A stretch of DNA of 64,000 nt from Candidatus Latescibacterota bacterium (GCA_965200315.1 OZ241362.1:2720001-2784000); one strand, 5' to 3'. Positions 1 through 64,000 are shown, counted from the first letter of the stretch. Program-made: numbers and translations. The notes: generated by a model from the letters alone, not told the origin.

Positions 1-719
1 AGTAAATCGGCGGATCCCTCATTGGCTTGCGGACGGGGTATGCGGCTGCCAGTGTGGGGAGGTGGGAGAGCCTCGGGCAGCAAGTCCTTAGCGAGAATCT
101 CTTGAAAAAGGAGCGCGTTGAGCCATATCAGGGCGCAGGCAGCCGATGGGTCGCTGTCTTTCTCGATTTGCCGTAGGCTAGGTGCTCGCGCCAGCGTTTC
201 GGCGGCAGTGGCGATGGCCTGCGAGGCCATGTCCACCACGTCTTGAATGTTCACGGCCGGGCTAGTGTGGACCCAAAAATTGTGCAGTGTCTCAGCCAAG
301 TCCCGGACGCTGCCGGTTTGCACCTGCCCCCATTCGATAGCTTGGGTGCTATCGGAACGAATGCCTTGGGTAAAAGCAAGCTCGCGGGTATTGGCGAGCT
401 CATCAGCAGCATCGCTTTCAGGGATGCGCTGCATGGATTCTGGATAGGCCACAGTGAATGCGCTTGTGACCGGCAGGCCGCGCCAGTATAGCGGGCTTAG
501 TTGGAGGCGTTTGCTAGCATCATCGCGCACCGAACTCGCCGGTGCGAACTCGGCTTCTAAAGCGATGGCGTCATCGTCCAACTCTATGAAGACATCAATC
601 TGATGGTGTTTGCCCGAGGCGTCGCGTACTCGTTGTTCGCTTTCTGCTTCGAGGCCCATGCGCCGCAAGAGGTGGGCAAGATGGGTATTGAGGGTCGGTT
701 CAGTCGTGTTGCCGATCAT
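1..719 (-). CDS. Partial (runs off left edge) putative type IIG restriction-modification enzyme, N-terminal nuclease region
   Basis: Not in ORF track. Manual translation from ATG 719 (RBS AAGGA upstream) is open to the window edge: MIGNTTEPTLNTHLAHLL...QIDVFIELDDDAIALEAEF...ACALIWLNALLFQEIL. It has a PD-(D/E)xK-like ID..E-x-E motif, and the pattern resembles N-termini of fused REase-N6 MTase proteins. The MTase part is not visible. Confidence 0.5.
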   Translation of the reverse strand, partial: MIGNTTEPTLNTHLAHLLRRMGLEAESEQRVRDASGKHHQIDVFIELDDDAIALEAEFAPASSVRDDASKRLQLSPLYWRGLPVTSAFTVAYPESMQRIPESDAADELANTRELAFTQGIRSDSTQAIEWGQVQTGSVRDLAETLHNFWVHTSPAVNIQDVVDMASQAIATAAETLARAPSLRQIEKDSDPSAACALIWLNALLFQEILAKDLLPEALPPPHTGSRIPRPQANEGSADL

Positions 720-779
720 GGTTTGGATTCCTTTCAAAGAAATTCAACCGGGGCATCTATCGGTGGCAATACTTCGAGG

Positions 780-893
780 ATAGCCATAATACTCATAATG
801 ACTCAAACGATTCGATTTGCGGATCGTCTTGTGCATACTATTCTGCGTCTGTCTGCGTTTATCTGTGGACCATCTTGCGAATAGATTGCTATA
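780..893. mobile_element. MITE-like repeat, family with TATAGCAATC-type termini
   Basis: Ends ATAGCCAT...GATTGCTATA. Internal 798-860 aligns closely with the reverse complement of ~54560-54630. Confidence 0.55.
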
Positions 894-1011
894 ATTCCCC
901 AAATTCTCCGTAGTCAATTCAATCTCAGACGGAATGGATATACGCCAAGGGTAGCACTCCTGTCTGTTAGAGACGAGGTAAGTAGGTCATCATTCCGGTT
1001 AGCCGGTTGCC

Positions 1012-2529
1012 CTAGGTAGCCAGCGGTGCGCCGCCGGGTATGGCAATAGAGATCGGCGATTTTGCGTACCGGGAGCGGCAGGCAGTGAAATCGGCGTTGC
1101 GGTACTCGCCTAGGTGAATGAATCCCGCAATGCGGTCTTCCGCCGCGCGGCCGGCAAATAGGAAGGGGATGGTATCGCCCGGGCGACTCACTTGGCTGCG
1201 CAACTTTACCTGATCGCCTTCGATGACGCCGGCGATTTGCTGCTGGGAAAAATCGCTTATATGGGTGCCGCCGATCCAATGCCCCTCCTGCTCGAGGAAT
1301 AGCTGGTGCTGGCTGCTGCTGCTCGAATAGTTGATGGTGAGGTCCCAAGAACCGCTGACGTCGGTTGCTGGCGGGACTAGCTCGGTTGATTGAGGACTCC
1401 GTTGCGCCGATAAGATGCGGTGAATCCGGTCGGCGACCACTGAGTCGTTGCCCGGCTGCATCTGGTTGGGCGTGATGCCGATGGAGGTGCGGCCGTTGGC
1501 ACCGCCGCTGGCCACGGCGATGCGGGGTTTGTTGCGAGCGAAATCCTCGGCGACCTCGGCACCGGTAATGTGCAAGGCCGCTGGGTCCCAACTGATGGTG
1601 AGGACCGGGGCGCGGTTGGACAAGCCGGTGGGTTCGTTGACCTCGGTCGATACGCTGTCGATGCCGCGCACCCGCTGGGCGATATGGTCGAGATAGGACA
1701 GCCAAGTCTGCCATTCGGCGGCGTGGTCGCGGCGCACCCACGCTTCCACGGCCGCCAGCATCCCCATGATCTCTTCCTTGCCGATTTTATCGTCGCGTCC
1801 CGGCCCGTGATGCGGCGAACTGAATTGCCACGCCGACTGGAGCAGGGCTTTGTCGCCCAGTACCAAGCCGGCGCACTGGGGGCCGCACAGAGCTTTGCCG
1901 CCGCTGTAGGCCACGACGGTGGCCCCCCTTTGCAAGTGGACATTGGGAATGGTGAGGTTTTCGGCCGCGGAGTCGGCGAGGATGGGGATTTTGTGTGGGC
2001 GGGCCACGTCGGCAATGACCTCTAGGGAAAGCGGCTGGGCGGTGGCGGAGCCAGCTCCCGTGGTTATGTAGATCATGGCGGTGCGGGGATTGATGGCTCG
2101 CTCCAATTCGGCTCGGGTCTCGACCATGACGATTTCGACGCCGATGCTGCGCACGGCGTGGTCGTAGGCGTTGCGTGCATACCGGGGGATGATGACTTGG
2201 GTTTTGTCCAAGCCGGTCAAATCCGGGATGCGGATCAGTTTTTCGGGATTGCCGCCGGTGACGCAAGCTGCGGTGATGTGCTTGAGGCCAGCGGCGCAAC
2301 CCGCTGGAATCAGGCCCCAGTCCGCTCCGGTGATTTCAGCGAGTCTTTGGCCGACGGCTTCGGCCAGTTCGTCGTACTGGACGAAGTAGCCCGAGGCCGC
2401 TTCCATGGCCGCCACCACTTCGGGGAGTTCGACCGAGCCGCCGATGATGGTAAACGTGCCGCGGCAGTTGATGATGGGTTCGACGCCGATGGCTTGGTAT
2501 ATGTTTTGGTTGCTGGGGTCCAACGTCAT
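1012..2529 (-). CDS. SelA-like PLP-dependent enzyme (L-seryl-tRNA(Sec) selenium transferase family) with extra C-terminal domain
   Basis: 505 aa. Motifs INCRGTFTIIGGS, DSAAE and YSGGKALCGPQCAGL (PLP lysine). Confidence 0.8.
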   Translation of the reverse strand: MTLDPSNQNIYQAIGVEPIINCRGTFTIIGGSVELPEVVAAMEAASGYFVQYDELAEAVGQRLAEITGADWGLIPAGCAAGLKHITAACVTGGNPEKLIRIPDLTGLDKTQVIIPRYARNAYDHAVRSIGVEIVMVETRAELERAINPRTAMIYITTGAGSATAQPLSLEVIADVARPHKIPILADSAAENLTIPNVHLQRGATVVAYSGGKALCGPQCAGLVLGDKALLQSAWQFSSPHHGPGRDDKIGKEEIMGMLAAVEAWVRRDHAAEWQTWLSYLDHIAQRVRGIDSVSTEVNEPTGLSNRAPVLTISWDPAALHITGAEVAEDFARNKPRIAVASGGANGRTSIGITPNQMQPGNDSVVADRIHRILSAQRSPQSTELVPPATDVSGSWDLTINYSSSSSQHQLFLEQEGHWIGGTHISDFSQQQIAGVIEGDQVKLRSQVSRPGDTIPFLFAGRAAEDRIAGFIHLGEYRNADFTACRSRYAKSPISIAIPGGAPLAT

Positions 2530-2572
2530 GCGAGCCTCCCTTGTGGATTGTGTCTGAGCAAACTTGTAAAGG

Positions 2573-3412
2573 TCAGGTCCGGCCCCAGATGCGGGCGGCT
2601 GTACCGCCTAGCATCTGGTCTTTTTCGCGCTGGCTGAGAAAGTCGAAACCCTCCTGCACTAGGCGCAACTCTTCGGCCAAGGTCGGCCAGTTGTGCTTGG
2701 TGCGGTGGTGCCCCGGATAACCAGTGCCCCACAGCATCCGCTCGGCCCCAAAGGCGTGGTGCAGGCGCTGGATGAAGGGATGCACGTCGGCATAGGGGAA
2801 ATTTTCTCGCGAGCGGCCGTGGACATCCGATATTTTCACCGCCACGTTGTCGAAATTAGCTAGCTCGACAATGGGCTGAAAAGCCTCGGCTCGCTCGTCG
2901 AGGTTGGGATAGCCCATGTGGTCCAATAGCAGGGGTAGCTGCGGATGGCGGCGAGCGATTTCAGCTACTTGATCGGCGCAAGCGGCGTTGAGGTGGAACT
3001 GGATGACAGCGCCCATGGCGTCGAGGGCTTCCCACAAGGGACGGTTCTGGGGCGTGGTCAGGACTTTTTCGTCCGGGTAGTACATGGGATGGAAGCGGAA
3101 ACCGACCAAGCCGCGTTCCTCCAGCCAGTAGCGCGCCTGATCGGCGTTGTCTGGATTTTGCGGGTCGAGCATGCCGTGGCCGATGAAGCGGTCGGGGAAG
3201 CGGGCCTGCGAATCGGCGATATAGCCGTTGTCCCAAGTGGACCAGCTAGTCTGCACCAAGACGCTGCGATCAACGCCGTTTTGGTCCATGTCCTCTATAA
3301 GCTCGTCGGCGGTAGCCGGTTCGTCCGGCTTGGAGGTCCAGTCCGGGGCAGTGGGGCCGATGGGGTATTTCTCGGACATTTCCCAGATGTGTACGTGGGT
3401 ATCGACGATCAT
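2573..3412 (-). CDS. Amidohydrolase_2 family protein
   Basis: 279 aa. N-terminal DTHVH metal motif, LLLDHMG and LWGTGYP. Confidence 0.85.
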   Translation of the reverse strand: MIVDTHVHIWEMSEKYPIGPTAPDWTSKPDEPATADELIEDMDQNGVDRSVLVQTSWSTWDNGYIADSQARFPDRFIGHGMLDPQNPDNADQARYWLEERGLVGFRFHPMYYPDEKVLTTPQNRPLWEALDAMGAVIQFHLNAACADQVAEIARRHPQLPLLLDHMGYPNLDERAEAFQPIVELANFDNVAVKISDVHGRSRENFPYADVHPFIQRLHHAFGAERMLWGTGYPGHHRTKHNWPTLAEELRLVQEGFDFLSQREKDQMLGGTAARIWGRT

Positions 3413-3429
3413 GGACGGTTCCCTTTAAG

Positions 3430-3867
3430 ATACCCCAGTGGTGCAGCAATTCCATAGCGGCATAGTAATGCGACTCGTCGTTGGTCCCGGCTAGATAGAT
3501 GCGGTTGTTTTGGTGCTGGGCGATGATGGCGTCGCTGCGCAGGACGGGCCGGGGCTTTTGCAAGGCTTGCAGGCGCGGCCCTAAGGATGGTTCCGCTTTG
3601 AGGGCGGCTTGGCCCACCAAAATGAGCGGGGAGGCTTCGGTCAGGGCCTGCTCTTAGAGAGTCGGCCCGGTCAATGAGCGGTAGGCGGGGCCCGCTCATC
3701 TCCGCGATATAGCGCACCAAGTCGCGGGCGGCGCGGCGCTCCCACTCGCCGGCTTCGGGGTGGACGCCAATGCGGGCTCGGCTCTGTCCCTGCTCGACGA
3801 TAGTGAGTCGGGCGGCGGCATGGGCTTGGCTGAGCAAGAGCAGGCACAAGGTTAGCGCAAGGTGCAT
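3430..3867 (-). pseudogene. Truncated, frameshifted N-terminus of a secreted DUF4838/glycoside-hydrolase-like protein
   Basis: Signal peptide plus AARDLVRYIAEMSG in one frame. It continues as LVGQAAL...IYLAGTNDESHYYAAMELLHHWG in another frame, then breaks off at the next gene. Confidence 0.55.
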
Positions 3868-4436
3868 GTTCTACTCCCAGCGGATTCAGACCAAAGCCTC
3901 TCAAACACCAAACATCCATCGTCGGCTTCTTTGAGTGCGAATACGTCTGGATTCGATAGAGATTCCCATCCATCGTAGCCGAAATTAGGGTCCAGTGAGT
4001 TCAGGATCAGACTCAAGAGGTTGCCATGGGCTACCGCAATTGGAAGCCGGTGGCCACCGTCGAATAGCTCGGTTATGGCAGCCCAGCCGCGGTCTAACAC
4101 TTCGCGTGCCGACTCGCCGCCCGGCAGCCGCAAATCCAAGTCTCCGAATGAGTCGCGGACCACCGTGCGCCAGTTGTCAATCGGACTCCCCGAAAGCGTC
4201 CGTTCAACCAAGCGGCGATCCAAGTGAACGGGTAATCCCGCTATGGCGGCAAACGGCTCAATGCTTTGCTGGGCCCGCGTGTAGGGACTGGTGACGATCA
4301 TGTCGATTGGATAGCTAGACAAGAAACCAGCGAGTGCTTCCGCCTGATGTAGCCCAATCTCTGTCAGGGCCGCATCCGGGTCTTGTTCTGAGGCCTGACA
4401 ATGCCTGATCAGCAGCAATTGGCGCACCGTTTTCAC
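3852..4436 (-). CDS. Histidine phosphatase (phosphoglycerate mutase) family protein
   Basis: LLIRHC, SPYTRAQQS, LPGGES and VAHG motifs. The start is uncertain (GTG 4436 or 4427). Confidence 0.85.
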   Translation of the reverse strand: MKTVRQLLLIRHCQASEQDPDAALTEIGLHQAEALAGFLSSYPIDMIVTSPYTRAQQSIEPFAAIAGLPVHLDRRLVERTLSGSPIDNWRTVVRDSFGDLDLRLPGGESAREVLDRGWAAITELFDGGHRLPIAVAHGNLLSLILNSLDPNFGYDGWESLSNPDVFALKEADDGCLVFERLWSESAGSRTCTLR

Positions 4437-4467
4437 TGATTGTTTAACGTGCAAAAGATAGAGATTC

Positions 4468-5037
4468 CTAGCGCCCAACCATAGCGACGAAATAGCGATG
4501 TAGGCTCAAATCGCCGGTCAGTTCAGGATGGAACGAGGCGACGAGCACTTGGCCTTGGTGCGCCACGACCACATCGTCGCCGCAGGTGGCCAGTGCCGCG
4601 ACCCCATTGCCCAATCGCGCGATGCGGGGCGCACGGATAAAGATCATCGGCAAGGATCGCGGTGCCCCATCCGCCACCCAAACGCCCGTCCCCTCAAAGC
4701 TATTGGCTTGGCGGCCATAGCTGTTGCGCTCGACGTCGATATCGATCAGGCCGAGGGACTTCTGAGCTGGATTGGAGACGCCTTTGGCCAACAGGATCAT
4801 CCCGGCGCAGGTGCCAAAAATGGGATTGCCGGCCGCGGCGAAATCCCTCAGCGGGGCCCAAAAATCCCAAGAATCCATGAGCTTAATGAGCGTCGTGCTC
4901 TCGCCGCCGGGAAAGATAAGGCCGTCAACTGCTGACAACTGCTCTGGCTTTTTGACCACGCGGGACTCGACCGCCAAGGCGTCGAGCATTTTGCCGTGGG
5001 CCGCGTAGTCGCCCTGCAATCCCAAAATTCCAATCAT
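4468..5037 (-). CDS. pdxT: Pyridoxal 5'-phosphate synthase glutaminase subunit
   Basis: GILGLQG, PGGESTT, GTCAGMIL, RNSYGRQ and FHPE motifs. Adjacent to pdxS. Confidence 0.96.
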   Translation of the reverse strand: MIGILGLQGDYAAHGKMLDALAVESRVVKKPEQLSAVDGLIFPGGESTTLIKLMDSWDFWAPLRDFAAAGNPIFGTCAGMILLAKGVSNPAQKSLGLIDIDVERNSYGRQANSFEGTGVWVADGAPRSLPMIFIRAPRIARLGNGVAALATCGDDVVVAHQGQVLVASFHPELTGDLSLHRYFVAMVGR

Positions 5038-5063
5038 CGCTTATATCTTGTATCATAAAATTA

Positions 5064-5097
5064 CCCCGTCCCTGACAGAGCAGAGACGGGGCATTTT
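5064..5097 (-). terminator. Possible intrinsic terminator/attenuating hairpin between pdxS and pdxT
   Basis: Inverted repeat CCCCGTC...GACGGGG followed by a T-rich tract on the minus strand. Confidence 0.45.
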
Positions 5098-5119
5098 CCG
5101 TTTGCATCTGTGCGGCGTC

Positions 5120-6031
5120 CTACCAGCCGCGAGTTTGTAGTTTGTCCTTCTCTTCGAGGGTGTCGATGTTGATGCCGACCATGGCCTCGCCGAGGTTTTC
5201 AGAGACGCGGATTAGGACCTCTGGGTCGTCGTAGTGGGTGGTGGCCTCGACGATGGCTTTGGCGCGGATGGCCGGGTCGCCGGACTTAAATATCCCGGAG
5301 CCGACGAAAATGGCCTCGGCCCCGAGTTGCATCATCAGCGAGGCATCGGCAGGTGTAGCGACGCCGCCAGCGGCAAAATTGGGCACTGGCAGCTTGCCGT
5401 GCTCGGCGATCCAGCAGACCAGTTCATAAGGTGCGCCTAGGTCTTTGGCCGCCGTCATTAGCTGCTCGGGACGCAACACGGTCAGCCGGCGGATCTCATC
5501 GGTAACTGAGCGCATGTGGCGCACGGCCTCGACGATGTTGCCCGAGCCAGCCTCGCCCTTGGTGCGGATCATGGCCGCGCCCTCGCCAATCCGCCGCAGG
5601 GCCTCGCCGAGGTTGCGGCAGCCGCAGACGAAAGGCACCTCAAAGGCGAACTTATCGACGTGATAGTGCTCGTCGGCCGGGGTCAGGACCTCGCTTTCGT
5701 CGACGTAGTCGATCCCGAGGGCTTGGAGCATCTGCGCTTCGGCAAAGTGGCCAATGCGGCATTTGGCCATGACCGGAATGGAAGTCGCCTCCATGATCTG
5801 GCGCAGCTTCTCAATGCTCGACATGCGCGACACGCCGCCTTCCGCACGGATGTCGGCGGGCACTCTTTCCAGTGCCATGACCGAGGCGGCCCCAGCGTCT
5901 TCGGCGATCTTAGCTTGGTCGGCGGTGACGACGTCCATGATGACCCCGCCCTTGAGCATTTCGGCGAGGCCGGTCTTGAGGCGCAGGGTGCCAGTCTGGC
6001 CATTTTGTCCATTGGTATGCATCTCGCTCAT
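5120..6031 (-). CDS. pdxS: Pyridoxal 5'-phosphate synthase lyase subunit
   Basis: [36 protein letters not shown] and [12 protein letters not shown] motifs. Confidence 0.97.
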
Positions 6032-6174
6032 AGCGCAATCTCCTTTAGTTTCAATCCGCTCCCCGCCGAAACGAGGGGAGACTTATTCATTATCTGTTGC
6101 GCCGCTGCAGGATAACAGTGCCCTAAAAACATATTCCAAAACATCCCCCCACGCAATTTTTGCCGAGGGCAAAA

Positions 6175-7614
6175 TCAGGCCCCGCGCAGGCTCTGCCAAT
6201 AGGTGCGGCAGAGGTCGCGGGCGAAGAGGAAGAGGGCGGCTAAGGTCGCACCGACGCCGAGGACCGCACCGACTACGAGGACGGCGAGCGGGGACCAAGT
6301 CAACTGGGGGCGGGCCAACAGGAGAACGATGAAGACGCAGGCGACCACCAAACCGGGGCGGCTGAGCGCGGCGAGATAGGTTGCAAAAGGCAGGCCGATC
6401 AAGCGGTTGACGAGATACTGCGAAAGCAGCAAGAACAGCAAGGCAGCGGCAGCGATGACGCTGGCCACGCCTTCGATGCCACGCGGCAGGCCATAGAAGT
6501 ACAGGGCCGGGATCAGCACCCCCATGCTAAAGAGCGACCAGTAGAAAGACCAGTTGGCCTTGCCTTTGGCCATAAAAATCGAGCCGACCAAAGTGCTGGC
6601 GACCTTCAAAAGCGTGGCGGCGGCTAACAGGCGCAGCACCATCCACATCGGCTCGGCGTTGACCAAGGCGGCAATCTCCGGCGCGAAGACGAATATCCCC
6701 GCGAGGACCGGACCCAGCGCGAGCACTAAGCCCTGCACTGAGGACAAATAGCCGCGGCGCAGAAGCGAGTCGTCGGCCACGATCGTCGAAAAGGTTGGGA
6801 AGGAGACGCGCTGGATGGTCGTGGCCAGCCGGGTCAAAGGCTGCAAGGTCAATCGTTCGGCCAAGCTGTAATAGGCTTGGGCCGTGGCCCCCAGCGGTAC
6901 AAAGATGAATAAATAAGCGATCTTGGTATTGAGCAGGGCCACCACGCGCGCGCCCGTGAGATTTAGCGCAAAGCCAAGAATCTGGCGCAGTGCTTGGGGC
7001 CGAAAGCGCAGACGCGGAAGCCAGCGGGCCGAAAGCGCGAGGCTGCTGAAAAGACCTAGTTCGCGCACGACCGAGCCGATGACCGGGACCAAGACGCCGA
7101 GTTCGGGGCGCCAGAAAAGCAGCAGCGTCACTGCGAAGGCAAAGGTCAGGACCGAAACGAGCTCGGAGAGGGCCACGGCGCGAAAGTCGAGATCGCGCTG
7201 CAATCTGGCCCGCAACAGGCCCGCCAATGAGGCGCAGGGGATCGTCAGGCAGAGTGTGCGCAGGACTCGGCCGAAGGTGTGCGGGTCTTCGCCCCCTAAA
7301 AAAGGAGCGAGCCAAGAGGCGGCGGCAACGACTGCGGCGGTGAGCAGCAGTCCCCAGCTCAAACAAGTCCAAAAGGCCGTGTCGAAGTGCTCCTCGCCCG
7401 CGCCCGGTAGCTGGACCAGGGCCGCGCCCAGACCCAAGTCGCCGACCAGCGATAGGAGCATCACCAAGGCCAGGACCCACTCAAAATGGCCCAACTCGTC
7501 GAGTGGCAAGAGCTTGTAGAGTGCCAGCATGACGCCGAGCTGGATAACGGAGGCACTGCCATTCCAGAGAAAACCGCGCAGGGCGCGCGTGGCCAGGGAG
7601 AGCGAGGCGCTCAC
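6175..7614 (-). CDS. Oligosaccharide flippase (Wzx/WzxC-like) family protein
   Basis: 479 aa multi-TM protein. DLGLGAALVQ and VSFPTFS motifs typical of polysaccharide exporters. Confidence 0.8.
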   Translation of the reverse strand: MSASLSLATRALRGFLWNGSASVIQLGVMLALYKLLPLDELGHFEWVLALVMLLSLVGDLGLGAALVQLPGAGEEHFDTAFWTCLSWGLLLTAAVVAAASWLAPFLGGEDPHTFGRVLRTLCLTIPCASLAGLLRARLQRDLDFRAVALSELVSVLTFAFAVTLLLFWRPELGVLVPVIGSVVRELGLFSSLALSARWLPRLRFRPQALRQILGFALNLTGARVVALLNTKIAYLFIFVPLGATAQAYYSLAERLTLQPLTRLATTIQRVSFPTFSTIVADDSLLRRGYLSSVQGLVLALGPVLAGIFVFAPEIAALVNAEPMWMVLRLLAAATLLKVASTLVGSIFMAKGKANWSFYWSLFSMGVLIPALYFYGLPRGIEGVASVIAAAALLFLLLSQYLVNRLIGLPFATYLAALSRPGLVVACVFIVLLLARPQLTWSPLAVLVVGAVLGVGATLAALFLFARDLCRTYWQSLRGA

Positions 7615-7627
7615 AGGCTAGGTAGCT

Positions 7628-9529
7628 TTACGACGCTTCGACGCACGCTTTGGCGATGCGGCCCTGCTTGCCGAAGATATTGACCGCCCGCGCTTCGAGC
7701 AGGTTTTCGCCCTCGGCGAGCGTCCACTCAAAGCGAGCCTCGCGCTCCTCGCGCCACGGGCCGCCGTCTTGGCGCACCAAGAAGTGCGAGAAGTTGGGCG
7801 CGGTGTGCTCTAGATCGACTTGCAGCGTACGCGCCTTTTCCGCCACTTGGAGGTAGAGCCGCGTCTGGTTGACCGACCAGTAGAAGTCTCCGGTGCGAGA
7901 GGTCTGCAAGGAGTATTCGGCGTAGCGGGGATCGACGTCGTCCGACCACCACAGATAGCCATCCCAGTGGTACTGCCCAGCGCCGTGGCGCAGCTCGGCC
8001 GGCTCGGCGAAGATCAAGTGCGTGTTGCGCAGCGGAATGCCGAAGCGGCAGAAGACGTCGATATAGCTGGACATGGGCTCGACGACCTTTTGCGGCAGCT
8101 TGTTGGCCATGATTTTTTCGCGCCGTTCGTCGGCCGCGGCCTCGTGCAGCTCTAGGGCGTTGATGGGTACGCCGTCGATTTCGTAGGTGGCGTCGAATTC
8201 GCGGGTCGGCCCGGCGTCTTCGAGGATCCACTTTTGCAACTGTTCGCACCAGACCTCGGCCAAGCAGTGGTGATCGACGATGACCGAGCGGGCCACCCAC
8301 CCCAAAGACGAGGCGCAGCCGGCGAACACCGCCCCGTAGTGGGTACACATGCCGAAGCCCCAGTCGCCCTTGGTGGTGTCGAGGACTTCGAGGGGATTCC
8401 AAGAGGGGCAGTGGGGATATTTGTCGGATTGCCAGCCCAGCCATTGGCTGTGGACCCAGTCGCGCAAAAGGGCTAGCTGTTCGAGTTCGGTTTTGCCCGC
8501 GGCGATGACTTCGTCGAGGCGATACTGCTTGCGCAGCCGCTCTTGGTGCGGGTGCGGCCCCATGTAGGCGAAGGGGTACGAGCTGTACACGAGCTGGGGC
8601 TGGTCGAACTCTGCCCGCTGGAAGGGCGCGAGGCTTTGGGCGTCTTCCTCGATATCGGCTTCGAGCGTGACGGCTTGGAGGGTTGGGGTCTTGTTGGCCG
8701 CGCCGGTTTCGAGGATGGCGCGCCACTGCACGAAGCGCCCGGGCCACTGCAAGGCGGTGCATCGTTCCCAAGCCGTCCAAGTGCGCGGGTCAAAGGAAGG
8801 CGTCGGACCCGTGCGCAGCTCGAAGTGTATCTGGGTTTCCTGCGGCTGGCGCATCCGCGCCTTCAGGTGCAGGCGGCGAATGCCCATCCGCGGAGCAATG
8901 CGGCCATTGCCGTCTTCGTCGGCGAGGTCGATGACCGGCGAGCAGAGCGTCCCTTGGGGCGGATGTCCCTTGACGCGCAGCCTCACCAGATATTCGCCTT
9001 CAATGGCCCGGGCTTCGCCCAAGGTGCCTTGGTGCCAAGTCTTGCCGCCGTCAAAGCTACGGCTCGAACGGCTTGGGGGCGTGTCGGCTAGACCGCCTAG
9101 GAAGGGGTCAATGTGCAACACGCCGCTGTGCGAGAAGATGAATTCGTTGGTGCCTTCTTTGAGGTATTTGGCGGCGATTTTCTTGCGGTCCCAACCGCCA
9201 GTGAGCATGCGCTCGCGGTCTTGGCGGTGGGTGAGGACGTGGCCATTGACTTGGAGCCGCATGGGTTTGTCGGCGGTGGATTTGTCGGCGGTGGATTTGT
9301 CGGCGTTGACGTAAAAGAGCAGTTCGGCTCCTTTGGTCTTGGCCGAGGAGATGTCGAATTCGACCTTTGCGCAGAGAGCGGGAGAGAGTTCCTCGCAAAT
9401 GTCGCCGTCAACGCCCATTTCGTTGGTGAGCATATAGGTGGGGGCGAGACGGGCGGCGGGAGTGGTTTGGGCGTCGATGAAGCGGTCGCGGCGATAGTCG
9501 CGGAAGTCGGCGGTGGTGATGCGTTTCAT
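7628..9529 (-). CDS. Transglutaminase-like domain protein
   Basis: 633 aa. Cys-His-Asp-like triad: GMCTHYG, HCLAEVW, WILED. Confidence 0.65.
   Translation of the reverse strand: MKRITTADFRDYRRDRFIDAQTTPAARLAPTYMLTNEMGVDGDICEELSPALCAKVEFDISSAKTKGAELLFYVNADKSTADKSTADKPMRLQVNGHVLTHRQDRERMLTGGWDRKKIAAKYLKEGTNEFIFSHSGVLHIDPFLGGLADTPPSRSSRSFDGGKTWHQGTLGEARAIEGEYLVRLRVKGHPPQGTLCSPVIDLADEDGNGRIAPRMGIRRLHLKARMRQPQETQIHFELRTGPTPSFDPRTWTAWERCTALQWPGRFVQWRAILETGAANKTPTLQAVTLEADIEEDAQSLAPFQRAEFDQPQLVYSSYPFAYMGPHPHQERLRKQYRLDEVIAAGKTELEQLALLRDWVHSQWLGWQSDKYPHCPSWNPLEVLDTTKGDWGFGMCTHYGAVFAGCASSLGWVARSVIVDHHCLAEVWCEQLQKWILEDAGPTREFDATYEIDGVPINALELHEAAADERREKIMANKLPQKVVEPMSSYIDVFCRFGIPLRNTHLIFAEPAELRHGAGQYHWDGYLWWSDDVDPRYAEYSLQTSRTGDFYWSVNQTRLYLQVAEKARTLQVDLEHTAPNFSHFLVRQDGGPWREEREARFEWTLAEGENLLEARAVNIFGKQGRIAKACVEAS
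9262..9305. repeat. 15-bp in-frame tandem repeat (ADKST units)
   Basis: GGTGGATTTGTCGGC occurs twice plus a partial unit, encoding ADKSTADKSTADKP. Confidence 0.8.
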
Positions 9530-9760
9530 GGAAGGCTCCTGAGTGGGGGTCTAGGCGGGGAATGTAGGGGGTGAGTCGGGGTGGGGCAAACAAGACCTTA
9601 TGAGGGTCAAGAAAGGCTCTATATTTGGCCCTTGTCAACGACCAAGCAGCCCTTCCTGTCGGTTTGCTTACGGGACTCTTCTCAGAACTTCCGTCTTTTT
9701 CGCATTAATCGGCCTCGTTTTCTCGTCGCTGGCGGTGGCCCAGGCGTCGCCCTCGCCCAC

Positions 9761-9943
9761 CGCTATAGCAATCCTATCTCATTCGTGCGATGCGGCACCT
9801 CGCTGGGTGCGCGGGCGTCTCGCCCGCAGGCCAGCGGCCGGCCCCCCCAAGGACGCACACATGGACCACCAAGCACCGGCGGGGCCCAGGCGACGAGAGC
9901 ACAATCCGGCAAGCGGCGCAAGTCAGGTAGGCTTGCTATAGCG
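9761..9943. mobile_element. MITE with 16-bp terminal inverted repeats and an internal REP-like palindrome
   Basis: CGCTATAGCAATCCTA (9761-9776) vs TAGGCTTGCTATAGCG (9928-9943), 1 mismatch. Internal palindrome GCGGGCGTCTCGCCCGC at 9811-9827. Confidence 0.7.
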
Positions 9944-10653
9944 GCCATCAGAAGCACTTTTACCGCGCCCATCGGGCGGCTTGGCGGGTCGGTCGCGTCG
10001 CCTAAGCGCGTGGCGTATTTCGAGGGCATCCTGCCCTCGATACCGGGGGGTTGCGCCGGGGACTCGACCGAACCAGGTGCGCTCCTGCGCGCCGCGCCCG
10101 TCGTGTCGGATTGCTTAGCGTACATTTCTGCTTGCCGTTCGATTACGAGCAGTGGCGGCGCGATAACCCCCTCCCTGCTGGCAAGCGGCTAGCCGATTGG
10201 AACTGGAACGCAGGCGAACCGCGCACGGTGCGGATGATCTACTTCCTGCCCAACGACCGGCCGTATAGCACCGATGAATTGGCAGCATGCCGCGGATTGA
10301 ACGGCGAGAAAGAAGCAGTCGTCGAATTCGAGTATGACGTCTCGATTCCCCTTTTTCGTCGGGCTCCTGTACCTACAGTACATACCCTGTATGTCCGTGT
10401 AGTCGATTCGGATGGGGAGACGACCCAGGCGAGTCATACTATTCCCATCTCAATCGTCGCTGGCCAGTCGTTAAAAATGATGAACCACTATGATAGCATT
10501 AAGGAAGTCCGCACTATGCGCGAACAATTGGCGGCACAACACAGCTATAACGTTCGAGCCTTGTTTGCGGCAGCAAGAAAGCGAGCGGAAGGTCGTTAAA
10601 TTGGTGCCTAAGCCAGTGGAAGCCGTTTTAACTCCCTTTAGCTTCGCTATGAA

Positions 10654-10792
10654 ATGACCCGAGGCAGCGATAAGGTATTTGAGGATATCGGTTTTGAGCG
10701 GGAAGAAGCGGCGAGCCTAAAAGTCCGGGCTGATTTAATGCTCAACCTAAAAAAGTACATCGAAACTAGAGGATGGACCCAACTCAAGCCGC
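10654..10792 (+). pseudogene. XRE-family HTH antitoxin, 5' half
   Basis: MTRGSDKVFEDIGFEREEAASLKVRADLM...RGWTQ, then it switches to unrelated sequence. Confidence 0.65.
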
Positions 10793-11079
10793 CGCAGGCC
10801 GGCTATCACCGGCTCCATTGGGAGGGTCGCGACGACGCAGATCGTCCCAGCGGTGCTTACCTATAAGGCTAGTGGCGGACGAGGTCGTCTTGACGCGCAG
10901 CTCACCCTGCTGCGGTAGCTTGACAAGTTCTAAAATCTAGAGGAACTGTTAGGAGAATAACTGAGGTTACGCATTTGGCCGAAGAGTGGTCAGTGGTTAG
11001 AGGCTGGAAGTAAGCCCCGGCCACATTCCCGTTTTTCTCGTCGCACGGCAGGGGAATGTAGCGACACACGGAAAGCGCA

Positions 11080-11376
11080 CTATGTATCGAGCACTTGCCG
11101 AAAGGCTTCAAGGCTAGATGCTTGGAGCGCCGCACGAAGCAACTGCTTGAGACGCGACAAATCGTCGAGAGCGGCTATGCGATTCGCTAGAGGGTGCGCC
11201 GCGCTCAGACCAAAGCGAATCTCCAAGACTTTGAAAATAGCTTCGAGCGTACCTTTTCTTTCGCCTTGCTCTATGCCTCGCTCCAGGCCTTGCTCCAGGC
11301 CTTGCTCCAGGCCTTGCTCCAAGCCTTGCTCTATGATGTATTGGGCAAACGATGACTCGCGCATAATCGCGTCCAT
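11080..11376 (-). CDS. Putative intragenic small protein (RpnS-like antitoxin), in frame with Rpn
   Basis: Strong SD AAGGAGGG 4 nt before an in-frame ATG at 11376 (a second ATG lies 12 nt downstream), giving 98 aa MDAIMRESSFAQYII... Confidence 0.65.
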   Translation of the reverse strand: MDAIMRESSFAQYIIEQGLEQGLEQGLEQGLERGIEQGERKGTLEAIFKVLEIRFGLSAAHPLANRIAALDDLSRLKQLLRAALQASSLEAFRQVLDT

Positions 11377-12015
11377 GAGACCCTCCTTGGATAGAATACC
11401 ACTAATGGTGGCCGCCCCATACTCTAACCCACTCAAGATAGCCAAGCCCCCCAAAAGGTCAACCTTAGCCGCCTCGGCCAACGACACCGCCTCGGTCGCC
11501 TGAATGCACCGACGCAACCACTCTTCCGCACTTAATCCGGCCGGCCGCTTCATCAACGGCGCAAATGGCAGCAAGCCCGCACCGGCACCGGCCAGTATGA
11601 CCTGCCCGTCGAGCTCACTCAAGCGAATCACTCGGTACTCTATGACCACCCGGTGGCCGGGCATGGCCTGCATGTAGTGTCCAGGATCGCGCCGACCTGC
11701 CGTGCGCCGCAGGTAGATCACACTCGAATAAATCGGCCGGCCGTACTGCTCAAGCATCCGACCGATATAGCTCACCATGCGCAACGGCATCGGCGGATGA
11801 GTGCTATCCGTGGTCTGAAATTCGTGATGCACCAACGCCTCTTCGCCCCCGATTCGGACGCTGATGAGGCTATCGGTCTGACGGGCTTCGACCGTGGTGT
11901 GCTCAGTATCGAGTAGGTCGACGACTTCGACGTCGTCGCGAGCGAGCGTCAAGCGGATGAAGTCGCGGGGATAGGTCTGGATCAGATGTTTGGAAATAGT
12001 GTCGTATTCGGCCAT
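11080..12015 (-). CDS. Rpn family recombination-promoting nuclease/putative transposase (PD-(D/E)xK)
   Basis: YDTISKHLI, RQTDSL, HHEFQT and MPLRMVSY motifs. C-terminal (EQGL)n repeats and a DUF4351-like tail. Confidence 0.85.
   Translation of the reverse strand: MAEYDTISKHLIQTYPRDFIRLTLARDDVEVVDLLDTEHTTVEARQTDSLISVRIGGEEALVHHEFQTTDSTHPPMPLRMVSYIGRMLEQYGRPIYSSVIYLRRTAGRRDPGHYMQAMPGHRVVIEYRVIRLSELDGQVILAGAGAGLLPFAPLMKRPAGLSAEEWLRRCIQATEAVSLAEAAKVDLLGGLAILSGLEYGAATISGILSKEGLMDAIMRESSFAQYIIEQGLEQGLEQGLEQGLERGIEQGERKGTLEAIFKVLEIRFGLSAAHPLANRIAALDDLSRLKQLLRAALQASSLEAFRQVLDT
11263..11334. repeat. 12-bp tandem repeat encoding EQGL units
   Basis: About six units of GCCTTGCTCCAG-like sequence. Confidence 0.85.
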
Positions 12016-12444
12016 GGCAGGCCATTAGGAGTTACGAGTCGAGAATGGGGAATTAGCACTTGCCCAGCCATCCAAACCGAAGGGATGGCTGGGCCATTCG
12101 TAATTCCTAATGGCAATATCCATGCCAAGGCTGAAGAGTAGAGGGGCGGACCCAGGCCGCGCTAGGTGAGACTGTATCGGGAGCGACACATGGATGAGGC
12201 ATTAGGGATCAGACTGACCCGGAAGTCAAAAAAATGCGAGCGTCGCCAAAGCGACCTCCGTTTTATGGCCCTATATGCGGCCTGTCGCCTAGAGGGCCTG
12301 CGGATCAAACATCGACTCAATCCTTGAAAGCAAACTGCGGGTAGGCCCTCGAAAAGGAGATGATCCGATAACGCCAAGGCCACGGGCCCGCTCACACCAA
12401 GCAAGCCAATGGGGGGTTTCAGACCGCTTCTAAGGGGTCAGGCG

Positions 12445-12657
12445 AGTCCGGGCTGATTTAATGCTCGACCTGAAAAAGTACAGCGAAACTAGGGGGTGGA
12501 CCCAACGTCAAGCCGCGGCATTTTTTGGCGAGTCCCAACCACTCATTAGCAATTTAATGCAGGGGAGATTAGTCGTTTTAGTGTGGATAAACTGATTGAC
12601 ATGCTGACGCGAGCGGGGGTGCAAGTCGAAATTTACGTCAAGCCAAAAGCCTCTTAG
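12445..12657 (+). pseudogene. XRE-family HTH antitoxin, 3' part (frameshifted)
   Basis: VRADLMLDLKKY..RGWTQRQAAAFFGESQPLISNLMQG / ISRFSVDKLIDMLTRAGVQVEIYVKPKAS*. The first ~70 bp repeat 10722-10792. Confidence 0.65.
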
Positions 12658-12699
12658 GCAAAAGTTCAGAACAGGTTCTACGGGGTGGCGCACCCAAAC

Positions 12700-13470
12700 T
12701 CAGGCGAGGAGGGCTTCGACGTATTGGCGCGCGGCAATAGCCGCCGACAGCGGCTCGTTCCAATCGACCTCCTCAAGCTCGACGACGAGGGGGCCGTCGT
12801 AACCGCTATCCACTAACAGTTTGAATAATTCCGCAAAAGGCAATTCGCCCTCCCCGAAGGGCACGGGCTTTTCGCCTTGCTGGTCGCGCAGGTGGACGAG
12901 ACCAATGCGCCCGGCGAGCGCCTCGGCAAAGGGCATGATCGGCTCGCCGACCGACAGCAGATGGCCGGTGTCTAAAAGCACACGCGCCCGCTCGGGCAGT
13001 TCCGGCAGCACCGCTTGGTAGTCGGCTAGTCCTTGGAGGCGGTTGCCTTGGTGGTTGCCCAAGTTGAGGGCGATGTCGGGGATGTTGTCGAGGAGCGCGT
13101 TGACGCCTTCGATGAGGTCGGCGAGCGCCTCGTCTGTGCGGGCACCGCCCTTTGTGTTCAGGGTTTTGATGCCAAGGGCGCGGCCCAAGTGGATGTCCCA
13201 TTCGAGCTGGCGCAGGTTGTAGGCGAGGTTGCGCTCGTCCGAGTCGGCCTTGCGGCCGGTGAGGTTGCGGATGTTGAAGCCAGAAAGCGCTAGACCGGCG
13301 TCCGCAATGGCGGTGCGGACCATGGGCACGGACCAATCGCGGTGAACGGGGGTGCTCTCGGTGTACGCGCGGAAGAGTTCGACGCGGGCGAAGCCGGCTG
13401 CTTTGGCGAGGTCGAGCACCTCGGGCAAGAGCAGGTCTGGGCAGAGGGTCGGGCTGAAGACGAGGTGCAT
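12700..13470 (-). CDS. Sugar phosphate isomerase/epimerase (xylose isomerase-like TIM barrel)
   Basis: LLDTGH, VHLRD, PFGEGELPF and GYDGPLVVE motifs. Confidence 0.85.
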   Translation of the reverse strand: MHLVFSPTLCPDLLLPEVLDLAKAAGFARVELFRAYTESTPVHRDWSVPMVRTAIADAGLALSGFNIRNLTGRKADSDERNLAYNLRQLEWDIHLGRALGIKTLNTKGGARTDEALADLIEGVNALLDNIPDIALNLGNHQGNRLQGLADYQAVLPELPERARVLLDTGHLLSVGEPIMPFAEALAGRIGLVHLRDQQGEKPVPFGEGELPFAELFKLLVDSGYDGPLVVELEEVDWNEPLSAAIAARQYVEALLA

Positions 13471-14222
13471 CAGCTAATCCCCTCCCAATGCGCCCATTGG
13501 TCGGCGCAGGTCTCAAAGCGAATATCGTTGGTGTCTTTGCGCGAGAAGCGGCCGATGAGGGCCATGCGGATGTTGCGATTGACGTTCTTGGAGCCTGTGT
13601 GAAAGAGCTGGCCGTGCCAGAAGATGGCATCGCCGGCTTGGCCGACGAATTCACTTCCTTGGGGGAAGGTTCCCTCGGGAAATACGTCGCTGGAGACGCC
13701 GCCCTGCACCGACAGCAGCGAGTGCGTCTTGAAGTACTCGTACGCCACGTTGTGGCTGCCGGGCCAATAGGTGAAGCAGCCGCCCTGCGAGTCGATGTCC
13801 TCGACGTAGATCGTGACGTTGATGGTCATGTAGCCGACCGTGCCTTCGGGCACACCGTTGGTAGGGGTGTAGTAGCCGTCGAGATGGCCGCGCTCGGGCA
13901 GGGACCAAGTCTTGTCTTTGGCTGGGTACACCAGCGCGGGACCGGCGCTGCCGGGATTGAGCTGGCCTTCGCCAACCATCTCTTCCATCATCGCAAAGAG
14001 CGGCGACTCGTGGACGGCGGCGCGGATGGCCGGGTGATGGGCGGGCACAGGCATGCGCGGCCCGGCTTCGACATAGGTTGCAGGATCGCGGCGGTCGGCG
14101 TCAATGCCGGTCCAGAGGGCATCTTGAGCGGCTTGAATCTGCGCGGACGTGAGTGCGCCGCGGACGATGAGACAGCCGTTTTCCTTAAAGAAATGCTTGT
14201 CGGCGGCGGTGAGATGGGGCAT
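13470..14222 (-). CDS. Phytanoyl-CoA dioxygenase (Fe/2OG) family protein
   Basis: HLD, WPGSH and GDAIFWHGQLFH motifs. Start reassigned to ATG 14222 (RBS GGAAAGG). Confidence 0.8.
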   Translation of the reverse strand: MPHLTAADKHFFKENGCLIVRGALTSAQIQAAQDALWTGIDADRRDPATYVEAGPRMPVPAHHPAIRAAVHESPLFAMMEEMVGEGQLNPGSAGPALVYPAKDKTWSLPERGHLDGYYTPTNGVPEGTVGYMTINVTIYVEDIDSQGGCFTYWPGSHNVAYEYFKTHSLLSVQGGVSSDVFPEGTFPQGSEFVGQAGDAIFWHGQLFHTGSKNVNRNIRMALIGRFSRKDTNDIRFETCADQWAHWEGIS

Positions 14223-14305
14223 GGCAGTACCTTTCCAATTGGGTTGAAAAGGCAAATATAGATCGGCTAAAAGGGGGTGTCCATTTGCCCGCGCCGGTCG
14301 CCTCT

Positions 14306-15175
14306 TCAGACAACGACCGCTTGGTCTAAGGCGCGGATGTAGCCGATAGTCCAAGCTAGCCCGGCGGCGTGGTCGCCGGCGATGGACGGGAAGTGCTCGG
14401 GGTAAATCTGGCCCTTGTAGTCGATCTCTTTGAGGGCGCGGATGGTGCCGACCATATCGACTTCCCCCGCACCGAACGGCACTTCGAGGTAGCCCAAGTC
14501 CGCCAGCCGCTGCTCGATTTCCGGGGTAGAAGTCCCTTGGGGCTTGGTGGCGATGTCGCGCACGTGGACCATAAAAACCTTGTCGCCGAAGTGACGGATG
14601 ACCTCGGGCAGGCTGTCGCCGGCCATTTGCGACTTGCCTTGGCAGAAGGTCAGGCCATGGGCCGGCGAGTCGGTGGCGGCCATTAGGTTCGCAAAGGTCT
14701 CTCTGTTCCAGATCAGGCGGTCGGGCACGTGAAACGTGTGGGTGGAGATCCGCACGCCGGCATCTTCGCCGATTTGGCCGAGCTCTTGGTAGACCTCCAC
14801 CAAGCCCTGCCAGTGCTGCTGCCGCTCGTCCGAGTCGGTGGGGGCCGCGTCAGCGCTGAGGTAGAAATGCACGAAAGGTATTTGCGCGTGCCCCATGTTT
14901 TCGATCAGGCGGCGCATGTACCCCACTTCGCGCGTGCGGGCCGCGCTGTCAACGCAGGCGTCGAGGCTGAGGCGCGGCGGGGTCAGCCCGGCCAGCGCGA
15001 CTTCGGCGCTGGCGTATTGATCGGCTAGTGTCTTGAGCGCGTCGGCCGCGGGTGCGTCGTCTGAAGAGAGTTGGCCAGTGTTCAAGACGATGTGCCCAGC
15101 GCCGGCGTCGCGACAATAGGCGATGTTGCGATCGTGGTCGGCCCCAAAGGGGGCGAAGATGCCGATATCGAACAT
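14306..15175 (-). CDS. TIM-barrel sugar isomerase / mannonate dehydratase-like protein
   Basis: GLTFCQG, VHVRD, GEVDMVGTIRALKEIDYKG, PEH and AWTIGYIRAL resemble the UxuA C-terminus. Confidence 0.7.
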   Translation of the reverse strand: MFDIGIFAPFGADHDRNIAYCRDAGAGHIVLNTGQLSSDDAPAADALKTLADQYASAEVALAGLTPPRLSLDACVDSAARTREVGYMRRLIENMGHAQIPFVHFYLSADAAPTDSDERQQHWQGLVEVYQELGQIGEDAGVRISTHTFHVPDRLIWNRETFANLMAATDSPAHGLTFCQGKSQMAGDSLPEVIRHFGDKVFMVHVRDIATKPQGTSTPEIEQRLADLGYLEVPFGAGEVDMVGTIRALKEIDYKGQIYPEHFPSIAGDHAAGLAWTIGYIRALDQAVVV

Positions 15176-15206
15176 GAGTTCCTCCTCAGCGTAGCGTACA
15201 TAAAAA

Positions 15207-15281
15207 TGGTGCTCCCACGGAGACTCGAACTCCGGTTACAGGGTTGAAAACCCTGGGTCCTAACCGCTAGACGATGGGAGC
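15207..15281 (-). tRNA. tRNA-Glu(TTC)
   Basis: GCTCCCATCGTCTAGCGGTTAGGACCCAGGGTTTTCAACCCTGTAACCGGAGTTCGAGTCTCCGTGGGAGCACCA folds as a cloverleaf with anticodon TTC, a T-loop GTTCGA and an encoded CCA. Confidence 0.96.
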
Positions 15282-15294
15282 ACGTAGGGCAAAA

Positions 15295-15323
15295 AATATA
15301 TACCCAGCCCCGTATATTGGCAA
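15295..15323 (-). promoter_or_regulatory. Sigma70-type promoter of tRNA-Glu
   Basis: TTGCCA-17 nt-TATATT just upstream of the tRNA. Confidence 0.6.
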
Positions 15324-15347
15324 GCCGTCTCGTCGCACCTTGCCTTG

Positions 15348-16748
15348 CTAGGCGAAGGCGTCGAGGGCGGGCGTGGGGACGTTGTGGTCGGTGGCTTGCT
15401 CAAAGGCGCGGGCGAGGCGCAACAGCCGCGCCTCGTCGCGGGGGTGGCCGATGAGCTGCAAGCCGATGGGCAGGCCATCATGCGTGAACCCGCAGGGCAG
15501 GGAGACGGCGCACAGGTCGAGAAGATTGACGGCAATGGTGTTGCGCAGGCAGAGGCCATTGATGGGGAAATAGACGTCGGCGCGGTCAATCTCGTCGAGA
15601 ATGGGGGCGGCAAAAGGGGCGGTTGGGGTGATGAGAAAATCGACGTTTTCGAGGGCCGTGCGGGCTTTGCGGCGGAGCTCGTCGCGTACCCTAAGCTGGC
15701 TGAGAAAGTCTGCGGCGAGGACGTCGCGGCCGTCGAGAATGCGCGCCGAGACAATGGGGTCGAACTGATCGAGATGCGCTTCGAGGTTGCGCCGATGATA
15801 GAGATAGGCTTCGACGGCCGTGGTGCTAGGCCCGCTGCGCCATTCGACTAGATCGTCGAGCACCTCGAGCGATATTTCATCGACGTACACGCCGAGGTCG
15901 GCGAAAACGCTCGCCGAGGTGCGCACCGCTGCTTCGACCTCGGCATCTACATCGTCCCAGAAATACTCGTGCGGAAAGCACAGCCGGAGGCCGGCGACCT
16001 CGCCTTCCAAGTGATCCACAAGCGAATCACCGGGCAGAGGGTCCGCCATGGCTTGGCACAACAGGGCGCAGTCTTGCGCCGTGCGGCACAAAGGCCCGAT
16101 GCTGTCGAGGGTGGGGTCGAGAGGCAAGACGCCGGTGTTGGGGAGCAGGCCAAAGGTGGGCTTGAGGCCGGTGAGGCCGCAAAAGGCCGCGGGAATCCGC
16201 ACCGAGCCGCCGGTATCCGAGCCGAGGGCGGCCGGTGCCAACCCAGCCGCCACCGCCACGCCCGAGCCAGAGGACGACCCGCCCGGCAGGCGATGGACTT
16301 CGAGATCCCAGGGGTTGACCGGGGTTCCGTAGTGATGGTTGACGCCGGTGCCGCCAAAAGCGAATTCCACGAGCTGCGTCTTGCCCAAGAGCACGGCACC
16401 CGCGGCAAAGAGGCGGCGGGCAATTGTGGCGTCGGCTGCGGCGATGTTGTCGCTCAGCAGGGTCGAGCCGCCGGTGGTCGGCAGGCCTGCGACATCCACG
16501 AGATCCTTAAAGGCGAGGGGAATGCCGTGCAAGGGGCCGAGGTAGGCACCGGCCGCGATTTGCGCTTCGGCCGCACGGGCTTGGGCGCGCGCCCGCTCGG
16601 ACGTGACGGCGAGATAGGCGTTGAGCACCGGATCGTATCGCTCGATGCGCTCTAGATAAAACTCGGTGAGTTCGAGCGGGGAAAGTTCGCCGCGGCGGAT
16701 CAGGGTAGCGAGTTCGGCGATGGGGGCAAACGCTAGGGTGTCATCCAT
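15348..16748 (-). CDS. Amidase signature family protein (GatA/AtzE-like)
   Basis: GIPLAFKD, PGGSSSGSG and GSDTGGSVRIPAAFCG motifs. Start reassigned to ATG 16748. Confidence 0.9.
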   Translation of the reverse strand: MDDTLAFAPIAELATLIRRGELSPLELTEFYLERIERYDPVLNAYLAVTSERARAQARAAEAQIAAGAYLGPLHGIPLAFKDLVDVAGLPTTGGSTLLSDNIAAADATIARRLFAAGAVLLGKTQLVEFAFGGTGVNHHYGTPVNPWDLEVHRLPGGSSSGSGVAVAAGLAPAALGSDTGGSVRIPAAFCGLTGLKPTFGLLPNTGVLPLDPTLDSIGPLCRTAQDCALLCQAMADPLPGDSLVDHLEGEVAGLRLCFPHEYFWDDVDAEVEAAVRTSASVFADLGVYVDEISLEVLDDLVEWRSGPSTTAVEAYLYHRRNLEAHLDQFDPIVSARILDGRDVLAADFLSQLRVRDELRRKARTALENVDFLITPTAPFAAPILDEIDRADVYFPINGLCLRNTIAVNLLDLCAVSLPCGFTHDGLPIGLQLIGHPRDEARLLRLARAFEQATDHNVPTPALDAFA

Positions 16749-16768
16749 GAAGCGGCCTCTGCTCAAGG

Positions 16769-18574
16769 TTAATCCAACAGGGAAAATCCGGTGTAGCCGC
16801 GGCGGTCTTCCGCGCCTTCTACGCCGCCTTGGGGAAAGTATTCTGACCAGCGCCGGCTGACCTTTTGCGCCGTTTCTTCGTCCGTTATCAGCTCGTCCGG
16901 GTAGCCGGGTTTCATGCGGCAATCCAAGACGACCGGCGGCGTATAGCAGGGGTGGTGGCGACGGAGCTGGACGGCAGCGGCATAGGTGTCGGCCGCCGGC
17001 TCAAAGCGGGTAAAGGTACTCCAAAGGAAGGTGACGTTCTTGGCGGCTGCACTAGCGTCGTCAACCAAAAATATCAGCGGCCAAGCTGCGACAGCCCGGT
17101 CTGCGGCGAGGTGTTGGGCGTAGCCCGGATCTTCCGAGTACGTCGGTCCTTGCACCGCGAGAGCACCAGGGCAATAGACCGCGGCGGCGCGGGCCCCGCC
17201 GGGCAGATCGCCGCTTATTTCTCCGGGCAATTCGCCGACCGGATCGCCCACGCCTATAAGAATCCCTTTGCTGCCTTGGTTCACGGCCGGCCCCGTGTAG
17301 TCGAGGGTATCCATGGCGAGGTTGGCAATGACGAAAAGGTCGGTTGCGAGCCGCGTACGCGCTAGGGCATACGCGAGCACCTGCCGGAAGTCGCCCAAGT
17401 CCAAAGGGCGATCTATTACGACCAAGAACTTGGTGAGGTTGAGCTGGCCGCCGTCCTCTCCCAAGATGCGAAAGGCAAACTTCATGGCCTCGCGTGGATA
17501 GCGCTCCTCGACGACGATGGCCGCCAGGGAGTGATAGCCGGTCTCGCCGTAGCTCCACATGGCCTTGATCGCGGGCATTACCAGCTTGCTCAAGGGCGTC
17601 ATGAGTTGCTGGATGTAGGTGCCGAGGAACATGTCCTCCTGCGGCGGCTTGCCTACTACGGTGGCCGGGAAGATGGCGTCTTTGCGGTGGTAGAGGCGCT
17701 TGGCTTGGAGCACTGGGTAGTCGTGTTGCAGCGAGTAATAGCCGTAGTGATCGCCGAAAGGCCCTTCGGGCTTGCGCACGTGCGGCGGCACCACGCCCTC
17801 AATGGCGAATTCAGCTTCGGCGATCAGGGGCAGGCTAGTGCCCTGTACGCGACGCAGGCGCTCGCCCTGCAGCAGGGAAGCCAAGATTAGCTCGGGCAAG
17901 TCCTCGGGCAAAGGCGCGATCGCTGCGAGGATCAGTGCCGGCGGCCCGCCGACGAAGATGACCAGCGGCAGGTCTGCGCCCCGTTGCTCGGCGACGTGAT
18001 AGTGAAAGCCGCCGCCTTTTTGGATTTGCCAGTGTACGCCGAGGGTCTGGGCATCGTGGCGCTGGATGCGGTACATGCCGAGGTTGTGATGGCCGGTGTC
18101 GGGGTGTTCGGTATAGACTAGCGGCAAGGTGATGAAGTGCCCGCCATCCTCGGGCCAGGTTTTGAGCAGGGGCAGGTGCGCAAGGTTGGGCGGCGACTGT
18201 ACACACTCGCCGACGGGACCTTTGCCGACGGTCTTCAACCCGACCTTAAGCGCGGCCGGGATCAGGTTTTTGTGCGGCCAGAGCTTGCCCGGCGAGAGCG
18301 AAGGCAGGTCTTGGGCGAGTTGCACGAGCTGTTGGATAAACTGCTCCGGCCTAGGGCCAAAGGCCAGCTCGACGCGGCGGGCCGTGCCAAAGAGATTGGT
18401 GACGCAAGGAAAGTCTGCGCCTTCGACGTGGGTAAAGAGCAGGGCCGGACCAGCGGCCGCAAGGACGCGGCGGTGGATCTCGGCGATTTCGAGATCAGAG
18501 GAAACCGGAGCGTCCACAGTGACGAGCTCGCCTTCGCGGCGCAGGAGGTCGAGGAATTGGCGCAGGTTGTGCAT
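16769..18574 (-). CDS. UbiD family (prFMN-dependent) decarboxylase
   Basis: NLGMYRIQ, EGPFGDHYGYY and TVVGKPPQED motifs. Confidence 0.9.
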   Translation of the reverse strand: MHNLRQFLDLLRREGELVTVDAPVSSDLEIAEIHRRVLAAAGPALLFTHVEGADFPCVTNLFGTARRVELAFGPRPEQFIQQLVQLAQDLPSLSPGKLWPHKNLIPAALKVGLKTVGKGPVGECVQSPPNLAHLPLLKTWPEDGGHFITLPLVYTEHPDTGHHNLGMYRIQRHDAQTLGVHWQIQKGGGFHYHVAEQRGADLPLVIFVGGPPALILAAIAPLPEDLPELILASLLQGERLRRVQGTSLPLIAEAEFAIEGVVPPHVRKPEGPFGDHYGYYSLQHDYPVLQAKRLYHRKDAIFPATVVGKPPQEDMFLGTYIQQLMTPLSKLVMPAIKAMWSYGETGYHSLAAIVVEERYPREAMKFAFRILGEDGGQLNLTKFLVVIDRPLDLGDFRQVLAYALARTRLATDLFVIANLAMDTLDYTGPAVNQGSKGILIGVGDPVGELPGEISGDLPGGARAAAVYCPGALAVQGPTYSEDPGYAQHLAADRAVAAWPLIFLVDDASAAAKNVTFLWSTFTRFEPAADTYAAAVQLRRHHPCYTPPVVLDCRMKPGYPDELITDEETAQKVSRRWSEYFPQGGVEGAEDRRGYTGFSLLD

Positions 18575-18960
18575 GGGCGGCCGTCGAGTGGTTGTTGATG
18601 ATTCTGAAATATATTAAACTCTACCCGCCCAACCAGCACCCCATTTTTGCTTTGCCTCCTCCCATGTCCAGACGAACCTGATAAGGAGGAGACCGTTCTA
18701 GGGAGCGCACGAGATACTCACTCGGACCTATTTTATCTGGGCGGAGTCTGAAAAATTACAAGGTCGAGACGACTCCGCACGGGACCTGTTGCACGATGCG
18801 CTCGCACTGGAAGCGGCCGACCCACGTCTCTATGTCGCCGTTGGTCACAGATACTACGAACTACAAAATTTTTTGTAAAATCAAGGAATTATGCGATTCA
18901 AGTGCCAAGCTAACAGCTACGCCGCGATAAGATGATTAGGGATGAGACGCTTCGACTCAA

Positions 18961-21036
18961 ATGACAGTGAAGGAACGGATTAGAGAAGCACAGATGGAAC
19001 TTAGAAAAAGGAAAATGACTGCACAATTCTGGCGATCTAAAGGACTTAGCGTTCGTGCATCCAATTGTCTGTCAATGGCAAACATTATAGACGAACAAAA
19101 GCTAATCGAGAAAATTACAACTCTTGATTGTCTGCTTGCTCTCAGAAATTGTGGCAGACAAACAGCCGAAGAGGTCTGGACATTTATCACAAACTTAAAG
19201 TCTGCCCCCGACTACGATCGGGGACCAGAAGTTACATCATCCGATCCGAGCGATGAATATTTTACAGAATTGCAATCGATCTTCATCCCTCTCCTAAACA
19301 CAGAAATATCTGCCCATACATGGAAAGCTCTTCAAAAGATTCCGGTCAACAGTATCCGTTGGAGCGTTCGGACGCAAAATGTGATTAATTGGCAAAGGTT
19401 GCAATCACTTGCTGAGGTTGCCGAATTTTCACCGAGAAAATGGCTGAGTTTTAGAAATTTTGGAAGTACCTCTTTGACAGAACTCCAAGAGTGCGTGAGC
19501 GAAACAATTGAACAACTTCGATCTAATCCTGATATGCTTGATCCGGGTGATAGACATCTGGGACAAAAACCTAACCATTTTGTTAAAACGCAATCGGTCT
19601 TTATTCCCCTCCTAAACACAAGAGTATCTGCTCATACATGGAACACTCTTCAAAACAGTTCTATCCGTCAATTCACATGGAGTGTTCGGACACAAAATAT
19701 TCTCCTTAAGCAAGGCTTCAAAACGCTTGCGGAGATTGCCGAACTCTCTCCCCAAAAATGGCTCATATTTAGGAATTTCGGACGCAAATCTCTGATTGAA
19801 ATTCAGGAAACAGTAGATAAGGTCATAGCAAATCCTGATGTGCTTGATCCGAACAATGACCGTTCTAATGAATTACCGCAGATCCAGACACTTTCCGAAC
19901 TCGGTCGCGTGGTTTTTCAACGTCTGCAATCCCGCCAACAGGAGATTGTTAAGTACTACTATGGTTACGAGGAAATTCCTAAAAATTTACAGCAAATCGG
20001 CGAATTACTTGGAGTTAGCCGTGAGCGAGTCAGGCAAATTAAGCAGACAATCAATAATAAAATTAATCAAGGAGAGGACAATCACTTAATTACAACCACG
20101 ATCTTCTGTCTTTTGGGCAAATCTATCCACGATGTTCTAGCAAAGGATGGTGGGTTCTGTTCTGTCGAAAGCCTCCAAGAGATTATTCACCAGCAGTTGG
20201 GATTGGGAGATAACGAACAGTGGATTATCGACTGGTTTAATGAAGCATTCGGTGAGACGTGGATATACTTGGGGATAGACGAGTACAAAATTGTTGATGG
20301 TGTTTTTCTGCTAAAATCAGGAGACCCTGTTCAAAATTTTTTAGCACAACTTACTCTGAGACTCCAACGTTACGGTTATCGACCTTTGACATTGAAAGAA
20401 TGTCAACACCTCATTCAGAAAATGGATGGATCGATGTACGACTGCGACAGCAGTTCAATAGCTTTTGATTCAGATCAGTTGATCAACGTGATTACAAGCT
20501 ATCCTAGCTTAAAAGTCTATCAGTATGGAGAAACACTTATCGGGTCAAAGGCATGGACGTGGTTCAATCCTGAAAAGCCAACGACAGCGTCTCTCGTCGA
20601 ATGGTATCTCCGAGTGGTCAATGAACCCGCCACGGCAAAAGCAATTGCCAATGGAATATGGAGAAAACTTGGTAATTTTAGGTTGATGCCTTTTGATATT
20701 GCTGAAATCTGCGAAAAACAACCGTACCTCTTTCAAGTTGATGATAATGGTGCTTACGGTTTGAGCCTTTGGAAGGAAGCCACAAAAAACCAGCAAGTCC
20801 TCACAGAGTTGCTGTCAGATAAACCGTTACCTATTGAGCAGATTGCAGAAGTGTTATCCCTCAAGAATCTAGAAGAGACGACGCTGATTGTCGCAACCTT
20901 GAATTTTTATACAGATTCGTTTGTGGAAGTGATGCCTTTCGAGTGGGCATTAAAGCCACAGATGGACAGAATCGAGATGGAAACAGATTTTGATTATACC
21001 AATCTCACTTTTGAAGACTTGATGCCTAAATTATGA
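18961..21036 (+). CDS. Protein with three RNA polymerase alpha-CTD-like domains plus a sigma70 region-4 HTH
   Basis: LSVRASNCL...RNCGRQTAEEV, WSVRTQNV...RNFGSTSLTEL and WSVRTQNI...RNFGRKSLIEI match alpha-CTD. LQQIGELLGVSRERVRQI matches sigma70 r4. Confidence 0.8.
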   Translation: MTVKERIREAQMELRKRKMTAQFWRSKGLSVRASNCLSMANIIDEQKLIEKITTLDCLLALRNCGRQTAEEVWTFITNLKSAPDYDRGPEVTSSDPSDEYFTELQSIFIPLLNTEISAHTWKALQKIPVNSIRWSVRTQNVINWQRLQSLAEVAEFSPRKWLSFRNFGSTSLTELQECVSETIEQLRSNPDMLDPGDRHLGQKPNHFVKTQSVFIPLLNTRVSAHTWNTLQNSSIRQFTWSVRTQNILLKQGFKTLAEIAELSPQKWLIFRNFGRKSLIEIQETVDKVIANPDVLDPNNDRSNELPQIQTLSELGRVVFQRLQSRQQEIVKYYYGYEEIPKNLQQIGELLGVSRERVRQIKQTINNKINQGEDNHLITTTIFCLLGKSIHDVLAKDGGFCSVESLQEIIHQQLGLGDNEQWIIDWFNEAFGETWIYLGIDEYKIVDGVFLLKSGDPVQNFLAQLTLRLQRYGYRPLTLKECQHLIQKMDGSMYDCDSSSIAFDSDQLINVITSYPSLKVYQYGETLIGSKAWTWFNPEKPTTASLVEWYLRVVNEPATAKAIANGIWRKLGNFRLMPFDIAEICEKQPYLFQVDDNGAYGLSLWKEATKNQQVLTELLSDKPLPIEQIAEVLSLKNLEETTLIVATLNFYTDSFVEVMPFEWALKPQMDRIEMETDFDYTNLTFEDLMPKL
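19273..19851 (+). repeat. Internal tandem duplication of an alpha-CTD unit
   Basis: 19273-19545 and 19591-19851 are similar at DNA and protein level (QSxFIPLLNT...NPDxLDP). Confidence 0.8.
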
Positions 21037-22697
21037 AAGAGTTACATCGCATGATCTTGCCACAACACCAACAACCCATAACCGTTCGACTTGCGCGGAA
21101 AGAGGACATTGATGACGCGAAACGAATCGCAGACCAACATCGCTTGGAATTGGGGTTTGTCAGTATCGCTGTTTTACGGGCTGCACAAAGCAAAAGATGG
21201 CTACTTGTTGCTGCCGAATGGGAGGATAAGAGAAAATGTGATGTGGTCGTCGGATTTGCAAACTTTCGAATCAGACAGGACCGAAATGCAACTCTGTACG
21301 AAATCGCAGTAGCTGATACACATAGGTGCACAGGTGTCGGCACTCGCTTGCTGAGTGAATTAATTCGACGTGTTCACCTCGCCGGCGGGCAATATGTTCG
21401 CCTCAAATGCCCACAAGATCTGAGTGCCAATCAATTTTACCAAAAACGCGGATTTCGATATATAGAAACGGAGCAAGGCAAAAAGAGACGGCTCCAAGTA
21501 TGGTCCTACCGCATACCCTCAATGCACGGGGCAGACGTAGCAACTCTCCCGATTACCTCGTCTAGCTCTGTGGTTAGTAAGCAGGGTTCGCGGCGACTCA
21601 TCGGATGGGAGGGCGAATCCCTCACACCCGCGTATTTCTACGCCTCCCTGACTGTCAAACCAGATGAGATGAGGACATTGCACCGCCTCTGGCATAAACA
21701 TGCACACGACTTTGATTGGAAGTTCGGTAAACCGAATCCATTTCAACGAGTACTCATCTCTCCTGTCGTCGCTCACAAGTACACCTTTGATTTCGTCCGC
21801 GAACTGAAACGGACAGGTGAGACGGAAGTGGTCATGTTTGATTCTGGTGGCTATTTCGTCCAGAAAGGAGATATCTCTTATTACGACCTGCATCGAAAAC
21901 TCTATGACCGCTATCAGCAGGAGGATTGGGCGGATATCTACGTTCTTCCAGATAATCCACCACTTAGCAAAGATTCACTGAGTTCTGCGGAAGCAAAGAT
22001 AAAACAAACTGTTGAAGGCAGTCTGCTACTTCACGGGGACCTTCCTTACGCAATTCAGCAGAAAGCGATGCCTGTCGTTCACGCAACGAGAAGTGAACAT
22101 CTCGACTATTGCCTGCGACAATACACCAATTTTAAGAAAATCGGTTTCGGCTCATTTCCAACAAGCGGAAATTCAGACTCTATCAACCGATTGAACGTCG
22201 ACGCACTGCTAATTTTACAACAACTGACTCTGATGCTAGATTCTGAGGGTGTTAAACTACATACCTTTGGTATTTCAACACCACCTGCAATTTATCTGCT
22301 ATCATTAGCCGGTGTACATTCTTTTGACTCTAATGGTTGGATGCGGTCTGGTGGATATGGCAAGATATTTCTCCCATTTATGCGAGGTTATCTAGTTACT
22401 TTTAATTCTCGAAAAAATAAGAACTTGAATGAAGCAGAATTCAAATTATGGAAAGAAAATATAAAGCATGATTGTCCATTCTGCGGTTCTTTTGATCGGC
22501 TTTCAAATAATCGGTGGGATCGAATTATGCACAATCTGATAGTTATGTCAGAGTTAGAAACACATCAGAGGATACCCCAAACGGATATGTTACGAGAGCT
22601 ATCAGAAACGTACTATCGTATGTCGCAAAGCATACATAATAGGATAGGTGAAAGTTTTAACGGAGGATCTATTCTATGGCACGCTCGCACATTCTAA
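21033..22697 (+). CDS. GNAT acetyltransferase fused to a tRNA-guanine transglycosylase (TGT/DpdA-like) domain
   Basis: N-terminal GNAT: IAVADTHRCTGVGTRLL and ANQFYQKRGF. C-terminal TGT: FDSGGY, LPDNPP, PVVHA, HTFG, SFDS and a Zn-site-like HDCPFC...HNL. Confidence 0.8.
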   Translation: MKELHRMILPQHQQPITVRLARKEDIDDAKRIADQHRLELGFVSIAVLRAAQSKRWLLVAAEWEDKRKCDVVVGFANFRIRQDRNATLYEIAVADTHRCTGVGTRLLSELIRRVHLAGGQYVRLKCPQDLSANQFYQKRGFRYIETEQGKKRRLQVWSYRIPSMHGADVATLPITSSSSVVSKQGSRRLIGWEGESLTPAYFYASLTVKPDEMRTLHRLWHKHAHDFDWKFGKPNPFQRVLISPVVAHKYTFDFVRELKRTGETEVVMFDSGGYFVQKGDISYYDLHRKLYDRYQQEDWADIYVLPDNPPLSKDSLSSAEAKIKQTVEGSLLLHGDLPYAIQQKAMPVVHATRSEHLDYCLRQYTNFKKIGFGSFPTSGNSDSINRLNVDALLILQQLTLMLDSEGVKLHTFGISTPPAIYLLSLAGVHSFDSNGWMRSGGYGKIFLPFMRGYLVTFNSRKNKNLNEAEFKLWKENIKHDCPFCGSFDRLSNNRWDRIMHNLIVMSELETHQRIPQTDMLRELSETYYRMSQSIHNRIGESFNGGSILWHARTF

Positions 22698-23518
22698 AAG
22701 GGTTTTCGGATTTGGAGTCGGCGTTGTGGGTCCACAAATACCACCCTGGCCTTACAACAATCCGCCAAATGGTCAAAAAGGCTCTGGAAAATGGATACTC
22801 CGTAACTGATACAGCACGTTATGAAGCTGTTCAGCTATTAAGCGAATGGGGATTCGCAGATGGAAAAAGTAGGTCACTAACCCTCGAAGGCGAAGTATTT
22901 TACTACCTGTGGGAAACAAAACGAAGCACCGCGATTGATTTTCTGCACGCACGGCAATATAGTCTATGGGCACAAAGAGCCCCAGATCAAAACATTGCGT
23001 CGTGGGCGTACAAAAATATCTGTGACTACCTGTGGACACAGCAAACGCTTCCGGATAGAGATCAGGATCTAGTGGCTTACATCAATGACCTTCGAACTTC
23101 CGACAAAAATGTGATTCCGCCAGCAAATATAGGCAATGCGTTTTCCAATAAGTCGATCAATGACGCTTATGATTGGCTCCTGCCGCTGGAACCACCTGTT
23201 TTAGTGAACGGCGAGGTCGACGGTAAGGCACTTAAGGACGCTACATTTTCACAACGAGCATTTTGCTCAACACCGCTTTTTGTGATGGCACTCGGTTATA
23301 TTGTGCGAGAATCTGACACAACATTTGGGGATTTAGTCAAAATTGACTACACGCGAAAACAAGCCGCTTGTCGCTTCTGTCTGATCAACGAAACTGGCTT
23401 CGATCTCATGCTCGACGAGGCGTTACGCCAAGTTTCGTACCTGTCAGTACAGAGAGATTGGGACGGAGTTTATATAGTGTTAAATCAAATACCGGAGATT
23501 AGGGATTTTATTAATTGA
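22676..23518 (+). CDS. Hypothetical protein, putative winged-helix (DUF4007/BrxA-like)
   Basis: 280 aa. The LLSEWGF..LTLEG..DFLH..SWAY pattern resembles DUF4007/SspB wHTH proteins. Its operon position also fits. Confidence 0.4.
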   Translation: MARSHILKGFSDLESALWVHKYHPGLTTIRQMVKKALENGYSVTDTARYEAVQLLSEWGFADGKSRSLTLEGEVFYYLWETKRSTAIDFLHARQYSLWAQRAPDQNIASWAYKNICDYLWTQQTLPDRDQDLVAYINDLRTSDKNVIPPANIGNAFSNKSINDAYDWLLPLEPPVLVNGEVDGKALKDATFSQRAFCSTPLFVMALGYIVRESDTTFGDLVKIDYTRKQAACRFCLINETGFDLMLDEALRQVSYLSVQRDWDGVYIVLNQIPEIRDFIN

Positions 23519-24009
23519 AAGGATTAAAATTGAATACACAGGTTTTGAGTGTATATGCGGATACGTCCGTTTTTGGTGGCGCATTCGATGAAGAGTTTCG
23601 TCAAGCCAGTCAGTCCTTTTTCGATATGGTTCGCCATGGACATTTTAACCTGTTGACATCAGTAGTGGTGCAAGAGGAGATCGAGTCTGCCCCTGCGGAA
23701 GTTGTAACACACTTTGAACAGATGCTCAACTTTGCAGAAATTGTAGAGATTTCTGAGAAGGTTTTACAACTCCAACAGGCTTACTTAAATGCGAAAATTG
23801 TGCCTGAAAAATGGGCAGCGGATGCTCTCCATGTTGCCTTAGCCACTGTAGGAGGCTGCTCGATGATTGTAAGTTGGAATTTCAAACATATCGTGCATTT
23901 TTCAAAAATTCCGCTATACAATGCGGTAAACACACTTTCTGGATACTCAAATATCGCGATCCATTCCCCTCAGGAGGCGATCAACTATGAAAACGAAGAA
24001 GACGTTTGA
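23515..24009 (+). CDS. PIN-domain (VapC-like) ribonuclease toxin
   Basis: VYADTSVFGG, VVQEEI and DALHVALAT...IVSWNFKHIV motifs. Confidence 0.85.
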   Translation: MKGLKLNTQVLSVYADTSVFGGAFDEEFRQASQSFFDMVRHGHFNLLTSVVVQEEIESAPAEVVTHFEQMLNFAEIVEISEKVLQLQQAYLNAKIVPEKWAADALHVALATVGGCSMIVSWNFKHIVHFSKIPLYNAVNTLSGYSNIAIHSPQEAINYENEEDV

Positions 24010-24166
24010 TTGCGTTGAGATGAAACGTCGTGGCGCAGAACGAATCTACAATCAAATCGCAAGCATGACGCTCAGAGAACAACTAGCTTTCTGGGAAGAA
24101 CGTACCGAGTTGCTGCGAAAGCATCAGAAAACGATAAAAGTGAGACGCAAAATATCTGTGAGTTGA
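23987..24166 (+). CDS. Small putative antitoxin partner of the PIN protein (59 aa, not in ORF track)
   Basis: SD CAGGAGG, then MKTKKTFDCVEMKRRGAERIYNQIASMTLREQLAFW... It overlaps both neighbours. Confidence 0.7.
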   Translation: MKTKKTFDCVEMKRRGAERIYNQIASMTLREQLAFWEERTELLRKHQKTIKVRRKISVS

Positions 24167-24705
24167 ACCCGATGCTCTGGCAATCTTATCATCGAAAACT
24201 TCTCGCGTTAGCCGAAACTAGTGAGACTTTGACGACCTCTCAGCAGGAGGTCTGTCAATTTTTGCGGCAGGAAATCGGAGACTATCAGCAACGTATCAAC
24301 CTTTGGGGACTCCCGGGGGTTGGTAAAACATTTCTCGCTCACTATTTTCACCACTATGCAGATGGTCTCTATTTTTCATCTACGGAGAGTTCTCTAATCA
24401 CAGAAGTTTCCCCAAAGTCAGTGGTTATCATTGATAACGCACCATCTGACCGGAGTTTGGCGCGGTCGATCTTCGGGGAGATGCTTTGGGCTAGTGCGTC
24501 GTCGGTAATTTTGGTGACGTGTCAACCAATTGATGATGCGGTTCAGAGGATTGAGTTAGATCTGACAGATAGAGATATGGCACAAGTTGAGGGCGTAATG
24601 CGTAAACTTTTCGCCTATTCGCCAGTTGATAAGGTGGACAATTTTGAACGCCACCGCTCGGGGATTTGGGGACAACTCAAAGCTATGGCAGAACACGCCA
24701 TATAA
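24163..24705 (+). CDS. Small P-loop NTPase (BrxB/BrxF-like)
   Basis: 180 aa. Walker A GLPGVGKT and Walker B VVIIDNA. Confidence 0.65.
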   Translation: MNPMLWQSYHRKLLALAETSETLTTSQQEVCQFLRQEIGDYQQRINLWGLPGVGKTFLAHYFHHYADGLYFSSTESSLITEVSPKSVVIIDNAPSDRSLARSIFGEMLWASASSVILVTCQPIDDAVQRIELDLTDRDMAQVEGVMRKLFAYSPVDKVDNFERHRSGIWGQLKAMAEHAI

Positions 24706-24753
24706 GATAAGACATAATCAGGCTGCGGCTTGAGCAAAGAGAGGAGATAACAC

Positions 24754-27700
24754 ATGGCTTTGGACGAGATTATTCAGAAAAATGTTGTGGTTGACACGCC
24801 TAGTGCTTCAGACCTCGCGGCGAGACCAGATGAATGGGCCAATCGTTTTCAATTTCACGTCTCAACGCACGTCGCGATTGCCGATATGACCGATAAGTGG
24901 GATGCAATTCTCAAAAATATCCTGCGAGGGCGTTCAGCAACCGGTCTCATTCATGCCGATACAGGATACGGCAAGACCTCAACAGCAGCCTCATTCTGGC
25001 ATTATGCGGAACAACGGAAAATTGTCACAGTTCCACCTTTCGCCTGGAATAGCATCGCCGACATGCTTATCGCAACTCATGGATGGGTCTGTCATCGTTT
25101 AAAGATGAAGAGGCCAGATCTAATTGCCGATCTAGAACAGCAGTATAAGACGCTAATTGAAAGAAGCGACGAAGACCGTGCCCGCAGAACCAGTCAAGAA
25201 GAAGATATTCCGCTCGATCATACCAGACGGGTTGTTCAGTCGCTCAAAGCGAAAGGTGATATAACTGATTCCATCTCCGCGAACCGCCTCATTGACTACC
25301 TACGGAAGGCAACAGCAACGCTTCTTGAGGCAGATTACAAAGGATTGCTTATTCTGCCGGATGAATTCGAGCTTTTTGCCAATACGAATCCAGACATCGC
25401 TAAGAACTTTGCTGAACTCAAGGATTTTATCTTCCCGATTTTTCAAGAAGCGAATCTTCCAATCGGCTGTGTTGTTCTGACCTATCGCCGAACTTTTTCG
25501 GAGATCCAACTCAGAGAACCTTACATATTTGCACGCTTCAACAAGCCTGAAGGAAGTTTGATTGATCTCGAGCAAGCGTATGGAAAAATTGAAAACGATA
25601 GGTCTTTTGCCCACGACCTTTGGGAAAAATTGTCCATTCAGTGCAATCTATCCACCGAGGAACAAAAGGCGATTGATCAGGATGTGCTATTTGCCCTCGG
25701 ACAGTTTTTGGGACACCAACGCACAACACAACTCATTAGTGGCCCCCGATCGGTTGTTGCGACATTCCGGCGAGCTGCCATTCGCTACACTGAGACGCAA
25801 CAGACGTATTCAATTTTCGATTTTTGCGAAGATTATATCTCTCAGGGAATTATCTGCTTCAATAACCAAGAAACCGATGCAGTCAAATCTCATACCTCAA
25901 TCATGAGCCAACCTATTATCGGTGCTGACGAAGCAAAGCAGAAGTTGGTTAAGCTCCTGTGCGTCTGTCCAGATGGCGTACCAGAAGTACTTTTCAAGAA
26001 GAACGATATTTCCGATAAAGACCGCTTGGCAGTTGTGGAGGGATTATTAGGGACACATGTTATTACAAAAATTGTCGGACCAACATTGATCCACTATAAA
26101 GATGATTTACAATCAGGTGATGCACTCATTGAGCTTCTCAAAGTTCTTCGGAATCAGTACAATCCCGCAAGCGCAGAAACACATCGCGCTGCAGTCAGGT
26201 CATTTGCGAATTTCATTCTACCCGAAATCTTCTCACAGACTATTGGAGCATCCTTTACGGGTTGGGGAGGATTAAAAAAGATGGAAGGGGATATCGAACC
26301 GACCTATCAGGCCGCGCTGTCAGGGACATCGATCCGAGATTATCCAGATCGGACACTGACTGTACATGTTGGCACTGAGGATTTCCAAGAGATTAGCGGT
26401 CCCTATCGTGAAAGTCAGTTGTTCGCCTCTTTTATTTTTTTGACTCAGCCCGGTGATACCACAAATACATGTGATGTTGACAAAGATGGTCTCTATTTTC
26501 AACTCAACATATCCGAAGCGATCGACAGACAAGAAATTCCAAGAGATATTGGCAAACTCGGCGATCTCTTTCTGCCGGAATCTGTTACCCCTTCGCTACT
26601 CTTGTCGATGCTTGACTTCTTTGAGAAAGAAACGACTATCGACCAGATGAAGGAGTTAAAACAGGAAGCGCAAGTGCAACTCTTGAAATCCCGAATTTAT
26701 GACCAATTGATCAGTTATTTCTTCTCCACTGAGGTCAAGGAGAGTGCCGTATCACAGCAGGCAGATTTAGCACAAGTCCCAGCGGGAAAAAGTTTTGCCG
26801 AACGGGCTTTAGGTGTACTGATGCGGAAAAAGTTTAAATCATATCGTGCCGTCGCAATCTCTCATCAGTGGCAAAAAAATTTGAGGCTCTACATACAGAC
26901 CCTGAGAGACGCTGAAAGCCTCGGTGTGAAACGGGGCGAGGAACCTATCAAAATGATTGGCAGAGATGTGCCGGGGAGGTTCAATGTTGGTCAGCATACC
27001 ACTTTCTCTAATACCTTCTATCCAGACGGTATTTTGCGTGACCTTTTGCTCGTTAATGAACTTGACGTCAATGGTAGAACTGTAGCAGAAAGTGTTGAAG
27101 TTAAAAACAATCAGGGTCCCGTTGCTGTCTATTTCAAACGCCACGACATGGAAGAGCGCATTTTGAAGACGCTTGAGGAAAGCACGGAAAGCATCGTTAT
27201 TGATGGCAAGCATACCAAAGCAATGAAATGCCATGAAATTTTCCAGCAGGAAGCGAGTCTTGGCTATCTCAATGATGAAATTGAGGAGTTAATCAAAGTA
27301 TTGAAAGCAAGGGGATTGGTTGATCAAAAACAGTACCAAGGGATTGATTATCTATATCGTGTTGAAACAGAAATCAATTTTGCCGAACTGCAACGCAAGA
27401 TCGAACGACTTGAGGAACTGGAGGCACTGGCGAGTTCAAAAGGCTTTACTCCGGAAAGGGAAGAAGATAACTCGTTATCATCGGCTCAGGCAGATTTTCA
27501 GACAATCGGAATTGAGTCCGATGAAGTTCGCAAAGATTCATTACGGCAAAAACTCAATGCGATTGAGGACGCTTTCTCAACGCAGTGTGGGGGATGGCTG
27601 AACACCGAAATGAAACGAGCCGATCAAAAACGCTATGAAATTGAGCCGTTGCGCCTTGATGTTCCAACAGTACTTGATGAAATGACGGGACACCCATTGA

Positions 27701-28836
27701 CAGAGTTTTCGACGCTCCTGTTTAATGATATTCGCAGTGAGGTCAAAAAGGCGTACACAATGCTCTCTGGTCAGGTTTCCGCTTTACAGAATGAAGTCAA
27801 GAATACACTGAACGAAAAGCTCCAGAGCTACAAGGCGGATAGCAGTCCTGAAAAAGCAATTGATGTTGCGGCACAACTGCGGGTCTTCTGCGATGTGATT
27901 GACACAAAAATCAATGGATTGCGAACTTCCGGGAAAGAAGCAGAGCAACTTTACACGTCTTTTGAAAAATGGCGAACGCTTACCAGACAGATCGAAAGCA
28001 ATCGCTTGACGATGAGCGAAGCCCAAGCCAGTGACGCCCTCGACAATCTTATTGATCGATTAGACAATGAACAGCAACAGATCAAAAAACATCTCGCCAA
28101 CCGAGCATTAAGACTGAGCCAAGTGCTTGAAAATCATGAACACTTCACCAAACGATTTACAGAAATCAAGGAGGAATACAACCAGATTACCGAAAATCGA
28201 AAAGATGAGTTTATTGAGTTCCAAGGGATGATTGAAACAGAACTCGTCAAATTGCTTGACACGCCGCATATCGGAGAACCCTACAATCCGTCAGACGAAG
28301 ATGGTGCTTATCGCCGTGTCCGCGAGAAAGCAGTTGAAAAAATTCGTGAATCTTTTATCAAACGCGCAATTCAAAGAATTGCAGCAATGAAAAACGAGTT
28401 GATGAAACCAATAGAGGTTTTCGACGTCGAGCCCAATGTCAAAAACGATGCTATAGATTTGAAGAAAAAGGTCTCAGCATTAGAAATTCAAATTAGTCGA
28501 ATCGATCAGGAACTACAACCGAAAGAGATTGAAGAACAATTGCCCGATTTTGTTCAGTCCTTACTTACAATGAGAGAAGAAAGCACAGAGTTGATGAATC
28601 AATGGGGAAGTATTCAAGGTCAGCTAAGACGTGACAAAAATGAGTTGAGTCATAGGGCGAGAGTACTGTTGGACTTGGTTGAAACAAACACAGACAAAGA
28701 TTTCACAGAACTGATTATTGCTCTCAGGCAGCCTGAAAACAAAATGTTTAGTTCGACGACGGAGATTATTGAAAGCCTCGAAGAATTATACCAATATAAT
28801 TGGCTGAACATCAAAGTCTCACGCACAACATCATAA
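24754..28836 (+). CDS. Large P-loop ATPase with coiled-coil C-terminus (BrxC/PglY-like)
   Basis: 1360 aa. Walker A ADTGYGKT, Walker B LLILPDEFE and a long helical C-terminal half. Directly upstream of the PglZ-like gene. SD GAGGAG. Confidence 0.7.
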   Translation: MALDEIIQKNVVVDTPSASDLAARPDEWANRFQFHVSTHVAIADMTDKWDAILKNILRGRSATGLIHADTGYGKTSTAASFWHYAEQRKIVTVPPFAWNSIADMLIATHGWVCHRLKMKRPDLIADLEQQYKTLIERSDEDRARRTSQEEDIPLDHTRRVVQSLKAKGDITDSISANRLIDYLRKATATLLEADYKGLLILPDEFELFANTNPDIAKNFAELKDFIFPIFQEANLPIGCVVLTYRRTFSEIQLREPYIFARFNKPEGSLIDLEQAYGKIENDRSFAHDLWEKLSIQCNLSTEEQKAIDQDVLFALGQFLGHQRTTQLISGPRSVVATFRRAAIRYTETQQTYSIFDFCEDYISQGIICFNNQETDAVKSHTSIMSQPIIGADEAKQKLVKLLCVCPDGVPEVLFKKNDISDKDRLAVVEGLLGTHVITKIVGPTLIHYKDDLQSGDALIELLKVLRNQYNPASAETHRAAVRSFANFILPEIFSQTIGASFTGWGGLKKMEGDIEPTYQAALSGTSIRDYPDRTLTVHVGTEDFQEISGPYRESQLFASFIFLTQPGDTTNTCDVDKDGLYFQLNISEAIDRQEIPRDIGKLGDLFLPESVTPSLLLSMLDFFEKETTIDQMKELKQEAQVQLLKSRIYDQLISYFFSTEVKESAVSQQADLAQVPAGKSFAERALGVLMRKKFKSYRAVAISHQWQKNLRLYIQTLRDAESLGVKRGEEPIKMIGRDVPGRFNVGQHTTFSNTFYPDGILRDLLLVNELDVNGRTVAESVEVKNNQGPVAVYFKRHDMEERILKTLEESTESIVIDGKHTKAMKCHEIFQQEASLGYLNDEIEELIKVLKARGLVDQKQYQGIDYLYRVETEINFAELQRKIERLEELEALASSKGFTPEREEDNSLSSAQADFQTIGIESDEVRKDSLRQKLNAIEDAFSTQCGGWLNTEMKRADQKRYEIEPLRLDVPTVLDEMTGHPLTEFSTLLFNDIRSEVKKAYTMLSGQVSALQNEVKNTLNEKLQSYKADSSPEKAIDVAAQLRVFCDVIDTKINGLRTSGKEAEQLYTSFEKWRTLTRQIESNRLTMSEAQASDALDNLIDRLDNEQQQIKKHLANRALRLSQVLENHEHFTKRFTEIKEEYNQITENRKDEFIEFQGMIETELVKLLDTPHIGEPYNPSDEDGAYRRVREKAVEKIRESFIKRAIQRIAAMKNELMKPIEVFDVEPNVKNDAIDLKKKVSALEIQISRIDQELQPKEIEEQLPDFVQSLLTMREESTELMNQWGSIQGQLRRDKNELSHRARVLLDLVETNTDKDFTELIIALRQPENKMFSSTTEIIESLEELYQYNWLNIKVSRTTS

Positions 28837-29984
28837 ATAAAGCGAGGCGTGAGTTGGATGGGTTAATTAAATCTCTAAAGAGATCCCCGTGTCTGATAAC
28901 TTTGCCAAAGAAAACGCAGGGACTGTGGGATATATGCCTGTCTGGTATTTGGCAGCCTATTTCGTTATCAGAGTGGAGAGGTGTTATTGATGCGCCATGG
29001 GAAGTTCCTACACAAGCGACACTTTTTGTGAATCTTCCAGAGGCTGAAAGCAAAGAGTTAACAGAAATTTTCGGTTTCCCCACGATTGATCTCCCTGTGG
29101 TTCCCCCAATCGAATGGGTGAATCAGAAACTGCCCGATCATTTTAGTGCCTTATGCACAAGCGAATCAAAGCTCTTAAAACAGTCGCAACTCGTCCAGAT
29201 CATTACAGACCGCGTATCATACATGCTTCCCGACATCGTGATTTTTCTGGTACTCGATGGTCTATCATTGTATGATGTCACAGACTGGATATTCCCGGAG
29301 TCTTGGCGCGTAGTGTGTGAGCCATGTCTTGTTGATGGACTAAGCATCACATCAAGCGGCATGCGTCGGTTAATCGGGTCACCACCCTTAACACATCGAT
29401 TGTTTGCGTTAGGATATGTACAGCGACTTGGATTTTCGTATTGGGAACGCTCCCAAAATCAGCTTACCAATGTACTCTTTTCCGAATTTCCACCGAGTCA
29501 AATGTTTCGCTTCACAACCTTTGAAGAGATTTTAAATAGATTACAGAATACGGACTTACCCAACCGAACGTTCATCCAAATCGTCCGCACAGGACTCGAC
29601 GGGGTCTGCCACAGTCATAGAGAAAAACCAAATATAGACGCGATGCTTAGTCAACTTAAATTGGATATTGAACAAATTTCTGAGACAGTTAGTTCATCTC
29701 AGAAAACCGTGCGAGTTTTTATAACTAGCGACCATGGAATTCTTTGGTTCACAGAACAAAAAGTGACGCCATTTAAATCGGGTAGTGCTTCCGCTCGTTA
29801 TACTTATGCGAAATCTTCACCTGATGTGTCAAGAATCACTATTGCTGAATCTGGAGAGACGTTTACAGTTTTAATAGGTGATGAAATCATCGCTAGAAAC
29901 CGGAAGGGGACGGAATGGGGATTTCACGGTGGAATTTCTGCACGAGAATCTTTCGTTCCGTTATTTGATATTACTCCTAAATGA
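28800..29984 (+). CDS. PglZ-domain (alkaline phosphatase superfamily) protein
   Basis: FLVLDGLS, FITSDHG and FHGGISARESFVP are the characteristic PglZ motifs. Confidence 0.8.
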   Translation: MAEHQSLTHNIINKARRELDGLIKSLKRSPCLITLPKKTQGLWDICLSGIWQPISLSEWRGVIDAPWEVPTQATLFVNLPEAESKELTEIFGFPTIDLPVVPPIEWVNQKLPDHFSALCTSESKLLKQSQLVQIITDRVSYMLPDIVIFLVLDGLSLYDVTDWIFPESWRVVCEPCLVDGLSITSSGMRRLIGSPPLTHRLFALGYVQRLGFSYWERSQNQLTNVLFSEFPPSQMFRFTTFEEILNRLQNTDLPNRTFIQIVRTGLDGVCHSHREKPNIDAMLSQLKLDIEQISETVSSSQKTVRVFITSDHGILWFTEQKVTPFKSGSASARYTYAKSSPDVSRITIAESGETFTVLIGDEIIARNRKGTEWGFHGGISARESFVPLFDITPK

Positions 29985-29987
29985 TAG

Positions 29988-31205
29988 GTGGTTCAAATGG
30001 CAGAGGTCAACTTGCGAATCGGCACGGAACACGAAAGCGGCGAATTGATCTATATGAATGCAACAGGATCACGTGCCGTCTTCATCTGCGGCAAGCGCGG
30101 TTCTGGCAAAAGCTATACGATGGGCGTCATCGTCGAAGAGCTATTCAACCAAGAACAAGACGAGGCAACAATTATCATCGCCGATCCAATGGGAATTTAC
30201 CACACGATGGCTTTGCCGAACCAAACCCAAGCAGATGAAGTTCTTCATGCCGGATTCCTTACTAGCGGCTTTCCAGTTCGGCTCATTGTCCCTGGCAATC
30301 CTTTGATTCGGTACGGCGATGCGGTGGTACTTGCGAAGCTGCGAGAGAACGGTGTCGAAGTTGTTCCACTCCAAATTAACGCCGCAGATATCTCGCCCGA
30401 GGCGTGGTGTGAACTATTTGACATTGGCATGAACGAAGTGATGGGGATTGTTTTGGGGAGAGCAGTTGATACACTTCTCGAAAAAGACCAGCATTTTATT
30501 ATTGATGACATCCTTGAGACAATCGATAGAGACCCAAGAGCGAAAGACACCTCTAAAGAAGCTCTGGAAAACCGTTTAATGGCGGCGAATAGGTGGGGTA
30601 TCTTTGCAGAAGAACCCACCTCATTGAATAATGTGTTTCTCTTGAACCATATCAATGTTTTAGACCTAAGTGTGATTGATGCGGGTACAAAAGGACTGCG
30701 TAACATGGTACTTGACGTTGTCTCCCGCCGTCTTTTCTCTGAACGAACCCGAGAAAGACGTAGAGAAGAATTTGGTTTGTCAACGAAGCTACCGCGGGTT
30801 TGGCTGGCGATTGACGAAGCTCATCAATTTGTGCCGAAAGGACGAACCTCGCTCTGTAAGGAAATGCTCATTCGTTGGGTGAAAGAGGGACGTCAACCCG
30901 GTCTCAGCCTCGTCGTAGCGACGCAACAGCCGGCCGCGATTGATCCTGAACTGTTATCACAATGCGACGTCATTATTGCTCACAAAATTACGACTTGGGA
31001 TGATATCAATGCACTTGACCGACTGAGTGCAACGTACATGGCGGGAAACTTAAAAGGATACATTCGCAACTTAAACCGCAGAGGTGAGGCTCTATTAGTT
31101 GATGATGAAACCGAGTCTGTTACGACAATTCGAGTCCGCCCGCGATTTAGTTCGCACGGCGGTGCCGAAATTCAAGAAAAGACTGTGCGAAAATTTTTAT
31201 TTTAG
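29988..31205 (+). CDS. HerA/FtsK-like (DUF87) ATPase
   Basis: GKRGSGKS, IADPMG, IDEAHQF and EGRQPGLSLVVATQQP motifs. It lacks an N-terminal HAS barrel. Confidence 0.85.
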   Translation: MVQMAEVNLRIGTEHESGELIYMNATGSRAVFICGKRGSGKSYTMGVIVEELFNQEQDEATIIIADPMGIYHTMALPNQTQADEVLHAGFLTSGFPVRLIVPGNPLIRYGDAVVLAKLRENGVEVVPLQINAADISPEAWCELFDIGMNEVMGIVLGRAVDTLLEKDQHFIIDDILETIDRDPRAKDTSKEALENRLMAANRWGIFAEEPTSLNNVFLLNHINVLDLSVIDAGTKGLRNMVLDVVSRRLFSERTRERRREEFGLSTKLPRVWLAIDEAHQFVPKGRTSLCKEMLIRWVKEGRQPGLSLVVATQQPAAIDPELLSQCDVIIAHKITTWDDINALDRLSATYMAGNLKGYIRNLNRRGEALLVDDETESVTTIRVRPRFSSHGGAEIQEKTVRKFLF

Positions 31206-31241
31206 CGTCTAACTCACGCCCCCATCCCCGAGAGGTTTTCC

Positions 31242-33917
<2,676 letters not shown>

Positions 33918-33934
33918 GCCGGCGAGGGGATGCG

Positions 33935-35176
33935 ATGAGTTCTTGTGTTGTTAAAGATGTCGTGCGCACTGTGCTGCACGTGCCGTTCCACGAGCGTTGC
34001 GCCGACACCATGGAAATCTACGGGCCGGGTTGGTCCATCGTCGAATTGGTCGAAGTGGAGACCGAGGGTGGCGTTGTCGGCATTGGCGAGACGATTCAGG
34101 GATATACGTGGGGCCACTCGCGTGAAGCGGAGTTTGCTCGCGTGCGCGGGCGGAACGTGTTCGAGGTGCTGTGGGACGATTCGCTGGGCGCTGGCTTGCA
34201 GATGGCGCTTTTCGACGCGGCCGGCAAGCACTTAGGCGTACCCTGCCACCGGCTGATGGGGCCGCAGCACCGCGACGCCTGCCCGGTTTCTTGGTGGGCG
34301 CAAAGTATGCCGCCCGCAGCATGGGCGGCCGAGGCTCGCGCGGCCGAGGCGCATGGCTTTACCACCATGAAGGTCAAGGCGCGGCCTTGGTACGATATTG
34401 CGGCACAGTTGCAGGCCGTGGATGAGGCCACTTCCCAGCACTTCAAGCTGGACGCCGACTTCAACACCATGTTGCTGGGGGTTGACCAAGCCGCCCCGCT
34501 CATCGCACGCTTAGAGCGAGACAACGCCTGTCTCGCCATCGTCGAGTCGCCGATTCCGCAGGACGATGTGGAGGGCAACAAGCTCCTGCGGCACAAGATC
34601 CAAAGTCCAATCGCCATGCATATCGGCCAGCCGCCGCCCATGACGGCGATCCGCGCGGGCGTGTGCGACGGGTTTGTCATCGGCGGCGGAGTACGCCGCG
34701 TCTTGAGCGACGGCAACTTGGCGGAGCGGGCGCAAATGCCGTTCTGGTTGCAGATGGTGGGCACTGGCCTGACGGCGACCTTTGCGGCGCACTTGGGGGC
34801 GGTGCTAAAGGAAGCGCGCTGGCCGGCGATTCCCTGCGTCAACATCTATTCGCACGTTTTGGTGCAGGAGTTTGCCGCGGAGGGAGGGCATCTGCGGGTG
34901 CCGGAGGCTCCGGGCTTGGGGGTCGAGTTGGACCGGGATACTGTGGAGCGCCTGCGCGTCGAGCCGGACTTTGCAAAAGCGCCGGTGCGCCAAATACACG
35001 CCGTGCGCTGGCCCGATGGCCGGGTTTTGTGGGCTGCCGACGGCAGCTACCGCGGCGATTTCACCGCTGGTAAGCGAACGGGCTTTTTGCCGGGGATGCA
35101 GCTAGAGGTGCGGCTCGACGATGGCAGCGAAGAATTTGATCGAGAACATCGGGAGCGGTTTCCGGGGCGAGCTTAG
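33935..35176 (+). CDS. Mandelate racemase/muconate lactonizing enzyme family protein
   Basis: KVKARPW, LDADFN, ESP and PEAPGLGVE motifs. Paralog of 62322-63572. Start reassigned to ATG 33935. Confidence 0.85.
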   Translation: MSSCVVKDVVRTVLHVPFHERCADTMEIYGPGWSIVELVEVETEGGVVGIGETIQGYTWGHSREAEFARVRGRNVFEVLWDDSLGAGLQMALFDAAGKHLGVPCHRLMGPQHRDACPVSWWAQSMPPAAWAAEARAAEAHGFTTMKVKARPWYDIAAQLQAVDEATSQHFKLDADFNTMLLGVDQAAPLIARLERDNACLAIVESPIPQDDVEGNKLLRHKIQSPIAMHIGQPPPMTAIRAGVCDGFVIGGGVRRVLSDGNLAERAQMPFWLQMVGTGLTATFAAHLGAVLKEARWPAIPCVNIYSHVLVQEFAAEGGHLRVPEAPGLGVELDRDTVERLRVEPDFAKAPVRQIHAVRWPDGRVLWAADGSYRGDFTAGKRTGFLPGMQLEVRLDDGSEEFDREHRERFPGRA

Positions 35177-35253
35177 GGTGCGCTAAGAAACGCTGAGACG
35201 ATTCGACGAATGGACTGCGCTTTGAAGTGCCATCACGTAGAGTTGGCTAGGAG

Positions 35254-35292
35254 AAAAAGCGGCCCGTGTCGGAAGACATGAGCCGCTTTTTT
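35254..35292. terminator. Bidirectional intrinsic terminator
   Basis: AAAAAGCGGCCCGTGTC-GGAA-GACATGAGCCGCTTTTTT between convergent genes. Confidence 0.75.
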
Positions 35293-35502
35293 GTGAGAGT
35301 ATCGCGGTGTTGTTTTAGGGGAGGACGAGATATACGCTTGCTTTTTTAGTATCCTCCTACCCGCTTGCCTTTGAGTGGCCGCTTCCTCCCGCAGAGCAAC
35401 AGGCCGGCAAAGGGGTATTACGGGTCGAGGTGGCGCGATGTGATCTCCATTAGAGCTAGGGACAGCCCGGCCAATGAGCGAATTCACTCCACTTCGATGA
35501 AC

Positions 35503-35868
35503 TCAACTCGTGTATTGACGCAACCATGTTTTGACTGAACGGCTCGTTTCGGGCGAGCGGCTCAGTGCGCCTGTTATATGAGACAGATCGTTTGGGGAAA
35601 GGATGCCTGCTTTCTTGATCTGCCGGAGCACCATGCGGTTGACCAATTTTGGCACGGGTGCAATGCGGGCGTCGTGGACAAAATGGACGCGGTTCGTAGA
35701 AGGCAAATACGCCGGTTCTACAGTGACTATGTCCTCACTCTCATCGTCTTAATAGAGCGGATGCAACACCGCCACTAATACCTCCCGCTCAAGAGAAGGC
35801 TCGGTCAGAATTAGGAACAGCCGAAAGGGCTGTGTGGTCATGCGAAGGATCGTTCCAGCCTCCAACAC
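35503..35868 (-). pseudogene. Putative toxin (PemK/MazF-like) partner of the Panacea antitoxin, with an internal nonsense codon
   Basis: GTG overlaps the Panacea stop (TAGTG). The 121-codon frame VLEAGTILRMTTQPFRLFLILTEP...HPLY*DDESED...SPETSRSVKTWL has a single TAA at 35749-35751. Confidence 0.55.
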
Positions 35869-36440
35869 TATGAAAGCCACTCGTCGAGTTGATTGCTCAC
35901 CTTCACGCGCACCCCAACCTCCTGTATATAAGCGTCCTCTTTTCCCAAGGCCATGAGAATGTCCCCTAGAGGCAGCGGACAGCTAGCCGGCCCCACAGGG
36001 TCGGCACTGGGATCTTGCCATTCGGGAAGATGATCGTGGGTATATTGGACCAATTCTCGCCAATGCCAACTGCCAAAATGTGCCACCACCTCTCGAGCGA
36101 TGCCGATCTCGTTTTCCGACATTGCCTCAATCGTCAGGGGCTCTTGTGCCAGTTCTATATGATAGGTTCCCTTTCGGCGGATATGGCTCTGCCAGACCGA
36201 CTCACGCTCCGGCCACGGCGGCTCTCGAATAAGGTCGTAGGTTCGGCTTAAAACGGGGCCATGAGCCATCGACACATAGGCATCGGTAGAAATCGGCCAC
36301 CCTTGCTCGTTCAGCGACGCACGGTCTGCCAAGTACATTAGCTTTATGAGCTTGATATACTCCATCGAACCGCCGGCCTCGCGCAACAACACAACGGCTA
36401 GTTCGGTGACCTTGCGGAGATTAAAGCGCAAATTTTCCAT
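35868..36440 (-). CDS. Panacea (SocA/DUF4065) domain antitoxin
   Basis: KLIKLMYLADR, YVSMAHGPVLS and LVQYTHDHLPEW motifs. Confidence 0.85.
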   Translation of the reverse strand: MENLRFNLRKVTELAVVLLREAGGSMEYIKLIKLMYLADRASLNEQGWPISTDAYVSMAHGPVLSRTYDLIREPPWPERESVWQSHIRRKGTYHIELAQEPLTIEAMSENEIGIAREVVAHFGSWHWRELVQYTHDHLPEWQDPSADPVGPASCPLPLGDILMALGKEDAYIQEVGVRVKVSNQLDEWLS

Positions 36441-36591
36441 GGGGCATCTTTGGGAAGAAGGTGTGTCTGGTTAAGTACCAATAAACGAAAACCGTGTCAA
36501 TTCTAAAAGACCTCATGCGGTCAGCCCATTGGGCCGATGCGGATCAGACCTAAGTAGGAACAACGCTGTTTCTCAGAGGTAACAACTCCCC

Positions 36592-37131
36592 TCACTTGAC
36601 CAAGGCGGCAATTTGCTTGAACTCCTCCGTCCCCGCTTCCTGAAGCAACTCAAATAGACACATTTCCACCGCGGTGATTTGTGCGCCAGCGGATGCCATT
36701 CTTTGCAGCCCTAGCGCCTTGTTCTCGACTGTGCGCGAGGAGACCGCGTCGGTCACAACTTCGACTTGGTAGCTCGAGTCCAGCAAATCGCGGGCCGTCT
36801 GATAGACGCAGATGTGGCTTTCGATGCCGGCCAAGAGGATCTGGCGGCGACCGCTCTGGCGCAGTTGGGTTTGGAAAGTGCTGAGACCACAGGCGCTAAA
36901 GCAGGTCTTGGCCAGTGGCTCTTGGCCGGATAGCAGGTCGGCGACTTCGGGAATGGTGGGACCAAGCCCTTTGGGATATTGCTCCAGCCATAGAATGGGC
37001 AACCTTAGGACCTGTGCGCCCTTGACGAGAACCTGTAACTGGCGGTAGAGTGCCTCGCGCTCGTGCATCAGCGAGGCCAGCTTGCCCTGAATGTCGATGA
37101 GGACAAGTGCGGTGTGGTCGCGGCTGAGCAT
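36592..37131 (-). CDS. Isochorismatase family hydrolase
   Basis: LIDIQGKL, EQYPKGLGPT and GIESHICVYQT motifs. Start ATG 37131. Confidence 0.9.
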   Translation of the reverse strand: MLSRDHTALVLIDIQGKLASLMHEREALYRQLQVLVKGAQVLRLPILWLEQYPKGLGPTIPEVADLLSGQEPLAKTCFSACGLSTFQTQLRQSGRRQILLAGIESHICVYQTARDLLDSSYQVEVVTDAVSSRTVENKALGLQRMASAGAQITAVEMCLFELLQEAGTEEFKQIAALVK

Positions 37132-38276
37132 TAGATGTACCCGGTTGAGCCGTCGGGGCGTGTCGGGCTGGAGCGTTCCCAATGGATGTATTCGTTGTCG
37201 GCGATGGCTTCTTCGTTGACCTCGACGCCCAGCCCCGGCCGGTCCGGTCGCAGCTCCAAGTAGCCGTCTTTGGGCAAATAGGGTTCGTCAAGCCAGTCAT
37301 TCCACTCGGATTCGGTCGGCAGGAGGTATTCGAGGATTTTGAAGTTGGGTGCCGAGGCGCAGAAGTGCAGGTTGACCGCAGTCGCCAACGGCCCCATGGG
37401 GTTGTGCGGAGCAATGCTGATGTAGTGGGCTTCGGCAATGGCGTTGATCTTGCGCATTTCGAGCAGGCCGCCGCAGACGCAGATGTCGGGCTGGATGATG
37501 TCGGCACCTTGGTTGGCGATTAGATCGAGAAACTCAAAGCGGGCGTAGAGGCTCTCGCCGGTAGCCAACGGCACCTGCATCTGCGACTTGAGGCTGGTCC
37601 ACGCCGGAACGTGCTCAGGGCGCAGCGGCTCTTCGTAGAAGAAGGGGTCGTACGGCGCGAGGGCATTGGCTAGCTGCAAGGCACGAATCGGCTCGAATAT
37701 CTTGGCGTGCGGGTCGAAGGCAAATTCCCAGGCGTCCGGGCAGCTAACGCGCAATTCTTCAAAATACTTGGTCGCCTCGGAGCAGACGCGGCCCCAGCGA
37801 TGGGCGTCTGGGTCGAGCCGATAGGGGCTGGTTTTGAATGCCGTGAAGCCATACTCCTCATTCAGACGCCGGGCTTGGTCGGCGGCCTCTTGGCCGTCGC
37901 GGCCGCCGATGGAGCGATAGACGCGCACCCGGTCGCGAGCGTGGCCGCCCAAGAGCTGATAGACCGGGACGCCCGCAGCTTTGCCGGAGATGTCCCACAG
38001 CGCGTGGTCGATGCCAGAGATAGCCGACAGGCCGATGCCGCCTGGTGGGAAGCGGAACTGCTGGTGCAGCTTCATCATGATGAATTCGATCCGCCGCGGG
38101 TCGATGCCCTTGATCAGCTCAAAGCAATAATCGACGGTGGGGCCGACGGCTAGGTCAGGGCCGATGGAGTAGGTCTCGCCCCAGCCGGTGATGCCCTCGT
38201 CGGTCTCGACTTTGACCAAGACGCGCGGGCGGTTGCCGAAGCGGGCGATGATGGGGGTGATGGCAGTGATTTTCAC
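37131..38276 (-). CDS. Mandelate racemase/galactonate dehydratase-like enzyme
   Basis: DHALWDISGK, FDPH, YEEP, TGE, QPD and APHNP motifs. Start GTG 38276. Confidence 0.9.
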   Translation of the reverse strand: MKITAITPIIARFGNRPRVLVKVETDEGITGWGETYSIGPDLAVGPTVDYCFELIKGIDPRRIEFIMMKLHQQFRFPPGGIGLSAISGIDHALWDISGKAAGVPVYQLLGGHARDRVRVYRSIGGRDGQEAADQARRLNEEYGFTAFKTSPYRLDPDAHRWGRVCSEATKYFEELRVSCPDAWEFAFDPHAKIFEPIRALQLANALAPYDPFFYEEPLRPEHVPAWTSLKSQMQVPLATGESLYARFEFLDLIANQGADIIQPDICVCGGLLEMRKINAIAEAHYISIAPHNPMGPLATAVNLHFCASAPNFKILEYLLPTESEWNDWLDEPYLPKDGYLELRPDRPGLGVEVNEEAIADNEYIHWERSSPTRPDGSTGYI

Positions 38277-38287
38277 AGTAGGTCTCG

Positions 38288-39661
38288 CTATTGGAAGAAG
38301 AGGGGGTAAGAGGCGTTTTCGGCTTCGCGTTTGATCAGGCTCATCAGTTCCATTGTGTGGTAGTCGCCCCACATGGCCGCCTCGCCGCAGGGAATTTTGC
38401 GGCCTTGAGGCACGTAGTCCCAGCCATTGGGACGATGGTAGATCGCGTGGAGGGTGATGCCTTGGTGTTGGGGATCAACGGCGAGATACGGTTCCTCTAA
38501 GAGGGCGCGGGCAATGGTGAAGGCCGCAGCGCGATAGCGCGTCCCCCTTGCTGCGTCCCCCTTGGACAAATAGTAGTTGCCCAAGCGCAAATAGCCTTGG
38601 CCGCAGATAGCCGCAGCCGAACTGTCGAGCGGCTCGACGTCGTTGTACGGGTCGGAGAGCTGGTCGGTTATCGCGCCAAAGGAGGCGACCCCAGGTGCGC
38701 CCGTGTCCCAGAACGGTACGCCGTCGGCAAAGCTGTTGGCGATGTGGAATTCAGCGGTGGCTAGGGCGGCTTTTTCCATGGTTTGCACGAGGTCGGCCTT
38801 GGTGCCAAAAGGCTCGACGTCGGCCTCGCTGAGTGTGGCGAAATACTCTAGCTGCTCGGCGTAGCCCGTAAGCACCCACGACAGACCGCGAGTCCAAGTC
38901 GAAAACGGAGTGTAGCCCTGCTGGGTGCTGGGGCAGCGGTACTGGCCGTCGCGGGTGTTGAAGATGGATTCGTGGACTACGCGGCCGGGTGTGTCAAACG
39001 CATCGCGGCCCTCGCCGTAGTACACGTTGAAACGGGCGTTGGTCTGGGCGTGTTCGATTAAGCGGCCGAGCAGACTGATGCGCTTGTCGCCCTCGCCCAT
39101 CAGCGCGTGGCCTAGCTGGTGCGCGGTCCCCAAGATGCGCAGCGAGCGCATGGTGTCGGAAAAGAGCGAATGCGGGCCGTTGAAGGAGTGGATGAAGCCC
39201 GTGCCGTACGCGGTCTCGGTCCAGCGCGCGGCTTGCACGGCACCCGACAGCTTGATGGCCAATTCGTAGAAGTCCAGCTCGCGCTGATCGTGCGGAATGC
39301 GGCCTTCGAGCATCAGGCGGCGCAAATTGCCATAGGTGGAGAGGTTGTTGAAGCCGTGGTCGTGGACGCCGACGTGCGAGACGTGCGGCGCCATCTGCGC
39401 GATGGTACGGTCGCGGCCGAGCGCGAGGAAGCGCACGTCATCGGTCATGTCGTACTGCAGGATGGCGCAGCCGTATTGGAAGCCCTGAGTCCACTCGGTC
39501 CAGCCTCGGGTGGTGTAGCGCCCCTGCTGGGTGAAAACCGGGGTGCCGCGAGCCGGGTCCCAGGTGCTGTCGAGATCGAGGATTTTGGCACCGGTAAGAG
39601 TTAAAAAACGCTGGATTGCTGGAAGGAGTTGTTGGGCGTTCAGGTCTTGGTCTGGTTTCAC
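38288..39661 (-). CDS. Glycoside hydrolase family 88 (unsaturated glucuronyl hydrolase-like)
   Basis: WTQGF, HDHGF, DTM, STWTRGLSW, DSSAAAI and WGDYH motifs. Confidence 0.8.
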   Translation of the reverse strand: MKPDQDLNAQQLLPAIQRFLTLTGAKILDLDSTWDPARGTPVFTQQGRYTTRGWTEWTQGFQYGCAILQYDMTDDVRFLALGRDRTIAQMAPHVSHVGVHDHGFNNLSTYGNLRRLMLEGRIPHDQRELDFYELAIKLSGAVQAARWTETAYGTGFIHSFNGPHSLFSDTMRSLRILGTAHQLGHALMGEGDKRISLLGRLIEHAQTNARFNVYYGEGRDAFDTPGRVVHESIFNTRDGQYRCPSTQQGYTPFSTWTRGLSWVLTGYAEQLEYFATLSEADVEPFGTKADLVQTMEKAALATAEFHIANSFADGVPFWDTGAPGVASFGAITDQLSDPYNDVEPLDSSAAAICGQGYLRLGNYYLSKGDAARGTRYRAAAFTIARALLEEPYLAVDPQHQGITLHAIYHRPNGWDYVPQGRKIPCGEAAMWGDYHTMELMSLIKREAENASYPLFFQ

Positions 39662-39789
39662 GAGATGTTTCCTTTGGCTTGGGCAGCGAGAAGATAGGAG
39701 GGGCGTGGGGGTGGGTCAATGCGGGTTGGTGGGCGTTGGTCGCTTGCTTATTTTCCTTCGCCGCACAGACGAGACCAAGGAGAAGTCCC

Positions 39790-42339
39790 GTGAGCATACC
39801 CGACGAAGGCATTGTCTTAAAAGTAAAAGAGACCGAGGGCATTACCCGCCGAAAGTACCCCCTGACCAGGGGCGTCCCCCTGCCCCAAGGCACCGTGGCA
39901 GACGTGGAAAACTTGTCTTTACAAGACGCACAGGGCCGAGATGTCCCAGTGCAACTACGGGCCTTGGGCCGCTGGCCGGACGAGAGCGCGAAGTGGGTCT
40001 TGGTGGATTTTCAGGCCGATGTGGAAGCGGGACAAGAGGCCGTGTACACCTTGAAATACGCGGACCAAAAAGTTGCGGCGAACGTCCAAGGCGTAGAAAT
40101 CGCCGAGCGGGAAGATCGCTTTGAGGTGTGTACCGGGCCGCTACGCTTTGGCATAGGAAAAAAGTCTTTCGCGCTTTTTGACGGGGTGGAGCTGGGGCAG
40201 CTAGAGGAAGGGTCGTTTGTCTCCGAGGTAGAAGTTGCACCTCGGGGCGGCGGCGACGCTTGGGCCAAAATTTCCGAGTCCGAGTTCGCCGGAGGAACGC
40301 AGCGGCGCATCTACGGGCTGGGGGGCACGTGTCTGGCCTCAGAGGGCGTGGAGGAATACGCCGTCGAGATCGAAGAGGCCGGTCCCTTGCGGGCGGTGAT
40401 TTGCTGCCAAGGGGCCTACGAGTCCACCGCACCCATGCACCACTACGCTGGCTATGGCCCCCTGCGCTTTGCGACCCGGATCTACGCCTATGCCGGCAAG
40501 GCGCAGGTGCGAGTGGTCCACACGGTGATCGTCACCTGCAACCCGCGCGAGACCGAGGTGGAGGAATTGGGCTTGCGCGTCCCAATCTTGCCCGAAGGCA
40601 GCGGAACTTGGCGCGTCGGGGCCGGGCGGGTCATGGCCGGGCCTTGGGTGGCCGAGCGCTACGCATTGCTCTCCCAGCGGCTGGACAATCACTTCTATTG
40701 GGAAGAGTACGAGGGCGTTGAGCGCGCCGTGCGGGCCGAGGGCGAGCGAGCCGCTGGCTGGATTTGTGCTGAGAACGGCCGCGTCGGCGTCGGCGTTGCG
40801 CTGCGCTACATGGCCGAGGAATACCCCAAGGCCCTCGGCCTAGGGGCGCAAGGCATTGATGTCTTTTTTTGGCGCGACCCAGAAGGCCGGCGGCTCAGTT
40901 GCAAACGCTACGCCGAGGAGGTGGCTTGGCACGAGGGCGAAGGAGTCTATGCCGACGGCACGGGCACCGCGAAGAGCAGCGAGTTTTTCGTCGACTTTTT
41001 TCGCGCCGGCTCGGCCGCCGCCGAGCGGTTGCAGGGCCTTTTGCACCCGCCCCAAGTGAGCGTCGCGCCGGATTGGGTGGTGCAGAGCGGGGCGGCTGGC
41101 GGCTTGGCAACCGGCGCTGGCTTTCCGCGCTCCGACCGCATGTTGACGGGCTTTGTCGCTTGGATGGAAGGGCACATCGAGCGCTATCGCTGGAAGGGGT
41201 TTTTCGATTGGGGCGACGTGATGGCCACTTGGGAAGAGAGCGCAGGAGGCTGGCGCTTCAAGGGCCGCTGGGGTTGGTGCAACAGCGAATGGGATCCGCG
41301 CCACGCCGTGTGGTTGCAGTATTTGCGCACGGGCGCGGGGAGCTACTACGCGCTCGGCGAAGCCATGACCCGGCACTCGCTGGACGTAGACACCTGCCAC
41401 TATCACCCGTTTCGGCCCTATATGGTCGGCGGCTGTTTCCGCCACAGCATGGACCACTTTGGCGACGAGCCGTGCGCTTCGCACACCTTCATCGACAACT
41501 GGGTGGATTACTACTATGTAAGCGGCGACGAGCGGGCGCGGGAGGTCTTGCGCGAGGCCGGGGAATTTTTCCTGCGCTACCGCTGGAGCGAGAACCCGCG
41601 CTATAGCTTCAGCTTGCGCTCCATCGCCAACGTGCTGCGGGGCTTGCTCTACCTGTACGAGCTGACCGGCGAAGCGCGCTTTATGCGCCGCGCCGACGAG
41701 GTGTACGACTCGGTAGCGCACGGCCAAAACGAAGACGGCAGTTGGCACAAGCGCTTCCAAGTATCCACGGAGGGCAAGCTGCCCGACCAAGGGCCGTATG
41801 GCATGGCCACGGAGGGCACGACCCTCGCGGTGGAAATGGGCACGGCGGGCCCGTTTAGCGACGAAGAATTTCTCGCGCTGCGGGGGAGCTTTACTGCATT
41901 AAAGCGGGTGTTGCCTTACGAGGAGCAAAAGGGCTATCAGACTCACTATTTGATGGTCGGGCTGGAGCGGCTACACAGGATGACCGAGCGTGCGGATGTA
42001 GCCGAGGTTTTCGTGCGGGCCGTCGATTGGTTTTGCGGCGGCCGAGGCGTCTTTGACGCCGAGTTTGCCCGCGCCCAAAGCTACCACGGCGTACTCTGCG
42101 GCTCGCTGGCGTACGCTTGGCGGCTGACCGGGGAGCGAGGCTATCTGGAGGTGGGGCGTACGGTACTGGCCGAGTTGATCGCGCAGCAGGACTGGAGCGA
42201 CCGCCCGGATTACCGGGGTGCGGTGGCTATGCACCCGACTGCGTTGAGCTTGGTGTTCTTTGGCGTGCCGTCGCTACTGGGGGCGCTCGCAGAAGCAGGC
42301 TTGGAGGAATATAGCAATCCTGCATCACCTCATAGATGA
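39790..42339 (+). CDS. Exo-rhamnogalacturonan lyase (PcRGLX/YetA)-like protein
   Basis: N-terminal TRGVPLPQG...WPDESAKW barrel. GFFDWGDVM, WCNSEWD and AMTRHSLDVD in an (alpha/alpha) domain. SD AAGGAG before GTG 39790. Confidence 0.6.
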   Translation: MSIPDEGIVLKVKETEGITRRKYPLTRGVPLPQGTVADVENLSLQDAQGRDVPVQLRALGRWPDESAKWVLVDFQADVEAGQEAVYTLKYADQKVAANVQGVEIAEREDRFEVCTGPLRFGIGKKSFALFDGVELGQLEEGSFVSEVEVAPRGGGDAWAKISESEFAGGTQRRIYGLGGTCLASEGVEEYAVEIEEAGPLRAVICCQGAYESTAPMHHYAGYGPLRFATRIYAYAGKAQVRVVHTVIVTCNPRETEVEELGLRVPILPEGSGTWRVGAGRVMAGPWVAERYALLSQRLDNHFYWEEYEGVERAVRAEGERAAGWICAENGRVGVGVALRYMAEEYPKALGLGAQGIDVFFWRDPEGRRLSCKRYAEEVAWHEGEGVYADGTGTAKSSEFFVDFFRAGSAAAERLQGLLHPPQVSVAPDWVVQSGAAGGLATGAGFPRSDRMLTGFVAWMEGHIERYRWKGFFDWGDVMATWEESAGGWRFKGRWGWCNSEWDPRHAVWLQYLRTGAGSYYALGEAMTRHSLDVDTCHYHPFRPYMVGGCFRHSMDHFGDEPCASHTFIDNWVDYYYVSGDERAREVLREAGEFFLRYRWSENPRYSFSLRSIANVLRGLLYLYELTGEARFMRRADEVYDSVAHGQNEDGSWHKRFQVSTEGKLPDQGPYGMATEGTTLAVEMGTAGPFSDEEFLALRGSFTALKRVLPYEEQKGYQTHYLMVGLERLHRMTERADVAEVFVRAVDWFCGGRGVFDAEFARAQSYHGVLCGSLAYAWRLTGERGYLEVGRTVLAELIAQQDWSDRPDYRGAVAMHPTALSLVFFGVPSLLGALAEAGLEEYSNPASPHR

Positions 42340-42402
42340 TCCGCAGAAAGACGCCGAATGGTAGGAGCGAGACGATCCGCCCAAGTCTTTCAGGGGCGCT
42401 AA

Positions 42403-42547
42403 GAAGCCGTCTGAAAACTAGGGGTTCGGCCTCGCCCGCGGCGCAAAGCACTTGGGATCGAGGGCGTCTCGCCCTCGAAAAACGCAGGTTGCCAAGACCG
42501 CTCAACAGCCTCGTCAACCAATCCAACGGGAATTTTCAGACCGCTTC
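42403..42547. mobile_element. 145-bp MITE with IS5-like termini and TAA target duplication
   Basis: GAAGCCGTCTGAAAA ... TTTTCAGACCGCTTC (15-bp IR, 1 mismatch), flanked by TAA on both sides. Internal palindrome TCGAGGGCGTCTCGCCCTCGA. Confidence 0.7.
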
Positions 42548-42563
42548 TAAAGGAGAAAGTACC

Positions 42564-44057
42564 ATGCTAGAACGACCCAATATCATTCTGATTATGACCG
42601 ACCAACAGCACTTTGACACAATCGGTGCTTGGGGCTACGACTACGCGATTACGCCGGCGATGGACCGCTTGGCCGCCGAGGGGCTTTCCTTCCGCAATGC
42701 CTTTTGCCCAGGCGCGACCTGCATTGCCTCGCGGGCGGCGATCTTCACGGGTATGTACCCTCACAACACCGGCGTGTACAGCTTTGATCACTGGGCCAAT
42801 CACCGCAATTGGGTGCAAGATCTCAACGACGCAGGTTATCACTGCGTCAACATCGGCAAGATGCACTTTGCGCCGCGCGATGTCGCCGGGGGTTTCCGCG
42901 AGCGGGTCGTGGTGGAGAATCCCACCAGCAAGAACCTCGACATGGGTGGGGCTGACGACGATTGGGGCCGCTATCTGCGGATTCATGGCTTAGTGCGGCC
43001 CAACCACCGCAACAAGACCGATCCGCATTGGCTGAGCAAATACCAAGGCGTCCCCTGGCACTTGGAGGAGCGCTTTCACTCGGATGTCTTTATTGGCGAC
43101 TCAGCCCTTACTTGGATCCGCGATTACAAGGGCCAACAACCGTTTTTCTTGCAGGTAGGTTTTACCGGCCCGCACGAGCCGTGGGACCCGCTGCCGAGGC
43201 ATCTGGAGCAGTACGCAGAGCGGCCAATGCCCCCCCGCGTACTGCGCGAGGGCGAGTTGGCAGACAAGCCGCCCCAGCACACGGCGCAGAGAAAGACACA
43301 CGCTGAGACCGAGCACGAGTCCGCGATCGACATGTACTCGCCCAGCGAAGAGGACATCGCCCACATGCGGCGGCACTACTATGCCAAGATTACCACGGTG
43401 GATGAGAAGTTGGGCGAGGTCCTCGACGCGCTTCAGAGGCGGGGCTTTCTGGACCATAGCCTGCTGATCTTCTGCTCGGATCACGGCGAGCTGTTGGGCG
43501 ATCACGGGCTGGCGTACAAATGGCTGATGTACGATCCGATAGTACACGTGCCGCTGATCGTGCGCGACAGTCGGCGGGCTCAGAAGGGCGATGCGGTCGG
43601 CGACTTAGTTTCGTTGATGGATTTGGGACCGACGCTCCTAGAGGCGGCGGGCGTGGAGGTCCCTAGTTATCTGGAGGGACGCTCGCTGCGGCCATACTTG
43701 GAGGGGGCTGCGGATTCCGCGCCGCGCGAGTGGGTATTCTGCGAGGACAACTATCAGGTGATGATGCGCGGCCAGCGGCACAAAATGGTCTATTACATCG
43801 GCCAAGAGCAGGGCGAGCTATACGACTTGGAGCAGGACCCTCACGAGTTGTGGAACCTCTGGGGCCGACCCGAGCAGCAGGAACTGCAAAACGAGCTTAC
43901 AGCCCGTTTACTCGGCTGGCTCGCCGCAAGCACTTACTACAACGCGGGCTACCGCCGTCAGCGCAGCCGGCAGTACGCGATGCGCTGGCCGCGACCGGAT
44001 GACGCGTTTTTACACGGAGCACGGGGGAAAGCAGTGCCCCGTTCATTTGATCTCTAG
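42564..44057 (+). CDS. Sulfatase (choline-sulfatase-like, formylglycine-dependent)
   Basis: PNIILIMTDQ, CIASRAAIFTG, GKMH and SDHGELLGDHG motifs. SD AGGAG before ATG 42564. Confidence 0.9.
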   Translation: MLERPNIILIMTDQQHFDTIGAWGYDYAITPAMDRLAAEGLSFRNAFCPGATCIASRAAIFTGMYPHNTGVYSFDHWANHRNWVQDLNDAGYHCVNIGKMHFAPRDVAGGFRERVVVENPTSKNLDMGGADDDWGRYLRIHGLVRPNHRNKTDPHWLSKYQGVPWHLEERFHSDVFIGDSALTWIRDYKGQQPFFLQVGFTGPHEPWDPLPRHLEQYAERPMPPRVLREGELADKPPQHTAQRKTHAETEHESAIDMYSPSEEDIAHMRRHYYAKITTVDEKLGEVLDALQRRGFLDHSLLIFCSDHGELLGDHGLAYKWLMYDPIVHVPLIVRDSRRAQKGDAVGDLVSLMDLGPTLLEAAGVEVPSYLEGRSLRPYLEGAADSAPREWVFCEDNYQVMMRGQRHKMVYYIGQEQGELYDLEQDPHELWNLWGRPEQQELQNELTARLLGWLAASTYYNAGYRRQRSRQYAMRWPRPDDAFLHGARGKAVPRSFDL

Positions 44058-44734
44058 GATTCGGTTAAGAAGCTGGCGAGGAGATCGACGGCCGCGGTCT
44101 GGTCTATTTTGCCGGTGTTGATCGTCAGGTCGTAGAGCAGGGGGTCGTTCCAGTCGGCGTTGTGGAAGTTGCGCAGGTAGCTCTGACGCCACTGGTCGTG
44201 TTGCTCGATGAGTTTCTGCACTTGCTCGCGGCCCATGTCGCGGCTTTGCATCAATCGTTCAATCCGCGTTTCGAGCGGGGCGATGATTTTGACGTGACAG
44301 GCATTGGGGAAATCGGCGAGGACGACTTGGCTGGCCCGACCGACGACGACGGCCTTACCGCCTTGGCCAAAATCCTGCACGAGGGTCGTGATGAGTAGTT
44401 GGTACGTGCCGCGGTCGAGGTATGTCGCTTCGCTAACATCGTGCTCGCGCATGTGGGGAAACTCGAGCCCAAACTCGGGCGCATACGCGGCAGCCGATAG
44501 GGGAAAAGCCCCCGGAGCGACTTCGGGCACGAGCAATTTCTTGAGGAAGAACCTGAGCCGGCCCTCCCCTTTTTCGTCGTAGCGTTCAACCTCTTCGACC
44601 GAAGTATCGGTGATGCTGGCGATTTCTTCGACGAGGCGGCGGTCGATAAATTCGTAGCCCAGCTTGGCGGCCAACTGCTCGGCGATCCAGTCGCCAAAGC
44701 TGCCGAGCTGGCGGGCAACCGTGATGACATTCAT
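44054..44734 (-). CDS. Cytidylate kinase-like family protein
   Basis: ITVARQLGSFG, VVVGR and YDLTINT motifs. Confidence 0.85.
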   Translation of the reverse strand: MNVITVARQLGSFGDWIAEQLAAKLGYEFIDRRLVEEIASITDTSVEEVERYDEKGEGRLRFFLKKLLVPEVAPGAFPLSAAAYAPEFGLEFPHMREHDVSEATYLDRGTYQLLITTLVQDFGQGGKAVVVGRASQVVLADFPNACHVKIIAPLETRIERLMQSRDMGREQVQKLIEQHDQWRQSYLRNFHNADWNDPLLYDLTINTGKIDQTAAVDLLASFLTES

Positions 44735-44789
44735 GGCGAGTCTCTTAGGTTGGAAGTGCTCATGTCCCAGCTTGTACTCCTCTGTAAAG

Positions 44790-44819
44790 AGTATAAAAGG
44801 CGGATATTTGCCGTGTCAA
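44790..44819 (-). promoter_or_regulatory. Sigma70-type promoter for the cytidylate kinase-like gene
   Basis: TTGACA-18 nt-TATACT. Confidence 0.55.
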
Positions 44820-45910
44820 CGTTTTTTGGGCCGGCCCAACTGCGGCCCCAAGCGGATGGAATGGGTTTTGACGAGGCAGTAGATTGGGTCGCCGATGCCG
44901 AGCTGCATTTCCTCGATGGCTTCTGGGGTCGTCTTGGCGGCTAGCCGACGCCCGACATCCACGTAGATGAGCTGTTTCCCCCCCACATCGGCAATTGCGC
45001 TGATGGTCCCCTGCAAAGCATTGCGTACGCTCAGCCCCTCGGGGTGCTGGCGAGCGAGGACGATGTCGTCGGCGCGGATGCCGATAAAAAGGCGGCTGCC
45101 TACGGGTTGATCGCAGTAGGGGATTTTGAGCTGCTGACCGTGGCACAGGACCTCGCAGACGCCCCGTTCAGCGTCGGTCGCCGCGATTTCCACGTCGAGG
45201 ACGTTTTCAAATCCGTGCTCTTCGACCAGTGGCAGGACTTGGGGGTGGGCGGCGATGGTGAAAAAGTCGCCGTGTGCGACGACTTGGCCGCGGTCGAGGA
45301 CGACAACCTCGCTGGTGAGTTCGAGGATTTCGGCGACCGAATGGCTGACGTAGAGAATGGGAATCTGGAGGGTGTCGCGGACGTGGCACAAGTAGGGGAT
45401 GATGCGGTTTTTGAGGCTCTGATCGAGCGAGGCCAGCGGCTCGTCCATCAGCAGCAGGCGCGGGGAGGCGAGCAGGGCGCGGCCCAAGGCGACGCGCTGG
45501 CGCTCGCCGCCGGACAGGTGCCTCGGCCGACGCTTGAGCAGAGAACCAATTTCGAGCAAATCGACGATTTGGTCCAAGGCAAAGCGGCGCGCTGCCGCTG
45601 GCAGTAGGTCGCGGCCATAGCACAGGTTTTCCTCGGTGCTCAGGTGCGGAAAGAGCAAGTCGTCTTGAAATACGTAGCCGATGCGGCGGTGCTCGGGCGG
45701 CCAATCGATGCGCTCAGTCGAAGAGAAAAGGGTTTGGCCGTCCAAGGATATTTCGCCAGCGTCCGGTCTCACCAGCCCGGCGACTACGTTGAGCAGCGAG
45801 GTCTTGCCTGCACCCGACGGCCCGTAGATGGCGGTGACGGCGTGGTGACACTCAATATCGATGTCGAGTGCGAAGGGGCCTAGTTGGCGTTGTGCGTGGA
45901 GGCCGAGCAT
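44816..45910 (-). CDS. modC: Molybdate ABC transporter ATP-binding protein
   Basis: GPSGAGKT, LSGGERQR, LLMDEP and a C-terminal TOBE domain. Confidence 0.93.
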   Translation of the reverse strand: MLGLHAQRQLGPFALDIDIECHHAVTAIYGPSGAGKTSLLNVVAGLVRPDAGEISLDGQTLFSSTERIDWPPEHRRIGYVFQDDLLFPHLSTEENLCYGRDLLPAAARRFALDQIVDLLEIGSLLKRRPRHLSGGERQRVALGRALLASPRLLLMDEPLASLDQSLKNRIIPYLCHVRDTLQIPILYVSHSVAEILELTSEVVVLDRGQVVAHGDFFTIAAHPQVLPLVEEHGFENVLDVEIAATDAERGVCEVLCHGQQLKIPYCDQPVGSRLFIGIRADDIVLARQHPEGLSVRNALQGTISAIADVGGKQLIYVDVGRRLAAKTTPEAIEEMQLGIGDPIYCLVKTHSIRLGPQLGRPKKR

Positions 45911-45912
45911 TG

Positions 45913-46587
45913 CTAACTCGAACGCAGGCGACGAGCCGACCACTCGCTGGCCACGAGGGCCAACAGCGAAAGCGCGACCGAGACCACGATTAGTCCGACG
46001 ACGCGGCTTTCTCCGTCCGGTTGGTTGAGATACGTGTAAATGGCCGAGGGGATGGTGCGGGTCTGCCCGGCGATGTTGGCCGCAAAGGTGATGGTCGCGC
46101 CAAATTCGCCCAAGGAGCGGGCAAAGCTCAACAGCGAGCCGACCAGCAGGCCGGGAGCGGCGAGGCGCAAGGTCACGGTCAGAAAGACGCGCACCGGACC
46201 CGCCCCGAGGGTGCGGGCGACGCGCTCTAGGCGCGGATCCACGCTTTCAATCCCGAGGCGCACGGAGCGCAGCATCAGGGGAAAGCCAACCACGGCCGAG
46301 GCCAGTACCGCGCCCTTCCAGTTGAAGGCCAACTGGAGATCGAGGGCTGTAAGTATTGGGCCGAAGAGACCGCGGCGGCCAAAAAGCAACAGGAGCAAAT
46401 AGCCGGTGACTACTGGCGGCAGGACCAGCGGCAGGTGACAAAGGCCGTCGAGGGCAATCTTGAGCGGGAACTCCCGCCGGGCCAGCAGCCAGCCCAGCAA
46501 CACGGCCGGCAGCAGGCTCAGCAGCACACAGCAAAAGGCCACGCGCAGCGAGAGTAAAAGGACCTGCACTGCCTCAGTGCTGAACAC
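45913..46587 (-). CDS. modB: Molybdate ABC transporter permease
   Basis: LPLVLPPVVTGY and FARSLGEFGAT motifs. Confidence 0.95.
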   Translation of the reverse strand: MFSTEAVQVLLLSLRVAFCCVLLSLLPAVLLGWLLARREFPLKIALDGLCHLPLVLPPVVTGYLLLLLFGRRGLFGPILTALDLQLAFNWKGAVLASAVVGFPLMLRSVRLGIESVDPRLERVARTLGAGPVRVFLTVTLRLAAPGLLVGSLLSFARSLGEFGATITFAANIAGQTRTIPSAIYTYLNQPDGESRVVGLIVVSVALSLLALVASEWSARRLRSS

Positions 46588-47323
46588 GTTGGTCGCCCAA
46601 AAAGATAAAGCCGTGTTTGCGGAAGATACTGGCGGCCGTATCCGAGCCGAAAAACGCCAGCAGATCGCGCACCTGTGCGCTGGCGCGGCCCTTGACGATG
46701 GCTGCCGGATAGACGATGGGGCGGTGCAGTGAGTCTGGCACTGTCGCTAGGGTTATTACGCGGTCGCTTTGGGCCGCATCGGTGGCGTACACCAAGCCGG
46801 CGGAGCACTCTCCGCGCTCTACGTACACCAAGGCAGCGCGGACGTCGGGCGCGGGTGCGATGCGGCTTTTGATCCCTGGCCACCAGCCCAATTTCTCTAG
46901 GGCTTGGCGGGCGTACTGGCCGGCCGGGACGTGATCGGGATCGCCGAGGGCCAAGCGGCCAGCGAAAGCGCCAGCAAAGGCGAAGTCCCTTGCCCAGCGG
47001 ACAGCGAAAGGTTCTTCTCGCGGTACAATGACCACGAGGGCGTTGCCAAGGAGAGCGACGCGAGTATCTCGCTCGATGTACTGGCGCACTTGGAGATAGT
47101 CCATCCACTCGGCATTGGCGGAAAAGTAAATGTCCGCTGGCGCACCGGCGGCAATTTGTTTGGCTAAAGTCGAAGAGCTGGCGACGGACAGGCGCATCCC
47201 CTCGTAGCGGGTGGCCAGTTCTGAGAGTGCGGAACTTAGGCTAGCGGCGGCGAACACGCTTTGGGCCGCGGCCAGCGCGGGACAGAGCAAGAGCAGTACG
47301 ATGCTAAGTGTGCGCAGGGTCAT
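46574..47323 (-). CDS. modA: Molybdate ABC transporter substrate-binding protein
   Basis: Signal peptide, FAAASL, SSSTLAKQI, PAGQYA and VYATDA. Start ATG 47323. Confidence 0.93.
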   Translation of the reverse strand: MTLRTLSIVLLLLCPALAAAQSVFAAASLSSALSELATRYEGMRLSVASSSTLAKQIAAGAPADIYFSANAEWMDYLQVRQYIERDTRVALLGNALVVIVPREEPFAVRWARDFAFAGAFAGRLALGDPDHVPAGQYARQALEKLGWWPGIKSRIAPAPDVRAALVYVERGECSAGLVYATDAAQSDRVITLATVPDSLHRPIVYPAAIVKGRASAQVRDLLAFFGSDTAASIFRKHGFIFLGDQRVQH

Positions 47324-49679
47324 GGTGCCAAAACTTGGCCAGCGACTGGGCGATATGGGCGGGGTTGCGGACGGAATGCACTCGGCGCCAAGAGGCGGGA
47401 AAAAGCTGGCGATAGCGACTTTGAGCAAAGCGGCGATCGACGAGGAGGATCGCGCCGCGGTCGCTCGCGGTGCGGATTACGCGGCCTGCGGCCTGCAACA
47501 CGCGGTTCATGCCCGGATAGACGTAAGCATACGCAAAGCCGGAAATATCGCGCTCGTCGAAATAGTGGCGGATCAGGTCGCGCTCCAAGCACAGTTGCGG
47601 CAGCCCAACGCCGACTACTACTGCACCCACTAGCCGCTCGCCGACTAAATCAATCCCCTCGCCGAAGACGCCGCCCATCACCGCGAAACCCACCGTGTGC
47701 TGGGCGGGCTGCAATGGCTCCGCGTCGAATGCGGATAGGAACGCCTCGCGCTGGCGGTCGGACATGCCGCTTTCTTGAACGAGGAGGTCAATGCTTGGGT
47801 ACGCCTCGGCAAAGCGCGTCGCCACCTCCTCCATGTATTTGTACGAAGGGAAAAAGGCGAGGTAGTTGCCCGCACGCTGGCTGACGAGAGCGGCGATGGA
47901 CTCGGCGATGTCGCTGTAGCTCTCGCCGCGCTTTTTGTACGTCGTTTCAATGTGGTCGGCCAGCAGCAGGTGCAGGTGTTCGGGCGGGAAGGGCGAACCA
48001 AGGCTCAACAAGGTATCCCCCTCCTCGCCGCCGAGCAGGTCGCGGAAATACGCCAGCGGCGAGAGCGTGGCCGAGAAGAATACGGCCGCACAGCCACGCC
48101 CTAGGGCCTGGCGGATATTTTGTGCTGGGTCGAGACAGAAGATGCGGAATTGAATATCCCGCCCCTGTTTTTCGCTGTACGTGGTGTAGTGCTCGTCGAA
48201 CAGCTCGCCGATGCGCTCAAAGCCCAGCAACCGGAAGTAGCACTCGATCAATTCGTCCCAAAAGGGCAAGGCCGCGCCCTGCTCTAGTACCTTCTCGGCC
48301 GTGCGGAGGACATTGTGGACCAGCGCCATCAGGTCCGTCGATAGCTGTGGGCTGATCCAACACGCGCCGTCGCCTTCTTGCTCAACCTTCTTGCCGAGCT
48401 TGGCAAAGTAGCGGTTGAGGGCGTCGAGCTGTTTGCTCAAGTCGGGATGCGTCTTGCCGACTAAGCGCTTGAGCCCAGATATCTCGGACTTGCACAGATC
48501 GGCGGAAAACATCGCGCGCGCCCGGTCGACGAGATTGTGCGCCTCGTCAATGAGGAAGGCGTATTGCCCTCTGGTGTCTTGGAAGAAGCGCTTGAGGAAG
48601 GCGCGTGGATCGAAGACGTAGTTGTAATCGCAGATGATGACGTCGCACCACGGCGCGAGGTCGAGCGAGAACTCAAAGGGGCAGACGGTGTGCTTTTGCG
48701 CGCATTCCTCGATGAGGGGCCGGGTGAAGGCGTCGTGGGTAAAGATGTCTTCAAGCGCATCGTTGATGCGGTCGTAGTAGCCGCGGGCGAACTCGCATTC
48801 TTCGGGATCGCAGGTGCTGCCGCCGTTGGGTTTGAAGCAAATTTTGTCGCGGGCCGTCAGCGTCAGGCTCTTGATGCGTGCGCCTCCCCCGCGCAGGTCG
48901 TCAATGGCCTTTTCGGCAACCTTGCGCCCGCTGGTTTTGGCCGTCAGGTAGAAAATTTTTTCGGCATGGCCCAAGCCGAGGGCCTTGGCGGCCGGAAACA
49001 GAGTCGAAATGGTTTTGCCGATGCCGGTGGGCGCTTGGGCAAAAGCCCGACCGCGGCCGTCGATGGTGCGGTAGGTGGCCGCGGCCAGATCGCGCTGGCC
49101 GGGTCGGAACTCGGCGAAGGGAAATTTGAACTCCACAAGCGAAAGATCGCGCTCGGCGCACCACTGTTGGTAGATGCGCGCCCAATGCAGGTAGCGCTCA
49201 ATGAGATCGGCGCAAAACGCCGCCAGTTCGCGGCACGCAAAGGTGCGGCGGTCCTCGTGGTGCTCATAGGTATCCAACTGAAGGTAGGTTAGCTGGACAT
49301 CGATGGCGTCGAGGCCGCTTTGCTCGGCGACCATAAAGGCGTAGAGCTTGGCTTGCGCCCAATGCGTTGGGTTTTCAGGGACCTCGTCGAGATCGGCCTC
49401 GGTGGTCTTGATTTCCTCGACGAGCACGGCGGCGTCTTCGACGAGTAGGCCGTCGATGCGGCCGCTTATTTCGAGGGCGATTTCGTCGGTCTCGATTAGG
49501 TAGGAGATGGGTACTTCCGCTTGATAGTCGGCGGGGCGGGCGCGCTGGATCTTCTGGTGGCCGTGCGTTCCCTCGACTAGGCGGTCGGGACGGGAAAAGC
49601 CGCCGAAAATTAGATCGCCGGAGCGCAGTACGAAGCCAACAAGTTCGCGGACCGAGGTTTTGATCAGGCGCGGGGGCAT
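47304..49679 (-). CDS. Rad3/DinG-family Fe-S DNA helicase with N-terminal PD-(D/E)xK nuclease domain
   Basis: SGRIDG..EEIKT nuclease motif, APTGIGKT, a Cys cluster, IDEAH, FSATL and QAAGRVIR. Start ATG 49679. Confidence 0.88.
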   Translation of the reverse strand: MPPRLIKTSVRELVGFVLRSGDLIFGGFSRPDRLVEGTHGHQKIQRARPADYQAEVPISYLIETDEIALEISGRIDGLLVEDAAVLVEEIKTTEADLDEVPENPTHWAQAKLYAFMVAEQSGLDAIDVQLTYLQLDTYEHHEDRRTFACRELAAFCADLIERYLHWARIYQQWCAERDLSLVEFKFPFAEFRPGQRDLAAATYRTIDGRGRAFAQAPTGIGKTISTLFPAAKALGLGHAEKIFYLTAKTSGRKVAEKAIDDLRGGGARIKSLTLTARDKICFKPNGGSTCDPEECEFARGYYDRINDALEDIFTHDAFTRPLIEECAQKHTVCPFEFSLDLAPWCDVIICDYNYVFDPRAFLKRFFQDTRGQYAFLIDEAHNLVDRARAMFSADLCKSEISGLKRLVGKTHPDLSKQLDALNRYFAKLGKKVEQEGDGACWISPQLSTDLMALVHNVLRTAEKVLEQGAALPFWDELIECYFRLLGFERIGELFDEHYTTYSEKQGRDIQFRIFCLDPAQNIRQALGRGCAAVFFSATLSPLAYFRDLLGGEEGDTLLSLGSPFPPEHLHLLLADHIETTYKKRGESYSDIAESIAALVSQRAGNYLAFFPSYKYMEEVATRFAEAYPSIDLLVQESGMSDRQREAFLSAFDAEPLQPAQHTVGFAVMGGVFGEGIDLVGERLVGAVVVGVGLPQLCLERDLIRHYFDERDISGFAYAYVYPGMNRVLQAAGRVIRTASDRGAILLVDRRFAQSRYRQLFPASWRRVHSVRNPAHIAQSLAKFWHHDPAHT

Positions 49680-49689
49680 GGCGTATAAT
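49660..49689 (+). promoter_or_regulatory. Sigma70-type promoter for mtnP
   Basis: TTGATC-18 nt-TATAAT upstream of SD AAGGAG. Confidence 0.55.
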
Positions 49690-49731
49690 ATAGGGGCACT
49701 ATCGGGCACTTGCATTCTCAAAGGAGACGAT

Positions 49732-50607
49732 ATGACGAGCCAATCCGTAGTCTTGGGCGTCATTGGCGGGTCGGGGTTGTACCATATAGAAGGGGTCGAA
49801 ACGGTCGCCGAGCACCGGCTAGATACGCCTTTTGGCGCGCCCTCGGACGCCATTGTCGAGGCGCACATCGGCGGGCGCACAGTGCATTTTCTGCCGCGAC
49901 ATGGCCGAGGGCATCGGCTGCTGCCGAGCGAAGTGCCCTCGTGCGCCAATATCCACGCGCTCAAGCAACTCGGTGTGAACCACGTTTTGGCCATAAGTGC
50001 CTGCGGCATCATGCAGGAAGATATCCGGCCTGGGGACATGATCGTACCCGACCAGATTTTTGACCGCACGCGCGGACAACGCCCATCGACGTTTTTCGGC
50101 GCCGGGATCGTCGGACACGTTATGTTTGCCGACCCATTCTGCGAGACGTTGCGGGGCGAGGTCGTCGCGGCGACACAGGCGGCAGGTGCCAACGTCCACG
50201 AGGGCGGCACGTACCTCTGCATGGAGGGGCCGGCCTTTTCCACCCGCGCTGAGTCGCATTTCTACCGCAACGCCGTGGGCGCAGCCGTGATCGGCATGAC
50301 CGCCCTGCCCGAGGCCAAGCTAGCGCACGAGGCGGAAATGTGCTACGCACTGCTGGCGACGGGCACGGACTACGACTGCTGGCACGAGGAAGAGGAAGAC
50401 GTGACCGTCGAGCAAGTGTTAGCGGTGCTGCGAGCCAACAGTGCCTTAGCTAAGCAGATTGTCTCCGAGGTTGCCACGCGCCTGCCGACCGAATCCGCGT
50501 GCCCTTGTTTGCGCGCGGCCGAAAGCGCCATCGTCACCGACCCAGCGGTGATTCCCTTAGAGGCGAAGGAACGGCTCCGGGTGTTCTACGGGAAGTATTG
50601 GGATTAA
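49732..50607 (+). CDS. mtnP: S-methyl-5'-thioadenosine phosphorylase
   Basis: GVIGGSG, RHGRGH, MEGPAFSTRAES, IGMT and TDYDCW motifs. Confidence 0.93.
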   Translation: MTSQSVVLGVIGGSGLYHIEGVETVAEHRLDTPFGAPSDAIVEAHIGGRTVHFLPRHGRGHRLLPSEVPSCANIHALKQLGVNHVLAISACGIMQEDIRPGDMIVPDQIFDRTRGQRPSTFFGAGIVGHVMFADPFCETLRGEVVAATQAAGANVHEGGTYLCMEGPAFSTRAESHFYRNAVGAAVIGMTALPEAKLAHEAEMCYALLATGTDYDCWHEEEEDVTVEQVLAVLRANSALAKQIVSEVATRLPTESACPCLRAAESAIVTDPAVIPLEAKERLRVFYGKYWD

Positions 50608-50627
50608 GCGACAAAAGGACGAATGGC

Positions 50628-51680
50628 ATGGGCACGATAAAAGTGAATTGGACGAGAAAAATCTACGGCGGCGGCCGCGGCTGGCACGTCGGCAGCTTGG
50701 TGCGCTGGAAGGGTGCGTACCACCTATGCTTCGTCGAGGGCAGCGGCCACGGCAGCGGCGATTCGCAAATCCGCGTCTGCTCATCCACAGATCTGGAGAC
50801 TTGGACTAGCCAAATCGCGCTAGGCGCGAAGACTATCGACCCAAACCTGCTGCCCGTGGGCGACCGGCTTCTAGTGTACGGAGTGCGCCTCAGCCGCGAG
50901 GAAGCCGAAGGACAACCCGAGCCTGAGTACGGCTTCACCTCACAGCAAATAGTCGCCGCGACGACAGACGGAAAGACGTGGAGCCAGCCCCGGCGCTGCT
51001 TTGTGATGAACCACGATTTCTGGCATCCGGTGGAGCACGAGGGCCGCTATTGGGTCACCTGCGACACGGTCGGCCATACCCCCCACGCCAGCCACAATTC
51101 AGTCGATTTGCTCGTCTCCGACGACGGGGAACGCTGGCAGTGGGTCAGCGAGATCATCCACGGCACCACGCACCCTGAATACCGCGACTTGACCGGCCTC
51201 GAATTCGGTGTGCAAGCACCGAGCGAAACGTCCCTTTGCTTTGGGGAAGACCAGCGCCTGTTGGCCGTCACTCGCGCCCGCGGCTACTGCGCCCTGCTTT
51301 CTACCGCGCAGCCGCCCTACGACCAATGGGAGCGCACCTTGTCGCAGGAATCGCGCTGCTACGGCTCGGCCATAGCCCAAGTGGGCCGCCACGTACTCGT
51401 TACCGGCCGCAGCTTCAGCAACGAAGGGATTCGCGCCACAGCGGACCAATTCAACGAACCCTTCAGCCCGCACGACCAGACTCAGCTTCGCACCGGAGTT
51501 TTCCTCTACGAAGATGGCGACATTCGGTTGAAAGCCGTGCTGCCCAGCGGCGGCGACACGGGCTACGCCGGCATCTTGCCCATGGGCGACGACCACGCGC
51601 TCATCGCGTATTACTCGACCTACGAATCGCCCGATGGGGAGTCTTGCGTCTATTTGTCTTCCGTAACCATTGAGAAGTGA
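50628..51680 (+). CDS. Sialidase/BNR-like beta-propeller protein
   Basis: Asp-box-like repeats (STDLETW, TTDGKTW, SDDGERW) and LPSGGDTGY. Confidence 0.6.
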   Translation: MGTIKVNWTRKIYGGGRGWHVGSLVRWKGAYHLCFVEGSGHGSGDSQIRVCSSTDLETWTSQIALGAKTIDPNLLPVGDRLLVYGVRLSREEAEGQPEPEYGFTSQQIVAATTDGKTWSQPRRCFVMNHDFWHPVEHEGRYWVTCDTVGHTPHASHNSVDLLVSDDGERWQWVSEIIHGTTHPEYRDLTGLEFGVQAPSETSLCFGEDQRLLAVTRARGYCALLSTAQPPYDQWERTLSQESRCYGSAIAQVGRHVLVTGRSFSNEGIRATADQFNEPFSPHDQTQLRTGVFLYEDGDIRLKAVLPSGGDTGYAGILPMGDDHALIAYYSTYESPDGESCVYLSSVTIEK

Positions 51681-51775
51681 CCATGGGGTAGAACGAACAT
51701 TGGGCAGAGAGAAACCCTCTGCCCAATGTCCGACGATCGGTGTCAGAATGGAGAACAATCAGATGTAAAAGATAC

Positions 51776-51990
51776 TCAGCGCAACTGATTGCTCAGATGA
51801 TTTTTGATTCGGCCCCAGGAGGAGCTCTCCACTGCGGTTGCTCCTGATCCCCCGGCATTGGGGCAGTCTTCGCATTCCAGTAAAATCCAGTCGGGAAACC
51901 CATCTCCCTGTGTGTCATAGGTGAGCGGGTTTTCAGCTCCGGTAAATCTATCCTTCAGCAAGCCGACACGACGGGCGCGGCGCAAAAGGA
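51776..51990 (-). pseudogene. C-terminal remnant of a secreted protein with a TAVE..SWGRIK tail
   Basis: The ORF ends ATAVESSSWGRIKNHLSNQLR. Upstream it runs into a MITE end (AGGATTGCTATAG at 51987-51999). Confidence 0.45.
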
Positions 51991-52072
51991 TTGCTATAGG
52001 AGGCACGGATTGTGACACGGCAGACAACGACACAAGCAGAGCTCGTCCTTCGAGCAAACCGATCCACTCCAG

Positions 52073-52537
52073 TTGCCTTTTCCCGAGGCGATCATCGATC
52101 CTCCATGGCTGGAAAGTCGCAGACAGGCTCAACTAGAGACCGAGTTCGATGTATTTTGCGACTTTGCCTTCTCCGACCAACTCGAAGACAGTGCTATCCG
52201 CTTTCGCAACAAGATCACTGCCGATTCGGGCAAGGACTACAGGCCGAATCACTACGACCACGGCAATGGGATAGCCATTGCCGACGTGGCCGGGGATGGC
52301 CTCTACGATATCTATTTCGTCACCGAGGTTGGCGACAACGAACTGTGGAGAAATCTGGGAGGCGGCAAATTTGAGGATATTACCCAGAGGGCGGGTGTAA
52401 GTCTCTATCCACTCTACTTCGGACTAGGCGATGCCGAAGTAGTCGATCAGATCACCGTGCGCTGGCCGTCCGGGAGGGAACAGATTGTCTCTGGCCCCAT
52501 CGCAACCAACTCGCTGGTTGAAGTAAGAGAACTTTAG
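52073..52537 (+). pseudogene. CRTAC1/FG-GAP-ASPIC/UnbV protein with a large internal deletion
   Basis: The first FG-GAP repeat (GNGIAIADVAGDGLYDIYF...FEDITQRAGV) is joined directly to an ASPIC/UnbV tail (LYFGLG...VRWPSG). Confidence 0.6.
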
Positions 52538-52568
52538 AAGATGTAGACTAACCTTAGGAGGAAGCATT

Positions 52569-53402
52569 ATGAGACTCAAATTGGCCTGTGCCGACTTCAC
52601 TTTTCCGCTTCTGCCCCACGATCACGTCCTCGACTTGATTGCGATGTTAAAGCTCAAGGGAGTGGATATCGGCCTTTTTGAAGATCGCTCTCACTTGCAG
52701 CCATCGCGCGAATTCGAGAATGTGCGGCGCTCGGCCCGCCGGCTGAGGAAAAAACTAGAAGCTAGAGGCCTAGTTGCTGCCGACGTGTTCATGCAGACAG
52801 CACTGGACTTCGAGTCCTACGCCATCAACAATCCCCAAAAGAGGCGTCGAAACAAAGCGTGCGATTGGTTTCTCAAAACCTTAGAGTACGCCCTCGAGTG
52901 CGGTTCCAAGCACGTTAGCGGGCTGCCTGGAGTACACTTCCGCGACGAAAAGCGCGGCGACTCTTGGGCCCGGGCAGTGGACGAGTTGAGCTGGCGGGTG
53001 GAACAGGCTCGCCAGCACCGCATCATCTACGGAATCGAACCCCACATTGGCTCGCTGGCTTCCCATCCTAAGTCGGCGGCTAGGTTGGTGCGGGACGTTC
53101 CGGGATTGACCTTGACCTTGGACTACAGCCATTTCATTCCGCGGGGCATCCCCGAATCCGCGGTGGAGGTCCTGATTCAGCACGCCAGTCACTTCCACGT
53201 CCGCGGGGCGTGCCGGGGCAACGGCCAAGCGAACTTTGAGCGCAATACCTTGGATTTCGGGCGCATATTGGAGGTCATGCACACGAGTGGTTATCGCGGC
53301 TGGCTCGAACTGGAGTACTGCTGGGGGGAGGGCTATGAAGGCTGCGACACGCTGGCGGAGACCATTCGCTTCCGCGACCATTTGCGGGCACTGGCGGCGT
53401 GA
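52569..53402 (+). CDS. Sugar phosphate isomerase/epimerase (TIM barrel)
   Basis: IEPH, LTLDYSH, HFHVR and GWLELEY motifs. Confidence 0.85.
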   Translation: MRLKLACADFTFPLLPHDHVLDLIAMLKLKGVDIGLFEDRSHLQPSREFENVRRSARRLRKKLEARGLVAADVFMQTALDFESYAINNPQKRRRNKACDWFLKTLEYALECGSKHVSGLPGVHFRDEKRGDSWARAVDELSWRVEQARQHRIIYGIEPHIGSLASHPKSAARLVRDVPGLTLTLDYSHFIPRGIPESAVEVLIQHASHFHVRGACRGNGQANFERNTLDFGRILEVMHTSGYRGWLELEYCWGEGYEGCDTLAETIRFRDHLRALAA

Positions 53403-54490
53403 GAATGTTGCCCATGGCGGAACGTTTTAGAATAGCGGTCGTCGGCGTCGGTCGGATTGGTGCCTTTCACGCCCGCCACGTCCAAGAGCTGGCCAGCGAG
53501 CGAGGCGATTGCGCGTTGACAGCCATAGTAGATGGGTACGGCGACTTGGCCTCCGAGGTCGCGGCTCAGCTACAGGCCGGCCAAGAAACGGCGATTGGCG
53601 TTTTCAAAGATGTAGAGGAACTAGTCGCGGCTGATGCGGCCGACGGCGCGTTCATTGCCTCGCGCACTGAAAACCACTACCGCGATGCCCAGACCTTGAT
53701 CGACGCGGGTTGGCGCGTGCTGATGGAAAAGCCGCTGACGCACTCTTTGGCCACTGCGCGGGAGTTCGCCGCCTATCTAGACGCCAGCGATTTTCGTCGC
53801 ACGGCACTGATGCAGGCTTTTATGCGCCGCTTCGACGCACCGCTGTTGTGGGCCAAAGCCCTGTTGGATCAAGGCGCTATCGGCGCGCCGTTCAAGATCG
53901 TCTCGATCCTCGAAGATCCAGTGCCGCCGCCCGAGGGGTACAATAGCTCTGGCATACTCTCGGATATGGCGGTACACAACATCGACGAGATTCTCTGGCT
54001 CGGCGGGCAGCAGCCCGAGCGACTGGCGGGTTTTGGCAGCCTGCTTTACAACCAGCAGCACACGGACGTCAAAGAGGATTTCGACGATGCCCTCTTGCAG
54101 ATGTACTTTCCCGAAAACCTAATCGGCCAAGTGACGGTGAGCCGCAACCACGTGGCTGGGTACCGCAATGAGACGTGGGTTTATGGGACGGAGGGGTTGG
54201 TGCATGTGGGGGCCTTTAATGCCGACCCGCTTATAGTGAAAACCGAGGCATTTGGGCGGCGGGGCTCAATTGAGCAGCGGGAATTCGCCCTGCGCGATTA
54301 CGGCTCAGAAGTGCCGTTTTTTATCGAGCGTTTCGGACCGGCGTACAAGGCCGAGGTGGCCCACTATATCGACCAGTGCCGCGCTGGAGCGCCCTTTGCC
54401 GTTGATCACCGCGACGGGTTGAAGGCGTTGGAGATTGCGATGGTGGGAAGTGGGGCGTTGCAGGGACGCGAAGGAGGCGTAGCGGTGTGA
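53399..54490 (+). CDS. Gfo/Idh/MocA oxidoreductase (inositol 2-dehydrogenase-like)
   Basis: VVGVGRIG, MEKP, FMRRFD and DMAVHNID motifs. The start may be ATG 53405 or 53414. Confidence 0.88.
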   Translation: MRMLPMAERFRIAVVGVGRIGAFHARHVQELASERGDCALTAIVDGYGDLASEVAAQLQAGQETAIGVFKDVEELVAADAADGAFIASRTENHYRDAQTLIDAGWRVLMEKPLTHSLATAREFAAYLDASDFRRTALMQAFMRRFDAPLLWAKALLDQGAIGAPFKIVSILEDPVPPPEGYNSSGILSDMAVHNIDEILWLGGQQPERLAGFGSLLYNQQHTDVKEDFDDALLQMYFPENLIGQVTVSRNHVAGYRNETWVYGTEGLVHVGAFNADPLIVKTEAFGRRGSIEQREFALRDYGSEVPFFIERFGPAYKAEVAHYIDQCRAGAPFAVDHRDGLKALEIAMVGSGALQGREGGVAV

Positions 54491-54544
54491 TGTTGCAGCG
54501 AGCTAATTTTCAGGAAGCTAAGCCATCCGACAGCATTCACAAGC

Positions 54545-54644
54545 CGATCCGCAGGCAGACACAGACAGACACAGACAGACGCAGAATCGTATTCACGAGA
54601 CGATCTACATCTCGAATCGTTCAAATCATTCCGCATTGCTATAG
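54545..54644. repeat. Second copy (inverted) of the 780-893 repeat, with a CAGA(CA) microsatellite-like stretch
   Basis: The reverse complement CTATAGCAATG..AATGATTTGAACGATTCG..GATCGTCTCGTGAATACGATTCTGCGTCTGTCTG matches 798-856. Confidence 0.65.
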
Positions 54645-54659
54645 GTAGGTGGAACGGAC

Positions 54660-55820
54660 GTGAAAGTCGCGAAGGTTGAGACCCTGCGGGCCAGCCGCTT
54701 TATCTACGTGCGGGTCCATACCGACGAGGGCATATCGGGTGTCGGCGAGTTGCACCCCGCAAGCGGGACCAGCGGTACGCCGTTTGCGCCCATGGCGGCG
54801 GTGGATTACTGCGCCGAGTACCTAGTCGGCAAGGATCCTCTCCACATTGAGCGCAACTGGCAGCACATGTTCCGCCGCTGCGTGTTTCGCGGCGGCGCAG
54901 ACGCCATGGCTGCGATTGGTGCAATCGACATCGCGCTGTGGGACATCAAGGGCAAGGTATCCGGGCTACCCGTTCATTCGCTGCTGGGCGGTCCCACTCG
55001 GGAGCGCGTACGCGTGTATTCCCATCTACAGGGCGACTCCCCTGCGGAGTTGGCCGAAGACGCCCGGCGCATGGTCGAGGCCGGTTACACAGCCCTGCGC
55101 CTCTATCCGTTTGGTGCCTTTGGGTCCGGCGAGGGCACAAGCCTAGAGCAACTGTCGTTCCGCGGCATGGCTAAGCACGCTGCGGCTACCCTACAGGCGG
55201 TGCGCGACGCCGTGGGAGACGAGATCGATCTCATGGTGGACGTGGTCAATCGACTCACCCCGCCGGAAGCCATCGAGGTAGCCAAGGCGCTTGAGCCCTA
55301 TGGTTTGTTTTTTTTCGAGGATCCCATTGAGCCGGAGAACATGGATGCGTGGGGTCATGTTGCGGCCAATATGCCGGTGCCCGTAGCCATGGGCGAGCGG
55401 CTCTACACCACCTACCAGTTCCGAGAGTTGCTAGCCCACAAGGGGGCCTCGTACATCCGGCCGGACCTGTCGCTCGCCGGTGGAATCACGAATTGTAAAA
55501 AGATCGCGGTGCTTGCCGAAGCAAGCTACGTGGGAGTCGCTCCGCACAACCCGCTGAGTTGCGTTCTGACCGCGGCGTGTGTGCAACTCGACGCCGCCAT
55601 CCACAACGTCGCCATCCAAGAGTACCCGCGGGACGAGTGGGACATCCCCAAACGGAATCTGGTCGAGATGCCACTGCGGCGCGAGGGCGGTTTCCTGATT
55701 GTTCCGCAGACTCCCGGCATTGGAATTGAACTGAACGACGAAGCGTTCCCGCACTACCCGCCTGAGCCTTATACCCGTTCGCCAGTGATTGGACCCGACG
55801 GCGCCCTGCGGGACTACTGA
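54660..55820 (+). CDS. Mandelate racemase/galactonate dehydratase-like enzyme
   Basis: DIALWDIKGK, FFEDP, MGER, RPD and APHNP motifs. Confidence 0.9.
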   Translation: MKVAKVETLRASRFIYVRVHTDEGISGVGELHPASGTSGTPFAPMAAVDYCAEYLVGKDPLHIERNWQHMFRRCVFRGGADAMAAIGAIDIALWDIKGKVSGLPVHSLLGGPTRERVRVYSHLQGDSPAELAEDARRMVEAGYTALRLYPFGAFGSGEGTSLEQLSFRGMAKHAAATLQAVRDAVGDEIDLMVDVVNRLTPPEAIEVAKALEPYGLFFFEDPIEPENMDAWGHVAANMPVPVAMGERLYTTYQFRELLAHKGASYIRPDLSLAGGITNCKKIAVLAEASYVGVAPHNPLSCVLTAACVQLDAAIHNVAIQEYPRDEWDIPKRNLVEMPLRREGGFLIVPQTPGIGIELNDEAFPHYPPEPYTRSPVIGPDGALRDY

Positions 55821-55837
55821 TTAGAGCCCCTCTGAAC

Positions 55838-56089
55838 GGACTCCTAGGCAGACAGTACTTTAAAGGATCAGACGAGGGCTGGGCTTGGATTGAGGAAGGT
55901 CAGGTAGCTTTGGTTATAGGCGTGTCGATGGATGCCAATAACGACCTGCTGGACTATGCCCGTGACAACACCCTCCAAATCGTAGTTGTGGCTCCAGAAC
56001 GACCGGACTTCATGCATACACAGGACTGGTTTGTCGAGGGGCTTGCCGAGGATGTCTTGCCCGAACTGACAAAGCGGCTCACCCTCTGA
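55838..56089 (+). pseudogene. C-terminal fragment resembling a Sir2-family deacylase
   Basis: VALVIGVSM...IVVVAPE...WFVEGLAEDVLPEL*. It has no N-terminal part and is preceded by an IS-end-like TAGAGCCCCTCTGAA. Confidence 0.35.
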
Positions 56090-57239
56090 TTATGCACTTT
56101 CCTCGACTTGGCGCGCCATCTGCTCCATATAGGCGGCTTGACCCATGAGGTCTTTCTTGTAGTTCCAACGCATCTTTTCCGGGTACATCACTAGGGAGCG
56201 GTCCGCCAAGGGCAGGGGCACTTGGGTGCCGCCCTGCCGGTGCGATTGGCGCAGGGCCACGGCCAACTCCAAGGCATGGCGCAAATCGGCACCGCTGGTG
56301 ATTGCCAAGTCTCCGCCTTCTTCGAGGACGCGGACGATATCCTCGACAATGGCCCGCATCACCGGCCCGGGCTCCTGCCAGCCCTCGTCGTCGTACCCCC
56401 TCTCCTCCTCGGTGTATTGCTCAAACACCCCTTCCACCTCGACCAGAGGGGCCCCTCGACCGCTGTGCTTGAACAGGCGCAAACCCAAGGCCGTATTGTT
56501 CCAATTGCAGATCAGTCCCTCACTGCCCACCACCTCGAGGCCGCGCCAAGTCGGGCCCGGGAAACTGCTGAAGCACTCTAGGCCATTGCCAAAGCGAATG
56601 TACCCGCCCACTCCGCCGAAACCAGCGGCTCCTTCCTCGTAGGGTTCTTCGTGGTCGCTGTGGGGATCGCCCCCGACCTGGCCGACGACCCACTCCGCCG
56701 GTGCCTTGGCGGCGAACTTGCGCGCCAAGTTCAAACCGTGGCAGCCACCTTGGCCGTTGCCGCCGTACAGACAGATTGATGCGCTGCACTTGGCCAATCG
56801 CCCCCTCCGCGGCCAACTCATAGGCCCGGCGGTAATCTGGATGGCTCGACACCATGACGCCCGAGGCCAGATACACGCCCCGCTGCTGGCAGTTCTCCAC
56901 CATGCGGTCGGCAGCGGACAGCCGGGCCGTCAGCGGTTTTTCGCAAAAGATGGCCTTGACCCCGGCCGCGGCCGCGGCCACCACTGCTCCGGCGTTGGCT
57001 CTCACCGGCAGCACTGGCATGGCGATATCGATCGCCTCGCGTGCCAACATCTCCTCGTAGGTGGCGTAGCCGGGCACCCCGAAGCGGCGGCAACCCAACG
57101 CCAGATTTTCCGCATCCGTATCGGCAATGGCCACCACCTTGCACAAGGGATGCACATCAAAGGCCCGGGCTCGGCTGGTGCCGGCCCGTCCGCAGCCAAT
57201 GACGCCGACCCGGTATTTGGCTTCTCGTTTTTCTCGCAT
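56090..57239 (-). pseudogene. Gfo/Idh/MocA oxidoreductase split by a 4-bp duplication frameshift
   Basis: The N-half (GVIGCGRAG, CEKP) and C-half are in different frames. ACAG-ACAG at 56767-56774; removing 4 nt restores RINLYGG and a 381-aa ORF. Confidence 0.8.
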
Positions 57240-57545
57240 GAGGATTCGTCCCAGTTATTGGATTACTTGGGAAAATAGGGGAGTTCGAGACCGGATTGGA
57301 GATGAGTCTCAGGACTTTAGAGCGTCATCACCCAATCCAGAGCCGGCGGTTAAACTCTCCCCGGATGTTCTTCGACGATCCCAAGCCCTTCCTCGACAAT
57401 ATGGATCAGCACCTCTCGCGGCTGGAAGAGATCGACTTTAAATAAAAGAGCCGTGGTTCACTCCATGAGTCAAAGGGCGATTTCGAGGAACAGGACCGCC
57501 GGGCCGCACACAACTTTGGCACCGGGGCGCTGATCCTTCAGGTCC

Positions 57546-59513
57546 TCATTTGATTAGGACCATCTTCTGCACCCGCGAGACTTGGTCAGCCCCTGTCAGC
57601 CTGCACAGGTAAACGCCCGAAGCCCGGTCCGAGGCATCCCACGTCGCGGAGTGACTCCCGCGGCTCTTGGGCTCGCTGAACAGCGTTTCCACTAGCTGCC
57701 CTGTGAGAGAGTGGATCGACAGCGTCACGTGCTGTGGTGCCGAGAGCGTGAAGTGGATCGCGGTGACCGGATTGAAGGGATTCGGGTAGATGCTATCGAG
57801 CCTCGTCTTCTGGGGTGCCACTTGGTCCGAAGCAGCGCTGGTTATCGCTGTCGCCACGTGGCCGGCGACCTCTATGGGCCAGCCCTCCAGCAACTCGTGC
57901 CAAGGTGCGACGGGCAGATTGCCGTCTTGGTCGCGGGCATACCCGAACATGCGCCACTTTCCCCCGCGGGCCTGATCCGACACCCTGAACCGCGCTGTGA
58001 GGTGAATGCGGTCGCGGCCATCGGTTCCCCAAGTCGTCTCTGTGCCGTCGACGTACAGGCTCTCGGTCCCCGTGAGGTCCGTCCAATCCGCTGAACCCTC
58101 TTCCTCCCTCGCGTACACGGACCCGCTAACACCACGAATGAAGTAGCTGTCGCCGGCTGAGAACTCCTCCAGAGCGATGCGGTCGCCGGTGGCGAGGTGC
58201 CCAGAGCTGATGAGCTGGACGCCGATCTCGGCGATGTCATTCGCTCCCTGAGGGTCGACGGCCAGCGCGTGCAGGTCGTACCAAGTGTTGGGCTCGAGGG
58301 TATCGACGCGCTCCTCTGCGCCGGGCAGGGTGACATAAATATGTCCGACGAAAGGACTGGGGCTCGAGTCCGGGAAGGGATGGCGGGGTGCCGAACTCAG
58401 GGCGCTGTTGTACTTGAAGAGCCGGCCATCGACGAACAGGTTGTAGGCCACAAACTTCGTCTCCCCCTCGTAGTCGTAGTCGTCCACCCACAGCAGCCGG
58501 CGCCACGGATCCGTGGCGTTCACGTTGTCCCCTATGTAGATGTTGTGGAGCACGGCTTCGGCGATGTAATTGCCGTTGTGCGTTGGACCGCCGAAGTCCA
58601 GCATCCGGGAGTACCCGCCGACCGAGTAGTCTCCGCAGCCGGGATCGAAGTGGTTCCCGGTAATCTCCAAGCTGCCGCTTTTGAAGGCCATGGGCCGGGT
58701 GCGCTCGAAGATGTTGTCGCGGACCACGGCTCGAATCGCGTACCCGCCTTGGGGATGGGTATCGACGCAGGCCTGCCACTGCTCTAGGTCGTTGTCGTGG
58801 AAGTAGTTGTTCTCCACGGTGAGCCGGGTCTGCGGGCTGTTGGAGGCAATGGAATGGCGGTTAAAGGTGAATTCGTTGCGCGATATGGCGACCTCGGAAC
58901 CGCCGGTGGCCATGGTCGTTCCCGTAATGCTGATCCCATAGCCGAAGCCATTGCGGTAGTTCTCGTGCAGGTAGCTTCTGGTGACCACGCCCCCGCGGGA
59001 GTTCATGAAGTCGATGCCCTTGCGGAAGCGGGTGATCTCGCAGTTGTCGATTTCGAGCTGGTCGTGCCCGACAACGGCGATGCCGTCTCCGGTTCCCGCC
59101 TCGTGAGTAATGGCCCCCACGAGCTTGAGGCGCTCGAAGGTCACGGCGTCGCTCGCCACGTGGAACAGGTTGAGGTCGCTGTCTTCGGTGTAACACACGG
59201 CGGGAGGGGAATCCCAGTATGGCGGGTCATTCGGCTCTCCCGGCTCGACCTCGCCCACGTCCACGAGTTTGGCCGCGCCGAGAAGGGTGATGCTCCTGTC
59301 GATGACGACCGTCTCGGTGAACAGGTACTCTCCCTCTAAAAACACCAGTGTGTCCCCTGCGAAGGCGCTGGACACGGCCTCCTGAACCGCCGCGCTGGTG
59401 AAGCCCTCCACCTGCAGACCTTGGGAGGGAGCCGCGAGGGCTGGCACAAGGGCCACTAGCCACGCACGGACGGCAGCTATCTTTGCCCTAGTCTTCTCGT
59501 TTCTCGTCTCCAT
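57546..59513 (-). CDS. Secreted right-handed beta-helix (pectin lyase-like) protein with C-terminal FlgD/T9SS-type sorting domain
   Basis: Signal peptide, PbH1-like repeats and a YPNPFNP...SGVYLCRL...KMVLIK tail. Confidence 0.75.
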   Translation of the reverse strand: METRNEKTRAKIAAVRAWLVALVPALAAPSQGLQVEGFTSAAVQEAVSSAFAGDTLVFLEGEYLFTETVVIDRSITLLGAAKLVDVGEVEPGEPNDPPYWDSPPAVCYTEDSDLNLFHVASDAVTFERLKLVGAITHEAGTGDGIAVVGHDQLEIDNCEITRFRKGIDFMNSRGGVVTRSYLHENYRNGFGYGISITGTTMATGGSEVAISRNEFTFNRHSIASNSPQTRLTVENNYFHDNDLEQWQACVDTHPQGGYAIRAVVRDNIFERTRPMAFKSGSLEITGNHFDPGCGDYSVGGYSRMLDFGGPTHNGNYIAEAVLHNIYIGDNVNATDPWRRLLWVDDYDYEGETKFVAYNLFVDGRLFKYNSALSSAPRHPFPDSSPSPFVGHIYVTLPGAEERVDTLEPNTWYDLHALAVDPQGANDIAEIGVQLISSGHLATGDRIALEEFSAGDSYFIRGVSGSVYAREEEGSADWTDLTGTESLYVDGTETTWGTDGRDRIHLTARFRVSDQARGGKWRMFGYARDQDGNLPVAPWHELLEGWPIEVAGHVATAITSAASDQVAPQKTRLDSIYPNPFNPVTAIHFTLSAPQHVTLSIHSLTGQLVETLFSEPKSRGSHSATWDASDRASGVYLCRLTGADQVSRVQKMVLIK

Positions 59514-59698
59514 CGCTCGCCAGACCTTGCCTGAAAGCCCGTTGTAGGAATGTCGCCTATGATCCTTATTAGGCCAATGGGTTGTATGACTTCCTCGTCA
59601 ATACCTCTGCAGTGGCCGGGGCCATCAAGTCGTCCTACCCGGATCGGGCGATAGCCATTTGGCAAGGAGCCAAGAGCAAGCGACGGTAAGGAGATTTT

Positions 59699-60238
59699 AT
59701 GACGACGAAAATCAACCAAACGACCCTCGCGCTTGTGCGCGGAGATATTACAAGGGAACGAGTCGATGCGATTGCCAACGCTGCCAACGAGGGACTCATG
59801 GGTGGCGGTGGCGTTGATGGTGCCATTCACCGTGCTGGCGGACCGGCCATCTCAGCGGAATGCAGCGCAATCCGCGCCAAGCAGGGCGGTTGTCCCACGG
59901 GTCAAGCCGTAATCACGACGGGAGGCAACCTTCCCGCAAAGCACGTCATCCACACCGTGGGGCCGATCTGGCGGAGTGGAGACGCTGGTGAAGTCGAACT
60001 GCTCGCTAGCTGTTATCGGGAGAGTTTGGGACTCGCAGTGGAGCACGGCATTAAGACGATTGCATTTCCATCCATTAGCACCGGCGTGTATGGTTATCCA
60101 GTCGCGCAAGCCGCGGTCGTCGCTCTCAATGCGGTGAAGCAATTTCTCAAAGCACACGACGGTCTCGATGACGTGCGTTTCGTCCTCTTCGATGATGCGA
60201 CATACGGGGCTTACGAGAATGCCCTTTTAGCTGTCTGA
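59699..60238 (+). CDS. Macro domain O-acetyl-ADP-ribose deacetylase (YmdB-like)
   Basis: GDIT, NAAN, GGGGVDGAIH, HTVGP and FPSISTGVYG motifs. Confidence 0.92.
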   Translation: MTTKINQTTLALVRGDITRERVDAIANAANEGLMGGGGVDGAIHRAGGPAISAECSAIRAKQGGCPTGQAVITTGGNLPAKHVIHTVGPIWRSGDAGEVELLASCYRESLGLAVEHGIKTIAFPSISTGVYGYPVAQAAVVALNAVKQFLKAHDGLDDVRFVLFDDATYGAYENALLAV

Positions 60239-60324
60239 CTAAAATTTTTATCGTAGGCGAGGTCATCGGCACTGAATCGCCTGGTTGTCGTGAACACCTC
60301 GTTCAGTTCCGTTGCCTGCCGTGA

Positions 60325-60606
60325 GCATTCACGTGCCCCATCTCATCGACGTGGAACATCGCTCACGTGCTCCGCCGTTATGCTCTGCAAGGAACGTTGA
60401 GCTCCACACGCGGAGCACTCGCACTCGACGTCGAACGATATTCGCATGAGCTATTCCTCGACCGAATCTGGCAGCTTCGCGATAACGTGAGCACCTACGA
60501 CGCCGTGTCCGTCTCACTGGCGGAGGCGCTGGGGGCGGTGCTCGTGACCGGCGACAGCCGGCTGCTCGGTGCCCCGGGCCTGACTACCCGCATCGAGCGG
60601 GCATGA
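60325..60606 (+). pseudogene. Degenerate VapC/PIN toxin
   Basis: HVPHLIDVE/(frameshift)AHVLRR...WQLRDNVSTYDAVSVSLAEALGAVLVTGDSRL. The 5' end is missing. Confidence 0.65.
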
Positions 60607-60666
60607 TTCCCTTTAGCTTGAACGCCCTGCGTCCTCAGCAGAACAGCCACTCACTTACCCACTAAG

Positions 60667-62313
60667 CTAGCTCGTCGGGCGAACGCGGGGGCCGTTCAGC
60701 AATCGGCCCAGCCAAGTGTAGCGGACGAGGAATTGGTAGATCAGCAACAGAAAGCCAGTGCCTACGAGCAAAACCAAGAAGTACTTTATGCCGGAAGAAA
60801 GCGGCCAATCGCGCACGGCCAATTGAGCACCAATGACCAACGGTACGTGCGCCACGTATAGCCAGTACGACGAATCCGACAAGTAGCGAATGGTTTTGTT
60901 TTCGCGGGTGCAGAGTTTGCGAAACAAGCCCATGAACCCAAAGGTCATTATCCAAGCGTAGATCACCTGCAAAGCCACCGCTGAGGTTCGGGCCATGGCC
61001 GGGCCGAATATCTCTTGGCGAAATCCGAATACACCCACTGAAAATTCGAGCCCGAGCGGGAAGACGATAAACAGCCCCACGGGAAGCGCCAGCCACCACC
61101 ATTTTCCGACTCGGCCGTCTGGGTCGTCGCAGTCGAAATACAGAGCACCAAAGAAGAAAAAGAGGACGTAGTAAAGTACTATGTGCGGCATGGGCAGAAG
61201 GCCCAAGGAGGTATCCGGGCCAAAACTCGGTATGACCAGTCCCATGAGCGACTGTGGGATCATGGTCAGAGGGATCAAATAGAGAAAGCGAACGGGTGAA
61301 AGAATGAGCCACTTGGGCGGTCCTTGCCATTGCAGCCAATCAGCGAGGCGGGCGTAGAGTGCAAAGGCGAGGACCAACCAGCAGAGGAACCACAAGAACC
61401 AGAGGTGGTGAAAAACCGGCACGGCAAAGATCGGCCATGCCATCGCTTTAATAAACCCGGTCGATTTCTCCTCTGTCTCGTCGATTTTTTCTTGTCCAGT
61501 GGAGGATTGTTCAAAAAGTCCGGCGATTTCAACGCGGCCGCCCTCAACTTGTCGCGCATCGAGTTCAATCTGCAACAGGCCCGCCAAATACCTAGTCAGT
61601 TCCCAATCCACTTCCAGAGCCATCCGAGGCGTATCGCCATTGTTGTTTTTTGCTTCGGGATCTGCTCCGTGCTGAAGCAGCAGCTTGGCGACTTGCACCC
61701 GTCCCAAGAAAGCGGCCGCGTGCAAGGGGGTGCCGCCATCTTTGGTGCGGCCATTGACCGCGGCTCCGTTTTGCAGCAGCCAATTGACGGCCTCAAGCTG
61801 GCCGACCAGCGCGGCCCATACTAGGGGCGTTTGCCCGGAGGCCAGATCAATACCATTGATATCGGCTTCGTCTTGCAGGTGTCGTTCAATAGCGGCGAGG
61901 TCCCCGTTCTTGGCTGCGTCCCAGATAGTGTCTTCTGCGGCTTTGGCCGCGTTGGCTTCAAATGCAGATGCAATAGCCCAGCCGCTGATCCAGTTCACCG
62001 CCGGAACGATGGTCACCAGCCCGAGCAGGAACGGCAGCAACACGCGGCGCAAGCGGTGGGAAAGCACTGGTTTTAAGCCGCGCCCGCGCCAAAGCATGGC
62101 CGTAAAAAAGCCGCTCAACACAAAGAACACCGGCATGCGGAAACCGTGGATTGCGGCGAATAACAGCCCGAAGAAATCGCTTTGCCGCTCATCCTGAACC
62201 GGCCAAGGAAACGGCGTGAAGGACAACCCCGCGTGCAATGCGATGCCGAGCAACATCGCCGCGGCGCGCAGGGCGTCGAGGTCGTAGCGGCGCGGGTAAG
62301 AGTTCCTATTCAC
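60667..62313 (-). CDS. Acyltransferase 3 (OpgC/MdoC-like) membrane protein with inserted ankyrin repeats
   Basis: RYDLDALRA, FRMPVFF..SGFF, HLWFL and SYWLYVAH motifs. Ankyrin motifs GQTPLVWAA, GGTPLHAAA and GDTP. Start GTG 62313. Confidence 0.85.
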   Translation of the reverse strand: MNRNSYPRRYDLDALRAAAMLLGIALHAGLSFTPFPWPVQDERQSDFFGLLFAAIHGFRMPVFFVLSGFFTAMLWRGRGLKPVLSHRLRRVLLPFLLGLVTIVPAVNWISGWAIASAFEANAAKAAEDTIWDAAKNGDLAAIERHLQDEADINGIDLASGQTPLVWAALVGQLEAVNWLLQNGAAVNGRTKDGGTPLHAAAFLGRVQVAKLLLQHGADPEAKNNNGDTPRMALEVDWELTRYLAGLLQIELDARQVEGGRVEIAGLFEQSSTGQEKIDETEEKSTGFIKAMAWPIFAVPVFHHLWFLWFLCWLVLAFALYARLADWLQWQGPPKWLILSPVRFLYLIPLTMIPQSLMGLVIPSFGPDTSLGLLPMPHIVLYYVLFFFFGALYFDCDDPDGRVGKWWWLALPVGLFIVFPLGLEFSVGVFGFRQEIFGPAMARTSAVALQVIYAWIMTFGFMGLFRKLCTRENKTIRYLSDSSYWLYVAHVPLVIGAQLAVRDWPLSSGIKYFLVLLVGTGFLLLIYQFLVRYTWLGRLLNGPRVRPTS

Positions 62314-62321
62314 GGCTTGTA

Positions 62322-63572
62322 CTACTCCACCCTTCTCAACGTCCCTCCATCCCGGACGGCCTCGTAAATCTGGGCGAACTCGCGGCTGCCGTCGTCTTCG
62401 ACCGGGAGGCATTCGGACCCGCTTTCGCAGATGGGCATGGCGTCGCGGGGGTACTCGTTGTGGAGGGCTTGCTTGGAGCAGCCATAGTAGGTGACTTCGC
62501 CGTTGGCGCGAGCGTAGCGATAGACGTGGCGAGGCGGATCGACCCAACTGTAGTCCACGCGATATTGCTCTAGGGCCTGAAGATCAATCTCGATGCCGAG
62601 GCCGGGCCGTTCTGGGACTCGGTAGTAGCCGCCGCGAAGCTCAATGGAATCGACCAACAGTTGGCTCTCCCAGATGTTCATGCAGGTAATGGCCGGCCAC
62701 TTGCTCTGGGGGCAGACCGCACCTAAGTGGGCGGCCCACGTGGTGGTGATGCCCGTGCCGACGAGCTGGAGCCAGAAGGGTTTGTTGGCCACGTCCGCGA
62801 CTGCGGATTGCTGGACGATGCCGTGGGCTCCAGCGCAGACGACAAAACCATCGGTGACATCTTCTTGCAGGGTGGTGAGAATCGGCGGCGAGCCGTAGTG
62901 CATGGCCAGAGGGCGGCGGATGTGGTTGCGGATTTGGGCGTTGCCGGCCACATCGGATTGGGGGATGGGCGTCTCAATCATGGCCACCTGCGGGTATTGC
63001 TCCAAGGCGGCTAAAAACTCGACCGCACTGGCGGCGTTGGCGAGCGTGCCGTTGAAGTCCAAGTCGAGCTTGAACTGCGGGGGAACAGCCTCAATAATGG
63101 CTTGGATGCAGGCGTGCAGGTCGTACCATGTTCGCGCCTTGAGCTTGGCGGTGGTATAGCCCTGCGCGACGGCGTCGGCGCACTGGCGCGCCCAGTCTGC
63201 GGCCGGCATGTCTATCGCCCACCACGACAGCGGGCACCAAGTGCGGACCTTGGTGCCCAACAGGCGATAAGCTGGGGCACCCAAGACCTTGCCCACTGCG
63301 TCGAAAAGCGCCTGCTGGACCCCGGCTCCCAGCACATCCTGCCACAGCAAATCGCCGACCGCACGGCCGACGATGCGGTCTTCGATGTCTTCGGGGACCT
63401 TGGCCCACGTGTAGTTGGGGATGGTCTCGCCCCAGCCAATGGTGCCATCGGCGAGGGTGATTTTGCAGAGCTGGACAATGCGCCAATGCGGCAGCCAGTA
63501 CTGCATGTGCTGATTGGTGTGGGCGGTAAACGGAACGTCCAAGTGGATGAGCTCGACGGATTGAACCTGCAT
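62322..63572 (-). CDS. Mandelate racemase/muconate lactonizing enzyme family protein
   Basis: KLKARTW, LDLDFN, ETP and PERPGLGIE motifs. Paralog of 33935-35176. Start ATG 63572. Confidence 0.85.
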   Translation of the reverse strand: MQVQSVELIHLDVPFTAHTNQHMQYWLPHWRIVQLCKITLADGTIGWGETIPNYTWAKVPEDIEDRIVGRAVGDLLWQDVLGAGVQQALFDAVGKVLGAPAYRLLGTKVRTWCPLSWWAIDMPAADWARQCADAVAQGYTTAKLKARTWYDLHACIQAIIEAVPPQFKLDLDFNGTLANAASAVEFLAALEQYPQVAMIETPIPQSDVAGNAQIRNHIRRPLAMHYGSPPILTTLQEDVTDGFVVCAGAHGIVQQSAVADVANKPFWLQLVGTGITTTWAAHLGAVCPQSKWPAITCMNIWESQLLVDSIELRGGYYRVPERPGLGIEIDLQALEQYRVDYSWVDPPRHVYRYARANGEVTYYGCSKQALHNEYPRDAMPICESGSECLPVEDDGSREFAQIYEAVRDGGTLRRVE

Positions 63573-63659
63573 TAGGGGCTCCTTTTGGAAGGGGTGGGGT
63601 GGGCTAGATACGGCGGGGCAAGCCAAGTGTCAAGGCGGGGAATGCGTTATATTCGCGGC

Positions 63660-64000
63660 ATGGAAATTCGCCAATTCGCCGAGCAAGTGCTTTTCGGCAC
63701 GCGCTGGGAAGACAAGCTGGTCGTCCTCAACCGCTACGAGGACCGCGCGCCCGGTGCGGGGATTGCGACCCCCAGTGCGCCGGGCCGCCCGCCCGGTTTG
63801 GGGCTGGACGAGTGGCACCGCCGGGAAAAGCTCCGCTTCCGCGATGTGCGCCACTTCCACAGCGAAAAGGAGCGCGGGCTGGTCTTGCACTTTTTCGCCA
63901 ACCATGAGTTGCTCGCCTTGGAGCTGATGGCCCTGGCCCTGCTCAAATTTCCGCAGGCTCCAGAGAAGTTTCGCCGCGGCCTGGTGCAGACGCTCAAAGA
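63660..64000 (+). CDS. Partial ferritin-like DUF455 family protein (runs off right edge)
   Basis: Manual translation gives MEIRQFAEQVLFG...LHFFANHELLALELMALALLKFP. Confidence 0.7.
   Translation, partial: MEIRQFAEQVLFGTRWEDKLVVLNRYEDRAPGAGIATPSAPGRPPGLGLDEWHRREKLRFRDVRHFHSEKERGLVLHFFANHELLALELMALALLKFPQAPEKFRRGLVQTLK

Follow-up and report, generated by a model that had tools for sequence, protein, structure and literature searches.

Which enzyme marks self DNA in a BREX-like defence system that lacks a methyltransferase, and does such a system have a name already? The question is raised by one locus in a 64,000-nt stretch of Candidatus Latescibacterota DNA (hereafter the window), in which a first-pass annotation had seen an undescribed BREX-related system using a fusion of a GNAT acetyltransferase domain and a tRNA-guanine transglycosylase (TGT). 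The island that carries this locus resembles an anti-virus system, one whose own DNA would be marked by a modified base in place of guanine.

Nine co-oriented genes and their products

The nine ORFs lie on one strand and are tightly packed, six junctions being overlaps of 4–37 nt, one a gap of 3 nt and the widest a gap of 48 nt (24705 to 24754); this layout, as given by the first-pass annotation, was reproduced exactly by the ORF listing (Table 1). Its domain calls were matched for alphaCTD/sigma region 4, GNAT, PIN and DUF87/HerA, and with weak or sub-threshold scores for TGT, the P-loop and PglZ. Relatives were collected by a synteny scan with the GNAT-TGT alignment as query, which gave 64 TGT-anchored loci.

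Table 1. Features of the locus and of the island that carries it, in window coordinates
Feature	Position	Strand	Length (aa)	Basis
Whole accessory island	18583..31220	.		Insertion/deletion polymorphism between 601-aa gene and aconitase gene; lower GC
601-aa gene, island flank	start at 18574	-	601	
Aconitase gene, island flank	31242			
Non-coding leader of island, 5′ of first gene	18583..18960	+		Inside indel
p1, three alphaCTD-like repeats, sigma-70 region-4 HTH (aa 319-363), C-terminal 310 aa	18961..21036	+	691	Pfam
p2, GNAT (aa ~12-151) fused to divergent TGT-like domain (aa ~195-510)	21033..22697	+	554	
p3, protein beside TGT, family without Pfam coverage	22676..23518	+	280	62/64 TGT loci
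p4, PIN-domain RNase, local insert (accessory or toxin-like module)	23515..24009	+	164	PIN_3, E 7.4e-8
p5, variable accessory ORF	23987..24166	+	59	tblastn matches in L003-L006 only
p6, small P-loop NTPase, 'STAND NTPase' slot of BRC	24163..24705	+	180	Weak AAA_16
p7, BrxC-like ATPase, N-terminal P-loop, long C-terminal coiled coil	24754..28836	+	1360	
p8, short PglZ-type protein, alkaline-phosphatase fold	28800..29984	+	394	Weak PglZ matches
p9, HerA/FtsK-type ATPase, Walker A K41, putative DNA translocase	29988..31205	+	405	DUF87, E 1.2e-17

The first gene encodes a putative regulator or sensor, in which Pfam RNA_pol_A_CTD is matched in three stretches (E 1.7e-27) and Sigma70_r4 once (E 3.8e-10), with weak matches to PglW 800-988 (PADLOC, E 1.1e-5) and to MzaA; nucleotide repeats lie within the gene at 19259-19337 and 19577-19655. 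In 13 loci the TGT gene is directly preceded by a p1-type gene, and in 13 Poribacteria-type loci its place, about 230 nt upstream, is held by an ORF with a single alphaCTD. Within this clade the alphaCTD/sigma protein is conserved and its gene heads the operon, yet it stands outside the seven published components of BREX-Related Capture (BRC), the system discussed in the last section.

For p3, described earlier as a wHTH-like protein of 280 aa, the ORF stood, and the wHTH call met only very weak matches and no family match (Pfam, NCBIfam, PADLOC). Its family comprises 248 clusters, with a Pfam domain in none of the best 120. Among 22 relatives, two match PF24409 (E about 0.01) and none matches Pfam DUF4007; matches to DtxR-type HTH are very weak (E about 1), and hhalign gives 2.9% against DUF4007 and 1.1% against BrxA. 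We regard p3 as a putative DNA-binding partner in the 'DUF4007-like' slot of BRC. A true DUF4007 gene exists elsewhere in the source genome.

The small NTPase p6 conserves a Walker A motif (G-x-P-G-x-G-K55-T) and D91-N, with the Asp after strand 3, in 35 sequences, and hhalign against BrxB gives only 0.5%. The large ATPase p7 carries the P-loop residues G71-x-G73-K74-T75 and D203-E204, with weak Pfam matches to AAA_16 and BrxC_BrxD; the latter is weakly matched in 8 of 22 relatives, scores 27.3 bits, above its cut-off, in the homologue from Haloplanus and is found (PF10923) in 3 of the best 120 homologues; PF19557 is matched by none of the 120. Similarity to DUF6079 by hhalign (47.5%, E 1.9e-4) is confined to the first 270 aa, and Pfam DUF6079 is matched by none of the 22 relatives and by nothing in the source genome at E<=10. 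Against the PDB, the p7 profile gives coiled-coil matches over positions 848-1275 and matches no chain named BrxC. The labels BrxA, BrxB, DUF4007 and DUF6079 are thus unconfirmed by sequence profiles, and the link to BREX is thin at this level.

In p8, a putative phosphodiesterase or nuclease effector, the PglZ matches (NCBIfam BREX_PglZ_2, E 8.3e-6, and BREX_PglZ_4, E 6.1e-5; PADLOC PglZ, E 7.6e-4 and 1.5e-3) all score under curated cut-offs (24.3 bits vs 200); the one family match outside PglZ is a faint, below-cut-off Pfam Phosphodiest (E 0.0084), and the best PDB profile matches are PorX (E 0.014) and PglZ 9zn5_B (E 0.3). Residues of alkaline-phosphatase type are invariant in 15 sequences (D153-G-L, T184, G265-x-D267-x-x-x-H271, D311-H-G, H376-G-G). 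The HerA assignment of p9 is backed by several models (PADLOC HerA, E 5.4e-24; mad8, E 6.3e-22, near full length; DndH, E 3.1e-7; HerA chains of the PDB, E down to 1.4e-14), and the protein is 88–93% identical across L001-L007 and L018.

The GNAT-TGT protein and a predicted base exchange

In p2 the GNAT domain is recognised by Pfam (E 2.9e-11) and the TGT domain below threshold (E 0.0032, 17 bits vs a cut-off of 26.3), and the sole PADLOC match is the 'TGT' model (E 4.4e-4). PF01702 is matched at E<=0.01 by eight of ten homologues, six of them above cut-off. Only three TGT chains of the PDB are matched by the p2 profile, namely archaeosine TGT (ArcTGT, E 0.0038), DpdA 7ui4_A (E 0.017, hence no better than the archaeosine enzyme) and bacterial TGT. 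The invariant positions (D270-S-G-G, D307, G371-F-G-S-F, D432-S, H479-x-C481-x-x-C484, H500) show that the domain retains the superfamily's catalytic and zinc motifs, and membership of that superfamily is supported. A GNAT accompanies the TGT in 57 of the 64 loci, as a fusion or as an adjacent gene; the two are fused in 39/64 and 4/59 loci and separate in 18 and 14, respectively.

Support for a 7-deazaguanine mark comes from the Haloplanus plasmid NZ_CP098519, where queC, queE and queD lie immediately 5′ of an otherwise identical gene set and a QueF-like gene (62 bits) directly follows the GNAT gene. The source genome itself encodes a canonical Tgt (544.8 bits), two copies of QueC, QueD and QueF; QueC was not found in two of five carrier genomes, in both of which canonical Tgt is present. 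N-formyl and N-methyl dPreQ1 occur in phage DNA, as the cited report states (10.1101/2023.04.13.536721).

We propose that the TGT replaces guanine in host DNA with a 7-deazaguanine (preQ0 or preQ1) drawn from the host queuosine pathway, and that the GNAT may acylate the inserted base, the simplest site being the aminomethyl nitrogen if that base is preQ1. Recruitment of the enzyme to DNA and recognition of the mark would fall to the 280-aa protein together with the coiled-coil BrxC-like ATPase. The HerA-like motor would hold and thread incoming DNA that lacks the mark, the small P-loop NTPase possibly serving as a switch, and the PglZ-like phosphoesterase would nick or cut it. The alphaCTD/sigma region-4 protein may control the operon or sense a takeover of RNA polymerase, and the PIN RNase could be a lineage-specific back-up or an insert of toxin-antitoxin type.

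The same enzyme could be turned outwards, as a weapon that removes or exchanges bases in incoming DNA (7-deazaguanines or guanines excised from phage genomes, for instance) and leaves host DNA unmarked; the damaged DNA would then be processed by HerA, PglZ and the ATPase. The Haloplanus plasmid apart, que genes are linked to the system in just one of 123 loci (L045, with QueC about 9 kb off), as would suit such a weapon, and one PglZ-anchored locus, L155, has a PRTase-CE protein and an AAA ATPase in the TGT slot, which shows that the slot can take another base- or ribose-handling enzyme. A preQ0 pathway and a QueF-like gene, as in Haloplanus, are nevertheless understandable if a genome is to be marked stoichiometrically, and in a Thermocrinis virus a GNAT and a TGT adjoin the replication genes, which fits the protection of its own DNA. 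Moreover, the DNA-acting TGTs so far known (DpdA) are marking enzymes, according to the paper that defines BRC (PMC12839542) and to the report on phage DNA (10.1101/2023.04.13.536721). We consider the weapon unlikely, and keep self-marking as the preferred reading.

Conserved gene order at a polymorphic chromosomal site

Seven of the genes (p1, GNAT-TGT, p3, p6, p7, p8 and p9) are syntenic across phyla, the records being titled Latescibacterota, Poribacteria, Gemmatimonadetes, Anaerolineae, Caldilineaceae, Promineifilum and Methanosarcina. Among the 64 TGT-anchored loci, p3 is found in 62, p7 in 61, p6 in its expected place in 34, and p8 and p9 in 30; since 30 of these loci, found by TGT alone, repeat the gene order of the window, the arrangement is far beyond chance, and the TGT, PglZ, BrxC-like and HerA synteny on which the first-pass annotation had staked its proposal is borne out. 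Conversely, a scan anchored on PglZ gave 21 metagenome loci with at least 6.4 kb of upstream sequence, and all but one of these (20 of 21) have the TGT.

The TGT, p3 and the large p7 ATPase make up a near-constant trio; in 22–26 of the 64 loci the PglZ, HerA and P-loop genes are absent and a DruE-like helicase trio is found instead, so that the modules are exchangeable. The nine-gene system outlined earlier shrinks to seven: of 65 loci, just two (the window and L006) have the PIN gene and five have the 59-aa ORF, which in L003-L005 occurs without the PIN gene, and both are local inserts, not conserved parts.

Such inserts and swaps are also what a mosaic would leave, that is, independent neighbours in a defence hotspot comprising a Dpd-like marking pair, a BREX-like ATPase and PglZ, a HerA module and a toxin-antitoxin pair with PIN. 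The insertion site has a bearing on this reading. GC content in 1-kb bins is 0.41–0.49 across 19001-31000 vs 0.57–0.66 in the bins to both sides, as the AT-richer island of the first-pass annotation implied. In empty sites of same-genus genomes homology stops at about 18582 and picks up again at about 31222, and one sequencing run (X2) holds both alleles, with one contig that fuses 18582 to 31220 (12,637 nt missing) and another that has the island. The leader (18583..18960) has no plus-strand ORF of at least 50 aa. Among 168 genomes from the phylum, 10 carry the GNAT-TGT gene; within the genus it is carried by 5 of 31, the source genome counted. Among 27 same-genus genomes with an aconitase match, HerA adjoins aconitase in three, a 25-aa HerA remnant persists there in one, and the distance from the 601-aa gene to aconitase is 90–292 nt in 17; it is 1,084 nt in one, and in five the 601-aa gene is absent from the 1.5 kb examined beside aconitase, six genomes whose other content or larger gap would again suit a mosaic. 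The island is thus a presence/absence indel at one fixed chromosomal site in related genomes. A mosaic is nonetheless distinctly improbable, because the entire block is gained or lost as a single unit, 30 loci, spread over several phyla and including one archaeon, keep the order and overlapping ends of the seven genes, and the TGT recurs in nearly all informative PglZ-anchored loci.

In relatives that share the site, identity is 92–96% for the two flanking proteins (601-aa and aconitase) and 85–92% for the product of an outer 524-aa gene, against 60–69% for p1, 66–81% for p6, 68–76% for p7 and 91–93% for HerA. The values for p1, p6 and p7, below those of the flanking proteins, suggest that island genes evolve fast, as is typical of conflict genes.

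Least probable of all is a non-immune role, as a mobile-element module for DNA handling or transcription or as a tRNA-modification operon with a sigma-like regulator, to which the RNA-polymerase-type domains of the first gene, the classical role of TGTs as tRNA enzymes and the location of relatives on plasmids would lend themselves, but the nine ORFs hold no integrase, transposase, replication or conjugation families (Pfam, NCBIfam), no flanking repeats were found around the island, a canonical Tgt is already in the genome, and the PglZ, HerA/mad8/DndH-like and BrxC-like matches all belong to defence families.

BRC and its relation to other known systems

BRC was defined on 27 January 2026 in NAR (PMC12839542; preprint 10.1101/2025.10.09.681413), on purely computational grounds, as PglZ, a DUF6079-type ATPase, a STAND NTPase, a DUF4007-like protein, HerA/FtsK, GNAT and TGT, the last two 'occasionally fused' and proposed for self-marking. 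According to the main text of that paper, the ATPase is of ORC/Cdc6-type AAA+ and has four BrxC domains; PglZ bears an N-terminal 'inactive Swi2/Snf2' domain; the STAND NTPase is small, enzymatically active and the counterpart of BrxB; the DUF4007-like protein, identified by its fold, is tripartite (HTH and two wHTH) and DNA-binding; and the HerA/FtsK translocase is related to the C-terminal domain of DndH. HerA is described there as universal and GNAT/TGT as confined to a subset, DpdB and DpdC as absent, and the distribution, with 45 taxa listed, as sparse but wide, archaea included. A literature search on 'BRC system' gave no further relevant paper.

Seven of the nine ORFs match this definition, so the combination cannot stand as undescribed; the other elements of the earlier proposal, a BREX-like ATPase/PglZ core, a DpdA-like TGT marker, an acyl group that the GNAT might supply and a HerA motor, are consistent with the tests made. 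The locus is probably a BRC member in the GNAT-TGT fusion form, lying on a 12.6-kb accessory island and acting by the marking and capture mechanism proposed above. The assignment is a match of components and not of accessions, of which the paper's main text gives none for BRC. A short PglZ-type phosphoesterase, a HerA/FtsK translocase and GNAT with TGT are all present; the seven kinds of component, with p7, p6 and p3 as the candidates for the ATPase, STAND NTPase and DUF4007-like slots, the lack of DpdB and DpdC, the sparse and wide spread including archaea and the self-marking role of GNAT/TGT are common to both. Unlike BRC as set out in the paper's main text (PMC12839542), where the gene does not appear, the window operon is headed by an alphaCTD/sigma-type gene; Pfam DUF6079 and DUF4007 are unmatched in the window lineage; and from the TGT side the opposite modularity is seen too, the helicase-bearing loci lacking PglZ and HerA. 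Our analysis therefore adds to BRC the sigma/alphaCTD head gene, the near-constant association of GNAT with TGT, the constant TGT/280-aa/ATPase cassette joined to a DruE-like helicase trio in sister loci, and the haloarchaeal plasmid on which queC/E/D and a QueF-like gene flank the system.

Other systems resemble the locus in part. As in canonical BREX (types 1–4), a large ATPase with weak BrxC/D similarity adjoins a PglZ-family protein, both encoded in an operon of several genes that an accessory island carries. The marker of canonical BREX is the PglX/BrxX methyltransferase or, in type 4, the BrxP PAPS reductase. The nine ORFs, in contrast, gave no match to any methyltransferase or PAPS reductase family (Pfam, NCBIfam, PADLOC), as noted at first sight; HerA is found in the window instead of BrxL/BrxH, and the 394-aa PglZ covers only the last 90–130 residues of PglZ profiles of 741–910 positions. 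Searches of the source genome with Pfam BrxA (PF08849) and BrxB (PF08747) gave no match at E<=1e-5, and membership of canonical BREX is ruled against by the missing marker and by BrxA and BrxB being undetected by sequence.

Dpd, comprising DpdA-K, puts dPreQ0 and dADG into DNA, and shares with the locus a TGT-superfamily enzyme within a restriction-modification-like island and, plausibly, a dependence on the queuosine precursor pathway. The window TGT differs in being very divergent and coupled to a GNAT, DpdB (ParB-like ATPase), DpdC (DUF328) and the DpdD-K helicase/nuclease set have no match in the nine ORFs, and the only helicase-type matches are the HerA ones of p9. MADS has eight mad genes, which include a methyltransferase, a kinase and MAD3/MAD4. 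In MAD7-MAD8, as in the HerA-FtsK capture of DndFGH, a HerA-type motor adjoins a nuclease-like partner; in the window this partner is of PglZ type, not of MAD7 or DndF/G nuclease type. No other Mad or Dnd protein is matched in the window, and membership of MADS was rejected, the only mad match being that of p9 to mad8 and the other eight ORFs giving none even at E<=10.

The grammar is shared with the SspABCD/type 4 BREX module (PAPS reductase, DUF4007 and a BrxC/SspC-type ATPase), in that a DNA-modifying enzyme is followed by a protein of about 280 aa and a large P-loop ATPase. Phosphorothioation there contrasts with the predicted base exchange here, and p3 lacks profile similarity to DUF4007 (2.9%). 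In both, the marking trio stays together and the restriction part varies, as the main text of PMC12839542 describes for SspB, SspC and SspD.

Gene content of the island and its relation to a published system

Nine co-oriented ORFs occupy 18961-31205 of the window, in an island whose 1-kb bins between 19001 and 31000 have a GC content of 0.41-0.49, versus 0.57-0.66 for the adjoining bins. Six of the ORF junctions are overlaps, one is a gap of 3 nt and the widest gap measures 48 nt. This arrangement agrees exactly in its coordinates with that of the first-pass annotation, which had also spoken of an AT-richer island. The domains it had called (alphaCTD/sigma region 4, GNAT, TGT, PIN, P-loop, PglZ and HerA) were all matched in family scans, those of TGT, P-loop and PglZ weakly, and the scans found neither a methyltransferase nor a PAPS reductase among the nine ORFs, as it had stated.

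Coordinates of the nine island ORFs in the window (p1-p9, with the results of family scans) and of the gene trio of a sister locus
Feature	Coordinates	Strand	Domains or remarks
p1	18961-21036	+	three alphaCTD stretches and sigma-70 region 4
p2	21033-22697	+	GNAT; sub-threshold TGT match
p3	22676-23518	+	no meaningful family match
p4	23515-24009	+	PIN
p5, 59-aa ORF	23987-24166	+	no meaningful family match
p6	24163-24705	+	weak P-loop signal
p7	24754-28836	+	weak P-loop signal; faint BrxC_BrxD match
p8	28800-29984	+	weak PglZ matches
p9	29988-31205	+	clear HerA/DUF87; PADLOC mad8 and DndH also matched
Trio of locus L062	1126-6789, 6792-8138, 8141-9850	-	conserved in helicase-type loci

The promoter scan was uninformative (30 promoter-like sites, most of them on the minus strand, versus 19.9 +/- 4.5 in shuffled sequence), and terminator-like sites were no more numerous than at shuffle level. 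Contigs from the RNA libraries of two public runs (X5 and X6) span the island; since DNA may be present in these libraries, and one contig of 9.3 kb extends over the opposite-strand neighbour too, this cover is no proof of transcription. Cover by a further run (X7) is patchy.

A system with seven components of these kinds, the BREX-Related Capture (BRC) system, has been defined in PMC12839542 (NAR, 27 January 2026; preprint October 2025). The available text of that paper lists a short form of PglZ, an ORC/Cdc6 ATPase of the DUF6079 type that bears the BrxC domains, a STAND NTPase that is active and stands in for BrxB, a DUF4007-like tripartite DNA binder as the counterpart of BrxA, a HerA/FtsK translocase closest to DndH, and a GNAT and a TGT that are “occasionally fused”; it gives DpdB and DpdC as absent from BRC and proposes that host DNA is marked by GNAT/TGT. 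The earlier interpretation of the locus as an undescribed BREX-related system with such a mark was therefore right in substance but not new, both the components and the marking being already in print. Judged from its sequence, the locus appears to be a further member of this computationally defined system, with some features that go beyond the published description. A literature search found no other paper on the BRC system in this sense, and thus no experiment on record.

The HerA, GNAT and TGT labels, although predictions, are supported. PF01702 was matched by eight of ten TGT homologues, six of them over the cut-off; the motifs D-S-G-G, L-P-D, G-F-G-S-F, F-D-S and H-x-C-x-x-C...H are invariant in the family alignment; and the only enzymes matched in the PDB by a TGT-only profile were archaeosine TGT, DpdA (7ui4) and bacterial TGT. 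The predicted PglZ identity of p8 is weakly but consistently supported, and the putative link of p7 to BrxC is moderate: hhalign of p7 against a DUF6079 alignment gave 47.5% (E 1.9e-4), confined to the N-terminal ATPase, BrxC_BrxD was matched in 8 of 22 p7 relatives, and the Haloplanus homologue lies over the cut-off of that family and bears the NCBI annotation “BREX ATP-binding protein”. SMC and other coiled-coil PDB chains were matched by the C-terminal 450 aa of p7, and Pfam DUF6079 had no match to p7, its 22 relatives or this genome. The DUF4007-like and BrxB-counterpart labels, which correspond to the slots of p3 and p6, rest on modelled folds according to the available text of PMC12839542; by hhalign, profile similarity was absent between p3 and DUF4007 (2.9%) or BrxA (1.1%) and between p6 and BrxB (0.5%), and the best 120 p3 homologues carry no Pfam domain. 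Outside the window, at C1:4310224-4311111, this genome has a gene of Pfam DUF4007 proper (289 bits), probably as part of a system like Ssp or type 4 BREX; 45 of the 168 genomes of the phylum have one.

Constant and exchangeable genes among related loci

The GNAT-TGT family comprised 137 clusters at E<=0.001 among 8000 scored candidates, and a profile built on 17 members retrieved 64 genome loci, whose record titles name Latescibacterota, Gemmatimonadetes, Poribacteria, Anaerolineae, Caldilineaceae, Promineifilum, Ardenticatenaceae and Methanosarcina. By tblastn and iterated HMMs, p3 was found in 62 of these TGT-anchored loci, p7 in 61, p6 in 34, and p8 and p9 in 30 each. The gene order of the window is kept in the window-type clade (L001-L008 and L018), and p6 is placed after p7 in the Poribacteria loci. 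In the reverse test, the PglZ-like protein alignment was searched against metagenome contigs and gave 59 loci, with TGT present in 20 of the 21 that have at least 6.4 kb upstream. The synteny of GNAT-TGT with the ATPase, PglZ and HerA genes, on which the first-pass reading depended, is thus found elsewhere from both sides. In the one PglZ-anchored locus without TGT (L155), a phosphoribosyltransferase appears to take its place: a PRTase-CE protein (3883-4998, plus strand; PF24390, 83 bits) and an AAA_16 ATPase (2602-3876, plus strand) stand upstream of the P-loop, ATPase, PglZ and HerA genes.

GNAT is fused to TGT in 39/64 TGT-anchored and 4/59 PglZ-anchored loci and is a separate gene, up- or downstream of TGT, in 18/64 and 14/59, the rest being partial or contig-end loci. 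TGT (with GNAT), p3 and p7 are the near-constant part of the loci. The PIN gene and its 59-aa partner had been counted among the system parts; they are better regarded as local inserts because of their restricted occurrence, the former in the window and L006 only, the latter in L003-L006 (in L003-L005 without PIN). The Methanosarcina genome holds a further HerA-like gene (38% identity), which was discarded, having none of the other components nearby, and in the phylum of locus L036 a search for p9 across 401 sampled genomes found the seed alone.

The PglZ, HerA and P-loop genes are replaced in 22-26 of the 64 TGT-anchored loci (L027, L030, L042, L052, L053, L055, L057, L058, L062, L064 and others) by a conserved trio, which consists of a protein of ~570 aa (26 loci), one of ~450 aa (24) and a DEAD/Helicase_C/MZB helicase of ~1,880 aa (22). 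The helicase of L062 matches PDB 9wae_A (E 3e-166) and, at E 6e-35, DruE of E. coli (9tu7); a literature search found no paper joining Druantia or DruE with a transglycosylase or a GNAT. At L020 (13141-16254) the small P-loop gene known from PglZ/HerA-type loci occurs with the trio and without p7, and this locus may be a hybrid or rearranged system.

Whereas the main text of PMC12839542 names no alphaCTD/sigma component of BRC, the operon of the window is headed by such a gene, p1. Its window type was found in L001-L008 and L018; sigma region 2 and/or 4 proteins, mostly with alphaCTD, lie directly upstream of TGT in L029, L031, L036, L046 and L051, and 13 Poribacteria-type loci have, in the place of p1 upstream of TGT, an ORF of ~86 aa with a single alphaCTD. 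A count of p1-like genes in 52/64 loci, from the first iterated HMM, was abandoned because alignment and single-segment searches revealed domain hopping through the shared alphaCTD/sigma region 4 module; in the helicase-type loci, the ~570-aa protein belongs to a different family from p1. Among close relatives of p1 the number of alphaCTD repeats ranges from 1 to 4, and two pairs of direct nucleotide repeats within p1 (19259-19337 and 19577-19655, 80% identical, spacing 318 nt; 19501-19545 and 19807-19851, 73% identical, spacing 306 nt) show that the alphaCTD unit was recently duplicated in tandem. In the available text of PMC12839542, PglW of type 2 BREX is described as an alphaCTD-like domain followed by wHTHs, and p1 weakly matches this stretch. 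Pfam HARE-HTH was found in the proteins encoded upstream of TGT in L031 and L046, as well as in an opposite-strand fusion protein of L053; it was not found in window-type p1, with no match at E<=10 in the two window fragments or in five full-length relatives (L001, L002, L004, L007 and L018), and the Chloroflexota-type protein of L029 gave none either.

The island as an accessory insertion

In L001, L002, L003 and L005 the system lies between the same 601-aa gene and aconitase as in the window. The 5' end of the aconitase gene, searched in 31 genomes of the genus, was matched in 27 besides the window's own genome. In 17 of these the site is empty, with the 601-aa gene 90-292 nt from aconitase; HerA abuts aconitase in three; one has a distance of 1,084 nt between the flanking genes, and in five the 601-aa gene is absent from the fetched 1.5 kb beside aconitase. 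The remaining genome (L131) holds, beside aconitase and ~1.1 kb from the 601-aa gene, a HerA C-terminal remnant of 25 aa, 88% identical, which looks like the scar of an island loss.

Alignment with the empty sites places the bounds of the island at about 18583-31221. In the public run X2 one contig bears the island without any difference and another joins 18582 to 31220, at similar depths (22.8 and 24.7, respectively), so that both alleles occur in one sample and the island is polymorphic within one sampled population. No direct or inverted repeats of note flank it. The sole tRNA gene of the window, a tRNA-Glu (ttc) at 15207-15281 on the minus strand, lies 3.3 kb from the island and not at its border. 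Among 168 genomes of the phylum, 10 carry the GNAT-TGT gene, as do 5 among 31 of the genus. Protein identity at the shared site is 92-96% for the flanking 601-aa protein and aconitase and 85-92% for the product of a 524-aa gene further out, with 60-69% for p1, 66-81% for p6, 68-76% for p7 and 91-93% for HerA, a pattern characteristic of a fast-evolving accessory conflict locus.

Possible deazaguanine chemistry and the proposed mechanism

Deazaguanine genes accompany the system on a plasmid of Haloplanus sp. HW8-1 (NZ_CP098519.1, 8887-10908 and 21329-21727), where queC, queE and queD are directly upstream and a QueF-like gene (132 aa, 62 bits) directly follows GNAT, around TGT, p3, AAA, BrxC-like, PglZ-like and HerA genes. 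No other locus among those seen brings a deazaguanine pathway of its own. Apart from this plasmid, que genes lie within 10 kb of the system in only 1 of 123 loci, which speaks against a general link. The genome of the window has Tgt, QueD, QueF and two copies of QueC; the latter, both full and outside the window, are at C1:1872553-1873164 and C1:3216619-3217227 (205 and 193 bits), the first within a 385-aa open frame ~7 kb from the QueF gene. Also against such a link, QueC was not found in two of five carrier genomes, although a canonical Tgt is present in each of the two and they may obtain precursors by salvage. In the Thermocrinis Great Boiling Spring virus (BK013347.1, 3953-5130), genes for a GNAT and for a GNAT/TGT-like protein (35% identity with p2) adjoin those for sliding clamp, helicase and DNA polymerase, with no que genes annotated in its 41-kb record. 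N-formyl and N-methyl dPreQ1 have been reported in phage DNA (10.1101/2023.04.13.536721), and “acetyl” is not a word of the available text of that report.

Taken as a whole, the locus is probably a BREX-related defence system with self-marking by GNAT-TGT and restriction by HerA and PglZ. In such a system p3 and the coiled-coil ATPase p7 would guide the GNAT-TGT enzyme, which would exchange guanine of the host DNA for a 7-deazaguanine, probably acylated; the HerA motor would capture unmarked DNA and the PglZ-type protein would cut or nick it, with the small NTPase p6 as a switch, p1 as a regulator or sensor, and PIN as a back-up. That TGT is instead a weapon directed against incoming DNA seems unlikely to us, and it is improbable that the island is a mosaic of unrelated neighbouring genes. 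A function other than immunity is, if anything, slightly more improbable still.

If self-marking by GNAT-TGT is right, the system would provide restriction-modification-like immunity in which self is told by a swapped guanine, and not by methylation or phosphorothioation, and the obligatory GNAT would hint that cellular DNA holds an acylated 7-deazaguanine of a new kind. This chemistry is directly testable in carriers that can be grown, namely Chloroflexus islandicus isl-2, Oscillatoria nigro-viridis PCC 7112 (on a plasmid) and the Haloplanus strain. In a more tentative reading, GNAT-TGT would write a DNA base so far unrecorded in nature, namely an N-acylated 7-deazaguanine, for example 7-(acetylamino)methyl-7-deazaguanine, and TGT, p3, the coiled-coil ATPase and the sigma/alphaCTD protein would form a portable “mark and read” cassette, in which a PRTase can replace TGT and which evolution has plugged into at least two killing modules, PglZ with HerA here and, in a similar number of sister loci, the trio with the DruE-like helicase. 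A killing module that is exchanged while the marking cassette stays constant would place these systems next to Dnd/Ssp, as a second case of such a design.
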